Positions 1 to 64,000 of a DNA stretch of 64,000 bases are shown here, piece by piece (positions within the stretch are counted from its first letter, which is position 1; every line of letters starts with the position of its first letter). The notes beneath the pieces were generated by a model. It was not told the DNA's origin. It worked only from the letters and a program-made list of their open reading frames with translations, and ran no database searches. The translations under genes were made by a program, and so were the position numbers. The stretch comes from Blastocatellia bacterium (lineage in GTDB: Bacteria; Acidobacteriota; Blastocatellia; UBA7656), in contig CAVXWP010000003.1 in the NCBI GenBank assembly GCA_963765495.1, positions 262,671 through 326,670 of the forward strand. Direction: 5' to 3'.

Positions 1-1
1 C

Positions 2-874
2 ATCGAGCAGGCCGTAAGTGCTGCCCGGCAGTCCGACGCCGTAGTCCTCGTCCTCGGTATTTCGCCCGCGCTCGAAGGCGAAGAGATGAAGGTCAATGTC
101 GAGGGCTTTCGCGGCGGCGACAGAACTTCTCTCTCTTTGCCAAAGGCTCAAGAGGATTTGCTGAAAGCGGTTCAGGCGGCAGGTAAGCCCGTCATAGTGG
201 TGCTGATGAACGGCAGCGCCCTGGCCGTCAACTGGGCCGATGAGAATGTAGCCGCGATAGTCGAGGCATGGTATCCGGGCGAAGAAGGCGGCACGGCGCT
301 GGCCGATGTCTTATTTGGCGATTACAATCCGGGCGGCAGGCTGCCCGTCACGTTTTACAAATCCGTAGAACAGCTTCCGCCCTTTGAAGATTACCGAATG
401 CAGGGGCGCACATACCGCTACTTCAAAGGCGAGCCGCTTTATCCTTTCGGATTCGGTTTGAGCTACACGAAATTCAAATATGACAATCTGAAACTGAGCG
501 CGAAAAAAATCGAAGCGGGCGACCATGTGCGCATCAGCGTAGATGTTCAAAATACAGGCGAGAGGGCGGGCGATGAGGTGGTTCAGTTGTATGTAACCGA
601 CCTTGCATCCTCCTTTCCCCTGCCGATAAGATCACTTGCGGGAATCCGGCGAGTCTTTCTGAAGCCCGGGGAAAAACGAACCGTCTCGTTTGATCTCGCC
701 CCGGAGCAAATGTCGGTCATCGACGATAAGGGCAGGCGCGTAGTCGAGCCGGGCGATTTTTCAATCAGCGCAGGAGGCAAGCAGCCCGGCTCGACGGGCC
801 GCCTCGATGCCAAAACGACCGGAGTAATTACAGGGCGATTTGCTGTTACGGGGAGAGTCACAGAGGTTCGTTGA
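2..874 (+). CDS. GH3 beta-glucosidase/xylosidase, C-terminal part (5' truncated by window)
   Basis: Open frame from base 2 (IEQAVSAARQSDAVVLVLGISPALEGEEM..); GH3-C motifs AWYPGEEGG.ALADVLFGDYNPGGRLPVTF, YPFGFGLSYT and Fn3-like DEVVQLYV. Confidence 0.92.
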   Translation: MEQAVSAARQSDAVVLVLGISPALEGEEMKVNVEGFRGGDRTSLSLPKAQEDLLKAVQAAGKPVIVVLMNGSALAVNWADENVAAIVEAWYPGEEGGTALADVLFGDYNPGGRLPVTFYKSVEQLPPFEDYRMQGRTYRYFKGEPLYPFGFGLSYTKFKYDNLKLSAKKIEAGDHVRISVDVQNTGERAGDEVVQLYVTDLASSFPLPIRSLAGIRRVFLKPGEKRTVSFDLAPEQMSVIDDKGRRVVEPGDFSISAGGKQPGSTGRLDAKTTGVITGRFAVTGRVTEVR

Positions 875-880
875 TAAAGA

Positions 881-984
881 GTGACGTGTGAGGAGTGATG
901 CGTGAATCGTGATTTAGCCAGGCTTGCAAGTTGTCTTAAACCTGCGACCTGGCAGAAAATCACGAATCACGCATCACGCATCAA
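881..984. repeat. Intergenic inverted pair of 7-bp tandem repeats (GTGATGC / GCATCAC) between convergent genes
   Basis: gtgatgcgtgaatcgtga ... atcacgaatcacgcatcacgcatca. Confidence 0.6.
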
Positions 985-2939
985 TCAGGCATGCAGGGGC
1001 CGGGGTCGCCAAAGATCATCGAATTGAACGACTGAGTCACTGCGGCATTCATCAGCGAATTACTTATCAACATGCCGTCGCTGATCAACATGCCGTCGCT
1101 TAACAGCATGCCATCGCTTAACAGCATACCGTTACTTATCAACATGCCGTTGCTTATCAGCATGCCGCTTGCCATAAACGGGTAGCCGTCGCTGATCAAC
1201 ATGCCGTTGCTTATCAGGACGCTGTCGCCTACAAAAACTCCGTTCGTCAGCATGGTAGAGTCGCTTATCAACATACCATCGCTTATCAACATGCCGTCGC
1301 TTAACAGCATGCCAGTGCCGTAAACCGTCTGGTACTTGGTCATCAGTTCGGGCCCGGCAACATAGTTGTAATTCAACACCAATCCCTGACTCCAGTGGAA
1401 CGTCTCTCCGGCTATGGTCGTCTCAGGCGCAGGGGGATTGTTTGTAGTCAGCATCGGGGAGCCGAGCGGAGTGTTGTTGTTCAAATTGGATTTTACAAGC
1501 TTGGCGATTCGTACTGCGCCTTCTATGTTGATCTGGCCTGCGCCCTGCTCGAACATATTGTATCCCGCAAGCGGCTGCGCCGTGTACATCAGGATCGCTT
1601 TGACCAGATTCGGTGTCAGCCTCGGATTTGCCTGCAACATCAGGGCGACCGTCCCGGCCACTATGGGTGTGGACATAGAGGTTCCACTGAGCCGCATCAT
1701 GTCGCGCGTATCGCCCAGTTGATTTGAGGCTCTCAATTCCGGGTGATGTGTGACAAGGTAGTTATCCTTTGACATCGAAGCTACGAGTATGTTCCCGGGA
1801 GCGACCAGATCGGGCTTTATCAGATTGTCATAGTGACGGACTCCGTTTCCATCCGTGTAGAAGCTGCGTGTCGGGCCGCGCGAACTGTAAGTCGTCACAC
1901 CGTCATCACTGCGCCGGTCGGTTCCAAAGGTATTTGTCGCTCCGACCGTCAGCGCCGACGGCTCGTTGCCGGGCGAGTGCACCAGCCCGTAGATTTTCTG
2001 TCCGTTGCTGTCTTTGCCGTTGTTTCCCGCTGCGGCTACAACGACCACTCCCGCATCAACCAGCCGTCTGACGGCGAGGCAGAGCGGGTCGTTCAGGTAA
2101 GAGTCGAGGGCCGGACAGCCAAAGCTCATATTGACTACCCGGATGTTATAGGCGGAGCGATTCGACATCACCCAGTTGAGCGCGCTGAGCACGCTTGAGA
2201 CCGAGCCACGCCCTTCGGAATCGAGCACGCGGAGGTTTATGATCTTCGCGTTTGGCGCTATCCCGGTGTAGGAAGACCCCGCCTGATTACCGCCCGCGGC
2301 CAGCCCGGCTACGTGCGTGCCGTGTCCGTATGGATCGCTCGTGGTTATACCCTGACCCGTGAAATCCACTTTGGCTGCGATGCGATTTCCGAGGAGCGTT
2401 GCGCGGAATGTGTCGTGCTGGCTGTATATGCCGGAATCGAGTACGGCGATGCCGATGCCGCTTCCGTCAATTCCGATAAGACCGGGGATGAGGCGCGTTG
2501 AGGAAGCGCCTGTCGTCGTCTCGACGTGACCGAGCATCGTTACTTCCCGATCAAGCGAGATGTAGGAGACATCTTTAGACGCGGCCAGTTTCTCAACCGC
2601 GCTCACTGGTAGCTCTACTACGCGGGCGTTCAGATTCTGGAAATCACCCTTTGTGTCTACGCCGCCGTCGCTCAACAGACCGTTGAGTTTATTGTGTGGT
2701 CTGCCCTTGAGTTGCAGTATCACTCTTACACGATTCTCGTTCTCATTGCCCTTTGAGATGTTATTTAGACCGCTGTCCCGAACGCGTTTCTGTAGTTCAG
2801 GGGATATTTTGACATCATTGATTAATCTTACTCGAACACTTTGTGCGCTGCTGCTGCCGCTAAAAAACTGGACGACCGCGAGACAGGTCAGGAGCATAAG
2901 AGATATTGTCTGTTTCGCCAGTAGGGATCGGTTTCTCAT
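981..2939 (-). CDS. Secreted S8 subtilisin-like serine peptidase with C-terminal GMLISD hexapeptide repeats
   Basis: Signal peptide; catalytic motifs LDSG, HGTHVAG, AAGN, SGTSM. Confidence 0.93.
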   Translation of the reverse strand: MRNRSLLAKQTISLMLLTCLAVVQFFSGSSSAQSVRVRLINDVKISPELQKRVRDSGLNNISKGNENENRVRVILQLKGRPHNKLNGLLSDGGVDTKGDFQNLNARVVELPVSAVEKLAASKDVSYISLDREVTMLGHVETTTGASSTRLIPGLIGIDGSGIGIAVLDSGIYSQHDTFRATLLGNRIAAKVDFTGQGITTSDPYGHGTHVAGLAAGGNQAGSSYTGIAPNAKIINLRVLDSEGRGSVSSVLSALNWVMSNRSAYNIRVVNMSFGCPALDSYLNDPLCLAVRRLVDAGVVVVAAAGNNGKDSNGQKIYGLVHSPGNEPSALTVGATNTFGTDRRSDDGVTTYSSRGPTRSFYTDGNGVRHYDNLIKPDLVAPGNILVASMSKDNYLVTHHPELRASNQLGDTRDMMRLSGTSMSTPIVAGTVALMLQANPRLTPNLVKAILMYTAQPLAGYNMFEQGAGQINIEGAVRIAKLVKSNLNNNTPLGSPMLTTNNPPAPETTIAGETFHWSQGLVLNYNYVAGPELMTKYQTVYGTGMLLSDGMLISDGMLISDSTMLTNGVFVGDSVLISNGMLISDGYPFMASGMLISNGMLISNGMLLSDGMLLSDGMLISDGMLISNSLMNAAVTQSFNSMIFGDPGPCMPD

Positions 2940-3230
2940 GGTTTAATCGAATCTCCCCCGATTGCTTGTTTGATGGCTTTCCATAACCCTTTTTCTCATC
3001 AGGACCGTGATGCGGCATTTGAAACCGCAAGTGGCATTCCACCCCATCCTTACCGGGAGAACGCGGTTTTTTGGCCAGATTGGGGCTTTTTGATTAAGCG
3101 GACAAAGTGAGAAATGATTGAATTGCTCGAATTGAGAAACATTTCAATCACTTTGACCGATGATTGCCTGCCTGTGTTTTTGAGATCTCGAATCTCAAAT
3201 CTCGGATTTCAAATCTCAGAGAGGTGTGTC

Positions 3231-5894
3231 TTATCGTTTGCCGTCGAGGCTGGCCCATTCACCGGATTGGATAAAACTCGCCCAGTAGAATGGATGATTT
3301 CTTTCGGGGTCTTTCAGCATCTTTAACTGCACCTGTCTGAGGGCATCGCTTCGACCTGCGCCGGCTTTGAGCCGTGTGTAATACTCCATCATCAACTCGC
3401 TCGTCCCCGTATCGCTGACCGGCCACAGGCTCATCATCTGGCTTTCGCTCCCCGCAAGCACCAGCGCCCGCCTTAGTCCATAAACCCCTTCGCCGGTGCT
3501 GACTTCTCCCACGCCGGTGTCGCAGGCCGATAACACGATCAGCTTCGTTCCCCACAAATCGAGCCCGGATGCTTCAAGCGCCGTGAGCATCCCGTCATCT
3601 GTTGTGGCGTGAGCGGCGTTTGCCCCCGCAAGAAACAGCCCTGATCTCAAAAGCGGGTTTGTAATCCGCATCGCGGCTTCGGGTTGCGCAGCAGATTCTG
3701 TTGCGCTGTTCTTGCGCCGCACAACGATTCGCAGCCCGCCCTGCCCCGACTCAATCGGCCCGCCGGTCTCTTCATCCTTGAGAAAAAAGCCATGTGTAGC
3801 TATGTGCAGCAGCCGGGGGCCGGAAAGCGGCTTGAGCATGGACTCGCTCGCCTCGGCTCCCGTCATCGGTTCTACTCCAAGAATCTCTTTTAACCGGGCA
3901 GCCTCCTGCGCGCTGGCCCTGAGCCGTTTGAGCGGTTCAAAGCTCATCTCCGCAAGACGCGGCCCCGTCGCTTCGCCGGGTTTCGCGCCGTAATTAAAAT
4001 CGGGGTCGGCAATCACTACGGCAGGTTCTCTTGGTTGAATCCCGGTTTGCAGTCTGAGCAGGTCGCGACCGCTCGCCAGATAAGAGATTGAGTATCGCTC
4101 GACCAGATACCGATTTTGCTCGTCGACGAGAGCGGCAAAAGGAACGAGATTCAGCGCGCCGTCGGGCGAGATCAACAGGCGGAAGGTATCGCCCGCGAGC
4201 CTTCGAACGGGTTGCATCACAAGCTGGTCGAGCGCCCTGGCCTGTGGCTTGACCTGGCGCTCGATGTCGCTCAAGGGCTGATTTTCACGGCGGCGAAAGG
4301 TGGCTCGAAACCCGGCGACGGCGTTGTCAATCTTTTCCGCCGGTCCGAGGTCTGCCCACTTCGGCTCACCCTGACGACTCAGAAGGTAAACGGCGTATCG
4401 TCGCGCTTCCCATTCGCCGGTCTTTGCGTTGAATGGATAATACGAAACGAACTCTACAAGAACTGCGCCCGCAGGAATCGCAGCCTGAACAGATTCGAGA
4501 GTCACGGCGTGAGACTGGGCGCGAAACTCCGCGCTTCGAGCGCTTACCTGCGCCTCAAAATTGTCCACCTGAATTTCGAGCCGCGCGACATCAGCCTTAT
4601 ACTCGTCGGGAGAAATCTCTCCCAGCCCGCCAAGCACGAGCGCGGCCAGTCGCGAGCGAGCGAGCATCAACTGATCGAGCAGCGATTGATCGGAGGGAGT
4701 GAGGCGGCGGCGCAGAGTGCCGAAGCTGTCCGTCATGGAATCGAGCGTACGGCCTTTGCGTCGAAGCACGGTTGTGAGGGCCAGACGCAATGCCAGAGGA
4801 TCGGCGGGGGCGGACCGGGTTTGCAGCGAAATTGTAGCGTCGGTCTGCCCTGAGAGCGTGGCAAGGTAGAGAAGTTTCTGGCGCTCGGACCCTGTGGCGA
4901 GGTTCAGGTTGATGTTTCGCTCGATAATATTATTTGAGCGAGTGGAAAAAGTGACGGCCTGTGCTATTTCGCCTCTTGCCTCATAAAGCGCGGCGAGATT
5001 GTCGAGCGAACTGGCTACGTCTGGATGATTCGGGCCAAGCGCCTTCACGCGAATGTCGAGAGCCTGTCTGAGAAGCGGCTCCGCCTTCTGATAGTCTCTC
5101 GCCAGGTAATAGATTCCCGCGAGATTGTTTAGCGTCTCGGCTACATCGGGATGATTCGGGCCAAGCGCCTTCACGCGAATGTCGAGAGCCTGTCTGAGAA
5201 GCGGCTCTGCTTTCTGGTAATCTCCCAATGCTCGATACGACTCGGCCAGATTGTTGAGCGCCTGTCCGTAGGCGGGGTCATCCGCGCCCGATGTCCTTTC
5301 GTAAATCAGCAGGGCGCGTTCATACATCGGCACGGCCTTTCGATATTGCTTCATTTCATAATAGACCGCGGCCAGATTGTTGAGCGCCTGCGCAAAATTG
5401 TGATGCTCGGTGCCAAGCGATTTCTCGTAGATCGCCAGCGCCTGTCGAAATAGCGGCTCTGCTTTTTGATAGTCCCCTCTTTTATAGTAAAGACCCGCCA
5501 GATTGTTGAGCGATGTGGCTACATCGGGATGATTCGCGCCGAGCGATTTTATCCTGATGGCCAGCGCGCGCTCGAAAAGCGGCTCTACTTTTTGATAATC
5601 CCCTTTTTGATAGTAGAGACCCGCCAGATTGTTGAGCGATTGACCGACGCGCGGATCATCCGGCCCGAGCGCCTTTACACGCAGCGCCAGCGCGCGTTCG
5701 GCAAGTGGGATGGCTTCATCAAACCTGCCTTCCCGGTATAACCGGACCACCTCTGCGTTTAGCCTGTCAGCCTCATCCAGGATACTGGTCTGCGCGGGCG
5801 ACGCGGCCTTGATCCCCGTCGCAAACAGCATAGCTATTAGCAGCAAAGCTGAAATCGAACCACGCCCGGCTCGCGTGTTTAAGAAAGAGTTCAA
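3231..5894 (-). CDS. TPR-repeat + CHAT (caspase-like) domain protein
   Basis: 42-aa kinesin-light-chain-type TPRs (SLNNLAGLYY..GDYQKAEPL); CHAT motifs HIATHGFF, LSACDTG, HPFYWASF; start codon uncertain (TTG). Confidence 0.92.
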   Translation of the reverse strand: MNSFLNTRAGRGSISALLLIAMLFATGIKAASPAQTSILDEADRLNAEVVRLYREGRFDEAIPLAERALALRVKALGPDDPRVGQSLNNLAGLYYQKGDYQKVEPLFERALAIRIKSLGANHPDVATSLNNLAGLYYKRGDYQKAEPLFRQALAIYEKSLGTEHHNFAQALNNLAAVYYEMKQYRKAVPMYERALLIYERTSGADDPAYGQALNNLAESYRALGDYQKAEPLLRQALDIRVKALGPNHPDVAETLNNLAGIYYLARDYQKAEPLLRQALDIRVKALGPNHPDVASSLDNLAALYEARGEIAQAVTFSTRSNNIIERNINLNLATGSERQKLLYLATLSGQTDATISLQTRSAPADPLALRLALTTVLRRKGRTLDSMTDSFGTLRRRLTPSDQSLLDQLMLARSRLAALVLGGLGEISPDEYKADVARLEIQVDNFEAQVSARSAEFRAQSHAVTLESVQAAIPAGAVLVEFVSYYPFNAKTGEWEARRYAVYLLSRQGEPKWADLGPAEKIDNAVAGFRATFRRRENQPLSDIERQVKPQARALDQLVMQPVRRLAGDTFRLLISPDGALNLVPFAALVDEQNRYLVERYSISYLASGRDLLRLQTGIQPREPAVVIADPDFNYGAKPGEATGPRLAEMSFEPLKRLRASAQEAARLKEILGVEPMTGAEASESMLKPLSGPRLLHIATHGFFLKDEETGGPIESGQGGLRIVVRRKNSATESAAQPEAAMRITNPLLRSGLFLAGANAAHATTDDGMLTALEASGLDLWGTKLIVLSACDTGVGEVSTGEGVYGLRRALVLAGSESQMMSLWPVSDTGTSELMMEYYTRLKAGAGRSDALRQVQLKMLKDPERNHPFYWASFIQSGEWASLDGKR

Positions 5895-5896
5895 AT

Positions 5897-7672
5897 CTAC
5901 CTCTCGATATGTTTCAGGTTTAGAAGATAAACCAGCGTGTCGCCCGCGCCTTGAATGCTTATGCGCTCGTTTGCCTGATCCTGACTGACCTGTAGTTTTT
6001 TCTCTCTGTTATGATCGAGCAATCCGCGCACAAACGCCGATGTGGCCGCATCCTTTATCTCTCCGGCATCCTCTTTGTTTGCCCATCTGCGAACCGCGTC
6101 TTCAAGTTCCGCCACGGGCTCGACGGAGAATATTATCCAGACCTTTTCGGTTCCCGCTTTTGCATCAAAGACATTTTCCGATGTTGCCACCTGATCATTT
6201 GCCCTGACGCTTGATGACAGATTATTGCCCGCGGGCGAGGGAAACAGAATGTTGTACTGGGGTTGATTGCCACTGGCGGCGGCGGCTTCGTTCAGCAGAT
6301 AGAGATGGCCGTTATCGGTGCTCTCTACAAAGAAGCGGATGCCGTCGCCTTCTCGAAAGTATGTCTCTCCACTGATGCCTCCGGTCAGTTTGATCGGTTT
6401 TCCGACCGGCCTGTTATCGCGGTAGGATTGCAACTCGCCCCAGTAGCTTATAGTGTGACTGCGCACCGGGGTGTCGCTTGAGGCTCGCGCAGGCGCGTCA
6501 CCTTCCGAGCCTTCCAAACCTTTTGAGCCCCCCGATAAATAAAGCCAGCCGACGAGAGCCAGGATCGCTATCACTATAAGAGCGCCCGACGCGGCAAGAA
6601 TTTTTGCGACAGGTGTTTTTCTAGTAGCTGATTTGGCCGTGAGTTGCGGCGGGCTCTCCTCGCGAACCTCTTCCTGAAAATCCGGCTGTGTAAGAGCCCT
6701 TGCCAGTTCATTTCCGAATTGGTCGGCTCTCTGATAACGGTCAGCCGGATTGAAAGAGAGCGCCTTCAATATAATTTCCTGCGCCGGGGAGGGGAGGCTC
6801 GCACGCAAATCCTGGGGTCTGACCCGCACGCCCGCGCGTTGCATCTCCAGCAGCTTCAACATCGCCGCCATCGGATGCTGGATGTCGGGATTAAATGGCA
6901 CGCGGCCCGTGACCATCTCGTAGGCGATGACACCGAGCGCGTAAATATCGGTCGTCGACGAGGGCTTGCCTTGAAGCTGCTCCGGGGCCATATAATTTAC
7001 GCTTCCGGCGAGGACCGTGGCTCGGGTCTTTTCGTCAAACGATTCTCTCACGGTCGAGATTCCAAAATCTATTACCTTGACGTGTTCTTTCTCAACACCC
7101 TCTGACGACTCTTTGTAGAGCATTATATTTTCGGGCTTTAGATCGCGGTGATATACGCCTTTGTCGTGAGCCGCGCTTATGGCCGCTCCAAGTTCCCGCA
7201 CTACCCGCGCTATTCGCTCGAAATCTCCTATCCCTTTTTCCGGCGCTATCTGAGAGTGCAGGTCATAGCCTTCGACAAATTCCATAGCGAGATACGGTCT
7301 TTTATCCGGCATCTCGCCCGACGCGACCAGTCGCACGACACCCGGATGATCTATCCTTGAAAGCGCCTTTACCTCGTCGCTAAAGTGCTGCTCGATCCAT
7401 GCGCGAGTCTGAGCGTCGGGCTGATCGAGCAGAGCCTTGATGACGACACGCCTCTGCGAGTCTGCAAGATCAAGCGCCAGATAAGTGACGCCAAATCCGC
7501 CCCGGCCAAGCTCTCTTTCGATTGCGAAGCGGTTGTCGATCAAACTTGCGTCCGAGATGAAATCGCCCGAGCTTAAGGTTTTGCTCAATGTCGTGGGGGG
7601 GTCTTTTTCTGATGAAAGCTCAACCGAACCAGCCTGTCTCGTGCGATCATTTCTGTTGTCGTCTGAGGCCAT
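5897..7672 (-). CDS. Transmembrane Hanks-type Ser/Thr protein kinase with extracytoplasmic DUF4384-like domain
   Basis: LGRGGFG, HRDLKPEN, DFG, YMAPE; TM helix; C-terminal FREGDGIRF..GHLYLLN..ILFP. Confidence 0.9.
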   Translation of the reverse strand: MASDDNRNDRTRQAGSVELSSEKDPPTTLSKTLSSGDFISDASLIDNRFAIERELGRGGFGVTYLALDLADSQRRVVIKALLDQPDAQTRAWIEQHFSDEVKALSRIDHPGVVRLVASGEMPDKRPYLAMEFVEGYDLHSQIAPEKGIGDFERIARVVRELGAAISAAHDKGVYHRDLKPENIMLYKESSEGVEKEHVKVIDFGISTVRESFDEKTRATVLAGSVNYMAPEQLQGKPSSTTDIYALGVIAYEMVTGRVPFNPDIQHPMAAMLKLLEMQRAGVRVRPQDLRASLPSPAQEIILKALSFNPADRYQRADQFGNELARALTQPDFQEEVREESPPQLTAKSATRKTPVAKILAASGALIVIAILALVGWLYLSGGSKGLEGSEGDAPARASSDTPVRSHTISYWGELQSYRDNRPVGKPIKLTGGISGETYFREGDGIRFFVESTDNGHLYLLNEAAAASGNQPQYNILFPSPAGNNLSSSVRANDQVATSENVFDAKAGTEKVWIIFSVEPVAELEDAVRRWANKEDAGEIKDAATSAFVRGLLDHNREKKLQVSQDQANERISIQGAGDTLVYLLNLKHIER

Positions 7673-7699
7673 CCTGCCTTTGCTCCTGCGGGGTCTGTC

Positions 7700-8677
7700 T
7701 TATTTGCGAATGCGAACCGGGATTGTAAATACAAGCGGCTCGCCCGGTTTGCGACCTACGTGATAAACGGTTTGCGGCTCGGGGTCGGAGTCGCTCAAAA
7801 GCGCGCCGCCTGACGCCCCGGCTTTTTTCTCGGCGCTTGTTATAGCCGCGCCCGCTCCGCCGATCTTCTCAAATTTCCACACGCGGCCTCCCCACTTGCT
7901 TTCCCACTCTTTAAGTTGTCGCGGGTCAATACGCCTGTAATCCTCGTCGTCGGCAAGCGGCGGCAATTCAGCTAGAGGCTCGGTCGAGAGCAGCACCGTG
8001 AACACCTCGGCCGTCTTTTCGGGACCCTCGGAGCTGAGACGGGTGATCTCAAAATAATCCGTTTCGTTCGGGATGTAGATCAGTTTGCCCGGAACGCCTT
8101 TCGCGCTCCGGCCCGTATCCTGTCTTGCGGGAAAGACCAGATAAGGATCGCTCATGGTCCCATCCGCGTATTGTTCGCGGTTGAGCAGATAGATATAGGA
8201 TTCAAAGGGAACCTCTACGGTTAACCTCAGTATGTCCCCGTCTGAAAACCGCGTCTCTGATTGAGCGCGAACGGGCGTCATTTGCGCCGTTGATTCGACG
8301 GCAGCCCCTTTTTTGCGTTTCACGATTCTGGTTTGCTCGACCGCCTCGGGGTTGTCGTCTTTGCGAGCCTCGCGCAGTTGCCAGAATGTGACCCCGACAT
8401 CCACGCCTTCGACAACGGGGTTGTCGTCTCTGGCTACCGGGGCGTAATCGCCGACCTCCACAGGTTTCGAGCGATTGGGCCGGTTTGATTGGGACTGGTT
8501 TGATCGGGGCCGTTTCGCCGTGACTTTTTTCTGTAGCTTCTGAGCGTATTCGCGCGGCTTCAGCCCTCGCGTATCATCGTCGGTCGTCTGCGCCAGAGCC
8601 GTGATTGAATTTGCGGCGAGCGCAAGAAAAGCCATTATAAGCAATCGCGCAAATAGATCATTTCTGATCAATGCCAT
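7700..8677 (-). CDS. Secreted DUF4384-like protein
   Basis: Signal peptide; FSDGDILRLTVE..YIYLLNRE..PYLVFP resembles the kinase C-terminal domain. Confidence 0.7.
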   Translation of the reverse strand: MALIRNDLFARLLIMAFLALAANSITALAQTTDDDTRGLKPREYAQKLQKKVTAKRPRSNQSQSNRPNRSKPVEVGDYAPVARDDNPVVEGVDVGVTFWQLREARKDDNPEAVEQTRIVKRKKGAAVESTAQMTPVRAQSETRFSDGDILRLTVEVPFESYIYLLNREQYADGTMSDPYLVFPARQDTGRSAKGVPGKLIYIPNETDYFEITRLSSEGPEKTAEVFTVLLSTEPLAELPPLADDEDYRRIDPRQLKEWESKWGGRVWKFEKIGGAGAAITSAEKKAGASGGALLSDSDPEPQTVYHVGRKPGEPLVFTIPVRIRK

Positions 8678-8754
8678 TAGTATTTCTCCTGAAGGACAAT
8701 GCTCTTGTCCCCCATAATATACACAATTGATCGGAATAATCCCCAGTAGCTGAA

Positions 8755-8785
8755 GAAAAAATAGGCCGCGTTATCGGCGGCCTAT
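8755..8785 (-). terminator. Rho-independent terminator after the tricorn genes
   Basis: Stem ATAGGCCGC/GCGGCCTAT followed by a T-run on the minus strand. Confidence 0.7.
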
Positions 8786-8807
8786 CATTATTTTCCTGAT
8801 CTACATT

Positions 8808-11800
8808 TTACGGCTTGCTGTTTCCGTTGTGATAATTCGGATAAGCGGGCCGCTTTGGCGTCTTCGGCGGATTCTTTTTGAGCGCCTCCATCACCACCTC
8901 GACAGCCTTTTCAAGCTGCGGGTCGTGCCCTTCGCGCCACGCCTTCGGGTCCATCTCCACTTCGATGTCGGGGTCTACGCCGTGATTTTCGATCTCCCAT
9001 TTGCCTTCCGGCGAATAGAAGGCGAAATGCGGCGCGGTCACTGAACCTCCGTCGATCAGTTGCGGATAGCCACCTATGCCGACAAGACCGCCCCATGTGC
9101 GTTTGCCGATGAGCGGGCCGATACCTGCGCGACGGAACATCCAGGGCATGTAATCGCCGCCCGAACCGGCGTACTGATTGACGAGCATCGCCTTCGGGCC
9201 GGGCATGGTGCCAAACGGCTGACGGAAATCATCGCCGTCGCGCACGGCCCAGTAACTCATCAAGGGCTTGCGCAGGTAATCAATGATGTAATCTGCCGCG
9301 TGGCCGCCTCCGTTGAATCGTTCGTCGATTACCGCGCCCTGTTTGTCGAGTTGCGAAAAGTAATAGCGATTGAAATTCGTATACCCGCCCTGCGCGGTGT
9401 TGGGCAGATGCACATAAGCGAGTTTCCCGCCGCTCATCTGATCCACCTTGCGGCGATTCGATTCGATCCACGCAAGGTAGCGAAGCCCGCCTTCGTTGTC
9501 GACCGGAACTACGGTCACCTCACGCGAGTTCGAGCCGTCCGCGTTCGGGCCTACGCGGATGACGACCTGTTTGTTTGCCGTCGCTTCAAAGAACTGATAG
9601 ACGTTTTCGGCCGAGGTGATGTCGCGTCCGTTTACGGCGAGCAGGTACTCGCCTTCCTGTACGTTTACGCCCGGCTGCGTGAGAGGTGCGCGCAATTCCG
9701 GGTTCCAGTTTTCGCCGTCATAAATATGGGCGAAGCGATAGCGCCCGTTCTCTATACGGAAATCCGCGCCGAGCAATCCGCCCTTTACTCGCTCAGGGTC
9801 GGGCACGTCGCCGCCGGAAACGTACAGGTGGCCGATGGTCAATTCGCCGAGCATCTCTTGAAACAGGTAATTCAAATCGGCGCGATGCGCGAGCGAATTC
9901 AAGTAAGGCTCGTACTTCTTCGATGTCGCTTGCAGGTCCAGACCGTGATAATGCGGATCGTAAAAGAAGTCGCGTTCGATGCGCCAGGTCTCGCGGTACA
10001 TCTGATCCCATTCGGCGCGCGGGTCAACATAGACTTCCATCTCGTCGGTGTTTATTTTGCCCTCGCCCGGCTTGAGCGGTTGCGAGGTCGCGGCTATGAA
10101 CCAGTTCGGCCCCTGACGAAATAACATCTTCTCGCCGTTTGCTGAAATATCGAAGCTGCTGATGCCTTCGACTACTTTATCAAGCTTGCGTTTTTCAAGA
10201 TCAAACTTGTGCAGCACCGCGCCGTTCACGCCCGGAGCGGGCGGAAGCAGTTCGGCCAGAAAAATCGTTCCGGGCTTGCCCGCAGTCAGCGCGACAAAGT
10301 TGCGCGCCGGTATCGGGAGCGCCAGTATCCGCTGGTTTATGCGATCAAAATCAATCACGACCTTTGGCGGTTCTTTTTTGTCGCCCGGCTTGGCCTGACC
10401 GGAAGCCGCATCTGCTTTCTTTTCACCCTCCTGATCGCTCTTTTCGCCCTCCTGGCTTTCGGCCTTTATGGTGTCGGAGGGTTTTTCTTCCGTCACTTTT
10501 TCTTCATCGCTTTCGGGCGCGATTGGCGAGGGCAAATCCTTTTTGAGCACGCAAACATAGACGCTGCGCGTCGGGTGATGCGGATAGCTGGTCATATCGA
10601 ACCCGAATACGGCGGGGCCGATGTCTGTGCTCGCGGTGAAGTAAATATATTTGCCGCTCTTGTCGAAGACGGGAGAGGTAGCATCGCTCAACCCGTCGGT
10701 CACCTGCTGGGTCTTACCGCTTTCGAGCGAGTAGATAAAGACGGCCCTGTACCAGCTCTGAACGGGTTTTGAGTAAACGATCCATCGGCTGTCGGGCGAC
10801 CAGTTCTGGCTGTAGGACGCGCCTCGCGGCGAGTTGTCTACCTTGACCGGGGTGCCCTTGTCGATGTCGATGTACCAGAGGTTGAGTCGCTTGTCTGTGT
10901 AAGCGATTTTCTTGCTGTCGGGCGACCACGTGGGGCCGTAGAAAAACGAAGGCGGGTTGCCGAGACTGAGCTTCTTGACTTCGCCCATGCCTGTCTGCGA
11001 GCGCAGATGCAGAGCGTATTCGCCCGATTCATCTGAAAAATAAGCGATCCATTTGCCGTCGGGCGACCACGCGGGGTCGCGTTCGGCCACGCCGGTCGTG
11101 TTTGTCAGATCGCGGGCATTACCCTTTTCGGCCGGGACGGTCAGAATCTCGCCCCGCGCTTCAAAGACTGCGCGCGCGCCCGTAGGAGAGATCGTCGCGT
11201 TTGTGATCTGCTTTGCCACCTTTTCGTGTTTCGGGCGCACCGACAGCATGTCGCCGTTGATCGTGATGTTGACCTTTCTGGTCTTGCCCGAATTCAGGTC
11301 GTATAAATTCACCGAGCCAAACTGCTCATAGACTATGGCGTCCGGCCCCGCCGATGCCGATTTGATGTCGAGGCCGTTGTTTTCGATAAGCTCGGTGACT
11401 TTCTTTGTCGCCGTGTCGTAGGCAAACAGCGTTATCTGATTGTCGCGGTCCGAGAGAAAGTAAACGCGGTTTCCTATCCACATGGGATTGAAGTCGTTCG
11501 AATCTTCGCGCGGCAGTTTCTCTACGCTCGAATCGGAGAGATTCGCAATCCATACGGGCGCAGCCATCCCCCCGCGATAGTGTTTCCACGCATTGAAGGC
11601 GCGGGGCAACGGCACATAAGCCAGATGGGTTCCATCTGCCGAGTACGAACCTTCATAAGCCATGGGCAGAGGCACGGCGGTCGGAAATACGCCGTCAATC
11701 GGCATGGTATAGAGTTGAGCCGTGCGGCCTGTTTCCGTGTCGCGGTTGGATGTGAAAAGCACCTGCTTGCCGTCGGGCGTCCATCCTCTCAGGGAATCAG

Positions 11801-12128
11801 TTGCCGGATGATATGTAAGCCGTCGCGGCACGCCTCCCGTGGCGGCGACTACGTAGACATCTACGTTGCCGTCGTATTCGCCCGTGAAGGCGATCCAGTT
11901 GCCGTCGGGCGAAAAGAGAGGATAGGTCTCGTTGCCGGTGCCCGCGGTCAGGCGCACAGCTTCCCCGCCTTCGCGGCTGACGATCCACAAATCGCCCGCG
12001 TAGGAGAAGGCTATCTGAGTCTTGCTCAGAGTAGGGTTGCGCATCAACAGCGGTTTGTTTGTCTGTCCAAAGCCGACACAGGCCAGGGCCAATAAGAGAG
12101 CCAGGGTCATTATCGTTTTTTTCATCAA
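8808..12128 (-). CDS. Tricorn protease (S41 family), copy 2
   Basis: Signal peptide, PD40 beta-propellers, PDZ, S41 motifs DERFNGGG, AGSGGD, GKRTWGG. Confidence 0.95.
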   Translation of the reverse strand: MMKKTIMTLALLLALACVGFGQTNKPLLMRNPTLSKTQIAFSYAGDLWIVSREGGEAVRLTAGTGNETYPLFSPDGNWIAFTGEYDGNVDVYVVAATGGVPRRLTYHPATDSLRGWTPDGKQVLFTSNRDTETGRTAQLYTMPIDGVFPTAVPLPMAYEGSYSADGTHLAYVPLPRAFNAWKHYRGGMAAPVWIANLSDSSVEKLPREDSNDFNPMWIGNRVYFLSDRDNQITLFAYDTATKKVTELIENNGLDIKSASAGPDAIVYEQFGSVNLYDLNSGKTRKVNITINGDMLSVRPKHEKVAKQITNATISPTGARAVFEARGEILTVPAEKGNARDLTNTTGVAERDPAWSPDGKWIAYFSDESGEYALHLRSQTGMGEVKKLSLGNPPSFFYGPTWSPDSKKIAYTDKRLNLWYIDIDKGTPVKVDNSPRGASYSQNWSPDSRWIVYSKPVQSWYRAVFIYSLESGKTQQVTDGLSDATSPVFDKSGKYIYFTASTDIGPAVFGFDMTSYPHHPTRSVYVCVLKKDLPSPIAPESDEEKVTEEKPSDTIKAESQEGEKSDQEGEKKADAASGQAKPGDKKEPPKVVIDFDRINQRILALPIPARNFVALTAGKPGTIFLAELLPPAPGVNGAVLHKFDLEKRKLDKVVEGISSFDISANGEKMLFRQGPNWFIAATSQPLKPGEGKINTDEMEVYVDPRAEWDQMYRETWRIERDFFYDPHYHGLDLQATSKKYEPYLNSLAHRADLNYLFQEMLGELTIGHLYVSGGDVPDPERVKGGLLGADFRIENGRYRFAHIYDGENWNPELRAPLTQPGVNVQEGEYLLAVNGRDITSAENVYQFFEATANKQVVIRVGPNADGSNSREVTVVPVDNEGGLRYLAWIESNRRKVDQMSGGKLAYVHLPNTAQGGYTNFNRYYFSQLDKQGAVIDERFNGGGHAADYIIDYLRKPLMSYWAVRDGDDFRQPFGTMPGPKAMLVNQYAGSGGDYMPWMFRRAGIGPLIGKRTWGGLVGIGGYPQLIDGGSVTAPHFAFYSPEGKWEIENHGVDPDIEVEMDPKAWREGHDPQLEKAVEVVMEALKKNPPKTPKRPAYPNYHNGNSKP

Positions 12129-12173
12129 TATTTCTCCTGCAAACAGACCGCCGGGCGATCTGCGAGTTCGGTT

Positions 12174-15100
12174 TTACTGATTAGCTCCGCGCCCCGTGTG
12201 ATAGTTCGGATAAGCGGGCCTCTTATGTTCAGGGCGGGGATTCTTCTTCAAATCCTCCAACAACACTTCGACAGCCTTTTCAAGCTGCGGATCACGGCCC
12301 GAACGCCACGCCGCCGGATCATATTCGACTTCGATGTCGGGCGCAACGCCGTGATTTTCGACTTCCCAGTCGCCGTTCAATCCATAGATGGCCGCGTCCG
12401 GCGCAGTCACAATGCCGCCGTCCATCAACTGAGGCATGGGAAAGGCCGCGACCAGTCCGCCCCACGTCCGCTTGCCGATGAGCTGGCCTATCTGCATCTT
12501 GCGGAAGTACCACGGCAGGGCATCGCCACCCGACCCGGCAAGCTCGTTTACAAGCATCGCCTTCGGGCCGTATATCGCGCCGAGCGGGGTGGGTATGTCT
12601 CTGCCGTCGCGGAAGGCGATAAAGTTCAAAAGCGGGCGGCTCAGATATTCGACTATATAATCGGCCAGCGCCCCGCCCGAATTGAATCGCTCGTCAATGA
12701 CCGCGCCTTCCTTTTGAGACTGCGCGAAGAAATAGCGATTGAAGCTGTCATAACCGCTGCCCCCTGTATTTGGCACATAAACGTATGCCAGCCGTCCGCC
12801 GCTCATCTGATCCACCTTGCGGCGATTCGACTCGACCCAGTCGAGGTTGCGAAGCGCCGTCTCGCTTGCCATCGGCACGACGGTCACCTCACGCGAGTTC
12901 GAGCCGTCCGCGTTTGGGCCTACGCGGATGACGGTCTGCTTGTTTGCCTTCGCTTCAAAGAAAGCGTAGACATTATCGGTCGAGCGCACGTCGCGCCCGT
13001 TTACCGCAAGCAGGTATTCGCCCGCTTTTACGGTTACGCCGGGCTGCGTGAGCGGGGCGCGAAGCTGGGGATTCCAGCTTTCGCCGTTGTAAATCTTCGC
13101 GAAGCGATAGCGCCCGTTCTCTATGGTGTAATCGCAGCCGAGCAATCCGCCGGGTACGAAATCCGGGTGCGGCTCATCGCCTCCTATGATAAACATGTGA
13201 CCGATGGTCAACTGATTCAGCATCTCGCGGAAGAGATAACTGAGGTCGCTGCGATGAGCCACGCCTGCCAGATAGGGCTCGTATTGCTTCTTAAACGCTT
13301 CGAGGTTCAACCCGTGCAGACCCGGATCATAAAAGAAATCGCGCTCGCCGCGCCATACTTCGTTGTACATCTGACGCCATTCGGCCTGCGGGTCAACATA
13401 GACTTCCATCTCTGCGACCTTCAGCATGCCCTCGCCCGGTTTCGGGGGTTGCCCGGTCGGTGCGATCATCCAGTTCGGCCCCATACCGACCAGCATCTTC
13501 TCGCCGTTGTGCGAGATGTCGAACGCGCTGATTTTATCGAATACCTTTTCAAGCTTTCGTTTTTCGAGATCGAATTTATAAAGCGTGAAACCGGGCGGGC
13601 CGGGAGGAGCCGTGGGCAGAACCGGGGCCGGTTCCAACAGAAATATCGTGCCCGCTTTTCCAGCGACAAGCCCTGTAAAGTTGCGCGCCGGAACGGGCAG
13701 AGCCACTATGCGCTGGCTGATGCCTTCAAGATCAATGCGCACTGGGTCGGGCTCTTTCGCGCCCGCTTCTTTCGCGCCCGCCTTACCGGCTGCCGGATTT
13801 GAAGGCGCGGCATCAAGCTTCTTCTCTCCCGCGCCTTTCTCTTCCTGAATCTTCTCTTCATCGCTTTCGGGCGCGACAGGCGAAGCCAGATCATCGGGCA
13901 GCACTATCGCGTAAACGCTGCGTGTTGATTGATGCGGGAAGGTGGACATCTCGGCAAAGCTGAAGGCCGGGCCGAGATTTGTGCTCGCGGTGAAATAGAT
14001 ATATTTGCCGCTCTTATCGAAGGCTGCGAATCGCGCATCGCTCATCCCGTCGGTCAGTTGATGAAACTTGCCCGTTTCAAGCGAATAGACAAAGACCGCC
14101 CGCAGATGATTATCGACCTGCCTTGTGTATCCTATCCACCGGCTGTCGGGCGACCAGAACGGCTGCATCACGCCGTTATTCAAGCCGTCGGGATTCTTGT
14201 CAATTTTTACGGGTGCGCCTTTTTCAAGCTCGATGTACCAGAGGTTCAGCTTCTTATCGAAATACGCGATCTTTTTACTATCGGGCGACCACGTAGGCGA
14301 GAAATAAAATGAAGGGGTTCCGAGGTTGATCTTTCGGACATCGCCCATTCCCGATTGATCGCGCAGGTGCAGAGCGTATTCGCCCGACTCGTCTGAAAAA
14401 TAGGCGATCCATTTTCCATCAGGCGACCAGGCCGGGTCGCGCTCCATCACGCCCGTGGTTTTTGTCAGGTTGCGGGGGTCGCCTTTCTCGGCAGGCACGC
14501 TAATGATTTCGCCCCGCGCCTCAAATACGGCCCGCGCACCCGTAGGCGAAAGACCCGCGTTCCTTATCTGCGAGCCGACCTTTTCATAATGCGGGCGCAG
14601 CGCAACCAGATCGCCAGCCACGCGAATCTCCATCTTTTGCGACTTGTTTGTCTTAAGATCGAAGAGGTAAATCGCTCCAAACTGTTCGTAGACGATAACG
14701 CCCGGTCCCGCCGATGCCGATTTGATGTCGAGCCCGCTGTTTTGAATCAGTTGAGTCACTTTCCTGTTCGACAGGTCATAGCAATACAGACTGACAGGAC
14801 CGTCGCGGTCCGAGAGAAAATATATACGGTCTTCGATCCACATCGGGTGGGAATCGTTCGAGTTTTCGCGCGGGAGCTTTTCTATGCTCGAATCCTTGAG
14901 GCTGGCTATCCATATCGGAGATGTCTGTCCGCCGCGATAACGCTTCCAATCCGGTTGCCATTGCGACAACGGCTGATAAGCTATGCGCGCCCCGTCGGGC
15001 GAATAGACTCCTTCTTGCGCCATCGGCAGGGGCAGTTCTTCGGGGAATCCGCCATCCACAGAGACCGTAAAGAGGCGATTGTAAAAGGAGGTGCTCTTGC

Positions 15101-15482
15101 GCGTCGAACGAAATAGTACGCGCTTGCCGTCGGGCGTCCATCCGACCGCCTCATCAGCCCCCGGATGATATGTAAGACGTCGCGGCACGCCACCCACGGC
15201 GGCGACCACGTAAACATCTACGTTGCCGTCGTACTGGCCCGTGAAGGCGATCCATTTACCATCGGGGGAAAAGCTGGGATCGGTTTCGATGCCTACGCCT
15301 GTGGTCAATTGCGTTGCATCGCGACCGTCACGACTGACTATCCACAAATCACCGGCATACGAAAAGACTATGTGAGTCCGACTCACCGCCGGCTCTTGCA
15401 GCAGCAGGGGTCTGTCGCCTTGCGCAAGCGCACTCGTGCTTGCCAAAAACAACAGCGAGAACAAAAAGAAGACTCGCCTCAT
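12174..15482 (-). CDS. Tricorn protease (S41 family), copy 1
   Basis: Same architecture; DERFNSGG, AGSGGD, GKRTWGG. Confidence 0.95.
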   Translation of the reverse strand: MRRVFFLFSLLFLASTSALAQGDRPLLLQEPAVSRTHIVFSYAGDLWIVSRDGRDATQLTTGVGIETDPSFSPDGKWIAFTGQYDGNVDVYVVAAVGGVPRRLTYHPGADEAVGWTPDGKRVLFRSTRKSTSFYNRLFTVSVDGGFPEELPLPMAQEGVYSPDGARIAYQPLSQWQPDWKRYRGGQTSPIWIASLKDSSIEKLPRENSNDSHPMWIEDRIYFLSDRDGPVSLYCYDLSNRKVTQLIQNSGLDIKSASAGPGVIVYEQFGAIYLFDLKTNKSQKMEIRVAGDLVALRPHYEKVGSQIRNAGLSPTGARAVFEARGEIISVPAEKGDPRNLTKTTGVMERDPAWSPDGKWIAYFSDESGEYALHLRDQSGMGDVRKINLGTPSFYFSPTWSPDSKKIAYFDKKLNLWYIELEKGAPVKIDKNPDGLNNGVMQPFWSPDSRWIGYTRQVDNHLRAVFVYSLETGKFHQLTDGMSDARFAAFDKSGKYIYFTASTNLGPAFSFAEMSTFPHQSTRSVYAIVLPDDLASPVAPESDEEKIQEEKGAGEKKLDAAPSNPAAGKAGAKEAGAKEPDPVRIDLEGISQRIVALPVPARNFTGLVAGKAGTIFLLEPAPVLPTAPPGPPGFTLYKFDLEKRKLEKVFDKISAFDISHNGEKMLVGMGPNWMIAPTGQPPKPGEGMLKVAEMEVYVDPQAEWRQMYNEVWRGERDFFYDPGLHGLNLEAFKKQYEPYLAGVAHRSDLSYLFREMLNQLTIGHMFIIGGDEPHPDFVPGGLLGCDYTIENGRYRFAKIYNGESWNPQLRAPLTQPGVTVKAGEYLLAVNGRDVRSTDNVYAFFEAKANKQTVIRVGPNADGSNSREVTVVPMASETALRNLDWVESNRRKVDQMSGGRLAYVYVPNTGGSGYDSFNRYFFAQSQKEGAVIDERFNSGGALADYIVEYLSRPLLNFIAFRDGRDIPTPLGAIYGPKAMLVNELAGSGGDALPWYFRKMQIGQLIGKRTWGGLVAAFPMPQLMDGGIVTAPDAAIYGLNGDWEVENHGVAPDIEVEYDPAAWRSGRDPQLEKAVEVLLEDLKKNPRPEHKRPAYPNYHTGRGANQ

Positions 15483-15575
15483 TACGATAAGCTCCTTTTC
15501 AAGGCTTTATGTAAATCACGGAAGACCTGTAAGGATATTCAACGTACAGGCTTTTGAGCAAGTTCAATCGGAAGA

Positions 15576-15740
15576 AGGGGACCGAGGGCCGAGGGCCGGG
15601 GGTCGGTGATTAGGTACCCAGTTAATCAAGTTGATTGATCTTGTGCCGACTCGTATTTGAAATCTCAAATCTCAGATTTCAGATTAACAGAAGATATCAA
15701 TGCTCGATCACCGGCCCCCGGCCCCTGGCCCCTGGCCCCC
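15576..15740. repeat. Nested intergenic palindromic element made of 7-bp tandem repeats
   Basis: ggggaccgagggccgagggccgggggtcggtgat ... atcaccggcccccggcccctggcccctggcccc, with internal atttgaaatctcaaatctcagatttcagat. Confidence 0.65.
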
Positions 15741-15909
15741 ATGTTGTAAATAGACTTTCCATTGCCGGTACTTTATTTCCATTTTTCTTGGGAAATTTGT
15801 AGCCATATAATTTTCACGTTTCCCATGTCGGGTGAGAATATCGCGGAAATTTCCTCAGAAAGCCATTTATTAACTCGTTGCTTAATAGAAAGATTTCGGG
15901 ATAGGGTAA

Positions 15910-15925
15910 TGGCATACGGCGTGCA
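15910..15925 (+). promoter_or_regulatory. Candidate sigma-54 (-24/-12) promoter
   Basis: TGGCATACGGCGTGCA has GG-N10-GC spacing, in an AT-rich region about 240 bp upstream of the 16157 ORF. Confidence 0.45.
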
Positions 15926-16156
15926 GTAATAACCAAACTACGTTGTATTGATACTTCTTTAATTAATGCTATAGAGGCCGACCGGGTGTGAGTGCTATCT
16001 AAATTAAGTTCCGGTCAGAGCTTCTAAATCGAGGGCTGTCGAGCAAGAGGTCAGAGGGTAACACGGTATCTCAGTACAAATCGCCTGGGATTTCGAGGAC
16101 AGGACAGGCTCGTTGAACAAATCAGAGGAGGCCGGGAGTGCCCCGCCCCGGCAGAG

Positions 16157-18370
16157 GTGAGATTAATGAAAAAATTTGGCGTCCCCGTGCGCGTTTTCGC
16201 GCTCGTGTTGCTGCTTGCGCTCGTAATGTTTTTGTCCTTCTTTCCCTCGCGCTCTAAATCGGTTGCTATCGCCCAGAGTGTTACACCGACGGGCGTGGTC
16301 ACAGAGCTTGCGATTGATGACGGCGAATCGCTTTGCGTCGCCGGTCCCTCTCTTAAAGGCATACCGGGTTTCGGCTGGGTCAACAAGCTGACCCCTACAA
16401 CTTATCCTGCTACGTTGCGGGCCATCACGATAGGTTTCAACCGCCAGCAATCAGGGGCCGACACCGATGAGCTTTATCGCATAGTCGCCTACAGAGACCC
16501 TGAAAGCGATGGTCCGTCCCCCGGTCAGGAACCGGATATCTCTTTTATCGCCCGCGCTCACGGGATGGAGATTTTTACTACTTTTACCCTGCTTACACCG
16601 CTCAAGATTGATAGCGGCAGCTTTGTCGTAGGCGCGATTGACGTGTTTGGAGAGGCTGATTTCCCCGCCTTTTTCGATATTCCCGGCAAATCCAATCCGC
16701 CGGGCAGCGATTCGTTTCTCACTTTTTCTCAGGGACATGATTGGACGCCCCTCTCCGAAGCATTTGCCGGTAACGACCCCGACACCTGCCACGCGCCCGG
16801 TAGCTGGCTGATACGCGCTACCGTTGAAACGGACCCGGTTGATTCCGTAGGCGAGCAGGCGGTAATAAAAGACCCGCTTGCCAAAGAGCCGTGGGCGGCA
16901 GCCGTCACCAACTTCAACGTCATAGAAGGGGCCGACACGGGGCCACGGACTGATGTTGTTGTTACCAATTACGTTTCCGACAACCTGACGATCATAAATA
17001 CGTCCGACAATTCATTCGAGAATCTTTCTGTAGGTGACGGGCCGGGGGGCACGCCTGACGGACCCTTCGGAGTCGTGAGCAGTAGCGCAGGCAATAAGGT
17101 CTATGTTACGTTGTTCGGGTCCAATACCATCCCCTCAAAAGAATTCCCGCCCGATTTTTCTTCCCTCGAACCGGGTCGCGTGCTTGTGCTTTTCAGAGAC
17201 GCGGACGGCGGATTCAGGCGTTCGGTTGTTTCATTTGTGGGCGACGGGCCGGGATTTCCTGCGCTCTCGTTAAATGATTTGAAGCTCTATGTCCCGTGCG
17301 CCGGGGCGGATACGGTTGATGTGATAGACACGGTGACCAATGTCAGAATCAACTCGATTACGGTCGGGCACAACCCTACAAGCTGCACGCTTTCAATCGA
17401 CGGATCAAAACTCTATGTAACGAATTTCGGCGACGGGACTGTCACTGTCATCAACACCGCGACCGAGCAGAAGATAAAGGATATACCCGCGCCCGCCGTG
17501 GCCTTGCCGCAGGTCGAATCGCCGCCTTCGGGCGCAAACCCGTGGCAGGGGGCTATCTCAGGGTCGAACGGAAATCTTTACGTGACCTATTGGGGCACGA
17601 CCGGCGACCAGACACCAAACGGCGCGATTGCTGAAATAGACACCTGCACAGATCAACTCAAACGCGTTATCGTCGAATCGGCGGCTACGGGTACGCCTGC
17701 CGGAAGCCCGGGAGCTACCGGCATCTCTGCGCCTACCGCGCCGCTCACACGTGATGCGGACACGGGCGCAACTTTAGAGGCAGGCGGGGGCGGGGGCGGC
17801 CCTTTCGGCATAGTGAATTGCCGGACGAGCAAACTGGACCTTAATCCGAATCTGTTTTTCACAAATGACGCATCAGGCTCTATCGGCTTGATCGATACGC
17901 GCACCGATCAGGCAATAACCGTTCTGACCTCGGAAATCAGCATGTGCCCGAAGCCCCGCTCGCTCGCCTGTAGAAAATCGGGCAGCGACAGTCTGCTATA
18001 TATGCCGTGCGGCCAGCCGGAAAATTCCGTGCTCGTGGTCCGTGTCCCCGACATCAGTTCGTTTGTCGAGGTGCCGGGTCATCCCGTAATCGAATCGGTC
18101 AAGATAAAGAGCAATAAGCTGAAGATCAAAGGCATGAACTTTGTCAATAAGGCAAAGGTCGAAATCTTCTTGCCCGGCATCTGTCTGGCATTCACCAAAG
18201 AGGCCAAAGTCAAAAACGGCGGGACGATAATCGTTCAGAAAGGGCCTGTCGGCGACGGTCGGACCGTCAAGGCCGCGCTTACCGGCGTCCCGACCCTGGT
18301 TATACGAGTGACCAATCCGAACGGCGAGACCCAGATTTACACCCAGGTGTTGTTTAATACATTTCCCTAG
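16157..18370 (+). CDS. Secreted YncE/YVTN-type beta-propeller protein with extra N- and C-terminal domains
   Basis: Signal-like N-terminus; DGSKLYVTNFGDGTVTVINT and related repeats; ATG at 16166 is an alternative start. Confidence 0.75.
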   Translation: MRLMKKFGVPVRVFALVLLLALVMFLSFFPSRSKSVAIAQSVTPTGVVTELAIDDGESLCVAGPSLKGIPGFGWVNKLTPTTYPATLRAITIGFNRQQSGADTDELYRIVAYRDPESDGPSPGQEPDISFIARAHGMEIFTTFTLLTPLKIDSGSFVVGAIDVFGEADFPAFFDIPGKSNPPGSDSFLTFSQGHDWTPLSEAFAGNDPDTCHAPGSWLIRATVETDPVDSVGEQAVIKDPLAKEPWAAAVTNFNVIEGADTGPRTDVVVTNYVSDNLTIINTSDNSFENLSVGDGPGGTPDGPFGVVSSSAGNKVYVTLFGSNTIPSKEFPPDFSSLEPGRVLVLFRDADGGFRRSVVSFVGDGPGFPALSLNDLKLYVPCAGADTVDVIDTVTNVRINSITVGHNPTSCTLSIDGSKLYVTNFGDGTVTVINTATEQKIKDIPAPAVALPQVESPPSGANPWQGAISGSNGNLYVTYWGTTGDQTPNGAIAEIDTCTDQLKRVIVESAATGTPAGSPGATGISAPTAPLTRDADTGATLEAGGGGGGPFGIVNCRTSKLDLNPNLFFTNDASGSIGLIDTRTDQAITVLTSEISMCPKPRSLACRKSGSDSLLYMPCGQPENSVLVVRVPDISSFVEVPGHPVIESVKIKSNKLKIKGMNFVNKAKVEIFLPGICLAFTKEAKVKNGGTIIVQKGPVGDGRTVKAALTGVPTLVIRVTNPNGETQIYTQVLFNTFP

Positions 18371-18480
18371 TCTTTCAACCCCCGCAAACGCGGGGGCTGA
18401 GTTGATTTGTTCGCCCTGACCCTTGCCCCAATAATAAAAAAAAGGCCCATTGATTCTGTTGACAATTCGGCAGAATCAAT

Positions 18481-18525
18481 GGGTCAATGTATTGGGGGTC
18501 AATGTATTGGGGGTCAATGTATTGG
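18481..18525. repeat. 15-bp tandem repeat x3 (GGGTCAATGTATTGG)
   Basis: Three exact copies ending at the probable GTG start of the pseudouridine synthase. Confidence 0.85.
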
Positions 18526-19496
18526 TGAGTCAAAGTTTTTATTTCACGATCGGCGAAGAGAACGCGGGACTGAGGCTTGATGAATTCCTCTGGTCGCGTT
18601 TTGGCGGGCTCAGTCGCATGCGAATCGCCGGACTGATAACCGGGAACGCCTGCCGGGTCAATGACGGCGAGACGCAGGCCGGTTATCGCGTGGCGATTGG
18701 CGACCGGGTAGAGTTTACTCTTGATGAAGAGTTGCCAACCGCTATGAATCCCGAATCTCTCCCACTTGAAATCGTCTATGAAGACAGCTTTGTGGTCGTA
18801 GTCATCAAGCCTTCCGGCATGGTAGTCCATCCGACAAAGACTGTCAGGCGGGGAACGCTTGCCAACGCGCTGGCCTACTATCTGAACAGAGATTTTTATG
18901 ACTCCAAAGAGGGGCATACGGAGATGAGTCCTCCGGCTCACGGCGAGACGCATTCGCTTGTGAGGCCGGGCATAATTCACAGGCTCGACCGCGCAACATC
19001 GGGGCTTATGGTAGTGGCTAAAACGAATCGGGCTTTGAGCATTCTGTCACGCCATTTTCATAAGCGACTGGTAGAGAAAAGATACCTCGGCCTGATCCGG
19101 GGAAATTTCCCCGAAGAGCAGGGCAATATCTGCGCGCCCATCGGACGCGACCCCGACAGGCGGCCTCAATGGTGGGTGACGGAAAGCGGAAAACCGGCCG
19201 AAACCCGCTACCGTGTTCTGGAACGTTTTGAGCGGGCGGCGCTTGTCGAAATGGAACCCGTCACAGGCCGCACAAATCAGTTGCGAATACATTGCGCTTA
19301 CATGGGCCATCCGATATTCGGGGAAGATTTGTATGCGAACGGGTGGGAAGATGAGTCGCTTTCCCCTCCTGCGCGATTGTGTCTACACGCCTCGCGGCTG
19401 GCTTTTCATCATCCGGCGTCGGGCGAGTGGCTGGAGTTCGATTCAATGTTGCCCGATGCTATCGCAGCCTTTATTGATGAGATACGCATCACGTGA
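18525..19496 (+). CDS. rluD: RluA/RluD-family 23S rRNA pseudouridine synthase
   Basis: S4 domain (RLDEFL..SR), KPSGMVVHP, HRLDRATSG, TGRTNQLRIH. Confidence 0.88.
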   Translation: MSQSFYFTIGEENAGLRLDEFLWSRFGGLSRMRIAGLITGNACRVNDGETQAGYRVAIGDRVEFTLDEELPTAMNPESLPLEIVYEDSFVVVVIKPSGMVVHPTKTVRRGTLANALAYYLNRDFYDSKEGHTEMSPPAHGETHSLVRPGIIHRLDRATSGLMVVAKTNRALSILSRHFHKRLVEKRYLGLIRGNFPEEQGNICAPIGRDPDRRPQWWVTESGKPAETRYRVLERFERAALVEMEPVTGRTNQLRIHCAYMGHPIFGEDLYANGWEDESLSPPARLCLHASRLAFHHPASGEWLEFDSMLPDAIAAFIDEIRIT

Positions 19497-19569
19497 TGCG
19501 TGATGCGTGACTGTTGGGTAGATGGCTGTTAACAAGAAAGTGCTTACCTCATAAATCACGGATCACGGA

Positions 19570-22500
19570 TCACGGATCACGTGAACGTACCATTCTCTTG
19601 ATCACATCCTGAAGCTCGTTTGGCTTGAACGGTTTCGAGATGGCCGCGTCAATTATTTTACTGCCTTGCGCGCGTTCTAAGGCTTTATCGGCACCATAGC
19701 CGCTCATCAAGACTATCCTGGATTCTGGTTTGATGGCTTTTATTCCTTCGGCGGTGGCGATGCCGTCAACCTTCGGCATCGCGAGATCGGTAAAGACTAT
19801 ATCGAATTCGTGGTTTGCGACCAGGGCGAACGCTTCCTGGGCGCTGGCCGCTTCGATTACGTGGTGTCCTTGCTCGGTCAACATGGCCGCAAGCACTTTT
19901 CTGACAAATTTTTCATCATCTATTACAAGCACTTTGGCCGGGTTCGCGCCAGAGACGGCGTCTGTGACGGGAGCGGGCGTTTCAATTTGATCGGCCCGTG
20001 GAAGCCGTATGGTAAAGGTCGTCCCCTGTCGCAGATGGCTCTCGATATCTATGCGGCCCCTGTGGCGCTCGATTATGCGATAGCTTTCGCTGAGTCCCAT
20101 TCCAAGCCCGGAAGCGCCTTTGGTTGTAAAGAACGGTTCGAAGATGCGCCGCTTGATCTCTTCGGTCATACCGATTCCCGTATCCTGAAAACTTATCAGC
20201 ACATCCCGATCTATCACTGTAGCGGTGATCTTCAGTTGTCCACCGATAGGCATGGCGTCAAGCGCATTGAAGATCACGTTGACGAAGACCTCTCGTAATT
20301 CCGAAGGCTCGCCCCTGACCAGAGAAGCTTCGTCGGCCTGCCAGTCGAGGCTCACGTCCAGCTTGATTCCCAGCGCCTCGGCGTCGTCGCGCCATCGCGG
20401 GCGGGTTATGTCTATGGCATCGCGCACTATGTCTGAAATTCTGAACCTGATGAAATCGTCTGCGCGTGCGCGGCTGCGCGAAAAGTTCTGAATGCGCTCG
20501 ACCATGCGGGCCGCGTCCTTGGCCGACTGCTCGACTATGCGGAGGTACTTTTCTATATTGGGGTCCTTGACCTTTGGCAGGGCCAGTTGCGTGTACCCGA
20601 TGACGGCTGCCAGCGCGTTATTGAAATTGTGGGCCACACCCGAAGCGAGTTGCCCGAGCGCGCGGAGCTTATCGGCCTGCTGTTTCTGCTCGTGCTCGCG
20701 TTGCTGTTCGGTGACATCGCGCACAAGCATTATGGCTCCCGAGAGTTGATCCTGATCGTTGAAAAACGGCGACACCGTAAGCGACAACAGCACCTTTGCG
20801 CCGTCCGGCCTCTCATACCAGAGACGGGAAGAGGTGAGTTGTTTGCTTCTGATGGCCATCTGGATGGGCAAATCTTCCACGGCGACCGGGCGGTCGTCGT
20901 GATCGCTGAAGCGGTTTCTTGGAAGGGCAAAATCTTTATCCGCCTGCATCTGTTCCAGCGTGAAACCGAATATACGTTGCGCGTGCCGGTTGGCACGCAC
21001 AACCATGCCCTTTTCGTCGTTGACCAGGAGCCCCTCGGCCATCTGCTCGATGGTCGCGTTCAAGCTGGCGCGCTCTCGTTCGGCCTCTTCGCGCGCCCTG
21101 TACAGAGCGGTCAGGTCGCGCATCACCTGCACAATCGCTATGGTACGTCCGCTGTTATCTACTACCGGGTCAACGCTGACAAAGACGGGGTACTTGCTGA
21201 AAAGGCCCGCAGGCACTTCTATCGTACCTTGCTCTTTATTCTCGCGCATTCTGCAACTGGGGCATATCAGGCGTTCTTCGGGGTTCTTGTGCGACAGAAC
21301 CCCTACAGGAACGCCTATGGAATTTTCGGGAGTTATGCCGAACATGGTATAGAATGCGCGATTGCCTCGCACGAGACAATCGTTTTCGTCTATGAGCATA
21401 ACGGAGTCGTTCATTGCATCGAAAGTAGTCTGCCACTGGCTGTGGGCCGCTTCGGCCTCAGCGCGCGCCGCCTGTTCGCGTTGCAGCAATTCAAGGTGCA
21501 TGCGGTTCAAATGTTCGGCTTCATTTCGCGCCGCCCGTTCGCCTTCAAGCAGCCGGACGCGCTCCTGTTCGGCTTGCAATCGCTCCGTGATGTCGCGGGC
21601 TATTCCCTGTATGCCGATTGGCCGCCCGTCTTTATGTATCAGCCTGATGTTCACCTCAAGCGCCAGCCTGTGCCCGTCGCTGGTGAATATATCTATGACA
21701 TAGACCGGCACCGATTCTCCGGCCAGGCATTGGCGGATGGACTTGCGGGCCATTTCCAGGTGCTCGGGCACAACAACATTACTGATGTTCAGCCTGCGAG
21801 CCTCGGTTTGAGAGTAGCCTGTCAATAGTTCGGCTGTTCGGTTGATCGAAATGAAATTCCCCTCAAGGTCGTGGGTGTAAATGATGTCGTTGGCATTCTC
21901 GAAAAGATCACGGTATCGCTGTTCGTTCTCTTTTAGCGACTTCTCGGCGTTCATACGTTCGAGTTCGGCGGCGGCGCGAACGGCGAATATCTGGAGCAGG
22001 GAGCGGGCGAGTTCGATATTGGCAAGCGGTTTGGTGTGCATGAGCACAAGCAACCCCAGTGATCTGTTTGCCGAACTCCAGAGCGGAGCCCCGAGATAGC
22101 TCTCAATATTCCACTCCGCAAGTATGCGGTCGAGAGGGAATTGTTGCTGAACCCCTTGAGCATAACAACAGAGTTGTTTGCTTACGACATTCTCGCAGGG
22201 AGTATGGGCCAGTTCATACTCGAAGCCGTCAACTATCTCGCCGTGAGCGCATACGATGGTAGACCTGATGCGGTCGGTCGCATCCGTAGCAATTTCTCCG
22301 ATAAAAGCGAAATCCACTTCCAGCGTATTTGCCAGGCATATAAGCATCGAACGGAAGAACGCCTCTCCGGTCGTGGCCGAAACCCCTTCGGCCACGATGC
22401 GCAACGCCTCTTCCAAGCTTTTACGTTCCGTAATATCGTTTGCCGTTGCAAGCAGGCATTTCTCACCGTCAAAATCTATGATTTCAAAAGAGAGAAGCCC

Positions 22501-23289
22501 CGTGCGCCGCTCTCCTGACTTCACCCGGAAAGAGATCTCCACATCACGGACCCGGCCATGCTCTTTTAGCGTTTTAAGCACTACCGCCCGGTCTTTCAGG
22601 TCTTCCCAGAACCCGGTCTCAAATGCTGTGCGCCCTATTACCTCCTCGCGCGTGTAGCCGGTCGCATGCAGGAAGCCTTCATTCACTTCGATGTAGCGGC
22701 CTTCTTCGATTGAACTGATTGTCATCGGGACGGGGCTGGCATCGAAAACCTTAAAGAATCGCACTTCTGATTTGCTCAGGAATTGTTCGGCGTGCTTGGG
22801 CTCGGTGATGTTGTTAAAGATCACGACAGCGCCAAATATCTCCCCATCGGGTCCGGGCAGCGGGCCGCAATTTATCAGGTGATGTCTCAGCGTGTTGTCG
22901 GATGTGATGAATCTGTACTGGCGGTCGCGGATGGTTTCGCCGCGAAGCGCGATTGTCAGAGGCGAAGGAATCGGCTCTTTGTCGGAATCTGCCGGAATCC
23001 AGTATTGTTCGCATTCCGCCAGGGTCAACCCTTCCGAAGCCAGGCCGAGAAGCTCAGCGCCGGCTCGATTTACCAGAATCGGAGGTTTGCCGGACGCGCA
23101 GACGATCAATACGCCTTCGGGCATTTGATCAAGAAAGACCTTTAACTGCGCCCGATTTGCTTCGTTTGCGAACCAGGACGAATCGATGTGTGTGAAGCTT
23201 TCAGGGTCTATCCTGCCAATCATAGAGTGCTTCCTTATAAACCCGGTGAGCGAGAGCCTATGAGATAGGGTGCATTGTAACATCCACAT
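19570..23289 (-). CDS. Hybrid sensor histidine kinase (multiple PAS, GAF, HisKA, HATPase, REC)
   Basis: GVAHNFNN H-box, FEPFFTTKG..GMGL, receiver VFTDLAMP; true start may be about 23223. Confidence 0.93.
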   Translation of the reverse strand: MWMLQCTLSHRLSLTGFIRKHSMIGRIDPESFTHIDSSWFANEANRAQLKVFLDQMPEGVLIVCASGKPPILVNRAGAELLGLASEGLTLAECEQYWIPADSDKEPIPSPLTIALRGETIRDRQYRFITSDNTLRHHLINCGPLPGPDGEIFGAVVIFNNITEPKHAEQFLSKSEVRFFKVFDASPVPMTISSIEEGRYIEVNEGFLHATGYTREEVIGRTAFETGFWEDLKDRAVVLKTLKEHGRVRDVEISFRVKSGERRTGLLSFEIIDFDGEKCLLATANDITERKSLEEALRIVAEGVSATTGEAFFRSMLICLANTLEVDFAFIGEIATDATDRIRSTIVCAHGEIVDGFEYELAHTPCENVVSKQLCCYAQGVQQQFPLDRILAEWNIESYLGAPLWSSANRSLGLLVLMHTKPLANIELARSLLQIFAVRAAAELERMNAEKSLKENEQRYRDLFENANDIIYTHDLEGNFISINRTAELLTGYSQTEARRLNISNVVVPEHLEMARKSIRQCLAGESVPVYVIDIFTSDGHRLALEVNIRLIHKDGRPIGIQGIARDITERLQAEQERVRLLEGERAARNEAEHLNRMHLELLQREQAARAEAEAAHSQWQTTFDAMNDSVMLIDENDCLVRGNRAFYTMFGITPENSIGVPVGVLSHKNPEERLICPSCRMRENKEQGTIEVPAGLFSKYPVFVSVDPVVDNSGRTIAIVQVMRDLTALYRAREEAERERASLNATIEQMAEGLLVNDEKGMVVRANRHAQRIFGFTLEQMQADKDFALPRNRFSDHDDRPVAVEDLPIQMAIRSKQLTSSRLWYERPDGAKVLLSLTVSPFFNDQDQLSGAIMLVRDVTEQQREHEQKQQADKLRALGQLASGVAHNFNNALAAVIGYTQLALPKVKDPNIEKYLRIVEQSAKDAARMVERIQNFSRSRARADDFIRFRISDIVRDAIDITRPRWRDDAEALGIKLDVSLDWQADEASLVRGEPSELREVFVNVIFNALDAMPIGGQLKITATVIDRDVLISFQDTGIGMTEEIKRRIFEPFFTTKGASGLGMGLSESYRIIERHRGRIDIESHLRQGTTFTIRLPRADQIETPAPVTDAVSGANPAKVLVIDDEKFVRKVLAAMLTEQGHHVIEAASAQEAFALVANHEFDIVFTDLAMPKVDGIATAEGIKAIKPESRIVLMSGYGADKALERAQGSKIIDAAISKPFKPNELQDVIKRMVRSRDP

Positions 23290-23508
23290 CGAAAGAATAG
23301 AAGAGATACGTTTTCATCACGCGTCACCAACGCATGTAAGAAATGCCGAATGAAAAAGGAGTCAGGCTTGATATCGGGCTAACTCGCAAGAACCTGTTCT
23401 CGCTCTCGCAACCTTCCCTTGCATACTTATTGATAACCCCCGCTCTTTGCAGGAGCATCGGCGCGGCTCTTTTTCTACTTCAATTTATCAGGTTTATAGT
23501 ATTTGAGT

Positions 23509-23652
23509 CAGCAATTCTCGGTTTAGAAATTCTGTCTTAACAAGAAGTGAACCACGAAATACACGAAGCACACGAAATAGAAGAATTATTCGTGTATTTA
23601 GTCTGTTTCGTGGTATATCCCGGTGCGATTTCCTCTAAACCGAGAATTGCTG
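23509..23652. mobile_element. MITE-like element with perfect 19-bp terminal inverted repeats
   Basis: CAGCAATTCTCGGTTTAGA (23509-23527) and TCTAAACCGAGAATTGCTG (23634-23652) enclose inverted 9-mer repeats (cacgaaata / ttcgtg). Confidence 0.65.
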
Positions 23653-23876
23653 TATTTGAATGGACTCACAGAGTTAACCCTGTTTTTTTAGTGGTAAAAC
23701 TTACGTATTTTCGCCTCTCTTTCTTGACATGGATTTCTTAATCCTGCACGATTTGAGAGAGCTTCGCATCATTGGCAGGCGCACCTCCATTCTTTTTACT
23801 TTGATGTGAAGTTCGAGTGAGAGCGTGATTAAGGAGCGCTTCAGCAACGACTCCGAGAAGGCAGTAAATCTTTTAG

Positions 23877-25025
23877 ATGATTTCTCGGATGACGATCAGA
23901 CTCTGGCGGATTCAGCTTGTTGAGGCGTGCTCTCGTATTCTTGAGACAATCCGAGAATCAACTGTGCAAGAACAAGAAGGATTGATTTCCATTTTACCGT
24001 CTCCAGAGACTCTCACGGAGAGTACCGCGCGGGAACTTTTCCTGGCGATCAGAGGCAGTGTGAGGCCGGAACTTCTTCGAGAACTACAAGCCCTGTACCG
24101 GACTGAATTGAGGTCAGACGAAGTGCTGGCAGAAATCCATGCGCTGGAGACCAGGTTGCAGACGGTCGACAGGTATGTCGTCGGCCTGCTGCCCCGGCTC
24201 GGAGAGACGACCTTCGGGCTCGGATGGGAAACGCGGCAGCTTGATTTTCGCAACAAGGAGGTGGATGGCGTAGAGCGGGCAACAGCGATTGCGCCGCTCC
24301 TCTTTTCATCTGAGAATCTCGACTGCGTACACGGCCCTTATACTATAATGCCGCTGATCATGCTGGCGGAGTCGATTCTTCACAATGGAGAGGTGATTAC
24401 AGAGGTCGCGAGCATTTCCTGGGTCAAGCCCATTCGCAACGAGCTTTGCCTGACAGTGTTTGATCCGAGTGCTTATTCCCAGACGCCACCCGATTGCTCT
24501 GTGAAAGGGCACTTCGTCACCTCGATGAATCGGACATTGGAGTTTTGGGGCGAGGAACTGGATCAGTCTCCGGTGCTGGCTCAAGCCGGTTACAATGTGT
24601 TATCGCAAAAGCTTCATGCCGGTCAACAACTGCAAATCGGCGCGGATCAGGAAGGTGTCGAACTGACATTTAACGCCGCAGGATTGGCTGAATGCGTGCG
24701 CGTGGCGGCCGGCTCACAGGCAATGGCTGCCGCGATTTTGTTAGACCTCGTGCCGATTGTAATTCTCAACTGGAAGCGCGGCACTCCGATGCTTGACTGC
24801 GGCTACAAACGGGTCCCCGTTCCGAGGAGCATCGGCGCGGCGCTCAAGCCGGAAACCAGGCTTGAGATAAGATACTGCAAGGAGAGAAGCCACCGATCAA
24901 AAAACTCCGGCTTGTGGGTCGCGTGGTACGAATTCAGATACTTTCCCTATCAGACGACTTACTCGCAAATGGCGATGGCCGAAGCCACGACGGTCGAAGA
25001 GATGCTGATGAAACTTCATTCGTAG
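23877..25025 (+). CDS. Hypothetical protein, probably co-transcribed with the 2OG-Fe(II) oxygenase
   Basis: 382-aa ORF ending 13 bp before the next gene; no family confidently recognised. Confidence 0.7.
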   Translation: MISRMTIRLWRIQLVEACSRILETIRESTVQEQEGLISILPSPETLTESTARELFLAIRGSVRPELLRELQALYRTELRSDEVLAEIHALETRLQTVDRYVVGLLPRLGETTFGLGWETRQLDFRNKEVDGVERATAIAPLLFSSENLDCVHGPYTIMPLIMLAESILHNGEVITEVASISWVKPIRNELCLTVFDPSAYSQTPPDCSVKGHFVTSMNRTLEFWGEELDQSPVLAQAGYNVLSQKLHAGQQLQIGADQEGVELTFNAAGLAECVRVAAGSQAMAAAILLDLVPIVILNWKRGTPMLDCGYKRVPVPRSIGAALKPETRLEIRYCKERSHRSKNSGLWVAWYEFRYFPYQTTYSQMAMAEATTVEEMLMKLHS

Positions 25026-25038
25026 AGGAGAAGCCTGC

Positions 25039-25665
25039 ATGCCTGAATTCATTCAACCCTTTGGCCCCTTCATCATGCTTGATCGCGTTTCTGAATCGCT
25101 TCTGGAGACCGTAAACAGAATCGGGGATGTGGTGCTGGCCGATGAAGAGAAGAGCAAAAAGTGGGACTGGTCGCGCCGCCTGGCGGGCAATGTGCGCAGG
25201 CAGGTTTTGGTGCCCTTTGCCAACCAGCAGGAACAAGACCGGGTGTTGGATGAACTGAAAGCCAAGTGCACACAGTACTACAACTTTCTAAGAGAAAAGG
25301 GAGCTATTCTTGATACAAAGGATGTCAGGCCGGAAGATTTCGAGATGAAAGGGCTGTGGCTTGTAAGTCAATACGCCGGGGATTTCAATCCCGTCCATAA
25401 ACATGGCGGCGACTTTTCCAGCGTGGTCTATCTTAAAGTGCCGGAAACGCTGAAACAGGAATGGTCAACCGGCAGCCATTACCCTTGCGGCGGATTGTTG
25501 GAGTTTGTTGATGGACGGCCAAACCAATATGTCAGAACGGGGTATCAGCTGCGGCCAGAGCCGGGGTTGATTGCTCTGTTCCCCGCCTGGTTAATGCACA
25601 CGGTCTATGCTTTTCGGGCCGAAGGCGAGCGGCGCTCAATGAGCTTCAATGTCATGCTGAAATAG
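25039..25665 (+). CDS. Putative 2OG-Fe(II) oxygenase
   Basis: GAGGAG RBS; FNPVHKH..SSVVYL, LFPAWLMHTVY, RRSMSFN motifs. Confidence 0.82.
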   Translation: MPEFIQPFGPFIMLDRVSESLLETVNRIGDVVLADEEKSKKWDWSRRLAGNVRRQVLVPFANQQEQDRVLDELKAKCTQYYNFLREKGAILDTKDVRPEDFEMKGLWLVSQYAGDFNPVHKHGGDFSSVVYLKVPETLKQEWSTGSHYPCGGLLEFVDGRPNQYVRTGYQLRPEPGLIALFPAWLMHTVYAFRAEGERRSMSFNVMLK

Positions 25666-25698
25666 CCGCGCAACCCGCCGATTAACGCGATCCGCCGA

Positions 25699-27711
25699 TT
25701 AACGCGATCCGCTATTTCGCCAATGAGTCAGAACCGCCACTTTGACGATTTCTCTGTTCTCCTCGTCGGGGAAGTCATCGGGCCAGTTGATATCCAGAGG
25801 CCGCAATCGCAGGGTAACTTTTAGATTGAGGACTCTCTGGTATTCGGTGCGGTCCAGCACAAGGCTTAACAACCGGCCGTCCTCTTCGATTACCCAGCCG
25901 CGCGCTTTGCTGTCTTCGATGAAAACCTCCATCGCGGCTTCGGAGATGACGATGCTTTGATCGGGGCGGTTCTCTAGCGCCCGCCGCAAGCTCCTTCTAT
26001 CCCTGGCAGCATCCAACAGCTTTAGCAAAACTTGCGCGCTCGGTGTCAGAGGGCACCACTCTTCGGTTCGGCAATCTCTCGTGTCAAGCACGTAAGGTTG
26101 ACCCTCGACCTCTTTGATCTCAAGCGTCACCCCGCGTCTGGCCGCATCCTGCCAGACGTGAGCGGCATCCAGGGCCGGGCGAGCGTACTGGCGCGGGTCG
26201 CTGTCGTCTTCGTAGTCGTACTCGAAATAATAAGCCACTCGCTGCCGGTCCGCTTCGTCAAGCTCCGAATAGGCGATGTCGTAAGCCCAGTAAGGCCGGA
26301 TATTTTTGATGCCGTACTTTTCAGGGTTCGCCCAGTATGGCGCGAAGCGGTCCAGTCTGACTTTTGAGAGATCGCCCGGAGGCGGCAGATGCGACAGTAG
26401 CGGCATCAGTTCAGCCATCGCCAGATAATCCTGCACATCCTCGCGGGGGAAGCCATAGAGCAGATTCCAGGCCAATAAAATACCGAATTCCTGTGCCCAT
26501 TTGAGCAGTTGGATATTTTGCAGACGGCTCGTTCCTTTGCCCATCAGCCTCAAGATGGCGGTGCTCAGACTCTCGATGCCGGGCTGTAGTCCGGTGATGC
26601 CCGAAGCCGCCATTACGGCGAGTTGTTCCTTGCTCAAATTGCTTTTGGTCTCGTAGAAAAACGAAAACTCGTCGCCTTGAGCGATCAACTCCGGCAGGAT
26701 CGTCTTGATATATTTGAGATCGAGAATATTGTCGGTGACGCCAAAAAAGGTCGGGCCGTAGCGGCTGGAAAGAGTGCGAATCTCGGCGGCAAACTTCTGG
26801 GGGTGCTTGCTTCGATAGGGCATCATCGCGCCGCCGTTCAGACCGCAGAAAGTGCAGTGCGATTTCATGCCCCACCAGCAGCCCCGCGAAGACTCGACCG
26901 CAAGGCGGGCTTTGCTTTCAATCTCAGTACCTTTGATGATCTCAAAATAATGATCGAAATTTGGCAGCGGCAGCGCGTCCATGTCATGAACCATCGGGCC
27001 GGTAACAAAGCGGGGCAGGCGTTGGCCTTGGCTCTCAGCGCCGTTGCAGATTCGCGTGACCAGTTCAACGATAATGCTTTCCGCTTCGCCCGAGACGACC
27101 TGATCGATGAAGGGGAAATTGGCGGCCAGCGTCTCGCCCATGGTGGCTTCACAGTTGGCCCCGCCGAAGATTATGGTTACCTCATCGGGTGAAGCCAGTC
27201 GCCGTACTTCTTTAGCGAGCGCCAGGGCCGCGATGTTCTGTTGGAAAGTGGAGGTAAACCCGATTATTCTCGGCCGGTCTTTTAGAATCTCCTCGGCCCA
27301 GAGGCGCACAACCCCGGGCGATTCGGCATACGCTGATCGGAGTTGATCAACGCGCGCTTCCCATTGGCTGCGAGATTCCAGCGCCATGGGAGACTGCGCG
27401 GTGTGCAATCGCTCGTGCCAAAGATCTATCTCGGTTTCATAATGTGACCAGGGAATCGCTTTGTCACCCCACAGCGCCGGCGTGAATATAATTTCGCCGA
27501 GCAAAAACGGGCACGGGACACCGCCTGCAACATAGTTGTACAAATCCCATCCGATGGCTTGCAGATAAGAGATGTTCAGGTATTCGATATCGGCCGCGAT
27601 CCCGGCTTCAGCCAGCACGGAGTGCAGCGAACTGACGCCCAGTGAGGGCTGATAGGCCGGCAGAAACGGGGTGACGACAAACCGAACAACTGGCGTAGTA
27701 GGTCCTGGCAC
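25699..27711 (-). CDS. B12-dependent RiPP-maturation radical SAM C-methyltransferase (TIGR03975/PoyC-like)
   Basis: PSLG start, GFTSTFQQN, GGANCE, SSRGCWWGMKSHCTFCGLNG (CX7CX2C), QPGIESLS, WNLLYGFP. Confidence 0.9.
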   Translation of the reverse strand: MPGPTTPVVRFVVTPFLPAYQPSLGVSSLHSVLAEAGIAADIEYLNISYLQAIGWDLYNYVAGGVPCPFLLGEIIFTPALWGDKAIPWSHYETEIDLWHERLHTAQSPMALESRSQWEARVDQLRSAYAESPGVVRLWAEEILKDRPRIIGFTSTFQQNIAALALAKEVRRLASPDEVTIIFGGANCEATMGETLAANFPFIDQVVSGEAESIIVELVTRICNGAESQGQRLPRFVTGPMVHDMDALPLPNFDHYFEIIKGTEIESKARLAVESSRGCWWGMKSHCTFCGLNGGAMMPYRSKHPQKFAAEIRTLSSRYGPTFFGVTDNILDLKYIKTILPELIAQGDEFSFFYETKSNLSKEQLAVMAASGITGLQPGIESLSTAILRLMGKGTSRLQNIQLLKWAQEFGILLAWNLLYGFPREDVQDYLAMAELMPLLSHLPPPGDLSKVRLDRFAPYWANPEKYGIKNIRPYWAYDIAYSELDEADRQRVAYYFEYDYEDDSDPRQYARPALDAAHVWQDAARRGVTLEIKEVEGQPYVLDTRDCRTEEWCPLTPSAQVLLKLLDAARDRRSLRRALENRPDQSIVISEAAMEVFIEDSKARGWVIEEDGRLLSLVLDRTEYQRVLNLKVTLRLRPLDINWPDDFPDEENREIVKVAVLTHWRNSGSR

Positions 27712-27826
27712 AGATTTTCTATCCTTTATTTTCTGGTCTTTTCCGCTATTTTCTGGATTCCTCTGAAGAGATCATCGAGCCGCCTTGCCGCCTTATCGGC
27801 AGCCGAGCCAAACGCTCGCCAGGGGA

Positions 27827-29263
27827 TCAGCGAACTCCAACCCCAACCAGCAGCTTTCTCAGTTGCGAGGAGTAATTGGCTTCGCACAATTCGTCCTTAT
27901 GCTGTAGCGTGCCGTAAGTGAACCATGCGCCGGCCCTGCACCCGCCACCGCAGTTGGAGACAAATTTGCAACTGGAACACCCTTCGATTTCGTAAGACTT
28001 GACCCGTAGCCCCTTTTCCTCGACTCTGCGAAATATCTGCTCGAAATCTTCCGTGAAGACATTGCCGATCATCAGCTTTTCGTCTTTGGTCAAATGGCAG
28101 GGATAGACATCGCCGTTCCAATCTATATCAACCAGCGAATGCGCCATGCCGCAGATGAAAGTTGAATTCGGGGCCATCACGCTGCAAACTTCCGGGCCGG
28201 CATAGCGCCGACTGCGCTCCGCCACCAGCTCAAGACCAAATTTGTCGATCATGTGCAGGTTGAACTCCTTGATCGCCTCCGTCAGCGCCCCGGTGCTCAA
28301 TGTTAGATTCGTGTAATCAAGCCCGGCATGCGGAAACTCCTTCAATTGGTTTGGCGAGAAATAGCCGCCATGGGCGAGCGCCAGCTCGGCGATCTGCGGC
28401 ATCTCATGCATATTGCCCTCGTGCAGCGTCGGTGCCAGCACGAAGGGGAGTTTGTTTGCAATGATGCTGTTGATGGCCGACATGACTTTGGGGAAATGTC
28501 CCTTTCCTCTCGTGCGCTCGTGAGTCTCTGGCGTGATTCCATCGAGACTCACCTGAATATAGTCAAAGCAGGTGAAGGATTTGATCCGCCGGGCAGTCTC
28601 TTCGGTGATGTAAGTCCCGTTAGTCAGGATGATAAAGTTCAACTGCCGATCTTCAATGAGCTGGAGAATCTCAAAAATTCGGCTGTGACTAAACGCTTCG
28701 CCACCAGTGACGATAACATTGCATTGCGGATTGATGGCGCGGATTCGGTCGAGCGCGAGGGCGGCCATCTCTACCGGCATCTCCGTGCCGGTGCGGTTGG
28801 CCAGTCCTTGATAGCAGTACGGACAGGCAAGATCGCAAGCACGAGTGACCGTAAAGTAAACCGCGCTCAGCGGCAACTCTTCTATCTCGGGCGGTGCCGT
28901 GCGAGTCCAGCCTTCGGTCACCATCCGATTGACGAAGTGATCGGCGCGCCGGGCGGCACTATCCGGGGAATCGCCAAACTGGGTGTAGTAACGAATGAGA
29001 TTCTCTTTGTCCGTGGGAGCGAACATGAAAATATGGAACGCCATCATATCCATGGTATTAAAGGCGCTCAAGGCTCCCACCCTGGGTTTGCTGACTACAT
29101 AGACCCCCTGATACTCCTCGATCTGGATTCCATTCGGGTCGTTTTCGTCTTCCGGTCTCGCCCCTATGGGCAGTACCCGGATTTGCCGGTCTCGGACATT
29201 AACCGTTGCCGTGCCTCTCGCTTCAGACTTCTTTTTCAATTGTATTAGTGTTTGCGTAGACAT
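27827..29263 (-). CDS. Radical SAM/SPASM peptide maturase with probable N-terminal RRE
   Basis: CDLACPYC, TGGE, SLDG; SPASM CGM..GDVYPC..CSSCKFVSNCGGGC..C; about 130-aa N-terminal extension. Confidence 0.9.
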   Translation of the reverse strand: MSTQTLIQLKKKSEARGTATVNVRDRQIRVLPIGARPEDENDPNGIQIEEYQGVYVVSKPRVGALSAFNTMDMMAFHIFMFAPTDKENLIRYYTQFGDSPDSAARRADHFVNRMVTEGWTRTAPPEIEELPLSAVYFTVTRACDLACPYCYQGLANRTGTEMPVEMAALALDRIRAINPQCNVIVTGGEAFSHSRIFEILQLIEDRQLNFIILTNGTYITEETARRIKSFTCFDYIQVSLDGITPETHERTRGKGHFPKVMSAINSIIANKLPFVLAPTLHEGNMHEMPQIAELALAHGGYFSPNQLKEFPHAGLDYTNLTLSTGALTEAIKEFNLHMIDKFGLELVAERSRRYAGPEVCSVMAPNSTFICGMAHSLVDIDWNGDVYPCHLTKDEKLMIGNVFTEDFEQIFRRVEEKGLRVKSYEIEGCSSCKFVSNCGGGCRAGAWFTYGTLQHKDELCEANYSSQLRKLLVGVGVR

Positions 29264-29617
29264 TTTTTGTCCATCCCTTGAGCGTGTGGAGAAATGAGAG
29301 GAGAGACAGCCGAAACGGGCAAAAGGTCAATGCTCTGAACAGACTACCCTATCCGACTGACCTCTCCGATGAATTGTGGCTATTGCTCTTAAACCGACAC
29401 CGCCGTTTCTGCGCGGTCGCCAGCAAATCGTAGGTTTGCGGGAAATCGTTAACGCCATGATGAGATCGAAGGCTTTGAAGTAGCGCCTGGACCCCGGATC
29501 GTTGAACGAGCCTTAAACAAAGAAAGCACGGGGAACCACAGAGCCACTCCCCCGCTGAAGCCTTACTCCGTGTCCCTCTGGCCTGCTCTGATCGCGGCGG
29601 AGTGGTTGAGAAGTTAC

Positions 29618-29839
29618 TTACAATCCAACCGTGCCACAGATAACGCAGCCTACGCTCACGCAGGCGCTTGCATCTGCCGCAGACACGGCGCCGGCAGCTT
29701 CAGCCGGTGCCCCGACCTTCAACCCGCTTGTGTCCACTCCCTTTGAGGCGAGATACCCTTTGGGGTCTTGCACGAACTGCTTGGCTGAGGCCGGGTCGGA
29801 ACGAACCTCATTAATGGCATCTGCAAAATTTTTATCCAT
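29618..29839 (-). CDS. RiPP precursor peptide (73 aa, NHLP-like leader, Cys/Val-rich core)
   Basis: AAGGA RBS before ATG 29839; MDKNFADAINEVRSDPASAKQFVQDPKGYLASKG..ADASACVSVGCVICGTVGL; directly upstream of two rSAM genes. Confidence 0.85.
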   Translation of the reverse strand: MDKNFADAINEVRSDPASAKQFVQDPKGYLASKGVDTSGLKVGAPAEAAGAVSAADASACVSVGCVICGTVGL

Positions 29840-30741
29840 ATTGATTTCCTTTCGTCTTGAGGTTTGAGTTGGTGGATCAAACTTGATCTGGATAAAAGGG
29901 CCATACACCATAGAAACGCAACCAGCTTGACGAGCAGGGCTAACCCGCATCAGAACCGGCTACGGATTTATTGTGCATGCCCAGAGATACGAGTGGGAAA
30001 ATTCATGCCGACTTTGCTAACACTCTGAACTGCTGGGAATTCAACGGATATACGCACAGCAGCATATTACAAAGAGGCCGCGAATCTTCCTCCGTTGAGT
30101 AACGGACAGACACATGCCTGCACGATTTAAAACGCGAAAAGGCACAACTTGAAAACTTGAAACTTCTAATCCCGATACTGGGTTGATGCGATATGATTTT
30201 TATCACAGTTCGATAGCTCAGTCAATTACAAAAAGTACAGGGCAGGTGCTTGGAATTTATTTGATCTGTGATGAAACACAAATCTCTCAATAATGAAGTG
30301 AAAACCGCTTTTCATCTTTGGGCTTTAACTTGTGCAGATACACAACACCGAGGAAACGAGATCAGAAACAACTCAGACGGCAGACCGAGGGGGCTTCTGA
30401 TGCCACCCTTTATGCGTCGTTTCAATCCCTTCGGGAAAATATTCAGAGACCCAACACAACTATCTCTCGGCAAGTTTTTGCTCACTTTTATAACACTCGA
30501 GAAAAACGATCTCACCTTTATCTCCGTCCGCCCATCAGCTTTGCGACCTCTTATTACCACTCCATCCATGCGGGCTTATGGGGTTTATCCTATTCACTGG
30601 CGTTAAGACTTGCGTGCTTCACCGATCACTCTCAGCTTTCCGTCGCGCCGCTCGTGATGTACCATAAAAGTTTCGGGCCGGGCGCGGAATTAATGTGTGC
30701 GGTCTGTATGATGTAATGACTATTGAGGAGATAAAAAACGC

Positions 30742-32526
30742 ATGGGAGATGATTTCCAAAGCGATCAGGATTTTGCTCTCGGCCCGGAGGCTTTTCCTTC
30801 CGAGCACGAATATAAGATGCACTGCCTGAAACATTCTACGTCGCACATAATGGCCGCCGCCGTCGAGCAGATGTTCCCGGAGGTGAAGTTCGGCATCGGG
30901 CCGCCGATCAAAAACGGCTTTTACTATGATATGCAGTTGCCGCGACCGCTTGTGCCAGAAGACCTCGAAGAGATCGAGCGTCGCATGAAGAGAATCGTCA
31001 AAGAAGGGATCGAATTCGAGCAACAGACCTGGGAGAAACCGAAGGCGCTGGAGTTTTTCGGCTCGCGCGGTCAGAACTTCAAAATCGAGTTGATCGAAGG
31101 CATACCCTCAGATACGGTTTCGACCTACACCATAGGCGACTTTACGGACCTGTGCGCCGGTCCGCACGTGCGCCGCACAAGTCAGTGCAAGCATTTCAAA
31201 CTGACCTCGATAGCCGGAGCCTACTGGCGCGGCAACGAGCGCAATCCCATGCTTCAGCGCATCTACGGCACAGTCTGGCCTACGAAGGAAGAGCTTGAAG
31301 AGTATCTGCACAACGTCGAAGAGGCCAAACGCCGCGACCATCGCAAGCTCGGACGCGAGCTCGATCTCTTCATGACGCACGAGTGGGCACCGGGGTCGCC
31401 CTTCTGGCTTCCAAAAGGCACGGTGATATATAACACTCTTCAGGATAAGATGAGGCGTATGCTTTCGCGCAACGGATACGTCGAGGTCAAAGCGCCGCTG
31501 CTTGCCAGCGAGCACCTGTTCAAGACATCGGGTCACTGGACGCATTACAAAGACGATATGTTTATCGTGGAAGCGGAAGAAGGCGAAGAGCAGCGCGGGT
31601 TAAAGCCAATGAACTGCCCGGAGCACATGTTGATCTTCGGGGCGAGGAGACGCAGCTACCGCGAGCTTCCGCTGCGTCTGGCTGAGATGAGCCCGCTTCA
31701 TCGAAACGAACGTGCGGGTGTGCTTGCCGGACTCACGCGCGTCAGACAGTTTCAGCAGGACGACGCGCACATATTCATCACCGAAGATCAGATAGGCGAA
31801 GAGGTCACCCGTTTGCTCGCGCTGATTGCGCGCGTCTATAAAGCCTTCGATATGTCTTATCGCTTCGTGCTCAGCACGCGAAACGAAGAGAAATTCATGG
31901 GTGATGTTGCCCTGTGGGAAAGGGCCGAAGCGGCGCTCGGCGCGGCGCTCGAAGCAAACAATCTGGAATACACTGTAGAGAAAGGCGAGGGCGCTTTCTA
32001 CGGCCCCAAGATAGATCAGAAGGTGCTCGATTCGCTAAAGCGCGAGCATCAGTTAGGCACTATCCAGGCCGACTTTCAACTGCCGCGCAACTTCGGGCTC
32101 ACTTATGTGAACGAGCACAACGCCGAAGCCATCCCCGTAGTGATTCACCGGGCGATATACGGCTCGCTTGAGCGGTTCATAGGAATATTGATAGAGCATT
32201 ACGCCGGGGCGTTTCCCGTCTGGCTTGCGCCCGTGCAGGCAAAGGTACTGTCAATTTCCGAAAAGACGGCCGATTATGCCCGCGAGGTCTACGAGCGATT
32301 GGCTGGCGAAGATTTGCGCGTAGAACTTGACGTGCGCGACGACAAGATAGGCGCAAAGATTCGGGACGCGCAGCTTGAAAAAGTGCCCTACATGCTCATA
32401 GTCGGACCAAAAGAGGCCGAGGCTCGCGCCGTTGCGGTCCGCTCGCGCGAAAAAGGCGACGAAGGCGCGGTCCCGCTTGAAGAGTTCGCCGCGCGCATCA
32501 AGAGTGAATCGGATTTTGATTACTAG
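30742..32526 (+). CDS. thrS: Threonine--tRNA ligase
   Basis: HSTSHIMA, DLCAGPH, RDHRKLG, KPMNCP, GAFYGPK, HRAIYGSLERF. Confidence 0.98.
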   Translation: MGDDFQSDQDFALGPEAFPSEHEYKMHCLKHSTSHIMAAAVEQMFPEVKFGIGPPIKNGFYYDMQLPRPLVPEDLEEIERRMKRIVKEGIEFEQQTWEKPKALEFFGSRGQNFKIELIEGIPSDTVSTYTIGDFTDLCAGPHVRRTSQCKHFKLTSIAGAYWRGNERNPMLQRIYGTVWPTKEELEEYLHNVEEAKRRDHRKLGRELDLFMTHEWAPGSPFWLPKGTVIYNTLQDKMRRMLSRNGYVEVKAPLLASEHLFKTSGHWTHYKDDMFIVEAEEGEEQRGLKPMNCPEHMLIFGARRRSYRELPLRLAEMSPLHRNERAGVLAGLTRVRQFQQDDAHIFITEDQIGEEVTRLLALIARVYKAFDMSYRFVLSTRNEEKFMGDVALWERAEAALGAALEANNLEYTVEKGEGAFYGPKIDQKVLDSLKREHQLGTIQADFQLPRNFGLTYVNEHNAEAIPVVIHRAIYGSLERFIGILIEHYAGAFPVWLAPVQAKVLSISEKTADYAREVYERLAGEDLRVELDVRDDKIGAKIRDAQLEKVPYMLIVGPKEAEARAVAVRSREKGDEGAVPLEEFAARIKSESDFDY

Positions 32527-33543
32527 GTGACTATCCGTCTCAAACTCGATCCCGCCCGCCCGCAAGAAGAGGCGATCGCTCAGGCTGCGACCGTCATTCG
32601 CAGCGGCGGGTTGGTAGCTTTTCCTACGGAAACGGTTTACGGGCTTGGGGCGGATGCGATGAACGAAATCGCTATCGGCAGGATATTTGAAGCCAAAGGA
32701 AGACCCGCCGATAATCCGCTCATCGTGCACGTGGCCGACCGCTCTATGCTTGATCGCGTGGCCTGTAATATCAGTCGGCAAGCCGAGCGGCTAATTGAGA
32801 GGTTCTGGCCCGGCCCGCTTACGCTTGTGCTTGAGCGAAATCCCGAAGTGGCCCGAAGCGTTTCTGCGGGGCTCCCTACGGTAGCGGTACGGATGCCGCG
32901 TAACCGTATCGCGCTCGAATTGATCGAGCGGGCCGCAACTCCCATAGCCGCGCCCAGCGCAAACCGTTCGGGGCGGCCCAGTCCTACAACCGCCGGGCAT
33001 GTTGTTGAGGACCTCGGCGGGCGAATAGATATGGTCCTTGACGGAGGAACTACGAATATCGGCATCGAATCAACGGTCCTGGATGTGACAACGAAGCCTC
33101 CCGTAATACTGCGGCCCGGGTGGATCACGAGCGAGATTATTTCCGAGGTTCTGGGCGAGGTTGAGCGCGCGATGTCCGAAGCTGATTTGCGGCGTTCGCC
33201 CGGCACTCGCCATCGTCATTACAGCCCGCGCGCCCGCGTTGTGCTTATAGAAGGAGCTTCGCCCGCGCGCGTGAAAAGCCTTTGCGCTCAATTGCTCGAA
33301 GGCGGACCCGCAGGATTCATAGGTCATACACGCGTAGCCATTGATAATTCCGATTTCAGCAGGATAATACTTGAAGCGAGCGCCGCTTCGTACGCCCGCT
33401 CGATTTATGCGGCCTTGCGCGAGCTTGACCGCCTGCGCCCGCGTGTGATTTTGATCGAAGGCATAGAGGAGACTGGCGAGGGGGCAGCCGTGATGGACCG
33501 CCTGCGCCGCGCCGCATCCGAGATATTAAGAGAAGGCGAATAG
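32527..33543 (+). CDS. sua5: Sua5-type L-threonylcarbamoyladenylate synthase
   Basis: FPTETVYGLG, KGRPADNPLIVH, APSANRSGRPSPT, SPG..HYSP and Sua5 C-domain. Confidence 0.95.
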   Translation: MTIRLKLDPARPQEEAIAQAATVIRSGGLVAFPTETVYGLGADAMNEIAIGRIFEAKGRPADNPLIVHVADRSMLDRVACNISRQAERLIERFWPGPLTLVLERNPEVARSVSAGLPTVAVRMPRNRIALELIERAATPIAAPSANRSGRPSPTTAGHVVEDLGGRIDMVLDGGTTNIGIESTVLDVTTKPPVILRPGWITSEIISEVLGEVERAMSEADLRRSPGTRHRHYSPRARVVLIEGASPARVKSLCAQLLEGGPAGFIGHTRVAIDNSDFSRIILEASAASYARSIYAALRELDRLRPRVILIEGIEETGEGAAVMDRLRRAASEILREGE

Positions 33544-33600
33544 ACAGGATATTCACCCCGCGCCGTCAGCCTGTCGGTCGCCGTTTTTCGTGGAGGATAA

Positions 33601-34776
33601 ATGCAAGCACTCAAGAAAATGAGTCTCATCGAGGACGGACTGCGATACGTCGAAAACGAGCCTGAGCCCGAAGTAGGTCATCAGGACGTGAAGATTCGCG
33701 TCGAATCCGCATCGATTTGCGGGACCGATCAGAGCATCTATCAGATCACGTCGCGCGAAGGCATGCGCGATGAGATGCTGGCTTATAACGGCGGCAACGT
33801 GGCGGATTATCGACCCATCATCGTGGGCCACGAATTCTGCGGCGAAGTGGTCGAGGTAGGCGAAGACGTGGACCCGGGCCTCGTGCGCGCAGGCCAGTAC
33901 GTCACAAGCGAGATGCACATCAGTTGCGGCCATTGCCAGCAGTGTCGTACGGGGCAGCGCCACATCTGCAAGAATATCAGGGTCAAGGGGCTGCATATGG
34001 ATGGCGCGTTCGCGGAGTTTGTAGTCGTTCCGAGCGAGAACATAATAAACCTGGAACGATTTGGCGGACGAGATGTTATACCTCCGCGATTCGGGGCTTT
34101 TCTCGACGCGCTCGGCAACGCCGTGCACACCGTTATGGAAGGCGACGTAGCGGGTAAGACCGTGGCCATTCTCGGATGCGGCGCGCAGGGGTTGATGTCA
34201 ACGGCTGTGGCCCGAACGCTCGGCGCATCCAGAATCTATGTGACCGATTTTTCCAACCCCGGGGGCAGTTTTCACGCCGAAAGGCTGGCCGCGCGCTTTC
34301 AGACCGCGCGCGAGCTTGGCGCGGATTTCTGTTTCGACACAAACGAAGAAGCCGCGCCCGGCCAGAAACAGGAACTTCTCCGACGGGCGCTTGACGAGCC
34401 GGGCGGCGGCATAGATGTGATACTTGAGATGAGCGGAGCCGAAGAGGCCTATAACGATGCCGGGGCGCTTGTGAAAAACGGCGGGCAGATATTGCTGCTT
34501 GGAATACCGTCGCGGCCCCTTCGCTCGTTCGACTTCGGAAAGTACGCCGTGTGGAAAGGCGTGACTATTCGCGGTATATTCGGTCGCAGGATGTTCGAGA
34601 CGTGGTACGCGATGCTCGACCTGCTCGCTTCGAGAAAGACCGGGCTGAAAGACCGGCTTGAAAAAATCATAGCCGTTCAGGCAGTGCCGCTTTCGGATTT
34701 CGAGCGGGGGTTCGAGATGGTTCGCTCACACGAAGCCGTAAAACTTTTGCTTGTGCCTGACGGCAAGGATAGATGA
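33601..34776 (+). CDS. tdh: L-threonine 3-dehydrogenase (Zn-dependent MDR)
   Basis: [31 protein letters not shown]; adjacent to kbl. Confidence 0.88.
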
Positions 34777-34786
34777 GGAGGAGCAC

Positions 34787-36016
34787 ATGAACGCGGAGCA
34801 ACTTTACAACACGCTTGACGCCGAACTTGATAAGCTACGCGAGGCCAAGACATTCAAATACGAAGTGCCGCTCGAAAGCGAGCAGGGCGGCGATGTCACG
34901 GTCGGCGGGCACAGGGTCGTGATGCTTGCCGCGAACAATTATCTGGGGCTGTCAAATCACCCGCGCATAAAAGAGGCCGCCCATCGCGGAATAGATGAAT
35001 GGGGATACGGGCTTGCCTCGGTGCGTTTCCTCTGCGGGACCGAGCCTATTCACTTCGAGCTTGAGCGCCGCATAGCGAAATTCGTAGGGTGTGAGGCGGC
35101 CATTTTGCACTCGTCGTGTTTTGCGGCAAACGAAGCCTTCTTCACCGCGTTGCTGGCTAATGACCTCGGACAGACGGATTATCAGGATGCAATTTACAGC
35201 GATCAACTAAACCACGCGAGCATCATTGACGGCGTCAGGCTGTGCCGGGCCGTTGTCAAGCAGACCGTGTCAAGGCTCTACCCAAACGGCGACACCGCCC
35301 GTCTCAGAGAGTTGCTTGAAGAGGACCGCGATAAAGACTACCGCATAAAGATCATAGCGACCGACGGTGTCTTTTCTATGGAGGGATTGCTTGCGCCGCT
35401 TCCCGAACTTGTCAAGATTGCGCGCGAATACGGCGCGCTTCTTATGGTAGATGAATCACACGCGACGGGGGCGCTTGGGCGAACGGGGCGCGGAACGCCC
35501 GAAGAGCTTGGCGTCTATGGAGAGATAGATGTGATTACCGGTACCTTCGGCAAGGCGCTCGGCGGAGCGTCCGGCGGCTTTATTGCGGGGCGCGGGCCGC
35601 TCATCGAATTCCTGCGCCAGAAATCGCGGCCTTATACGTTCTCGAATACCGTCCCGCCACCCGTAGTTATGGGTTCTATCGAAGCCATCGACATCATCGA
35701 AAACGACCCTTCGATAGTCGACCGCCTTCACGAAAACACCGAGTACTTCCGCCGCGAGATCGTGCGTCTCGGGTTTGAGATCATCGAGGGCCGCCACCCG
35801 ATTGTGCCCGTGATGCTCGGCGAAGCGGCCGTTGCTCAGGACATGAGCCAGGCGTTGCTTGGCGAAGGAGTTTACATCAAGGGGCTGTGGTATCCGGTCG
35901 TGCCGAAAGGTGAGGCTCGATTGCGGGCGCAGATTTCGGCCGCGCATACGAGAGAAGACCTCGACCGCGCGCTTGCGGCTTTCGATAAAGTGGGCAAACA
36001 ACTCGGCGTGATTTGA
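34787..36016 (+). CDS. kbl: Glycine C-acetyltransferase (2-amino-3-ketobutyrate CoA ligase)
   Basis: [43 protein letters not shown]; GAGGAG RBS before ATG 34787. Confidence 0.95.
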
Positions 36017-36187
36017 TTCAACCTCATTTGTATAGACCCCTTGCGATTCGCGGTTAATGTGGCTGTTTTGTGGCTTCTGACAATTCGGCTACATCGCCGC
36101 AAGAGCTGAGGGCCTGTTTTGCGTTTGCTTTCGGTATGACAGGTTGAGAATTCGGCAATATTCGGATATTTTGTAGCGGTCTTAAAG

Positions 36188-36203
36188 TGGCACAAACCTT
36201 GCT
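36188..36203 (+). promoter_or_regulatory. Sigma-54 (-24/-12) promoter
   Basis: TGGCAC-AAACC-TTGCT matches the consensus, about 95 bp upstream of the 77-aa ORF. Confidence 0.7.
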
Positions 36204-36298
36204 CCACCGATAATCGCATCGCTTAACTTGATTGAATCGGCAGAGTGGACGGATAACAAGGCAGGCGAGAATACGGGGTTTTCATCGGAGGGGTATAA

Positions 36299-36532
36299 AT
36301 GAAAAAGTTGGTTCTTGCACTTACACTGGTGCTGCTGCTGGCCGCAGTGCCGACGTTTGCGACCGAGGGGCACGGCACACTGGCGGCTATGATGACATCC
36401 AGTGCCGCTGTAGCTCAAACGTCACCTGCCACCGCAAGGGCAATTAGAAGGCACATGCGTCACAGGCGACATCGGCTTCATCGAAGAGCCAGGCGGCAGG
36501 CAAGAAGAGTCGTCCGCAGGACGAGCAGCTAA
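36299..36532 (+). CDS. Small secreted protein with Arg/His-rich tail
   Basis: GGAGGG RBS, signal peptide MKKLVLALTLVLLLAAVPTFA, downstream hairpin. Confidence 0.75.
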   Translation: MKKLVLALTLVLLLAAVPTFATEGHGTLAAMMTSSAAVAQTSPATARAIRRHMRHRRHRLHRRARRQARRVVRRTSS

Positions 36533-36559
36533 AACTGTTTGTCATAAAGCTCTTTGGTA

Positions 36560-36590
36560 AGCGGGCCGGTGGGGGAAACATCGGCCCGCT
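36560..36590 (+). terminator. Hairpin / probable terminator
   Basis: AGCGGGCCGGTG ... CATCGGCCCGCT; no strong U-tract. Confidence 0.5.
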
Positions 36591-36656
36591 CAATCGGCTC
36601 CGCTCAATCAGCCCCGCTCAATCAATCGCAGGCGACCTTGATCTAAGGATAAGGCT

Positions 36657-37256
36657 ATGAACTTGATCGCCTTTTTTGACGCCTCAATCATCAGGGACAT
36701 GTTCGGGTTGAGCGTCCCCCTTTTAGAAAAGATTTTACGTCCTCTGATAGTCTATCTGGCGCTGGTCATCTTGTTACGCATTTTCGGCAAGCGCGAACTG
36801 GCGCAACTCAATCCCTTTGACCTTGTCGTGCTGTTGTCGTTATCAAACACCGTGCAGAATGCCATCATCGGCGAGGACAACTCGGTGTCGGGCGGGTTGA
36901 TAGGCGCTTTCACGCTTCTGACCATCAATTATCTGGTCGTCCGTTTTCTGTTCAAACACAGGAGGCTGGATCAAGTGCTCGAAGGAACGCCCACCGTTTT
37001 GATCGAAGGCGGGCAGGTGCGTGAAGAGGCGCTGGCTAAAGAGTTGATGACCCATTCCGAGTTGCAGACCCTGGCGCACCGCCAGGGGTTTGAGAAATTA
37101 GAGGAGATAGAAAACTGCGTGCTGGAACCCGGCGGCGTATTCTCCATGCAAAGCAAAGAGCCTCGCGCCGATGAGCGCCGCCACAAAGAACTGCTCACGC
37201 GCCTGGATGATTTGAGCCGACAGATCGAAGCCATAAAGAAGCAGATGCTCTCGTGA
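36657..37256 (+). CDS. DUF421 (YetF-like) membrane protein
   Basis: GKRELAQLNPFDLVVLL, EGTPTVLI.GG, VLEPGG. Confidence 0.88.
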   Translation: MNLIAFFDASIIRDMFGLSVPLLEKILRPLIVYLALVILLRIFGKRELAQLNPFDLVVLLSLSNTVQNAIIGEDNSVSGGLIGAFTLLTINYLVVRFLFKHRRLDQVLEGTPTVLIEGGQVREEALAKELMTHSELQTLAHRQGFEKLEEIENCVLEPGGVFSMQSKEPRADERRHKELLTRLDDLSRQIEAIKKQMLS

Positions 37257-37603
37257 GGCCGTAACTTGCGCTTGATCAATGTGACCCGGAGATGAGAAGA
37301 AGAACGATTCTTCTATAGCCGCGTCGCTCGCGCTCAGATACGCAACACACAATTTCTTCCCTTTCGACAAATTTTTGAATATTAACCGCCGGCCTTTTGT
37401 TGAAGTTTTTTGAAACTTGCAAAAAGTTGTAAATCTCACCCATAAATCGTCCTCTGCCCGGTTTATTCTGAAACTGCCGAAGCTCCGGTCCCGTAATTCG
37501 TGCCAGCCAAACTCTGGCTCAAGCTTACACCTTTGACTCTGATGCGCTCGCCCGGCACGCGGGCCGCGCACGCATAAGTGCTATTCAAGAAGGAGCGAGA
37601 AGA

Positions 37604-38887
37604 ATGAAAGCCATCAAGATCGTTTGTCACCTCAAGCTTGCAACCGTCATGATGTTGTTGGTCGTTGTGAGCGCCTTTGGCTCGACTGATAAATCGGTCG
37701 GCAAGAAAATCACCTTTACAACCAAATCGAAAGAAGCGGTGGATTCCGTAGCGCAGGCCGTCCAGATAATCGAGACATTTCAGTTTGGCCCACAGTTTCA
37801 GGCGGTGGCCGAAAAGGCCGTGAAGGCCGACCCGGATTTCGCCTTTGGTTATTACCTGCTGGGAACGGCCCTGCTGCCTGCTCCCGAGGCGAAGACCAAT
37901 ATAGACAAAGCCGTTGAGCTTTCAAAGAAGGCTTCCGAAGGCGAGCGCCGCTACATCGAAGCCGTGCTTTTGACTCGCGCAGGGAAACACGACGAAGCGA
38001 TAACAATCCTCACGGACCTCGCCAAAAAGTACCCGGCGGATCGAATGGTCCAGATGATGCTCGGGCAAGTATATCTGGTTCAAAATAAACTGGACGAATC
38101 AAGGGCCGCTTTTGAGCGCGCAATTCAGATAGACGGCAGCACGCCGCGCGCTTACAGCTTCCTCGGCAACATAGAGTTGCTCAAGGGGGATTACGCAAAG
38201 TCACGCGAGACCTTTAAGGCGGCGCTGGGCAAGAAGGCTGAGGGTACTGCTCCATTCGGGCCTTACACGGGGATCGCCTATTCTTATATCTATGAAGGCA
38301 ATCCGCAGGCGGCCATCAAAGCTCTCCAGGAGTTTGAATCGGAATACACAAGAACGGGTGGACCGAAGAACTTCCCGGCAGTCTTTATATGGAACTCGAT
38401 AGCGCGAGTCTATCTTGAAAACGGCCAGCCCGAGGAAGCAGTCAAGTATTACGAGAAGGGATATGCGACGGTCCCCGATAGCTCGATTGATGATATGCAA
38501 AAGAAGATATGGCTTGGGCGTCTTCATCACGGAAAGGGCCGCGCACTTGCCAAGATGGGCAAGTACGAAGAAGCCTGGAAGGAAGCCGAGATTATAAAGA
38601 AGATGATAGATGAGGGCGGCGAGCAGGGGCAGCAATTCGTTCCTTCCTATCACTATCTGGCCGGGTATCTGAAGCTGGAAAGCGGCGACTACCAGGCAGC
38701 CATAGAGCATCTGAAGCAGACAGACCTGACCGATCCGTTTCACCAATTGTTGCTGGCTCGCGCCTACGAAAAGGCGGGTGATAAAGCAAACGCCGAAAAG
38801 GTATATCAGGAAATAGTCTCTTCAAGTCAGGTCACGATTGAGAGGGCGCTGTCTTACCCCGAAGCTAAAAAGAAACTCAAAGGCTGA
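37604..38887 (+). CDS. Secreted TPR protein
   Basis: Signal peptide, KAVKADPDFAFGY and multiple TPR helices. Confidence 0.82.
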   Translation: MKAIKIVCHLKLATVMMLLVVVSAFGSTDKSVGKKITFTTKSKEAVDSVAQAVQIIETFQFGPQFQAVAEKAVKADPDFAFGYYLLGTALLPAPEAKTNIDKAVELSKKASEGERRYIEAVLLTRAGKHDEAITILTDLAKKYPADRMVQMMLGQVYLVQNKLDESRAAFERAIQIDGSTPRAYSFLGNIELLKGDYAKSRETFKAALGKKAEGTAPFGPYTGIAYSYIYEGNPQAAIKALQEFESEYTRTGGPKNFPAVFIWNSIARVYLENGQPEEAVKYYEKGYATVPDSSIDDMQKKIWLGRLHHGKGRALAKMGKYEEAWKEAEIIKKMIDEGGEQGQQFVPSYHYLAGYLKLESGDYQAAIEHLKQTDLTDPFHQLLLARAYEKAGDKANAEKVYQEIVSSSQVTIERALSYPEAKKKLKG

Positions 38888-39064
38888 TTTTGAATCATCT
38901 GACAGGATTGACGGGATCAACAGGGTTTCTCCAAACTATTTCTGAAATCTTTTTGAATCCTGTTGATCCTGTCAAAAACCAGGTTTACCCCAATGATTGC
39001 CTCTGTCTGGTTAAAGTGGCGCGACGAGCCGCGCTCGCGTAAAATTCCTGCACGGGTAAATGAT

Positions 39065-40519
39065 ATGTGTACAAGAAAAAGATTCTTCATCGCCTTCCTG
39101 ATCACCTTCGTATCTGTGGTTTCGATATGGCCTCGGGCGCAGGCGCAGTCCTTTCATGTGCCGTTCAAGCAATTCACGCTCGACAACGGATTGCGAGTGG
39201 TGCTGTCGGAAGATCATACCGCCCCGGTCGTGGGGGTCGCGGTTTACTATGACGTGGGCTCGCGCAACGAGGTAAAAGGGCGCACGGGGTTTGCTCATCT
39301 GTTTGAGCACATGATGTTTCAAGGCTCTGAAAATGTAGGCAAGGCCGAATATTTTCAATATGTCGAAAACAACGGTGGAGTGCTCAACGGCTCGACCCAC
39401 GCCGATTTTACCAACTACTATGAATTTCTGCCGTCGAACCAGTTGGAGCTTGCCCTGTGGCTCGAATCCGACCGCATGCGTTCTTTGAAGATCACTCCTG
39501 AAAACCTCAAGAACCAGCAGGAAGCAGTAAAAGAAGAGAAGCGATTGAGCATAGATAATCAGCCCTACTGGCCCTCTCTGATCAAGATGGATGAGATGAC
39601 ATATCACAACTGGGCCAATGCCCATTCGTCAATCGGTTCGATGGAAGACCTCAACGCCGCGAACATAAAGGATGTGAAGCAATTCTTTGATACCTATTAC
39701 GCGCCCAACAACGCAGTGCTTGCCATTGCCGGAGACATTGACGCGTCAAAGGCCGAGGCGCTCGTGCGCAAGTATTTCGCTACCATCCCTCGCCAGAAAG
39801 CGCCGCCCCCGGTCGATGTCACGGAGCCTGAAACATCGGTTCAGAAAACGGCCACCGCTACCGACGCGCAGGCTCAGGTTCCGGCGCTCGCCATAGCGTG
39901 GAAGATACCTGCGCGGCGTTCGCCGGATTTCTATGCGATTGTATTGCTCAAATCGATCCTCTTTGACGGAGCGAGCGCCCGGCTCTATCAGAAGCTTGTA
40001 AAAGAGAAGGCCGTCTCGCTTGAGGTTCAGGGGTTTCTCGAAGCGCGGCGCGGTCCCGGTTCGGTCGCGGTATTTACGATCCACAAAACGGAAGCGATAT
40101 CCGAAGACGTGCAGAAAATGATCGAATCGGAGATCGAGCGAATAGCAAAAGATGGAGTGCCCGAGGAGGAGCTGGCCAAGGTGAAGAATCAGTATCGCCT
40201 GGGCCGTTTTCTGGGCGGAAGCGACGGCGGCGAATATGAAAGCCTGCAAACGGCGCTGGGACGCGCGATGGCGCTGGCCGAATACGCTCTCTTCGATGGC
40301 GACCCTTCGCTCATCAATACGGAGACGGATCGCTACCTCTCCGTCACGCCCGAACAGATACGCGCTGCGGCGCGAAAGTATTTCGGAGAGTTGAATCGCT
40401 CGGTCCTCTACATTCGCCCCGCAGCGTCTCAACCGGAAGCGGAGCCCGACAGGAAGGATGAGCCGCACAAGCAGGAACCAAACAAGCAGGAACCAAACAA
40501 ACAGGGAGATCGAAGATGA
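39065..40519 (+). CDS. M16 (pitrilysin-family) zinc peptidase, catalytic subunit
   Basis: LDNGLRV, GFAHLFEHMMFQGS (HXXEH). Confidence 0.93.
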   Translation: MCTRKRFFIAFLITFVSVVSIWPRAQAQSFHVPFKQFTLDNGLRVVLSEDHTAPVVGVAVYYDVGSRNEVKGRTGFAHLFEHMMFQGSENVGKAEYFQYVENNGGVLNGSTHADFTNYYEFLPSNQLELALWLESDRMRSLKITPENLKNQQEAVKEEKRLSIDNQPYWPSLIKMDEMTYHNWANAHSSIGSMEDLNAANIKDVKQFFDTYYAPNNAVLAIAGDIDASKAEALVRKYFATIPRQKAPPPVDVTEPETSVQKTATATDAQAQVPALAIAWKIPARRSPDFYAIVLLKSILFDGASARLYQKLVKEKAVSLEVQGFLEARRGPGSVAVFTIHKTEAISEDVQKMIESEIERIAKDGVPEEELAKVKNQYRLGRFLGGSDGGEYESLQTALGRAMALAEYALFDGDPSLINTETDRYLSVTPEQIRAAARKYFGELNRSVLYIRPAASQPEAEPDRKDEPHKQEPNKQEPNKQGDRR

Positions 40520-42000
40520 AAAGCTACGTGGGCAGGGTTTCATCTCAGATATCGCTTACGCTCGCCGTAGCGTCTGTTTTCGCGTTCAATTTCCCGGGCG
40601 CAACCGCGCTTGCTCAAAAGGCCGTTCCCCGCTCCACTGCTGAAAGCTGGCGAAAGCAGCCGCCACAGCCTGCGCCTGCGCGCCCCTTTGCGCTTCCAGC
40701 GATGCGCTCGACCCGGCTCAAAAACGGATTGACGCTTGTGATGATCGAAGATCACCGGACGCCGATGGTCACTATCGACATAAACATTCCCACCGGCAGC
40801 GTAAACGACCCGGCGGGGCAGCCGGGGCTTGCCGAAGCCGCGGCGGAATTGCTGACCGAAGGCGCGGGCAATCGCACAAGCGAGCAACTCTCTCGCGAAA
40901 TAGAGACGCTCGGCGGGCAAATATCTTCGTCCGCCAACGACGATTTTTCCGATATAGAAGTTTCGGTCGTAGCCGAAAATGCCGAGCGGATGATGGAGAT
41001 AGCGGGCGATGTCGCGCTTCGCCCTACCTTTCCCGTAAACGAGGTGGCGCTTTATAAAGACAACCGCATACAGGTATTGACCGTGCAGCGACAGGACCCC
41101 GCCTATCTCGTGAGCGAGCATTTCAACCGCATACTCTATGGCGCGCACCCTTACGGCATAACTTCGCCGACGCCCGAATCCGTAGCCGCGATGGATCGCG
41201 AAAAGATCGAGCGCTTCTATAAAACCAGCTACTCGCCCACGGGGTCTGTGATCGTCATCGTAGGCGATTTCGAGCCTGAAAAGATGGAAGCGAAGGTGCG
41301 AGCCATTTTCGAAGGATGGAAAGCCTCCGATACATCCGAGCTAAAGCTTCCGGCGATGCCTGAGCGAAAAGAGAGGCGCGTTTATCTGATAGACCGGCCC
41401 GGTTCCGAGCAGGCCGATTTCCGTGTAGGCAATCTGGGGGTGGCGCATCGGGATGCGGATTACTTCCCTCTGCTTGTGGCGAACACGATACTGGGCGGCG
41501 GCACAAGTTCGCGCCTCTTTCTGAACATCCGCGAGCAGAAGGGCTACACCTATGATGTCTCAAGCTCGATCAATGCGCCGCTGAGGCAGGGCACTTTTTT
41601 CGGCGCATCCGAAACGCGCACCGAAGTCGCCGTTCCCGCGATCAAAGAGATGCTCGCCGAATTCGACCGCCTGCGCGCAGTCAAGGTGACAGAGACGGAT
41701 TTGCGGAACGCAAAGAATTATTTGAGCGGCGTCTTCTCGCTGATACTTTCGACCGAAGGCGGCGTAGCCGATCAGATTGGCCTGACTTATATGCTGGGAC
41801 TTGGGCCGGATTATCTGAAAGATTATCGCGCCCGTATCGAAGCCGTCACCGCCGATCAGGTCCAGCAGGCTGCCAGAAAGTATGTGCTGACCGACCGCCC
41901 CGCCATAGTGGTCGTGGGAGACGCGGCAAAGCTCAGAAAAGAGCTTTCGACCGTCGGCCCCGTAGAGGTATTCGATATCGAAGGAAAAGCGATTAAATAA
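40516..42000 (+). CDS. M16 peptidase, non-catalytic partner subunit
   Basis: LKNGL, LGGGTSSRLF.NIRE.KGYTY; HXXEH absent; ATGA overlap with partner. Confidence 0.9.
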   Translation: MKSYVGRVSSQISLTLAVASVFAFNFPGATALAQKAVPRSTAESWRKQPPQPAPARPFALPAMRSTRLKNGLTLVMIEDHRTPMVTIDINIPTGSVNDPAGQPGLAEAAAELLTEGAGNRTSEQLSREIETLGGQISSSANDDFSDIEVSVVAENAERMMEIAGDVALRPTFPVNEVALYKDNRIQVLTVQRQDPAYLVSEHFNRILYGAHPYGITSPTPESVAAMDREKIERFYKTSYSPTGSVIVIVGDFEPEKMEAKVRAIFEGWKASDTSELKLPAMPERKERRVYLIDRPGSEQADFRVGNLGVAHRDADYFPLLVANTILGGGTSSRLFLNIREQKGYTYDVSSSINAPLRQGTFFGASETRTEVAVPAIKEMLAEFDRLRAVKVTETDLRNAKNYLSGVFSLILSTEGGVADQIGLTYMLGLGPDYLKDYRARIEAVTADQVQQAARKYVLTDRPAIVVVGDAAKLRKELSTVGPVEVFDIEGKAIK

Positions 42001-42109
42001 AAAGCGTGAGGCTCTGAGATTTGAAAGCTGAAATCTAAAGAGTCTCTTAAGAGAATCAAATAGCCCGGGGCAAATCGAAGCGCCGCCCCGGGAATGGAAA
42101 CCTCTAATT

Positions 42110-42167
42110 ACCAAAGCCCTGAGAGGGCGCGATAGGCCGGTTATTGCGCCCTCTCAGGGCTTTGGTA
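42110..42167. repeat. Long REP-like palindrome
   Basis: ACCAAAGCCCTGAGAGGGCGCGATA ... TATTGCGCCCTCTCAGGGCTTTGGT. Confidence 0.7.
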
Positions 42168-42205
42168 CATACTCTCAAAACAGGTTCTGAGGCCCAAAGG
42201 GAAAG

Positions 42206-43711
42206 ATGATGAGTGATAACACTCTGCTTCGCGCCACCGACATCACCAAATCTTACGCCGGGGTGCAGGCATTAAAGAGCGTCTCGTTTGAATTGCGCGC
42301 GGGTGAAGTCCATGCCCTCGTCGGCGAAAACGGAGCGGGCAAATCTACCCTGATCAAGATCATCACAGGAGCGATTCAGGCCGATAGCGGCGAGGTAGAA
42401 TTAATCGGCAAGACGATCACGCGCAACTCTCCGCGCCTGGCCAGATCGCTTGGCATAACAGCAATCTATCAGCAACCGGCGCTGTTTCCCGAACTCAGTG
42501 TTGCCGAAAACATCTCGATAGGGATTGAGCAATCAAGCCTCTGGAGGCGCGTTGACTGGAAAGAGCGCCGCCTTCGCGCCGCCCGATTGCTGAAACTGGT
42601 GGGAGCAAAGATCGACCCCGACCGGGACGCCGGCGACCTCACCATGCCGGAACAGCAGTTAGTCGAGATCGCTCGCGCACTGGGGGCCGAGGCAAAGGTT
42701 TTAATCCTTGATGAGCCGACGGCTTCGCTTTCCGAAGAGGACACCGAAAACCTCTTTCATGTGATCCGTCAGCTTCGCGCGCAGGGCGTAGGCATGATCT
42801 ACATCTCGCATCGACTGGAAGAGTTGCCTGTGATTGCCGACCGCGTTAGTGTGTTGCGCGATGGCCGCGCGATTGGAACCCGGATGATGTCGGAAGTGAA
42901 TCGCGAGCAGTTGATTCAATTGATGGTTGGCCGCGAACTGTCAGCAGTCTTTCCAAAAAAAGCTGTCGAGCCGGGCGAAACGGTTCTTGAACTTCGCCGT
43001 CTCGGTTGCTCTGAAACAGGAATAAAGGATGTGAATCTCACTGTTCGCTCGGGAGAGATAGTCGGCCTTGCCGGGCTCGTGGGCGCGGGGCGCACGGAGC
43101 TTGCGCGAACGATTTTCGGCCTGTCTCCGGCAGATGCGGGGGAAATGCTTATCGGCGGCAAGCCTGTACGTATCGACAGCCCGGCGCAGGCCATCGCGCG
43201 CGGCATCGCCTATCTGCCCGAAGACAGGCGACGCCACGGAGTCATCGCGGATTTGCCCGTCAGCGCAAACATCACGCTTGCATCGCTCGACAAGCTCTCG
43301 CGTTTTGGGGCGATGGATTACCGGCGAGAGAAACAGATCGCCGCCGATTATACCGATAGGCTCGGCATAAAGACGCCCGCGATATTTGCCCCCGTGGCAA
43401 CCCTTTCGGGCGGCAATCAGCAAAAAGTGGCCCTGAGCCGCTGGCTCGTGACCCGCCCGTCCTTGCTCATACTGGATGAGCCTACGCAGGGGATTGATGT
43501 CGGGGCGAAGTCAGAGATTCACGCGTTGATGACCGATCTGGCCGCGCAGGGCGTGGCTATTGTGATGATCTCGTCAGAGATGCCGGAGATTCTTGGAATG
43601 AGCGACCGCATCTGTGTGATGGGCGGCGGTCGTGTTGTCGCGACTCTGGATCGCGCCGAGGCCACTCAGGAAAAAATCCTCGCGCTGGCTCTCAGTAGTA
43701 ATGTACGTTGA
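42206..43711 (+). CDS. Sugar ABC transporter ATP-binding protein (RbsA/RhaT-type)
   Basis: GENGAGKS, LDEPT, LSGGNQQK. Confidence 0.95.
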   Translation: MMSDNTLLRATDITKSYAGVQALKSVSFELRAGEVHALVGENGAGKSTLIKIITGAIQADSGEVELIGKTITRNSPRLARSLGITAIYQQPALFPELSVAENISIGIEQSSLWRRVDWKERRLRAARLLKLVGAKIDPDRDAGDLTMPEQQLVEIARALGAEAKVLILDEPTASLSEEDTENLFHVIRQLRAQGVGMIYISHRLEELPVIADRVSVLRDGRAIGTRMMSEVNREQLIQLMVGRELSAVFPKKAVEPGETVLELRRLGCSETGIKDVNLTVRSGEIVGLAGLVGAGRTELARTIFGLSPADAGEMLIGGKPVRIDSPAQAIARGIAYLPEDRRRHGVIADLPVSANITLASLDKLSRFGAMDYRREKQIAADYTDRLGIKTPAIFAPVATLSGGNQQKVALSRWLVTRPSLLILDEPTQGIDVGAKSEIHALMTDLAAQGVAIVMISSEMPEILGMSDRICVMGGGRVVATLDRAEATQEKILALALSSNVR

Positions 43712-43779
43712 GTCTGAATCGAAACGCTTAAGCTGGGCACAGATGAATCTACAAGCATTTCCAAAATAGGGTGAGTAGA

Positions 43780-43882
43780 AATAGGCCGCGGATAACGCGG
43801 ATGCGGCGGATTTTCGCGGATCTGAACCCGATAAAATAAAATCCGTGTTGATCCGTCGCATCCGTGTCATCCGTAGCCTGTT
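43780..43882. repeat. Intergenic palindromic element of 9-bp CGGAT-type repeats
   Basis: aataggccgcggataacgcggatgcggcggattttcgcggatctgaac ... atccgtgttgatccgtcgcatccgtgtcatccgtagcctgtt; related to 47018-47118. Confidence 0.7.
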
Positions 43883-43910
43883 ACCGCGTGTTATTAATCA
43901 GGTCTGAAAT

Positions 43911-44891
43911 ATGAAACTCGGTCGTTATAAAAGAGAGATATCGGCCCTGTCGGCCTACGCCGCGTTGCTGGTTGTGATCGCCGTGATCGCGCCCGCGTTT
44001 TTCAGCGCCACCAATTTGCGCGACCTCGCCTTAAACAACGCAAGCGTGCTGCTGGTCGCGATTGGAATGACGATGGTGATTCTTGCGGGGCAGATTGACA
44101 TCTCCGTAGGCTCGCAATTCGCGGTAGCAGGCATCGCCGCCGGATGGCTTGCAAAGGCAGGTGTTCCTATACCCTTGCTCTTGCCCTGTCTGCTTGTGAT
44201 TGGCGCTTGTATGGGAGCATTCAATGGATTGCTCGTCGGATATCTTCGTCTGCCTTCAATCATCGTTACGCTCGCTATGCTGGCTGTCTGGCGCGACGGA
44301 CTGCGCTGGACAACTCAGGGCGCGTGGGTGCAAGACCTCCCGGCAAACTTTCAATGGCTCGGAGTGGGGCAAACAATAGGCCAGTGGTTGATAGTCGCTG
44401 TCACTGCTGGTCTGCTGATTGGCTTTGGCTGGATGTTGAGAAACCTGAACGCGGGGCGAGCGATTTACGCGGTAGGCTCTGATCAAGAAGCCGCGCGGCT
44501 CGCAGGAATAGAGCCGCAGCGGGTCGTCTTCGGCGTCTTCGTTCTTTTGGGCGCGCTCACGGGGCTCGCGGCATTGCTCAACGCCGTGCGCTTTTCAAGC
44601 GTTCCTGCCAATGCGGGTTCTGGCCTGGAACTCAAAGCCATAGCCGCCGTCGTCGTGGGCGGAACCGAGATCACAGGAGGGCGCGGCCGTGTAGTCGGAA
44701 CTTTGATAGGCGCGGCGCTGCTCGGAACGATTGGCACGGGATTGACCTTTGTGGGTATCAATCCATTTTGGGAACGCGCCGTTCAGGGCGCGATCATTCT
44801 GGCGGCGCTGGTTTCAGATGTGGCGCTTGGACGTCTGGCGTATCAAAGTTCACATGGCAGACTCAATCTCTTTCACTCAAACAACCGTTAA
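43911..44891 (+). CDS. Sugar ABC transporter permease
   Basis: IDISVGS, PSIIVTLA, ELKAIAAVVVGG. Confidence 0.93.
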   Translation: MKLGRYKREISALSAYAALLVVIAVIAPAFFSATNLRDLALNNASVLLVAIGMTMVILAGQIDISVGSQFAVAGIAAGWLAKAGVPIPLLLPCLLVIGACMGAFNGLLVGYLRLPSIIVTLAMLAVWRDGLRWTTQGAWVQDLPANFQWLGVGQTIGQWLIVAVTAGLLIGFGWMLRNLNAGRAIYAVGSDQEAARLAGIEPQRVVFGVFVLLGALTGLAALLNAVRFSSVPANAGSGLELKAIAAVVVGGTEITGGRGRVVGTLIGAALLGTIGTGLTFVGINPFWERAVQGAIILAALVSDVALGRLAYQSSHGRLNLFHSNNR

Positions 44892-46941
44892 GCTTGACGC
44901 GCCGTGGCGCAAGCGTCTGTTCCCGAATAACGAATGGGTGCTCATCGTCGTGCTGGCGGTCGAATGCTTGATCTTCAGCCTTACGGGAAAGAATTTCCTG
45001 TCGGCGGCAAATTCGTTTGAAGTGATGCGACTGGCCGTAGAGATCGGACTGCTTGCGCTCGCGCTCACTCCGATAATCATCACGGGCGGTATAGATCTTT
45101 CAGTAGGCTCGATGATGGGGCTTTCGGCCGTTGTGCTTGGAAGCCTCTGGCGCGATACGCATCTCTCTTTGCCGCTCGCCGCCGCGCTCACACTGTTTGT
45201 AGGTCTGATGGGCGGAGGCGTAAACGCGTTCTTGATTGCCCGGCTCAACTTCCCTCCGTTGATAGTCACGCTTGGCACATTCTCTCTTTTTCGCGGAATC
45301 GCCGAAGGGCTCACGCGCGGGATTGAGAATTACTCCGGCTTTTCCGAAGAGTTTCTATTTTTGGGGCAGGGCTATGTTGGAGGCGTGTTTCCAACGCAGT
45401 TGTTTATCTTTATCGCGGCAATCATCGGAGTCTGGTGGTGGCTCGCTCGTTCAAGCTACGGGCGCAGCCTCTATGCCATAGGATATTCCGCCGAAGGAGC
45501 GCGCTATGCCGGGATAGGCGTAGCCAGACGAGTTGGCTTTAATTATATTGTATCGGGGCTGGCTTCAAGCCTCGCGGCGATCATTTATGTAGCGCATCTC
45601 GGTCAGGCAAAATCAGACGCGGGCACGGGCTACGAGTTGATCGCAATCACGGCTGTTGTGCTTGGCGGCGCGTCAATATTTGGCGGGCGCGGCACGGTGA
45701 CGGGCACCGTGCTCGGGTTGCTCGCGATTGTGATCCTGCAAAACGGGCTGCGGTTGAGCGCCCAGCCCTCAGAACTTGCAGGCATACTGACGGGCGTATT
45801 GTTGATAGCCACGATTCTTTTGGATCGCCTCTCCAGTCGCGCAAGACCCGAGCCGCGCGAAAACATCTCGCAAGAGGAGGATGAAGTGAAGAACTGGCAG
45901 GTCTGGGTTTTGAGCGGTGTCATACTTTTTGGCGCGCTGATCGTGGCGGGCAGCAACTGGTTTCTTGTTCGCTCGCTCAGACAGGAGCTACGTGTTCCCT
46001 CAAGCAACACATCCGCAATCACGACGGAAGACCAGCGCAAGCCAGTGATCGCGATGATGCCGAAAGCGAAAGGCGATCCTTATTTCATCAGTTGTCGTCA
46101 GGGCGCCGAAGAGGCCGCGCGTGAGCTAGGCGTAGAGTTGCTATGGGATGGCCCTACCGATCTCGACCCCGCGAAACAGAATGAAGTGGTCGAGGCATGG
46201 ATCACAAGAGACGTAGACGTGATCGCGGTCAGCGTAGAAAACGAAGTTGCCATCTCTACGGTGCTCGGCAAGGCGCGCGAGCGCGGCATCAAAGTAATCA
46301 CGTGGGACGCCGACGCAAAGCCGGATGCGCGCGATTTCTTTATAAATCAGGCCACGCCCGAAGGCATCGGCTACACGCTTGTGGATGAAGCGGCGAGGAT
46401 ACTTGGGGGCAAGGGAGAGTTTGCCATCATCACGGCATCACTGAGCGCGGCCAACCAGAATGAATGGATAAAGCACATTCGGGCGCGGCTGGCAGAGAAG
46501 TACCCCGAATTGACATTAGTGGCGATTCAGCCGAGCGAAGGCGACCGCGACCGCGCTTTTGCCGAAACGCAGACGGTTTTGAAGGTCTACCCACAGGTGA
46601 AGTTGATTATGGCGATTGCGGCTCCTGCCGTACCCGGAGCGGCAGAAGCGGTCAAACAATCGGGTCGTTCGGATGTAAAAGTCACGGGGCTGTCGCTTCC
46701 AAATATGTGCAGGCCATACGTCGAGTCGGGCGTGATCGAAAGCATCGTGTTATGGAATACGGTCGATCTCGGGTATCTTACGGTCTATGCCTCAAACGCT
46801 CTGGCCACAGGCGCGCTCAAGCGCGGAGACCGGCAGATAGAGGCCGGGCGATTGGGCAAGATCGAAGTCGTTAAAGATCAGATAATGCTTGGCGCTCCAT
46901 ACATCTTCAACCGTGAAAATATTGCCCGCTTCGATTTTTGA
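44854..46941 (+). CDS. Fused sugar ABC permease + substrate-binding protein (RhaS/LsrB-like)
   Basis: Permease motifs IDLSVGS, ELIAITAVVLGG, then MPKAKGDPYF, ITWDAD, LWNTVDLGY in one frame. Confidence 0.88.
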   Translation: MADSISFTQTTVKLDAPWRKRLFPNNEWVLIVVLAVECLIFSLTGKNFLSAANSFEVMRLAVEIGLLALALTPIIITGGIDLSVGSMMGLSAVVLGSLWRDTHLSLPLAAALTLFVGLMGGGVNAFLIARLNFPPLIVTLGTFSLFRGIAEGLTRGIENYSGFSEEFLFLGQGYVGGVFPTQLFIFIAAIIGVWWWLARSSYGRSLYAIGYSAEGARYAGIGVARRVGFNYIVSGLASSLAAIIYVAHLGQAKSDAGTGYELIAITAVVLGGASIFGGRGTVTGTVLGLLAIVILQNGLRLSAQPSELAGILTGVLLIATILLDRLSSRARPEPRENISQEEDEVKNWQVWVLSGVILFGALIVAGSNWFLVRSLRQELRVPSSNTSAITTEDQRKPVIAMMPKAKGDPYFISCRQGAEEAARELGVELLWDGPTDLDPAKQNEVVEAWITRDVDVIAVSVENEVAISTVLGKARERGIKVITWDADAKPDARDFFINQATPEGIGYTLVDEAARILGGKGEFAIITASLSAANQNEWIKHIRARLAEKYPELTLVAIQPSEGDRDRAFAETQTVLKVYPQVKLIMAIAAPAVPGAAEAVKQSGRSDVKVTGLSLPNMCRPYVESGVIESIVLWNTVDLGYLTVYASNALATGALKRGDRQIEAGRLGKIEVVKDQIMLGAPYIFNRENIARFDF

Positions 46942-47017
46942 CGCTCGATGGATTGTAAGGCCTGAACCCTTCAGCAAGGGATTTGTAGAAACGAAATTGA
47001 ATGAAAGGCAGATCGGA

Positions 47018-47118
47018 ATAGGCCACGGATTCGACGGATTCGACGGATTCGACGGATTAGACCATATCAGGTTCAGATCCGCGAAAATCCGCCGCATCCG
47101 CGTCCGTCCCGGCCTATT
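47018..47118. repeat. Second copy of the 9-bp-repeat palindromic element, inverted
   Basis: aataggccacggattcgacggattcgacggattcgacggatt ... gttcagatccgcgaaaatccgccgcatccgcgt..ggcctatt. Confidence 0.72.
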
Positions 47119-47170
47119 TCTAATTACACTACTTTGGAGTTTCGTTTGTACTAATCTTGCGCATTTCGAT

Positions 47171-47902
47171 TTAGATTTTCTTCCAGACGAGATCGTTGTT
47201 TTCGCGGCGGTCGCGCATCTCGACAACGCGCCCGGCGGCGTCGCGGATAAAGACTTTTTCGCCGCGAATCGTGCCTTTGATGAAATATGTGTTTACATCG
47301 GCGGGTAATAACTCTTGCTTGTCTCTGCCCGTACGTTGCCCCATTAATTTTCCGTCCTCGATTGTGATTTTGTACGTTACGCCTTCGGTCAGTTTATACT
47401 CTCCTCTGAGAGCGTCATAAACCTTTGGGTCAACCTTTACTGATTGACGCTCGCTCGGGCGGACGGTGATCTGTTCGGCAACCAGCATCCACTGACCGTT
47501 GCGTTTGAAATAGGTGTCTGTGACGAGATAGATCGGGGCCAGCCGCTGCCCGAAAACAGTCTCTTCTTCGAGAGCCTGCCAGGATATGATTGCCGCATCC
47601 CGGTTGATGCGCGATTTCACATTAGCGACTTTTATCGAGCCTGAATAACCTTTCGGAAGAGGCGCGAGCGATTCCACGAGGTCTTTTTTTGTCAGTACAT
47701 TCCAGGTTTCATCCGTGTATATCACATCGTCGGCGACGTGCTTTTCCCATACCGCTTTGTCGCCTGCGGCCACGGCGTCCATCAGGGATTGAATTATGTG
47801 AACGATCTGCTTTTCGGTATCGGCATCCGAGCTTTCCTGTGCCGGGCAAACCGCTACGTTCAAGCCAAGGATCAACATCGCAATACAGATAAAATGTTTC
47901 AT
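47171..47902 (-). CDS. Secreted NTF2-like (DUF4440) protein with DUF3471-like C-terminus
   Basis: Signal peptide; DAVAAGDKAVW..ADD, TDTYFKRNGQW; VDPKVYDALRGEY. Confidence 0.78.
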   Translation of the reverse strand: MKHFICIAMLILGLNVAVCPAQESSDADTEKQIVHIIQSLMDAVAAGDKAVWEKHVADDVIYTDETWNVLTKKDLVESLAPLPKGYSGSIKVANVKSRINRDAAIISWQALEEETVFGQRLAPIYLVTDTYFKRNGQWMLVAEQITVRPSERQSVKVDPKVYDALRGEYKLTEGVTYKITIEDGKLMGQRTGRDKQELLPADVNTYFIKGTIRGEKVFIRDAAGRVVEMRDRRENNDLVWKKI

Positions 47903-48182
47903 GTGCCTCCTGCTTTTTGGAAACTATTCCCAACCATTCTTATCCCTAAAAATCGGCCCAGTACGCGCCGGTCTTACACATCTGATACCACTTCTCGGCG
48001 TCTTTGTCATTGTAGACCCCGAGCAACTTTATAATTTCGCGTGCGAATTACTGCTGCCGTCAGGTAAACTTGAGCAGCAATCGGCACCGACGCTACGAGG
48101 CGCGATTTTCTTATGCTGCCTCTATTGATTGAGCCGAAAGCGAGGTGTATCTCAGACTATCAAAGGACGAGTATAGGCTGCT

Positions 48183-48353
48183 ACCTTAGCAGAGATAGAT
48201 GAACGCAAGAGCCGTATCGTAGAACTGCGCTTCTTCGGCGGAATGAGCAACGAAGAGATCGCCGAAGTGCTCGAAATCTCGAAGATCACCGTGATCCGCG
48301 AGTGGAATAAAGCAAAGGCGTGGCTTTACCGCGAATTGAGCCACCGGCCATGA
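48183..48353 (+). pseudogene. 3' remnant of an ECF sigma factor (region 4; TIGR02999-like)
   Basis: [52 protein letters not shown]; in-frame stop just upstream, no start. Confidence 0.85.
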
Positions 48354-48372
48354 ATTACCGACCCCCTCGTTT

Positions 48373-48986
48373 ATGGACGCTGAACGCTGGACCAGAATAG
48401 ATCGCCTGCTTGATCAGGCTATGGAGCATCCACCTGAGAGACGCGCCGACTTCCTGGCAGCCGCCTGCGCGGGCGATGATCAGTTACGGCGCGAAGTCGA
48501 AACGCTGCTCGAAGCCCATTCGCAATCCGAATCTTTTCTCAGTATTCCGGCGTTCGATCTGGTTGCCCGGGTCTGGCCGGTGAGAGACAACCCTCGCTTG
48601 TCGGGAAACGACTCGAGCCTATCAGGTGCTCTCTCTGCTCGGCGCAGGCGGGATGGGTGAAGTCTATCTGGCGCGCGATAAACGGTTAAAGCGCAAACTG
48701 GCGCTCAAATTCTTGCCGCAGCAATTCACGCGAGACCCGGACCGCGTCCGGCGTTTCGAGCGCGAAGCTCGCGCCGCATCGGCGCTCAATCCTCCAAACA
48801 TCCTCACGATTTATGAGATAGGCGAGATGGCCGGAACCTATTTCATCGCCGCCGAATATGTGAAAGGCCAGCCCCTGCGCCAACTGATAAGGCGTGGCCC
48901 GCTCCGCACCAAAGAGACAATAGATATATGCTCGCAAGTGGCCGATGCTCTGGATGCGGCGCACGAAGCCGGGCTGGTCCATCGCG
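48373..48986 (+). pseudogene. Frameshifted, truncated Ser/Thr kinase
   Basis: MDAERWTRIDRLL..LRREVETLL, then in another frame LGAGGMGEVY..FEREARAASALN..GLVHR, ending before the D of HRD. Confidence 0.88.
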
Positions 48987-49259
48987 CGAGCGGTGTACAA
49001 TAAACCGCCGATTCTGATCTTCGATGAAGCGACCAGCGCCCTGGATACCGAGTCTGAGAAGGCCGTCAAAGAGAACATGGCTCAACTGCTGAAGGGTCGA
49101 ACCTCATTCGTCATCGCGCATCGCCTCAGCACTATTCGCGATGCCGACCTGATACTGGTCATCGAAAAAGGCAGGATCGTCGAGCAGGGGAATCACGAAG
49201 AGTTGATGGAACGGCAGGGACTCTATTACTACCTCAGCAGCCAGCAACTCGGTCTGTAA
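48979..49259 (+). pseudogene. 3' remnant of an ABC exporter ATPase (HlyB/MsbA-type)
   Basis: [41 protein letters not shown]. Confidence 0.88.
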
Positions 49260-49541
49260 AACCACAGGCTCTCTCGATAAAATCGCTTTGCGCTCCTGGT
49301 TTCAAAAGTTCAGGGCCGCTCAAAGCAGGCACTCATGCCCGGCTCATCTTTGCTGCTTTTCGTCACCTCAAATGTTGCTGCCTGCCTGATCATCTCGTAT
49401 ACTCTCGCGTGCTTAAACTCTCGTTTTATCAGAGTGAAAAGTTTTTTTGGTCTTAGCCTTATGAAACGCCCACGGGTTAATTGATTCAGGCTTTATGGGT
49501 GAAGCCTGGAAAATGGTACGAGATGGAAGGAGAATAAATCT

Positions 49542-50693
49542 ATGATGCAGATGAAGAACTTTTTCGTTCTCGGTCTTATTTTGTGCATGTGCCTGTCAGT
49601 CTTCGCACAGGATAGTTCCTACGATGGGCTCGACAATAATCTAAGCAACTTGTACCGGCTGTCTGGAGCGAAGACTTTTTCGATTAGCCCGGAGAACCTG
49701 ACGGGAGAAAAAGGCAAGGGCGGGATGGCAATTCAAGGTAATGCTTCAGACGCTGCGCGGGATTTAGGGCAAGGCTGGAAGATCAACCCTTTCATAATTA
49801 TTGAGCCGGGTAAAACCTTCACTTTAGCGGAGATCAACGGTCAGGGTGCCATTCAGCATATCTGGATGACTCCCACAGGGAACTGGCGTTTCTCGATCCT
49901 TAGAATCTACTGGGATGATGAAACGACGCCTTCGGTCGAGACACCGGCAGGCGATTTCTTCGCGATGGGCTGGGGCAAATACGCGCAGATATCCTCGCTG
50001 CCGATCTGCGTTAATCCGGGCAGTGCTTTTAACTCCTATTGGATGATGCCCTTTAGAAAGAGAGCGAAAATCACGATGGAGAACCTGGACGTGAGGTCGA
50101 TGAGGCTCTACTACCAGATAGATTACACTCTGACTCAAGTGCCAAAAGACGCCGCTTACTTTCATGCGCAGTTTCGCAGAATCAACCCTCTGCCCGAAAA
50201 AGAGGTGTACACCATAATAGATAACATAAAAGGCAAAGGGCATTACGTCGGGACTTATCTGGCGTGGGGAGTAAATAATAATGGATGGTGGGGGGAGGGC
50301 GAGATCAAATTCTACCTGGACGGTGATCAACAGTTTCCGACGATTTGCGGCACAGGGACAGAAGACTATTTCTGCGGGTCATACAACTTTGAGAATCAGG
50401 AGAAGAAGCAGTACCAGGAATTTACTACCCCCTACTCCGGGCTTGCGCAGGTAATCAGACCGGACGGGCTCTACCAGTCACAGCAGAGGTTCGGTTTGTA
50501 TCGATGGCATATAGCAGACCCCGTGCGATTTGAATCTGACTTGAGGGTTACTATTCAGGCTCTCGGATGGAAAAGCGGGGGCAGGTATCTTCCGCTTCGC
50601 GATGACATCGCTTCCGTAGCATACTGGTATCAGGTCGAGCCACACGCATCATTTCCAAAACTCCCGAATAAGGATCAACTGGAAGTGAACTGA
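49542..50693 (+). CDS. GH172 (DUF2961) glycoside hydrolase
   Basis: SISPEN.TGEKG.GG, WWGEGEIKFY.DGD, GTGTEDYF, YRWHI.DP. Confidence 0.9.
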   Translation: MMQMKNFFVLGLILCMCLSVFAQDSSYDGLDNNLSNLYRLSGAKTFSISPENLTGEKGKGGMAIQGNASDAARDLGQGWKINPFIIIEPGKTFTLAEINGQGAIQHIWMTPTGNWRFSILRIYWDDETTPSVETPAGDFFAMGWGKYAQISSLPICVNPGSAFNSYWMMPFRKRAKITMENLDVRSMRLYYQIDYTLTQVPKDAAYFHAQFRRINPLPEKEVYTIIDNIKGKGHYVGTYLAWGVNNNGWWGEGEIKFYLDGDQQFPTICGTGTEDYFCGSYNFENQEKKQYQEFTTPYSGLAQVIRPDGLYQSQQRFGLYRWHIADPVRFESDLRVTIQALGWKSGGRYLPLRDDIASVAYWYQVEPHASFPKLPNKDQLEVN

Positions 50694-50934
50694 AGATATG
50701 AGACAGCCACCATCTTTGCAAGAGCGAGGGTCGTCGGCCACAAGGAGATTCGATCCGCGAATGCTACAAATTATGTCGTTATGGATGTTCATAAACTGAT
50801 TACGGGAAAATTCTGTTAAGGCAAAGGGGCAGCCTGATCGCCCCTTACAGCGTATGCTAATTCCATCGTGCTATACTCCCGCCGTAATCATTACGGCCAG
50901 CCTCGGGCTGCTCATAAGGAGACCAGGAGAGAAT

Positions 50935-51795
50935 ATGACGCGAACAGCAATGTGTATCGTGGGCGCAATCGCCTTTACATTCCTGATGTCTTGCTCGGCC
51001 TACTCGCAGACCGTCAATATTTGGCCCGGCACAGCTCCGGGTTCCGAGAATTGGACCCAGAAGGAAAGAACTGCGGACAACACTCCTATTGGGACCGTAG
51101 TCTTTAACGTGGTAACACCGACATTGACGGCTTTCCTTCCAGAGCGAAGCAGGGCGACTGGAACCGGAGTCATCATCGCCCCTGGCGGCGCTTTCGTTGC
51201 GCTGGCCATAGATTTGGAAGGTAACGATGTTGCGCGCTGGCTTCAGGAAAGAGGCATCGCCGCCTTCGTACTCAAGTATCGGATTGTGGAAAAGCGCCAG
51301 GAAGGCATCCCTACGATAAACATGGACGAGGCTGGTAAATATGGCATTGCTGACGGCATTCAGGCCCTCAAGGTGGTTCGCCAGCATGCAGCCGAGTGGG
51401 GCCTGTCACCCGACAGAATCGGCTTCATGGGATTCTCAGCCGGGGCCATGGTTACAAGCGGGTCCCTGCTTCAGAGCGACCCGGCGTTGCGTCCGAACTT
51501 CGCTGCAATGATCTATGGTGGTCCGTTCGGCGTCATGCCGACTATTCCCGCAAAACTGCCGCCCATGTTTCTAGCCTGGGCGCAGGACGATACGTTGGCG
51601 CTTGAGCCCGTAGTCAAATTTTATGGCGCCCTAACATCAGCAGGTCACAAACCTGAGGTCCACATTTTTAGCGCCGGAGGCCATGGCTTCGGCATGCGGA
51701 AACAGGGCACCAGCAGCGACCACTGGAACGAAGCATTCTATTACTGGCTGGAAGGGCAAGGATTCGCCAGACGGGCAGGAATATCCGATCACTGA
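50935..51795 (+). CDS. Alpha/beta hydrolase (carbohydrate esterase-like)
   Basis: PGGAF, GFSAG nucleophile, GGHGFG; AGGAG RBS. Confidence 0.88.
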   Translation: MTRTAMCIVGAIAFTFLMSCSAYSQTVNIWPGTAPGSENWTQKERTADNTPIGTVVFNVVTPTLTAFLPERSRATGTGVIIAPGGAFVALAIDLEGNDVARWLQERGIAAFVLKYRIVEKRQEGIPTINMDEAGKYGIADGIQALKVVRQHAAEWGLSPDRIGFMGFSAGAMVTSGSLLQSDPALRPNFAAMIYGGPFGVMPTIPAKLPPMFLAWAQDDTLALEPVVKFYGALTSAGHKPEVHIFSAGGHGFGMRKQGTSSDHWNEAFYYWLEGQGFARRAGISDH

Positions 51796-51934
51796 CCGGC
51801 TTCGCGACTTTACGGAGCAGCTTACATCGTAGCGCACCCGGTGCGATACCCGTCATTTCATTGGGCACGAGCGCGGAAAGCGAGTTTTACCTATTGTTAA
51901 TATCCTCACTTTGGGAAAGCAGGAGGGAAATACG

Positions 51935-52489
51935 ATGAGATATATGATCCTGTTTATTGCGCTTATACTTTGTCTATCTCTCTCTCTGTTCCACGCGACG
52001 AGTGACACGCTTGCTGGCAGCCAGAATCAATCCACCAGCCAGGCAATCTCTCCTTGTGATATTGCAGCCTATGTCATAGACCGTGACCCAAACGGTCTGA
52101 ATGTGCGTGCCGGAGCGGGCAAGACTTATAAAACTATCGGGAATCTGCCAAATGGACAGGTAGATGGCATAGTCGTTCATATCACAGGCTTCCAGGGTGA
52201 CTGGGCCCGAATAGATAAAGCCGTAGAGGAGGGTGGGGATAATGAACGGACATTTTTTGAAGGGGATGGGTGGGTCTATGCTCCTCTGCTAGGCGTAGAG
52301 GGCATGAGAACGAGGCTATTTAAGGAGCAGACCGAAAAGAGCAATGTCGTGATCCTTATCCCGGCAGGAGACGACGGTGTGAGAGTGCGAGGGTGTCGAG
52401 GGAAATGGATGTATGTAGAATACAAGAAAGCGAAGGGCTGGGCAGCACCTGGAACACTATGTGCAAACTCGCTGACGACTTGTAGCTAA
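51935..52489 (+). CDS. Secreted SH3b-domain protein
   Basis: Signal peptide; D.DPNGLNVRAGAG, GWV, C-terminal CANSLTTCS. Confidence 0.72.
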   Translation: MRYMILFIALILCLSLSLFHATSDTLAGSQNQSTSQAISPCDIAAYVIDRDPNGLNVRAGAGKTYKTIGNLPNGQVDGIVVHITGFQGDWARIDKAVEEGGDNERTFFEGDGWVYAPLLGVEGMRTRLFKEQTEKSNVVILIPAGDDGVRVRGCRGKWMYVEYKKAKGWAAPGTLCANSLTTCS

Positions 52490-52577
52490 TAAGAGCGACA
52501 TGGGAAGAACCACCATCTAAGCCACTTGAAAAACCTGACTCTGTTTGCCGTGGATTGCTACAAACCGCCTGAAAAAG

Positions 52578-52606
52578 ATCAGGGCCACCTTTTGAGTGGC
52601 CCTGAT
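52578..52606. terminator. Perfect 11-bp hairpin terminator downstream of the tRNA fragment
   Basis: ATCAGGGCCAC-cttttga-GTGGCCCTGAT with A/T runs on both sides. Confidence 0.8.
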
Positions 52607-52621
52607 TTATTGAATCTAAAA

Positions 52622-52667
52622 GTGGAGCTAGTCGGGCTCGAACCGACGACCTCTTGAATGCCATTCA
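52622..52667 (-). tRNA. 3' half of tRNA-Ala(GGC), probable integration (att) site rather than a complete gene
   Basis: Minus strand TGAATGGCATTCAAGAGGTCGTCGGTTCGAGCCCGACTAGCTCCAC = anticodon arm, T-arm and acceptor 3' strand; D-arm and 5' acceptor strand absent. Confidence 0.85.
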
Positions 52668-53094
52668 TTTCACCAGCCGCCAATCTCAATGACAATTCAT
52701 TATGTTTAGTTAAGTTTAGGAGCAAGTTAAGCCATCAGCCAGCAGGTCAATATCACTGAATATCACCCAGCGTCTATAAAAATTTGTCACAAGATTGTCA
52801 CAAGCTTTTCTTATATGGGTATAACGTCAGTGGCAGATCAGAGTTCTTTAGTGATTACGAGACCGCATTCTACGCCAGCTCTCTTCGTGTGAACTTGGTA
52901 GCACTTGTTGAAAGATAATGCTCGGGGCGAGCCTGGGCCATCCGCTCGATTCCGCAAGTACCGCGTTCATTTGATAGAAGATCTTCGCAGCTTATCAGGC
53001 AAGTTCAACTTATCATCAATCAACACGTCGATAGAGATCTTCATCAGCCTTTGCACAAGCCAGCAAAACTGAAAGCTAGGGCTGGCCGGTCAAA

Positions 53095-54057
53095 TCACGT
53101 TCTGCGATTATCTAGCGGACTCTTGACCCCTCGACCTCCGCTGTTGAGTACGTGTGTATAAATCATTGTCGTGCTTACATCCTTATGACCGAGCAATTCT
53201 TGCACCGTTCTTATGTCATATCCGTCTTCTATCAGATGCGTCGCAAAACTATGTCTCAACGTATGGCAACTGGCTGGTTTCACAATCCCTGCTTTCTTAA
53301 CCGCTGCCGCAATTGCGCTCTGCAATCCTGTCTCTGAGTAATGATGCCTTCTTATCTTTCCTGAACGTGGATCAACAGATCGTCTTAATGATGGGAATAC
53401 ATATTGCCAACCCCACGACCGATTCGCTTTGGGATATTTTCTTTCAAGCGCGTATGGCAGATAAACCTCACCGAATCCCTCAGCTAAGTCGCGCGTATGT
53501 AGCCCTTTGATTCTTACCAGGTGGTTCTTCAACTCTTGCTTTATTGTCGCAGGCAGCATCGTAATTCGATCTTTACTCCCTTTGCCATCGCGGACAGTAA
53601 TCTGGTTGTAAGAGAAGTCAATATCCTTAACACGGAGTCTCAAGCATTCCAATAATCTCAAGCCTGCTCCGTATAGCAGACTCCCCATCAGCCAATGAAG
53701 ATCATTGAGTTGGTCAAGTACACAGTAGACTTCTTCTCGGGTTAAGACCACAGGCATCTTCCTGGGTTTTTTTGCTCGCTCAACATTATTTAGCCTGCCA
53801 AAGGGTTGTTTGAGAACTACCTTATATAGGAACAGGAGCGCAGACAATGCCTGATTCTGAGTCGAGGAAGCAATCTTCTTTTCCACAGCCAGATATGAAA
53901 GGAACTGCTCGACTTCTAGGTTGCCCATCTCTGATGGATTACGCTTACGATGAAAGAGTATGTATTCTTTGATCCAGAAAATGTAGGCACTTTCGGTCCT
54001 GATGCTGTAGTGCCTGAGGCGCATCAGGCGACGGGTCTCATCGAGTATTTGGGACAT
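53095..54057 (-). CDS. intI: Integron integrase (tyrosine recombinase)
   Basis: [33 protein letters not shown], integron-specific insert [36 protein letters not shown]. Confidence 0.97.
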
Positions 54058-54104
54058 AGGCAGGCTTTCCCATCTTCGGACAAGAAATCACCTGGGAAGT
54101 GGTC

Positions 54105-54134
54105 AAGATATATATCGAAATCTCCGTTTGTCAA
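54105..54134 (-). promoter_or_regulatory. Candidate sigma-70 promoter for intI
   Basis: Minus strand TTGACA-N18-TATCTT, about 50 bp upstream of the ATG. Confidence 0.5.
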
Positions 54135-54205
54135 CTTGAAAGAGGAGTGCACAGGGAGTAATATGCGCCTACCCAGGGAATATAGAAAGCGGCTCCATTC
54201 ATAAA

Positions 54206-54568
54206 ATGGGAATCTCTACGAGAGTACGCGCAGGTGCGAAAGGGACAAAGAAGCTAGTAAGGCAATATGGGGATAAACTGATCTGTGTCAGGTACAGGTA
54301 CGATGAGGCAAGCAAAAAGCGGTACAAAACGATAGAACTGATAATTGATGAAGTGGCTTGGGAGCGAAAGGCTCGGCGCTATAAGCCGCAACAGGTGGTG
54401 GGGGTGAGAGTTGGAATGGAGGAGCAAGAGCTACAAAAGAGGGTAAAGCAGGCAGGAGGGAGATGGAACAAGGAGGAGAGAGTATGGGAAATAAGGTATG
54501 ATCGGGCGGTTAGTATAGGGGTGAAGGATCGCATAGCCAGAGGAAAGTTTATGAATGGAAAAACCTGA
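54206..54568 (+). CDS. Small basic hypothetical protein between intI and attI
   Basis: 120 aa, K/R-rich; G.KGTKKLV..YGDKL.CVRYRYD and C-terminal VKQAGGRWN....VWE (DUF5710-like); no attC follows. Confidence 0.8.
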   Translation: MGISTRVRAGAKGTKKLVRQYGDKLICVRYRYDEASKKRYKTIELIIDEVAWERKARRYKPQQVVGVRVGMEEQELQKRVKQAGGRWNKEERVWEIRYDRAVSIGVKDRIARGKFMNGKT

Positions 54569-54768
54569 TGGTTTATGACAGAACAAACTTGTTTCTCTAT
54601 GCAGAAACTTGTTTACGATATGACAAACTTTCTGGCGGGCGAGTTTGAAATCAGATGGGAAGGAGCGACAGAAGGGAAAAGGAAGTTTCTGTATAAAAGA
54701 ACTTTGAGGTTTATGATAAGAATAACTTGTTCGTCTATGAGCAAACTTGTTTATGAATGGAAAAACTC
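54547..54768. repeat. Array of eight palindromic GTTT-N10-AAAC(TT) sites in two phased blocks
   Basis: Sites start at 54547, 54571, 54591, 54611 and 54685, 54709, 54729, 54749. Confidence 0.85.
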
Positions 54769-54769
54769 G

Positions 54770-54796
54770 GCTACCGGGTCTATTTCAAAGTTAGGC
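54770..54796 (+). other. Probable attI recombination site
   Basis: GTTAGGC core at 54790-54796 with no upstream attC left arm; first cassette follows. Confidence 0.75.
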
Positions 54797-55152
54797 GTCA
54801 GATCATCGATGAGAGGGAGACGACTCATCAAGCAATGATACGAAAACATGCTCAGGTAAGTCATCGCGAGGACAGCCACTTGCTCGCTTCTCTCTTCTCT
54901 TGTTCCTTCATATGATGTTTCTTCCAAACGATCTATTCAGCATCTGGCTCAATGATAATGCTGCCTCGAAAAGATACCTTCGCAGGGCAATTGCCTGTTG
55001 AGGCAAGGGGTAGAGAAACCTGATTGGGAAGGACGAACTTGCACATCAAGCTGCTTCCTTGGCAATGACAGGAAAACCTGTCTCAGAAAGTGAGACTGAA
55101 AATAGGAGGATCAGGGTCAGCAAAGCGCAAGAAATGAAACAGGCAAGGGGCC
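54791..55152 (+). ncRNA. Gene-less cassette, family A copy 1 (candidate structured RNA)
   Basis: No credible ORF; homologous to 56437-56818 and 58437-58878; nested complementarity. Confidence 0.5.
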
Positions 55153-55237
55153 GCCTAACCGCTCAATCAACCGGACCCGCATACCAACTTCTCGTTATCC
55201 CTTCGACCACAGCGGGCCGGTTATCTCGGTGTTAGGC
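55153..55237 (+). repeat. attC site 1
   Basis: GCCTAAC...GTTAGGC imperfect palindrome, 85 bp. Confidence 0.92.
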
Positions 55238-55374
55238 TCTCGCTTTGGCTAGGAAAACATTAATAGGGTTAAGATGATTCAAACCCTTCCCTTCAGCCCT
55301 CCTCAAAATGTCATTTCAAATTATCAATCACGAATTCTCGCAATTACACTACTTCTGCTCTATACTGCTTCACC

Positions 55375-55683
55375 ATGAAAAAGCATCGAAAGGATCCCAA
55401 ATTGTCCGGACCTCCTGACCTTAATTATTTTGCTGAATGGGATGATGGTGATGGTCGTGCTGGAGTCAATGCCGGGCCAAGCGGGTTGACTTGGTGGTAT
55501 CGACCTAAGGGTCCGGGAGGTAGATTTGGTGAGGTTGGTTCTGATCAAACCTTTGAAGAATTTCTTGGCCACGGACCGAAAGGTGGAGCCGTGCCAGAAA
55601 AAGTGATAGGTGAGCTAGAATCAATCAAAAGGCGCAGGGAATTACAAATGCACAAAGGCGAAGGAGTTCAAGTACAGAGCTAA
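55375..55683 (+). CDS. Cassette-encoded hypothetical protein
   Basis: 102-aa ORF between attC1 and attC2. Confidence 0.6.
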   Translation: MKKHRKDPKLSGPPDLNYFAEWDDGDGRAGVNAGPSGLTWWYRPKGPGGRFGEVGSDQTFEEFLGHGPKGGAVPEKVIGELESIKRRRELQMHKGEGVQVQS

Positions 55684-55828
55684 TCCTGGAACAGAAACGA
55701 ATGGAGACCGACCCTGCGTCCATCGAAGAAACCCGAGAGATCGAGAGATATCTTAACTGGTTCAATAAGAGAGAAAATGAACCAAGCTGAGAGGTTGAAA
55801 GTAATGGATGGCCTAAGAAACGGAAACA

Positions 55829-55914
55829 GCCTAACTGCTCATTCCAGCGGACGCGCATGCCAACTTCTCGATTGCATCGGAGGCCACAGCGCGCCGCTGA
55901 ACTCGGCGTTAGGC
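55829..55914 (+). repeat. attC site 2
   Basis: GCCTAACTGCTCATTCCAGCGGACGCGC...GCGCGCCGCTGAACTCGGCGTTAGGC. Confidence 0.92.
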
Positions 55915-56092
55915 TCGCGGGGAAAGTACCTGACCAACAGCAAGGAATTGGAGGTAGAAATACTTGATCAAACAAGATCATAGTAGCGACAAGATACTTT
56001 CACCAAGCAAGGAGATACGCTTGGGGCCGCGCCTCCCGATATGCCTTGATTGAATTGCAAAGAAAGCCGAGCGCGGCCAAAGACAAAGGCGA
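55915..56092 (+). ncRNA. Gene-less cassette, family B copy 1
   Basis: No start-to-stop ORF; GGCCGCGC...GCGCGGCC hairpin; homologous to the next cassette. Confidence 0.45.
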
Positions 56093-56178
56093 GCCTAACA
56101 TGGGCATTCAACGGACCCGCATACCAGCGTCTCGTTATCCCTTCGCCCACAGCGGGCCGCTGATTCCCGGCGTTAGGC
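56093..56178 (+). repeat. attC site 3
   Basis: GCCTAAC...GTTAGGC, 86 bp. Confidence 0.92.
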
Positions 56179-56357
56179 TCGCGGGAAAGTACCTGACCAA
56201 CAGCAACGAATTGGATGCAAAGGTATTTCGGACAACAAGACCATGATGACGAAAGAGGTCAAAACACCAAGCAAGGAGTTAAGGTTGGGGCCGCGCCAAT
56301 CGAGGCAGACTGATTTGCTCGAAATAAGCGCCGAGCGCGGCCAAAGACAAAGGCGGC
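56179..56357 (+). ncRNA. Gene-less cassette, family B copy 2
   Basis: Shares gaaagtacctgaccaacagcaa and the ggccgcgc/gcgcggccaaagacaaaggcg blocks. Confidence 0.45.
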
Positions 56358-56442
56358 GCCTAACAGGTCGATCAACCGGACCCGCATGCCAACCTCTCGT
56401 TATCCCTTTGCCCACGGCGGGCCGGTTATCTCCGCGTTAGGC
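56358..56442 (+). repeat. attC site 4
   Basis: GCCTAAC...GTTAGGC, 85 bp. Confidence 0.92.
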
Positions 56443-56818
56443 GTCAACCTCAGAAGCGAAACGACTCATAAAGCGATGATGCGAAAACATGTTCAGGTAG
56501 TCATCGCCAGGACAATGCGCTTGCTCGCTTCTCATTCCACTCTCTTCGCATCGCTTATCTCTGTTCCTTTCTCTGATACTGCTTTCTCCCGAATCAGTCT
56601 GTTCAGCATTGCTCAATGACAATGCTGCCTCGAAAAGATACCTTCGCATGGCAATTGCCTGTTGAGGTAAGCGACAGCACAAACCTGATTGGAAAAGACG
56701 AACTTGGCACATCAAGCTGCTTCCTAAGCAATAGCAGGAAAACCTATCTCAGAAAGTGAGGCTGAGAATTGGAGGATCAGGGCCAGCAAAGCTCAAGTAA
56801 TGAAACAGGCAAGGAGCT
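56443..56818 (+). ncRNA. Gene-less cassette, family A copy 2
   Basis: Shares aatgctgcctcgaaaagataccttcgca, caattgcctgttgagg, tctcagaaagtgag with copy 1. Confidence 0.5.
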
Positions 56819-56903
56819 GCCTAACCGCTCAATCAACCGGACCCGCATTCCAACTTCTCGTTATCCCTTCGACCACAGCGGGCCGGTTATCTCGTCGTTA
56901 GGC
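56819..56903 (+). repeat. attC site 5
   Basis: Nearly identical to attC1. Confidence 0.92.
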
Positions 56904-57048
56904 TCGTGGGGAAAAATGCTGACCAAAAGCCAGGACAAAGTAGCGATGATAAAACCGGAACAACGAACGATCTCGACAAGGGGCCGCGCCTCCCGATATG
57001 CCTTGATTGAATTGCCCAGAAAGCCGAGCGCGGCCAACGACAAAGCGA
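56904..57048 (+). ncRNA. Gene-less cassette, family B copy 3 (shorter)
   Basis: ggggccgcgcctcccgatatgccttgattgaattgc..agaaagccgagcgcggccaa nearly identical to copy 1. Confidence 0.45.
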
Positions 57049-57134
57049 GCCTAACCACCGGTTCGACCGGACCCGCATGCCACCACTTCATTATCCCTCT
57101 GCTACCAGCGGGCCGCTCAACCGGGGCGTTAGGC
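57049..57134 (+). repeat. attC site 6
   Basis: GCCTAAC...GTTAGGC, 86 bp. Confidence 0.92.
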
Positions 57135-57251
57135 TCTCGCAGTTACCTCAAATTCATTGGTATGGTTACTCCAATCTGATTACTCATTTTCATTTGAATA
57201 TCTTTGCCTCCCTACATAGAATCAGTTCGCTTTCGCAGATTTTCTTAGTGA

Positions 57252-58283
57252 GTGGTTATTACGTTTTGGAAAGGAGTTTTATCGTTTATGGTACGGCGTC
57301 CTATTGTCTTATGGGACTTGCGACTGGGTGTATGGGGGGTGCGTAACTACTACTCCACCTTGGAGCAACGAGCCATCACGGGAGCCATCATATCTCCCGG
57401 TTACATTGCTATGATCTTTGCCGCGGCGGGCATGGCGACTGCCGGACTGCTTCTAAACAGTTCAGCAGCAATAATTGGGTCTATGTGTGTTGCCCCATTT
57501 ATGGCCCCTTCACGAGCCGTGTGTATAGGCATAATTTTTCGGGAACCGCGCATCGTCTTGAAGGGTCTACTTAAGCAACTCGCTGGGTTGCTTTTCCTTG
57601 GGAGTGGTGTCGCAACAATTCTTACACTACTTATTCAAGGCACATTCGGTGGTCTTTCTATAACGCCAGAAGTTTTGTTGCGGGCCATGCCTACAACACA
57701 AGACGTGCTACTCAATGCTTTAATAGCCCTCTCGGCTGGTGCGGCGGCAACTTTGGCTCTTACTGCTGAACCACATATTGTAGAAACCCCTTGGGGTCAG
57801 GTTCTTGATGCAGTAATTGGGGTCGAAATCGCCGTTTCGCTGTTACCCCCGGCGGCAGTGGTAGGTATCGGCCTTGCATTTCGTAGGGCAGATATTGCTA
57901 ATCATGCTTTACTCCTTATGCTCTTAAATGTTCTTGGGCTTGACATAATAGGTAGTGGGCTAATTCTTGTACTGCGAGGAATCCGTAGAAGATATCTTGA
58001 TCTGGAAAAAGCGATTCGTGATTCAGTAGCTGTAACACTTGACATTGTTCCTGGATTCATTGACATGGGCAGTACAATAGACGTGACGCTTTTGAGCCCC
58101 TCGGAGACCCGCATAAATGTAATTGTGCGTCGGCGTTTTGGAGGGAAAGTTCCTGAGACACTAGCCCATACTATTGCAATAAACGTGACTACGGAAACCG
58201 GCTGCCATAGTGATGTCACTGTTGAAGTGATTCCACTACTCACGCACTCAGAGTTAGGACTATCCTTTAACAAAGAGGAATAA
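57252..58283 (+). CDS. Cassette-encoded DUF389-family membrane protein
   Basis: AT.GLLLNSSAAIIGSMCVAPFMAP, IGV.IAVSLLPPAAVVGIGL; start uncertain (ATG 57288 possible). Confidence 0.85.
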   Translation: MVITFWKGVLSFMVRRPIVLWDLRLGVWGVRNYYSTLEQRAITGAIISPGYIAMIFAAAGMATAGLLLNSSAAIIGSMCVAPFMAPSRAVCIGIIFREPRIVLKGLLKQLAGLLFLGSGVATILTLLIQGTFGGLSITPEVLLRAMPTTQDVLLNALIALSAGAAATLALTAEPHIVETPWGQVLDAVIGVEIAVSLLPPAAVVGIGLAFRRADIANHALLLMLLNVLGLDIIGSGLILVLRGIRRRYLDLEKAIRDSVAVTLDIVPGFIDMGSTIDVTLLSPSETRINVIVRRRFGGKVPETLAHTIAINVTTETGCHSDVTVEVIPLLTHSELGLSFNKEE

Positions 58284-58357
58284 GTAGTGGAAGGCCAATT
58301 CCGTGAGGAGACACTATAGCCAACAACCAGTCAGAGACATAAGGATTCAAGAACTAA

Positions 58358-58442
58358 GCCTAACTGCTCATTCCAGCGGACGCGCTTGCCAACCGCTCGT
58401 GTTCCACTGGTTACCGGCGCGCCGCTGAATTCGTCGTTAGGC
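58358..58442 (+). repeat. attC site 7
   Basis: GCCTAAC...GTTAGGC, 85 bp. Confidence 0.92.
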
Positions 58443-58878
58443 GTCAGATCACCGACGAAAGGGAGACGACTCAGTTTGCCTTGCTGTTGAAACCTGTCCA
58501 GGCAAGTCATCGCCAGGACCCCTACTTGCTCGATTCTCTTGCCTCTTTATCCCATACTACTCTGCTGTGTCTCTCATCCCTGCTCCTTCATCTGACACTT
58601 CTTTCTCCCAAAGCAGTCTTTCAGCATTGCTCATATAAACCTGTCTGGCGAAGAAGCCTGTTCAGCCGATTGCCTGTTGAGACAAGCATCAGAGAGGCGA
58701 GTTTGGAAAAGAGGAAGTAGGCAGATCAAAAAGCTTCCCCGACGAAAGAGAGCAACACCTGTCGCACGAGAGAGGAAATGACCTGTGAGGAAGAAGAGAA
58801 ACTGTGCAGAAACGAGAGATAAGAATAGGAGGGTTATGATCAGGAAAGCTCAAGAAGGATGAATCGGCGAAGGAAGCC
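58443..58878 (+). ncRNA. Gene-less cassette, family A copy 3 (diverged)
   Basis: gtcagatca..gggagacgactca, aagtcatcgc.aggac, acttgctcg, ttcagcattgctca, attgcctgttgag shared with copies 1 and 2. Confidence 0.5.
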
Positions 58879-58963
58879 GCCTAACTGCTCATTCCAGCGG
58901 ACGCGCTTTCCAACTACTCGCGTTCCACCAGCTACCGGCGCGCCGCTGAACTCGTCGTTAGGC
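58879..58963 (+). repeat. attC site 8
   Basis: GCCTAAC...GTTAGGC, 85 bp. Confidence 0.92.
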
Positions 58964-58993
58964 AGACTGTCGAGAGATGCTATAATTGCAAAC

Positions 58994-59438
58994 GTGAATC
59001 TAAATCGGCTTCTTTTCAAAATTCTTTTGATTGAGATTGCTCTCTCCTTCTCTACGCTTTGGTTTTGTTCGTCTCATGATTTGCCAGACCGTGCTTTGAT
59101 CCTTTACTTGCAAAAGCAGCCTCAGATCAGGCAGTTTGAAATTCTTAGTCGAATTGATCATCCTATATTAAAGACTACGAAGCCCTTGCTCTGGGTGTTG
59201 ACAATGAAAGACGGATTTATCGAATATCGTGTCAGGATTTCTACTCGACAGGCCGATTTAGAATTACATCTATAAGCTGCGGAAGAAAGAGGGAATTTGG
59301 GAAATCCTTGAGCAGAGATGTCATACAATTCAAATGATTGCAGAATTAGAAAAGGGTAAAATTTGCGGTCCGGTGTGTGATATTGTTGTATCGGACAAGA
59401 ACGGCAAGAAAGTAGGTATCAAAATGAGCAACGGGTGA
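58994..59438 (+). pseudogene. Probable frameshifted cassette gene (unknown exported protein)
   Basis: VNLNRLLFKILLIEIALS..LELHL* overlaps a second frame NYIYKLRKKEGIWEIL..KMSNG* that ends just before attC9. Confidence 0.45.
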
Positions 59439-59461
59439 ATTGAAATAAAAATCGAGGTTCT

Positions 59462-59546
59462 GCCTAACTGCTCATTCCAGCGGACGCGCTTTCCACCATT
59501 TCGTTATCCCTCTGCTACCGGCGCGCCGCTGAACTCGTCGTTAGGC
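59462..59546 (+). repeat. attC site 9
   Basis: GCCTAAC...GTTAGGC, 85 bp. Confidence 0.92.
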
Positions 59547-59685
59547 TCGCTCGGTTGCCCGAAAATTCTTAATTCTATATTTAGGCTGAATACTTGATTT
59601 CACCTGACAACCTGGGTAGGTCAATTGAATAGCTGCCCTATTTTCTGTATCCTCTACAGCCTCAATATTAATTAAGGAGGCGTTG

Positions 59686-60412
59686 ATGAAATTAGGGAAG
59701 ATTCTGGCAGTTCTGGTCGTCACTGCTGCAATTGCCGTTGCAGCTTATTTTGGACTCAGACCGTACTTCCAAGAGCAGAATCAAGTGAAGCAGGATCAAC
59801 AACAGCAGGAACAGGATCGTGCCAAACAGGATAAACAACAACAAGAACAGGATCAGGCGAAGCAGAAGCAGCAACAACTGGAACAAGATCGGGAAAAGCA
59901 GAAGCAGACGGTTGCAGATATTAGAAACACTGGCACTGCCATGTTTAGCTGGCTCACAGATCAGGTAGGTGACAGGGCCAGATCCCCCAGGGATTTCCCC
60001 CATACCCGTGAGCCTGGCAGTTAACAGCCCCGACAGCCTGGACTTTCAAGCAGGACGGCCAAGGAGCGTGCTTGTGACTCATCTTGTCGCGCAAGGACAG
60101 GCCAAAGAGGTGGATCTCAAAGATCACGCGCCGATTACTTTGGATGACCTGAAGAAATTGCTCGTGCCTCAGTACTTACAAAACATTCCGGAGAAAGACG
60201 GCTGGGGGCATCCCTATGAATACTATTTGAAAGTTGGGCAACGCGTGTTAGACCCGCAGGTCATGTTCATCCGCAGCCCAGGCCGCGACGGAAAGTATGA
60301 GAGTTCGCGCTATTCGGTAGCTGGGTTTCCACCAGACAGCTTCGACGAAGATATTGTATGGACAGACGGGTTCTTTGCCCGATGGCCGGAAGGCAGCACA
60401 CCGGGTCATTAG
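59686..60412 (+). pseudogene. Frameshifted GspG/pseudopilin-like membrane protein with Gln-rich repeats
   Basis: AAGGAGG RBS, TM helix, QKQTVADIRNTGTAM; second frame P.KDGWGHPYEY..IRSPGRDG; AGGT duplication at 59963-59970 breaks the frame. Confidence 0.72.
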
Positions 60413-60431
60413 TGATTGGTATGAAGGGGCC

Positions 60432-60523
60432 AACTGACAACGTGTTCGACCGGGCGGAGGCAGCGAGTTCATCCGGCTTCGGCCATAGCCGTCGCCCGCG
60501 CCCGGTTAACACGAGCATTAAGC
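60432..60523 (+). repeat. Degenerate attC of a different sequence type (site 10)
   Basis: AACTGAC-AACGTGTTCGACCGGGCG...CGCCCGGTTAACACGAGC-ATTAAGC; inner arms pair, both core heptamers mutated. Confidence 0.62.
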
Positions 60524-60676
60524 GCACGCGAGGGTTGGTCGGTGAGAATGAACAATACTGTTGGCCAAGAAGACAGAAGGAGACCTCTCTACTCAAAGTC
60601 CTGCTAAAAGGCAAAGTCAGCTGGCGCGGCTCGAACGAAGGCAATGCATCTGTGACGCACTCTCAAGAAGAAGCGC

Positions 60677-60761
60677 GCCTAACTGGGGCATTCAACGGAC
60701 CCGCATGCCAACTATTCATTATCCCTTCGCCCACGGCGGGCCGCTGATGCCTGCGTTAGGC
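60677..60761 (+). repeat. attC site 11
   Basis: GCCTAAC...GTTAGGC, 85 bp; preceded by a 150-bp gene-less body. Confidence 0.92.
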
Positions 60762-60794
60762 CTTACCGGCAACCGTCTATGCTAATATCTCACT

Positions 60795-61019
60795 ATGAAT
60801 TACAAAGATCGGATCACCATTGAGCCAGACAAGCGTGGGGGAAAACCCTGCATTAGAGGGATGCGAATCACCGTCTATGATGTACTTTCATATTTAGCGG
60901 CTGGAATGACTGAGCAAGAAATTCTTAATGATTTTCCTTATCTGACAAAAGAAGACATCATTGCTTGTCTCAGCTATGCTGCTGACCGTGAGCATCAGCA
61001 GATGGTGATTCAAGCGTGA
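60795..61019 (+). CDS. DUF433 antitoxin
   Basis: RITIEPDKRGGKPCIRGMRITVYDVL.YLA.GM..EIL.DFP.L..EDI.ACL.YA. Confidence 0.93.
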   Translation: MNYKDRITIEPDKRGGKPCIRGMRITVYDVLSYLAAGMTEQEILNDFPYLTKEDIIACLSYAADREHQQMVIQA

Positions 61020-61347
61020 AACTACTATTTGATCAGAACCTTTCTCCGAGACTGGTTCGACGGCTTGCCGATCTATATCCAGATTCAAGTCACGTTTATC
61101 TTATCGGATTAGATGCGGCTCCAGATCTTGTAATTTGGCAATATGCACAAGACAATGATTTTATAATTGTGACGAGGGATGCCGATTTCAGTGACTTGAA
61201 TGTGCTATTGGGGTATCCGCGAAAGTGAGATGGATCAGGCGTGGCAACTGCACAACAAGAGAGATTGAAAGTATACTTCGTACTAACTATGAGGTTGTAG
61301 AATCGCTCGCGAAAGATAGTTCCGTTGGGATTCTCACTCTATTCTGA
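61016..61347 (+). pseudogene. DUF5615 PIN-domain toxin, frameshifted
   Basis: MKLLFDQNLSP..IVTRDADF..GYP then shifted KVRWIRRGNCTTREIE..GILTLF*; consistent with a 1-nt deletion near 61219. Confidence 0.85.
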
Positions 61348-61372
61348 ATAGAAATTGCAGCCTTGAGACGCA

Positions 61373-61457
61373 GCCTAACTGCTCATTCCAGCGGACGCGC
61401 ATTCCACCTTCTCGTGTTCCATCTGCTACCAGCGCGCCGCTGAACTCGTCGTTAGAC
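61373..61457 (+). repeat. attC site 12
   Basis: GCCTAAC...GTTAGAC, 85 bp. Confidence 0.9.
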
Positions 61458-61609
61458 CCTCGGTTGCTCGCTGTGGATCACCACAGTGAGACGATGTGGA
61501 TTCTTCACTGGATAATTTCAACTTTCCGCGTATCTTGATTAAGGCTCATTTCAGTCTTTAAGAAAGGGATTTTAAGGCTGGCTTCCAGCCGATTTGAGGT
61601 TGTAGGTTT

Positions 61610-62192
61610 ATGAAAGAATGGTTTCTATTTATTGTGATATTCTTCCTCATTGGGAATTCTTCTGCTATAAAGGCACAGAAGCGTAAATATCTGAGAATCA
61701 GAGAAAGACCTCTTGTTTGGTTTGACCTTGATTGCGCAACAAAAACTGCCTACTCTAAGCTCAAACTAGATCGGCTTGTTAAGCCCTCATGAAACAGGTT
61801 GATTCTGACATGGGGAAATGGGGAGATCGTGCTTTTGCATTTGACCTAAATGGTGATGGAGACAAAGAAGTTTTTGTTCTTCTCGATTGCTCTGGTCTTG
61901 GAAACTGTAATTGGGGAATTTTCAGTACCAAACCTGCGCGTTGGCTAGAATTATCAATGGCGAACATATTTGGGTTCATAGACGAAATGGAAATTGGTCT
62001 CGACTGACCGTAGCAAGTGACATGAATGTCTCGGAGAGTTTACTGCGTACATACAGATTTAAGAATGGAAAATACAGGAGATTTGGAAGTGACTATTTGG
62101 AAAGTGCATACAAAGGTAATGAAGTTGAGAATTTGTATACAGTGAAACCAACCTGTGACCGACACCGGATACGTCAAAAGGATAGAAAATAA
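61610..62192 (+). pseudogene. Cassette gene for a secreted protein, broken into three frames
   Basis: Signal peptide MKEWFLFIVIFFLIG; DLNGDGDKEVFV..CSGLGNCNW; YRFKNGKYRR in overlapping successive frames. Confidence 0.62.
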
Positions 62193-62295
62193 TGAACAAA
62201 CCAATCGGAGATCGCTCTATGAAAGTAAGGGAGGGGGGACGGGCATTCTCAAGAGGTGTTTATTTTAGGGGCAGGATGCTAACCAAGGCAATTGG

Positions 62296-63334
62296 GGCTT
62301 TGTTGCGCAATTCGAGATGAAGATAGACTTCACCCAGACTTCGACCTCTTTTAGAATGCTACTGTGTCGGGCATCCCTAACTCGCTCATCCGATTCATCG
62401 CCATGCACTTGATCCTTGCCTCCGTTATTTGTGTCTCCATCTTCCTACTGCTCATTCGCTCTCCTAATATCCCCTTTAGCCTGCCCATCTGTGTCTCTAC
62501 CAAGCTCCTCTTGTGATACCCACTCTCTTTCTTCCACTCCTTCTCTCCTTTCTCTGCCTTCTCTCTTATCGCCAGGTTTCTTTCCCCCATATAATAATAC
62601 TTGCTCTCGACTGCTCCCTTTCGCGGCGGGATCAATGGCTTCGCTCCCTTCTTATAGATCGCCTTGTGACACTGGTTTGTATCATATGCTCCATCCCCAT
62701 ATATCCGACCTACTTCCCCTTCCGTTTCCTCTATCAATCGAGGCATTACTCGCGGGTCAACAACTCCCTTGTCGGTCAACTCTACGGCTGTTATCTCCCA
62801 CGTCTCTGTATCTACTGCTATGTGTAACTTCCTCCATTCTCGTCGTTTATCCTTCCCGTGTGTGCGAACTTTCCACTCCCCTTCTCCATAAATCTTAACT
62901 CCTGTTGAGTCTATTACAAGGTCCGCTATTGGCTTGCTTGTATCGCGCTTCAACCTTATCTCTAGCCCTGGGGCTCGCCTTGATACTCTACTGTAATCTG
63001 CAACGGGCAACTCTACTCCCATCAGCTTGAATAATGAGCAGACGAATCCTTGAGTCTGGCGAAGCGGCAGATGGAAGACGGCCTTGATCGAGAGCATTGT
63101 TATGATAGCAGTGTCAGAATATCTCAATGGAGCGCCGGGGCGTGTTTGAGGAGAGCGGTGTAGCCACTGATCAAGGACATCTTGAGAGAGCCAGACTGTT
63201 AGACTACCACGATTACGAAGAGAGGAGTTATACTGTTTCCAGTTACGGGTGCGATAAGTGGGTTTGTTTTTCTTGGTCATAAAGAGATTATACAAACCCT
63301 CGCGCACCTGTTGCCATATTTACGCAACAAAGCC
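62296..63334 (-). mobile_element. IS5-family (IS903 group) insertion sequence
   Basis: TIRs GGCTTTGTTGCGCAATT / ATTTACGCAACAAAGCC flank the transposase; no target duplication visible. Confidence 0.9.
62351..63307 (-). CDS. IS5-family (IS903-like) transposase
   Basis: YR.RNW..YN.SL..RGSLT.W, IDSTGVK.YGEGEW, WRKLH, GDGAYD, YHKRSLVET; start probably about 63280. Confidence 0.93.
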   Translation of the reverse strand: MREGLYNLFMTKKNKPTYRTRNWKQYNSSLRNRGSLTVWLSQDVLDQWLHRSPQTRPGAPLRYSDTAIITMLSIKAVFHLPLRQTQGFVCSLFKLMGVELPVADYSRVSRRAPGLEIRLKRDTSKPIADLVIDSTGVKIYGEGEWKVRTHGKDKRREWRKLHIAVDTETWEITAVELTDKGVVDPRVMPRLIEETEGEVGRIYGDGAYDTNQCHKAIYKKGAKPLIPPRKGAVESKYYYMGERNLAIREKAEKGEKEWKKESGYHKRSLVETQMGRLKGILGERMSSRKMETQITEARIKCMAMNRMSELGMPDTVAF

Positions 63335-63342
63335 TGGATCGG

Positions 63343-63427
63343 GCCTAACTGCTCATTCCAGCGGACGCGCATGCCAACTTCTCATTATCCCTTGGCTACC
63401 GGCGCGCCGCTGAATTCGTCGTTAGGC
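63343..63427 (+). repeat. attC site 13
   Basis: GCCTAAC...GTTAGGC, 85 bp. Confidence 0.92.
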
Positions 63428-63486
63428 GTCAGAAAGGTTGCTTACTCATAAAAGCCATGTGAGGCCCAGACGTGCAGCACTATCGC

Positions 63487-64000
63487 CTAGCAGCCTAGTT
63501 CGCGGCACCACCGCTTCCTGACGCTTCCGGCTTCAGCATCCCCGTGCATCCCGATCCAGCGCACAAAGGCTTCGAACCAACCGGTGCTCGTCGTTTCCTT
63601 CGGATACATCCCAAAGCCATGGCCACCCTGTTCATAAAGATGGAATTCGACAGGGCGCTTTGCTGCCTTCCAGCTATCGATGAGCCCATAGCCACCGTTC
63701 GCGAAGAAAGGATCGTCGGCAGCAAGGGCGATGAACAATGGCGGAGCGTGGGCCGGCACGGTGACCGGCGCGAGAGGACCGTAGATGATGCCGATGAAGG
63801 CTGGCTTCGCATCCTCGCCCGCGAGCGTGGTCGCCATTGTCAGCATCGCGCCAGCGGAAAAGCCGACCATGCCGATCCGATGGGGATCAACGTGCCACTC
63901 GGCAGAACGCTTGGGGATCAGTGCAAACGCCGCGCGGGCGTCGGCGATCTGCGGAGCGAGACCGGCAGTCGCAGGTCTCAGGTCGGGGCGCGGCGGCCGC
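63487..64000 (-). CDS. Alpha/beta hydrolase, C-terminal part (runs off window)
   Basis: WHVDPHRIGMVGFSAG, GGHGFG; homologous to 50935-51795; possible 1-nt frameshift near the C-terminus (HGD vs HGMLKP). Confidence 0.82.
   Translation of the reverse strand, partial: RPPRPDLRPATAGLAPQIADARAAFALIPKRSAEWHVDPHRIGMVGFSAGAMLTMATTLAGEDAKPAFIGIIYGPLAPVTVPAHAPPLFIALAADDPFFANGGYGLIDSWKAAKRPVEFHLYEQGGHGFGMYPKETTSTGWFEAFVRWIGMHGDAEAGSVRKRWCRELGC

Follow-up and report, generated by a model that had tools for sequence, protein, structure and literature searches.

A conserved small-protein gene and an array of phased palindromes beside attI in a Blastocatellia integron and at related loci

An integron of a Blastocatellia bacterium carries, between its integrase gene (intI) and its attI site, a gene for a 120-aa basic protein followed by a row of palindromic sites spaced at about 20 bp, and this arrangement recurs behind homologs of the gene. 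The arrangement is associated with intI, attI and attC sites, and the array is absent where an integron lacks the gene. In textbooks an integron is a device of three parts, namely an integrase, an attI site and a promoter. The platform described here has, like the canonical one (intI, Pc, attI), a true IntI, a GTTRRRY core bordering the first cassette and an attC array, but it differs in having a conserved protein gene and four to eight phased palindromes between intI and attI. The preferred reading, to which a probability of roughly 0.5 is given, is that the 120-aa protein binds the attI-adjacent palindromes and has an accessory or architectural function linked to attI. The module fits no named family, and a function is proposed here from its sequence and its anatomy. 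All coordinates refer to the window, that is, the whole stretch of 64,000 nucleotides that was analysed (Table 1).

The locus is a true integron, with integrase, attI and attC array all present. Its integrase scores 475.7 bits against TIGR02249 (cut-off 265) and is thus an integron-type tyrosine recombinase. The 12 attC sites are about 86 nt long, run from GCCTAAC to GTTAGGC and have a 21-pair consensus structure. Where the platform meets the first cassette, the GTTAGGC at 54790 is of GTTRRRY type and is the core of the predicted attI; the 18 nt flanking it recur in conserved form in the attI regions of two further integrons of this genome, and the simple site is also conserved with sites behind homologs of the 120-aa protein. 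The 148-bp gap between intI and the divergent ORF holds two back-to-back matches to promoter consensus (10/12 and 9/12 positions; four such sites against 1.7 expected in shuffles), which are called promoter-like here, as consensus matches are not evidence of function. An initial reading of the sequence, made without database searches (the sequence-only reading), had described a divergent, basic 120-aa ORF without an attC between intI and the first GTTAGGC. This description is borne out: the protein has a pI of 10.4 and 32 lysines and arginines, and a covariance model built from the 12 attC sites, which are therefore its own training set, places all of them at or beyond 55153 on the plus strand and finds no site in 40000-55152.

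Table 1. Features of the integron platform, in window coordinates
Feature	Coordinates	Strand	Remarks
intI, integron integrase, 320 aa	53095..54057	-	TIGR02249; Pfam Phage_integrase and Phage_int_SAM_4
Back-to-back promoter-like sites	54105..54164		minus 54134-54105, towards intI; plus 54136-54164, towards the ORF; consensus scan only
Inverted 12-nt copy of the interior of sites 1 and 8	54194..54205	-	directly before the ORF start codon
120-aa basic ORF	54206..54568	+	unnamed large family; tail overlaps site 1
Array block 1, four 18-bp sites	54547..54628	+	starts 54547, 54571, 54591, 54611
Inter-block spacer, 56 bp	54629..54684	+
Array block 2, four 18-bp sites	54685..54766	+	starts 54685, 54709, 54729, 54749
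attI simple site (predicted)	54778..54796	+	left box-like GTCTATT 54778-54784; core GTTAGGC 54790-54796
Cassette array, 12 attC sites	54797..64000	+	first attC 55153-55240; runs to contig end

Exact copies of GTTT-N10-AAAC occur five times in the 64-kb window, namely as the four sites of block 1 and the last site of block 2 (54749), whereas shuffled sequences hold a mean of 0.81 (sd 0.92) and none of 100 shuffles reaches five. If one mismatch is allowed, the other three sites of block 2 are added, each with a single mismatch in its end tetramers, and the array then accounts for eight of the 36 matches in the window, all eight inside 220 bp. The eight sites had been read initially as two blocks 138 bp apart, each spaced 24-20-20 bp, and all of these coordinates hold. 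The blocks are 85-nt direct repeats of 72% identity, and Tandem Repeats Finder assigns the array a period of 20. The same reading held that ends and spacing are kept while the middles vary; the spacing is indeed kept, but the N10 middles are only partly variable, as sites 1 and 8 are identical and ATGA is common to several. The 12-nt inverted copy in front of the ORF, which the sequence-only reading does not mention, is 100% complementary to 54548-54559 and 54750-54761.

The 120-aa protein belongs to a large family. A word-indexed search returned 48 relatives among 51 candidates, all of them unnamed or 'hypothetical' and none with a Pfam domain, and in the family alignment seven residues around a CVRYRYD core are invariant. 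Cluster representatives, searched exhaustively, yielded 2084 matches at E <= 0.001, 829 of them at E <= 1e-10. Species-representative genomes (one per species) gave 502 candidate stretches, of which 498 encode a relative; these loci are distributed over Acidobacteriota, Chloroflexota, Rokubacteria/Methylomirabilota, Desulfobacterota, Nitrospirota, some Proteobacteria and others. The locus analyses below used the best 80 of the 498 relatives, many of which are kin, so that counts among them are not independent.

The exact motif of the window is not conserved behind these homologs, but the arrangement is: the gene is followed by 18-bp palindromes (7-4-7) at exactly 20-bp spacing, then by an attI-like simple site and then by attC sites. 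Over the 130 bp that follow residue 110 in the 80 unique loci, autocorrelation peaks sharply at lag 20, with a value of 0.336 where 3147 control windows give 0.258 (z 10.4), and it peaks again at lag 40 (z 6.0). Lag 20 scores highest in 28 loci and lag 40 in six; among controls, 8.6% score highest at a lag of 19-21. Similarly, 7-4-7 palindromes are 7.7-fold enriched (1.98 against 0.26 per 140 bp), and 57% of loci hold at least two of them, compared with 3% of 2842 control windows. Enrichment is confined to even spacers, so that the palindromes are truly of even length. Counts of 6-mer recurrence and 18-mer similarity discriminated weakly, and the autocorrelation and palindrome tests were used instead.

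All sites of a locus have one half-site in common, and half-sites differ between lineages. For instance, GCATCCA and GTTTCTA are each found in seven loci, GCATCTA in four and GTGTCTA in three, with others besides, and the window has GTTTATG. All of them keep G1, T4 and mostly A7 (pattern G..T..A). This divergence is what a single diverging protein family with co-diverging sites would give. Many columns of the protein alignment associate with half-site class, an association that is confounded by kinship; for positions 111-113 it is trivial, since their codons are themselves the first site.

The simple site that follows the array is of GTCTAAT-N4-GTTRRRY type, and the sequence past GTT is variable, as expected at a recombination junction. 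A loose version of this pattern is present in 30 of 57 loci, as opposed to 5% of controls. Crude rules could call both features in 32 loci. In 12 of these, representing at least five half-site classes, 29-32 bp separate the G of GTT from the centre of the last palindrome in front of it, and other distances cluster near 40-42 and 50-52. In the window, measured by hand, the centre of the last site (54749) lies 32 bp before the core G at 54790. Five loci from different taxa (L028, L037, L056, L078 and L092) share the same nine bases after the attI-like GTT (GTTGAACTA), which may be a common first-cassette start or an 'empty' attI right half.

The surroundings of the homologs were characterized for intI by tblastn with the IntI of the window, within 4 kb of the gene in the best 80 loci. 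An intI lies directly upstream in 33 (31 divergent, two of these partial, and two on the same strand), elsewhere in the locus in two, and is absent within 4 kb in 45, three of which have too little upstream DNA to judge. The upstream genes at intI-less loci (46 ORFs) are ordinary, such as those for a sugar kinase, RlmN, MnmG, phosphofructokinase, ABC transporters and ScpA. Where intI is on the same strand, it is 24 bp away in one locus (L074, 3038-4330) and 179 bp away in the other (L031, 2880-4318); the order intI, gene, array, attI is retained in both despite the inverted intI, and co-transcription of intI with the small gene is thus possible. Additionally, the attC model, which is narrow (effective sequence number 1.7), has 65 matches downstream of the homologs on the strand of the gene and one upstream. 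At least one match is found in 27 of the 44 loci with at least 1.5 kb of downstream sequence (15 of 25 without intI and 12 of 19 with it), a rate that is a lower bound, with misses uninformative, because the model was built from one genome. In 27 of the 80 loci the contig breaks within 700 bp after the gene, as would be expected on the border of an array rich in repeats.

The association was also followed in 61 genomes of the window's class, that is, its own genome and 60 relatives, of which 15 have the gene and 39 have IntI at E <= 1e-60. All 11 relatives with both genes have a copy within 1.3 kb of intI (12 of 12 with the window's own genome), and in one of the 11 the intI-adjacent copy is frameshifted. 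The module is therefore beside intI in 12 of the 39 intI-carrying genomes, own genome included, or roughly a third. Of the genomes whose module has no nearby intI, five were searched whole; in three of them an intI is present elsewhere, while the other two lack one at E <= 1e-40. Each of the five has from 1 to 11 family matches, fragments included, and the two intI-less ones keep an intact copy, which fits a role independent of IntI. One complete 9.5-Mb chromosome without intI at E <= 1e-40 (G061; L142, L143) has 11 family matches, mostly fragments or frameshifted, and in it the C-terminal domain occurs alone within a 383-aa open frame, near the start of a 365-aa ORF called there.

Homologs are thus strongly associated with intI. 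The sequence-only reading had proposed the ORF as a fourth component of the platform. That proposal survives in part: a conserved module does lie between intI and attI with attC arrays downstream, but it is optional and lineage-specific (12/39), and it also heads arrays without intI (45/80). Because the homologs are tied to intI, attI and attC while integrons without the ORF have no array, 'extra platform component' is a fair description. The intI-less arrays that start with the gene, palindromes and an attI-like site are orphan platforms and not bare attC clusters.

These features suggest how the module might work. The 120-aa protein would be a sequence-specific DNA binder, most likely dimeric on the 18-bp palindromes, given that it is very basic, that its gene ends within the first of several palindromes of one sequence and that the sites co-diverge. 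The predicted binding sites start inside the gene's own end and run up to the attI simple site. As a 20-bp repeat is about two helical turns, bound dimers would lie on one face of the DNA, and the centre of the last site, three turns (~30-32 bp) before the crossover G, would tie the row to attI. Bound dimers would then form a short protein-DNA filament abutting attI, and the module would help or gate IntI-mediated recombination of attI with attC. It could also throttle read-through, since it lies between the sole plus-strand promoter-like site and the first cassette. That the binder is the 120-aa protein rather than IntI, that it acts as a dimer and that it affects recombination or transcription is what we infer from this anatomy. 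Points against the reading are the 45 of 80 loci with no intI within 4 kb (three of them not assessable), the two intI-less genomes that keep an intact copy, the many integrons of closely related IntI that work in its absence, and the window's own sites, which as palindromes are poor, with 5-6 of 7 arm pairs. A more far-reaching version can be put forward tentatively: a large, undescribed 'four-component' class of integrons, in which a self-encoded protein polymerises on the palindromes, three helical turns from the crossover, and is required for attI x attC recombination or determines its direction, and in which orphan platforms are served in trans by a distant integrase.

The main rival, which might instead be a second function of the same protein, is a transcriptional gate, with the array serving as a roadblock or operator that sets read-through into the cassettes, perhaps with autoregulation, and having no direct role in recombination. 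The gene is oriented like the cassettes, it is preceded by the sole plus-strand promoter-like site, and a scan of the region found no terminator-like site between it and attI. The inverted copy of the site at its start codon also speaks for such a gate, as does the persistence of the module at arrays without nearby intI and in two of the five genomes above. However, a roadblock has no need of the 29-32 bp distance from last site to G that is seen in 12 of 32 loci and in the window, and the module is co-inherited with particular IntI lineages. Operator copies upstream of the gene are not family-wide either: the best 14-mer match there scores 10.68 on average, against 10.41 in controls, a small shift, and an autoregulatory operator was rejected as a family trait on this basis. 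A purely transcriptional role is therefore considered somewhat unlikely, while being the strongest of the alternatives.

A second alternative is that the palindromes are additional sites for IntI itself, forming an extended attI, and that the small protein is otherwise employed, for example as a chaperone, or is the product of an unrelated first gene. Such an arrangement would resemble class 1 attI1, which has extra protein-site DNA immediately upstream of its simple site, in the form of direct repeats bound by IntI1. In several loci the inner TCTAAT of the palindrome equals that of the left box GTCTAAT, and in the window GTTTATG and the left box GTCTATT are alike at 5 of 7 positions. In contrast, the half-site GTGTCTA of other lineages differs from their left box (AGAAT type). 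The geometry is also different, as the inverted half-sites abut with a 4-bp centre, compared with the 6-8-bp overlap given for tyrosine-recombinase core sites in PMC2095811.

The array goes with the gene rather than with intI, which also counts against this alternative. The window's genome has three intI genes, in three integrons of one attC type. In the other two, on contigs C6 (L101) and C17 (L102), about 180 bp separate the intI start codon from a homologous attI, and these platforms have neither the ORF nor the array. Together with 18 platforms in relatives they make 20 ORF-less platforms, with IntI up to 69% identical to that of the window, and none has an array: their highest lag-20 score is 0.391, and none of the 20 reaches 0.45, a value reached by 16% of 74 gene-bearing platforms (Mann-Whitney p 0.014 for lag 20 with and without the gene, a weak statistic). 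Conversely, loci without intI still carry arrays, including those in genomes where no intI was found. In a tree of 29 IntI with the module and 22 without it, the trait changes five times, against 16.7 times in shuffles, none of 500 of which was as low. The ORF-less clade of 11 that contains both ORF-less IntI of the window's genome is starred, whereas the IntI of the window pairs with the module-bearing IntI of L074 (support 89). Sampling in this tree is uneven, with ORF-less IntI all from relatives of the window and module-bearing ones from many phyla, and its starred branches would be compatible with a single origin of the module. An extended attI bound by IntI is judged improbable. A prediction of the complex between IntI and the 120-aa protein (score 0.00, mark 0.32) gave no evidence either way.

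It is less probable again that the array acts as RNA or single-stranded DNA, with hairpins of 7-bp stem and 4-nt loop either on the lagging strand or in the leader of the RNA that carries the cassettes. The arms do co-vary between lineages, staying complementary, and the array stretch of the window folds somewhat better than shuffled sequence (z -2.18; 5 of 200 shuffles as good). Mere stems, however, need neither one sequence per locus nor the kept G1, T4 and A7; the stems in the window would be weak, with 4-6 arm pairs; and Rfam at E <= 1 gave nothing relevant over 52400-55400, including in and near the array.

Searches with the 120-aa protein returned no named family, with no match above the cut-off in Pfam and none in NCBIfam or PDB sequences. 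PHROGs gave three weak rows over two unnamed families (best E 0.006), and the family profile reached a best E of 0.15 against PDB sequences. The AlphaFold model is confident (pLDDT 85.2) and has two small alpha/beta domains, at about residues 1-48 and 64-105. Foldseek with the whole model found nothing in PDB at E <= 0.001 (best VIA Z 3.6), the N-terminal domain alone gave a best VIA Z of 3.3 and Foldseek E values of at least 1.3, and a viral fold library had no match at Foldseek E <= 0.001. With these values, and with Pfam, NCBIfam, PHROG and PDB sequences likewise without a match, a relation to Xis/Cox/MerR-like winged-helix proteins was not found.

The C-terminus had been likened in the sequence-only reading to DUF5710/HARP-like nucleic-acid-binding modules, with structure prediction and Foldseek named as the check. 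Neither domain matches a solved fold. Several hints converge on DUF5710 for residues ~64-105, all of them below threshold. Pfam DUF5710 (PF18974) scores 11.8 bits (E 0.2) against the protein, where the cut-off is 26.5, and matches 10 of 46 relatives at E <= 0.1 (best E 0.0024), all under the cut-off. Ranks 1-4 in the viral fold library are DUF5710 proteins (E 0.08-0.24, probability up to 0.97), and a DUF5710 cluster is at rank 26 in the protein atlas (score 0.81). A search with PF18974 in the window's genome and 60 relatives gave nothing at E <= 0.001, with controls silent too. Membership would in any case explain little, because DUF5710 is a 44-residue domain of no known function.

Although the two-block, 20-bp array resembles iterons and the protein has a weak match to RepA_C of plasmid Rep proteins (E 0.064), a remnant or module of a plasmid Rep system, partition centromere or transposon end that landed beside attI is highly improbable: the RepA_C score of 13.9 bits falls short of the cut-off of 26 and does not place the protein in a Rep family, the position between intI and attI and before attC arrays is conserved over many phyla, and the family has one partial match in 72,556 plasmid records and one in viral contigs. 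These two matches comprise the N-terminal domain alone, on Trichlorobacter lovleyi plasmid pIAE1 (L121, 5962-6279), with tyrosine recombinase genes about 4-5 kb to either side, and on a viral contig (L144, 3001-3144), and the N-terminal domain thus also exists outside integrons.

The preferred reading, in which the 120-aa protein coats the palindromes in the service of attI, has parallels among other site-specific recombination systems. Small basic accessory proteins act at phased sites beside the core in several of these, namely lambda Xis, P2 Cox and L5 gp36, and ArgR/PepA act at cer/psi. The integron integrase has no arm-binding domain, and it recombines a double-stranded site with a folded single strand. 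The likeness to Xis, Cox, gp36 and ArgR/PepA is one of anatomy, a small basic protein with several phased sites flanking a core, and by the same analogy the module would occupy the relative position of the arm-type or accessory sites of other tyrosine-recombinase systems. P2 Cox has a double role in recombination and transcription, and the 120-aa protein may have one as well. The differences are that the 120-aa protein has no sequence or fold match to any of these proteins and that its putative sites are palindromes at 20-bp spacing.

Regulators of integron platforms listed in the accessible part of one review are the host proteins LexA, CRP, H-NS, IHF and FIS together with short leader ORFs, and no integron-encoded DNA-binding protein is named in that part (PMC8876359). 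Another review states that the chromosomal IntIA of Vibrio probably needs accessory proteins, as yet unidentified, for attI x attC recombination, and treats the poor recombination of attI by chromosomal integrases in hosts other than their own as an open question (PMC8946536). Clusters of attC sites without an integrase are known as CALIN (Cury et al. 2016, PMC4889954), and the excerpt of that paper makes no mention of a module at their head. The 45 of 80 loci that are cassette-type arrays without a nearby intI are like CALIN in this respect, but they differ in starting with the gene, palindromes and an attI-like simple site. In the same excerpt, IntegronFinder counts any CDS between intI and the last attC as a cassette gene (PMC4889954), a rule by which the 120-aa gene would be mislabelled. 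No description of the gene or the array was found in full-text literature, a search whose scope excludes subscription journals and supplements, where a prior description is possible.

If the preferred reading is correct, these elements would have a new working part, an integron-encoded DNA-binding module set in register with the crossover. Integrase-less arrays would be read differently, and annotation pipelines would need correcting for this gene. Two proteins and 250 bp of DNA would then suffice for a direct test of the accessory-factor question. On the tentative four-component version, the module would moreover be an accessory factor of the sort that chromosomal integrases are suspected of needing, and many 'CALIN' arrays would be live insertion platforms.

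Several further features of the window and its genome were recorded. At 52619-52665 on the minus strand, about 430 bp past the 3' end of intI, is a stretch with the look of a tRNA 3' half, comprising T-arm and acceptor end, which may be a remnant of the attachment site of an integrated element; ARAGORN found no tRNA in the window, nor did Rfam at E <= 1. A lookup of sequencing runs returned no RNA run with words of the window and one soil-metagenome DNA run with a small share of them. The first cassette (54797-55240) is duplicated as the fifth (56446-56906), in segments of 87-95% identity without a convincing ORF, and a third, more diverged copy lies near 58460-58850. Similarly, the first cassette of the ORF-less integron in L101 (~2707-3060) is repeated at ~3057-3410. 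Finally, one cassette of the window contains a 36-nt tandem repeat in four copies (59770-59898), which would be glutamine-rich if translated.

Follow-up and report, generated by a model that had tools for sequence, protein, structure and literature searches.

A gene-less integron cassette family amplified across the arrays of an Acidobacteriota genome

The window, by which we mean the whole 64,000-nt stretch of DNA analyzed here, harbors an integron composed of an integrase gene, an attI site, and at least 11 attC sites. Specifically, intI (53095..54057, - strand) encodes a 320-aa integron integrase that scores 475.7 bits against NCBIfam TIGR02249, for which the cut-off is 265, and that possesses the Pfam domains Phage_integrase and Phage_int_SAM_4. 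The first GTTAGGC downstream of intI (54790..54796, + strand) is the attI crossover core and marks the first-cassette boundary; it lacks an upstream GCCTAAC partner. The attC pattern matches the window 11 times, versus 0 matches expected from 100 shuffles. Three cassettes in this array, all on the + strand, belong to one family, here called Family A. The body of copy 1 (54797..55152; profile score 354.8) starts immediately 3' of the attI core and ends flush with an 85-nt attC of the form GCCTAAC...GTTAGGC (55153..55237). Copy 2 (56443..56818; score 362.5) is flush with attC sites on both sides, its own being at 56819..56903. Copy 3 (58443..58878; score 350.3) is a long form that carries additional CT-rich and GA-rich inserts, and its attC (58879..58963) represents a second subtype. 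The attC sites of all three copies were located by pattern match.

An earlier note on this DNA regarded the three stretches as diverged, gene-less cassettes whose RNA folds into a common long hairpin. The analysis supports the view that these are gene-less, mobile integron cassettes belonging to one family. Copy 1 fills the space from the attI core to its attC, occupying the first slot directly after attI, and copies 2 and 3 each fill an attC-to-attC space. The three stretches are homologous, aligning over 450 columns with a mean column identity of 76%. Indels, from 1 to about 44 nt in size, leave the three without a common frame, and none of the six frames contains a shared ORF. A suspected fourth copy, a 5' stub following the attC at 63343-63427, disappears: that DNA has only GTCAGA, the first six bases, in common with the family and yields no family-profile hit.

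The pyrimidine-rich 5' and purine-rich 3' layout ascribed to the cassettes is evident in all three copies, in which CT tracts are 23-25% purine with 11-12% G, and GA tracts are 63-72% purine. In copy 1, the CT-rich tract spans 54879..54935 (25% purine, 30% C, 11% G) and the GA-rich tract 55015..55152 (65% purine). The homologous CT-rich tracts of copies 2 and 3 lie at 56520-56601 and 58525-58619, and their GA-rich tracts at 56680-56818 and 58694-58878, respectively, all on the + strand.

Searching the genome with the Family A profile returns 50 hits, 35 of them full-length (scores 249-362), and 31 of those 35 are distinct. Most of these adjoin an attC with a gap of 0-7 nt, and orientation relative to attC is constant, with 0 reverse hits. 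Each copy is a complete cassette, consisting of a body of 350-436 nt and its own attC. The profile is matched by 48 of 221 cassettes, approximately a fifth of this soil bacterium's arrays, and matching cassettes reside in arrays linked to three intI paralogs. Repeated copying has spread Family A through the arrays of the genome's three integrons. Copy 3, for example, falls in a cluster of 7 copies at >=95% identity whose alignment is free of differences except in one short block. The flanks of these 7 copies are unrelated on both sides (ungapped identity 0.23-0.35 over 800 nt), and comparison of the arrays with each other reveals no common segment of >=95% identity above 1.7 kb. Placement looks random: Family A neighbors itself in 10 of 202 pairs, versus 9.5 expected. 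The copies have also exchanged segments and are mosaics: in copy 2, the 5' and 3' halves match two different paralogs, each at 97% identity.

Amplification is not confined to Family A. All 9 clusters of at least four copies at >=95% identity are made up of 176-436 nt cassettes without a supported gene, and clusters called ORF-bearing by length alone (a putative ORF >100 aa) contain at most 3 copies. The most amplified cassettes in these arrays are short gene-less ones generally. Shorter cassettes can have a higher excision frequency (PMC5371416). Beyond this genome, no Family A copies were found among 40 relatives or among 400 genomes of the phylum, and neither the plasmids searched nor the intI-adjacent DNA of relatives contained a match. 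Of the 14 hits from pattern scans across GTDB and metagenome contigs, none had an attC core or family similarity past the pattern stretch.

Fixed orientation and strong strand asymmetry favor a functional + strand ncRNA, either structured or acting unstructured as an antisense or sponge RNA, and integron-borne sRNA-Xcc1 is a precedent, as cited in PMC8876359. The stem strings quoted in the earlier note do occur in the copies. However, the conserved long hairpin proposed there fails on that note's own terms, and we consider an ncRNA of either type quite unlikely. Folding z-scores are 0 or higher: for the + strand RNA of copies 1, 2, and 3, z is +0.61, +1.21, and +0.28 relative to shuffles, and 75, 89, and 55 of 100 shuffles, respectively, fold at least as well. 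On some strands, the copies fold worse than shuffles (z up to +2.62), which could reflect selection against structure. In an alignment of 21 non-redundant, diverged copies, RNAalifold finds no appreciable consensus structure. The energy, -3.15 kcal/mol (covariation term -0.06), is lower than in 30 of 30 column shuffles (minimum -2.09), yet tiny in absolute terms; compensatory change of any sort is seen in only 2 of the 19 pairs predicted, and the mean pairing probability does not exceed 0.34 for any two columns. The outer stem is not a shared one: the stems of copies 1 and 3 occupy different alignment columns, registers differ between copies, and the pairs are mostly broken in many of the 21 copies (columns 162-277, for example, are unpaired in 19). 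Nor do the halves co-evolve: a 5' half pairs no better with its own 3' half than with that of another copy (mean rank 0.50).

Some signals do lean toward RNA. The CTCA/TGAG and TTCC/GGAA stems, short sequence-conserved inverted repeats, are present as claimed and are paired in 18-21 and 17-21 of the 21 copies, respectively; they carry no covariation because both are nearly invariant. In addition, two measures of the structure drawn in the earlier note are slightly higher than in shuffles: 18 cells have changes on both sides, versus 9.6 (4 of 500 shuffles reach 18), and the covariation score is 0.134 versus 0.117 (16 of 500 reach it). Against these, an Rfam search with E as high as 1 finds no match in the copies, complementarity with the intI-attI region stops at 9-mers, and the genome yields no hits outside the arrays. 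The genome also lacks a csrA gene, which leaves a GGA-motif sponge without a partner. The apparent long hairpin would simply follow from having a pyrimidine-rich tract upstream of a purine-rich one. Any two tracts of this kind will base-pair.

That Family A is coding, whether for a protein or for a peptide, or descends from a gene now decayed, strikes us as highly improbable. The candidate product is a short peptide translated from an ATG 19-20 nt upstream of attC and reading through attC. Such an ATG, at 19 or 20 nt, exists in 34 of the 35 full-length copies. In 15 copies, it opens a 33-aa frame that terminates at the TAG within the GTTAGGC core, while the frame of the 20-nt class continues into the next cassette, which for copy 3 gives a 138-aa ORF (58859-59275). 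Some copies also contain open frames of 100-120 aa. However, the ATG columns are only mildly conserved (1, 2, and 1 parsimony steps versus a mean of 3.46), and inspection by eye of the bases upstream reveals no consistent ribosome-binding site. Most copies have stops in every frame, at varying positions, and skewed composition alone is expected to give long frames. Between near-identical A2 copies, every difference within the long frame changes an amino acid, and the three ORFs within the window copies have no Pfam match. In all six frames pN/pS is near 1: it lies at 0.44-1.3 in nearly all frames and copy pairs, with exceptions (1.6, 2.21, and 7.65) that are each above 1. Parsimony steps per alignment column (variance 5.40, lag-1 autocorrelation 0.14) have no period-3 signal. 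Slow columns, those with <=1 step, are somewhat over-represented, at 23.3% versus the 14.0% expected under a Poisson distribution.

A function that rests on base composition is also conceivable. Family A subfamilies differ at about 43-59% of sites, but body length (283-436 nt) and the pyrimidine-then-purine layout are kept. One candidate is a transcription insulator: untranslated, poorly structured, C-rich and G-poor RNA from either strand would resemble a Rho-loading (rut) site, at which Rho would halt read-through from Pc or neighboring-cassette promoters. If so, Family A would be a mobile silencer that cuts the cost of a very large array. Family-wide, C and G make up 34% and 11% of the CT tract on the + strand, and 31% and 17% of the - strand complement of the GA tract. 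The mean maximum C-minus-G in 80-nt windows of 30 copies is 0.23 (+) and 0.25 (-), versus a mean of 0.14 and a 95th percentile of 0.25 for random 400-nt genomic windows. The absence of frame conservation, folding equal to or worse than that of shuffles, retention of the layout despite sequence drift, and a rho gene in the genome (713.6 bits versus a cut-off of 509) all fit. We nonetheless hold the insulator to be unlikely. The mean maximum C-minus-G of other cassettes is also 0.18-0.21, and the ts/tv ratio in the skewed tracts (0.92-1.10) only slightly exceeds that of the center (0.69). The remaining gene-less families amplified in these arrays, only 176-263 nt long, are without the skew, and the spacing of Family A along the arrays is not regular. 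Our literature search found no paper tying Rho to integron cassettes.

A promoter cassette would drive downstream cassettes or, from the other strand, transcription toward the upstream attC and, in copy 1, toward intI. ORF-less cassettes elsewhere are reported to show such activity, on the antisense strand included (PMC6557892; PMC8876359). The family's most recurrent promoter-like site is a sigma-70-like - strand sequence in the conserved 5' module, ATGACT, 17-18 nt, (T/C)ATCAT, predicted in copy 1 at 54864-54835. Even with the threshold relaxed to 8/12 matches, however, just 8 of 30 copies have it; + strand sites recur in <=5 of 30, and the region 54000-60000 is not enriched (7 promoter-like sites versus 5.9 expected). 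These counts apply to a sigma-70-like consensus, which may not be that of the host's phylum. A promoter role is, in our estimation, decidedly unlikely.

About half of our confidence goes to a different reading, namely that Family A is a non-coding, self-amplifying, weakly constrained cassette family kept mainly as a mobile passenger. The integrase would do the copying, excising cassettes and re-inserting them at attC or attI, and homologous recombination or gene conversion would generate the mosaics. Persistence would then be owed mainly to being a short, cheap, easily mobilized passenger, a "selfish" or near-neutral cassette, and presumably not to an encoded protein or a specifically folded RNA. 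Several observations count against this reading. A functionless body should decay and shrink, whereas length and layout persist across diverged subfamilies; the companion gene-less families are shorter and free of skew; and slow columns are somewhat in excess. The small departures from shuffles described above, in cells changed on both sides, covariation score, and RNAalifold energy, count against it too, as does the worse-than-shuffled folding of some strands.

Comparable cassettes are known from other bacteria. The ORF-less cassettes of Treponema and oral metagenomes (Tansirichaiya et al. 2019, PMC6557892; PMC8876359) share with Family A a normal attC and a possible role in array transcription, including antisense toward intI from the first slot. 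Those cassettes bear promoters, whereas Family A has no conserved sigma-70-like promoter, its best predicted site occurring in 8 of 30 copies. Like sRNA-Xcc1, a trans-acting sRNA of Xanthomonas campestris (Chen et al. 2011, cited in PMC8876359), Family A would be an integron cassette with a non-coding product, proposed or shown; it differs in having neither an Rfam match nor a predicted target.

The closest likeness is to the non-coding cassettes in chromosomal integrons of Vibrio, which form highly paralogous families (Boucher et al. 2006, PMC1382264), and given these, "undescribed", the word used in the earlier note, is too strong. Some differences exist. The Family A host belongs to another phylum, the Acidobacteriota, and the likeness is one of description. 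The bipartite pyrimidine-then-purine layout and the presence in arrays of three different intI paralogs set Family A apart from the Vibrio cassettes, and some of its composition-driven open frames exceed the 150 bp limit by which that paper defines "non-coding". The similarities are extensive. Both are attC-bounded, have no gene, and exist as many paralogs per genome: Vibrio vulnificus strains have 45 (CMCP6) and 34 non-coding copies, and Family A accounts for 48 of 221 cassettes. In both, as the paper's treatment of the Vibrio cassettes has it, similarity is full-length, substitutions show no codon-like pattern, and homologs are lacking beyond the lineage. Gene conversion is suspected in the Vibrio cassettes, and mosaicism is seen in Family A. 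Candidate roles are likewise alike (selfish, promoter, or RNA), the authors having proposed selfish or regulatory functions for the Vibrio cassettes. On the best reading, Family A is probably a non-coding cassette family of a sort that Vibrio has already made familiar.

Family A is a large, real, lineage-restricted family of gene-less integron cassettes. Its three window copies (bodies at 54797-55152, 56443-56818, and 58443-58878, plus strand; copies 1-3) lie in a chromosomal integron at the window's end, comprising an integrase gene (intI), an insertion site (attI), and an array of attC recombination sites. Specifically, the intI ORF (53095-54057, minus strand) scores 475.7 bits against the integron integrase model TIGR02249, for which the cut-off is 265, and carries Pfam Phage_integrase and SAM-like domains. 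A single GTTAGGC core at 54790-54796 (plus strand) marks attI, and 11 sites of the form GCCTAAC-N(71-72)-GTTAGGC run from 55153 to 63427, with none expected from 100 shuffles. The Family A copies sit in this array beside intI and attI, flush with attC sites whose cores fit RYYYAAC and GTTRRRY.

Much of what the earlier note described in these three stretches is borne out. They are homologous (alignment A1, 450 columns, mean column identity 76%) and separated by indels of 1 to about 44 nt. Each is a whole cassette: copy 1 extends from attI to the first attC, and copies 2 and 3 extend from one attC to the next. The pyrimidine-then-purine layout is likewise real. The pyrimidine-rich CT tracts of copies 1, 2, and 3 (54879-54935, 56520-56601, and 58525-58619, plus strand) are 23-25% purine, with G at 11-12%; the purine-rich GA tracts (55015-55152, 56680-56818, and 58694-58878, plus strand) are 63-72% purine. 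A supposed fourth 5' stub after 63427 did not hold up: it has GTCAGA alone in common with the copies and is undetected by the family profile.

The family extends well beyond the window. A DNA search of the genome returned 37 Family A matches, and profile searches returned 50, of which 35 are full-length, with scores of 249-362. These 35 copies comprise 31 distinct sequences, or 21 once those at least 97% identical are merged. Profile-based attC detection finds 247 attC sites and 221 cassettes in the genome; 48 of the cassettes (~22%) match the Family A profile, and 86 (about 39%) have no ATG-initiated ORF of at least 50 aa. An attC lies within 0-7 nt of most full-length copies, and no Family A match in this genome is in reverse orientation. 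About ten distant cassettes of 340-370 nt, with the same layout, form subfamily A2, and a few members, one of them 283 nt, are still more diverged.

The genome encodes three integron integrase paralogs with 63-65% mutual identity: the one in the window (53095-54057, contig C3) and those at C6:263576-264523 and C17:4153-5100. The arrays of all three have the same attC type and cassette families in common. The arrays lie at contig ends and so break up the assembly. The longest segments common to arrays at 95% identity or more are at most 1.7 kb and resemble insertion sequences; judged by sequence, the arrays are not assembly duplicates of each other. Insertion sequences seem to accumulate in them: the arrays on contigs C2, C3, and C9 hold repeated elements of about 1.5 kb and 1.14 kb that are 97.7-100% identical, and a DDE transposase gene (DDE_Tnp_1_5 and DDE_Tnp_1) lies within the window's array at 62351-63307 (minus strand). 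That array also holds a toxin-antitoxin-like cassette (60762-61372), with a gene for a DUF433 protein (60795-61019) ahead of one for a DUF5615/PIN-like protein (61016-61228). The latter gene may be frameshifted, since its match spans only 69 of 110 profile positions and an extra 40-aa ORF occurs at 61225-61347.

Between intI and the attI crossover lies an unusually long gap of 733 nt (54058-54796). It contains a 120-aa ORF (54206-54568, plus strand) that matches nothing in Pfam or NCBIfam and lacks a paralog at the two other integrons. The gap also contains an 85-nt direct repeat (54545-54629 and 54683-54767, 72% identical) and 12-nt inverted repeats, TCCATTCATAAA and TTTATGAATGGA, at 54194, 54548, and 54750. 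These repeats may be binding sites for the integrase or a regulator.

From the cassettes' contexts, Family A appears to move as a unit: it occurs in varied array settings, and its orientation is fixed relative to attC. Seven copies of the copy 3 type cluster at 95% identity or more, with their differences confined to one short block, and their flanks are unrelated on both sides. Copies are mosaics, as copy 2 shows: its 5' half matches one paralog at 97% identity, though the 3' half of that paralog is only 84% identical, and its 3' half matches a second paralog at 97%, though that paralog's 5' half reaches only 75%. Within the arrays the copies are placed at random, with 10 adjacent Family A pairs among 202 versus 9.5 expected.

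The earlier note proposed that the copies fold into one long hairpin and constitute a structured noncoding RNA family. The evidence does not support Family A as a structured RNA. Copies 1-3 do not fold with energies below those of dinucleotide shuffles (plus strand z of +0.61, +1.21, and +0.28). Read as RNA, the minus strand of copy 1 has a z of -0.01 and that of copy 3 a z of +1.70; folded as DNA, the bottom strand of copy 3 gives +2.62. Folding of the central region averages z -0.32 over 30 copies. For 21 non-redundant copies (453 columns), RNAalifold yields a consensus energy of -3.15 kcal/mol, the covariation term being -0.06, and predicts 19 pairs, only 2 of which show compensatory change. 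This energy beats every one of 30 column-shuffled alignments, which average -0.27 and reach -2.09 at the lowest, but is negligible in absolute terms; the minus strand value, -2.42, matches it. When per-copy pairing probabilities are projected onto the alignment, no column pair exceeds 0.34. Helices of at least 4 pairs kept in at least 80% of 30 copies number eight; all are short (the longest has 5 pairs) and mutually incompatible, and the same scan of ten column shuffles gives 0-5 helices.

The individual stems fare no better. The outer stems adopt different registers in copy 1 versus copy 3 and are broken in many paralogs, while at the apex two inner pairs are broken in 8-9 of the 21 copies. 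As the CTCA/TGAG and TTCC/GGAA stems hardly vary, they are uninformative on covariation. In the hairpin as drawn in the earlier note, 77.9% of cells are paired versus 75.6% in shuffles, and further pair types number 22 versus 23.9. Cells changed on both sides number 18 versus 9.6 (a value reached by 4 of 500 shuffles), and the covariation score is 0.134 versus 0.117 (16 of 500 shuffles). These small excesses are no larger than the counting tool's caveats would ascribe to relatedness among the copies and to the derivation of the structure from a member of the alignment. When partners are slid by one column, 50-54% of cells still pair.

A cross-folding experiment in silico, the most direct of these tests, accounts for the apparent hairpin. 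When every 5' half was folded with every 3' half, the 30 cognate pairs were no better than the rest (residual +0.31 versus 0.00 for 732 non-cognate pairs), and their mean rank was 0.50. Because cognate and non-cognate halves pair equally well, the "hairpin" reflects pairing that any CU-rich tract would show with any GA-rich one. In a search of positions 50000-64000 on both strands, no Rfam family matched the copies at E ≤1; the sole match in that interval, a weak one to BSnc120, lies outside the copies and scores 22.8 bits against a gathering score of 114. Two other RNA roles were rejected. A CsrA sponge was considered for the GGA-rich conserved blocks, and csrA was not found in the 97.9% complete genome, in which the controls were positive. 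As for an antisense RNA, complementarity to the intI-attI region is limited to 9-mers or shorter, and there are no genome matches outside the arrays.

Nor is Family A protein-coding. As the earlier note had it, there is no common frame: no ORF is shared in either position or frame. Some copies have open frames of up to 120 codons, in frames that differ between copies; long open frames are expected from stop-poor skewed tracts. Across six frames and eight pairs, pN/pS is mostly 0.45-1.3, the alignment shows no period-3 pattern, and the three ORFs inside the window copies match no Pfam family. An ATG that opens a frame through attC occurs 19-20 nt before that site in 34 of 35 copies. We considered a peptide read through attC and rejected it: the frames are inconsistent, the ATG columns are only mildly conserved, and no consistent ribosome-binding site was seen before that ATG. 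In copy 3, the ATG at the 3' end begins a 138-aa frame (58859-59275) that passes through attC without a stop and runs on in frame through the downstream cassette's ORF; the equivalent frame of 15 other Family A copies stops exactly at the TAG of the GTTAGGC core. Finally, the idea that each body comprises two fused cassettes with an internal degenerate attC was rejected, as the genome's attC profile is unmatched in the bodies (best E 0.76).

Family A was found in none of 40 relatives and in none of 400 genomes of the phylum, for which only two candidates were scored per genome. It has no plasmid match and no match in the intI-adjacent DNA of relatives, on whose arrays the simple attC parser performed poorly. 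A scan for the 5'-module pattern gave seven matches in GTDB contigs and seven in metagenome contigs, none of the 14 with an attC core; the single family-profile match among them is weak and confined to the pattern stretch (L043, 10.1 bits, E 0.0008). The attC type of Family A was likewise not found outside this genome in anything searched. Integrons themselves are common in these bacteria: 20 of 24 same-family genomes have an integron integrase match, and 27 of the 41 searched genomes have one above the TIGR02249 cut-off, with many of the integrases at contig ends. The relatives' arrays are poorly matched by this genome's attC profile.

What, then, sustains the family? The favored reading is that Family A would be a self-amplifying, weakly constrained passenger cassette. 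Every one of the nine clusters that reach four or more copies at ≥95% identity consists of gene-less cassettes (176-436 nt), and clusters with an ORF >100 aa have three copies at most. Other short gene-less families are more amplified than Family A, with clusters of 12 and 9 copies at 195 nt; further gene-less cassettes of 176-178 nt occur in 7, 5, and 2 copies (two within the window), and those of 263 nt in 7 copies. Short gene-less cassettes in the window lie at 55915-56092, 56179-56357, and 56904-57048. Site-specific constraint in Family A is weak: parsimony steps across 313 columns average 3.46, with a variance of 5.40 and a lag-1 autocorrelation of 0.14, and columns with at most one step make up 23.3% versus 14.0% expected under a Poisson model. 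According to experiments with synthetic cassettes, short ones can excise more often in some attC and replication contexts (PMC5371416). Those experiments, together with the precedent in Vibrio, are among our grounds for favoring the passenger reading.

Two observations weigh against it. Body length and layout are retained between subfamilies despite differences at about 43-59% of sites. The remaining amplified gene-less families in this genome are shorter and lack the skew, none of them having the pyrimidine-then-purine layout. A mobile transcription silencer or insulator based on composition would explain why layout and length persist despite sequence drift. Under this proposal, the untranslated, unstructured, C-rich and G-poor RNA would allow Rho to load in either direction; neighboring cassettes, we speculate, would be insulated and a 200-cassette array kept cheap. 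The cassettes are untranslated and poorly structured, rho is present in the genome, and C-over-G bubbles occur on both strands, a modest signal by a permissive rut criterion. Still, we found no literature linking Rho to integron cassettes, and we consider a silencer quite improbable. A third possibility is that Family A cassettes might carry promoters, which has a precedent in reports on ORF-less cassettes elsewhere (PMC6557892; PMC8876359). Against this, the best consensus-like site lies on the minus strand of the 5' module and occurs in just 8 of 30 copies, and that of copy 1 alone passes the tool's threshold for a promoter-like site.

Large chromosomal integrons are gene banks whose upkeep and cost to the cell are poorly understood. 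Family A indicates that much of a large array can be self-propagating noncoding DNA, in a phylum far from Vibrio. It also carries a warning: by eye, a pyrimidine tract with a purine tract behind it is readily taken for a conserved hairpin. Should the persistent layout prove to be functional, as a mobile terminator or insulator for instance, integrons would have a novel means of controlling array expression.

The closest known thing to Family A is the set of paralogous noncoding cassettes in the chromosomal integrons of Vibrio. In V. vulnificus CMCP6, one such family numbers 45 copies, for which the authors suggested either selfish propagation or a function as promoter or RNA (PMC1382264). The two are alike in lacking a synonymous-site pattern among homologs and in having many paralogs within their own arrays, with no Family A homologs in the genomes searched. 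They differ in ORF length: by that paper's operational cut-off, the Vibrio type has no ORF >150 bp (PMC1382264), whereas many Family A copies have open frames of 50-120 codons. These frames vary in register and extent between copies, as expected from stop-poor skewed composition. Gene-less paralogous cassettes, as a kind, are already known, and Family A adds another family to them.
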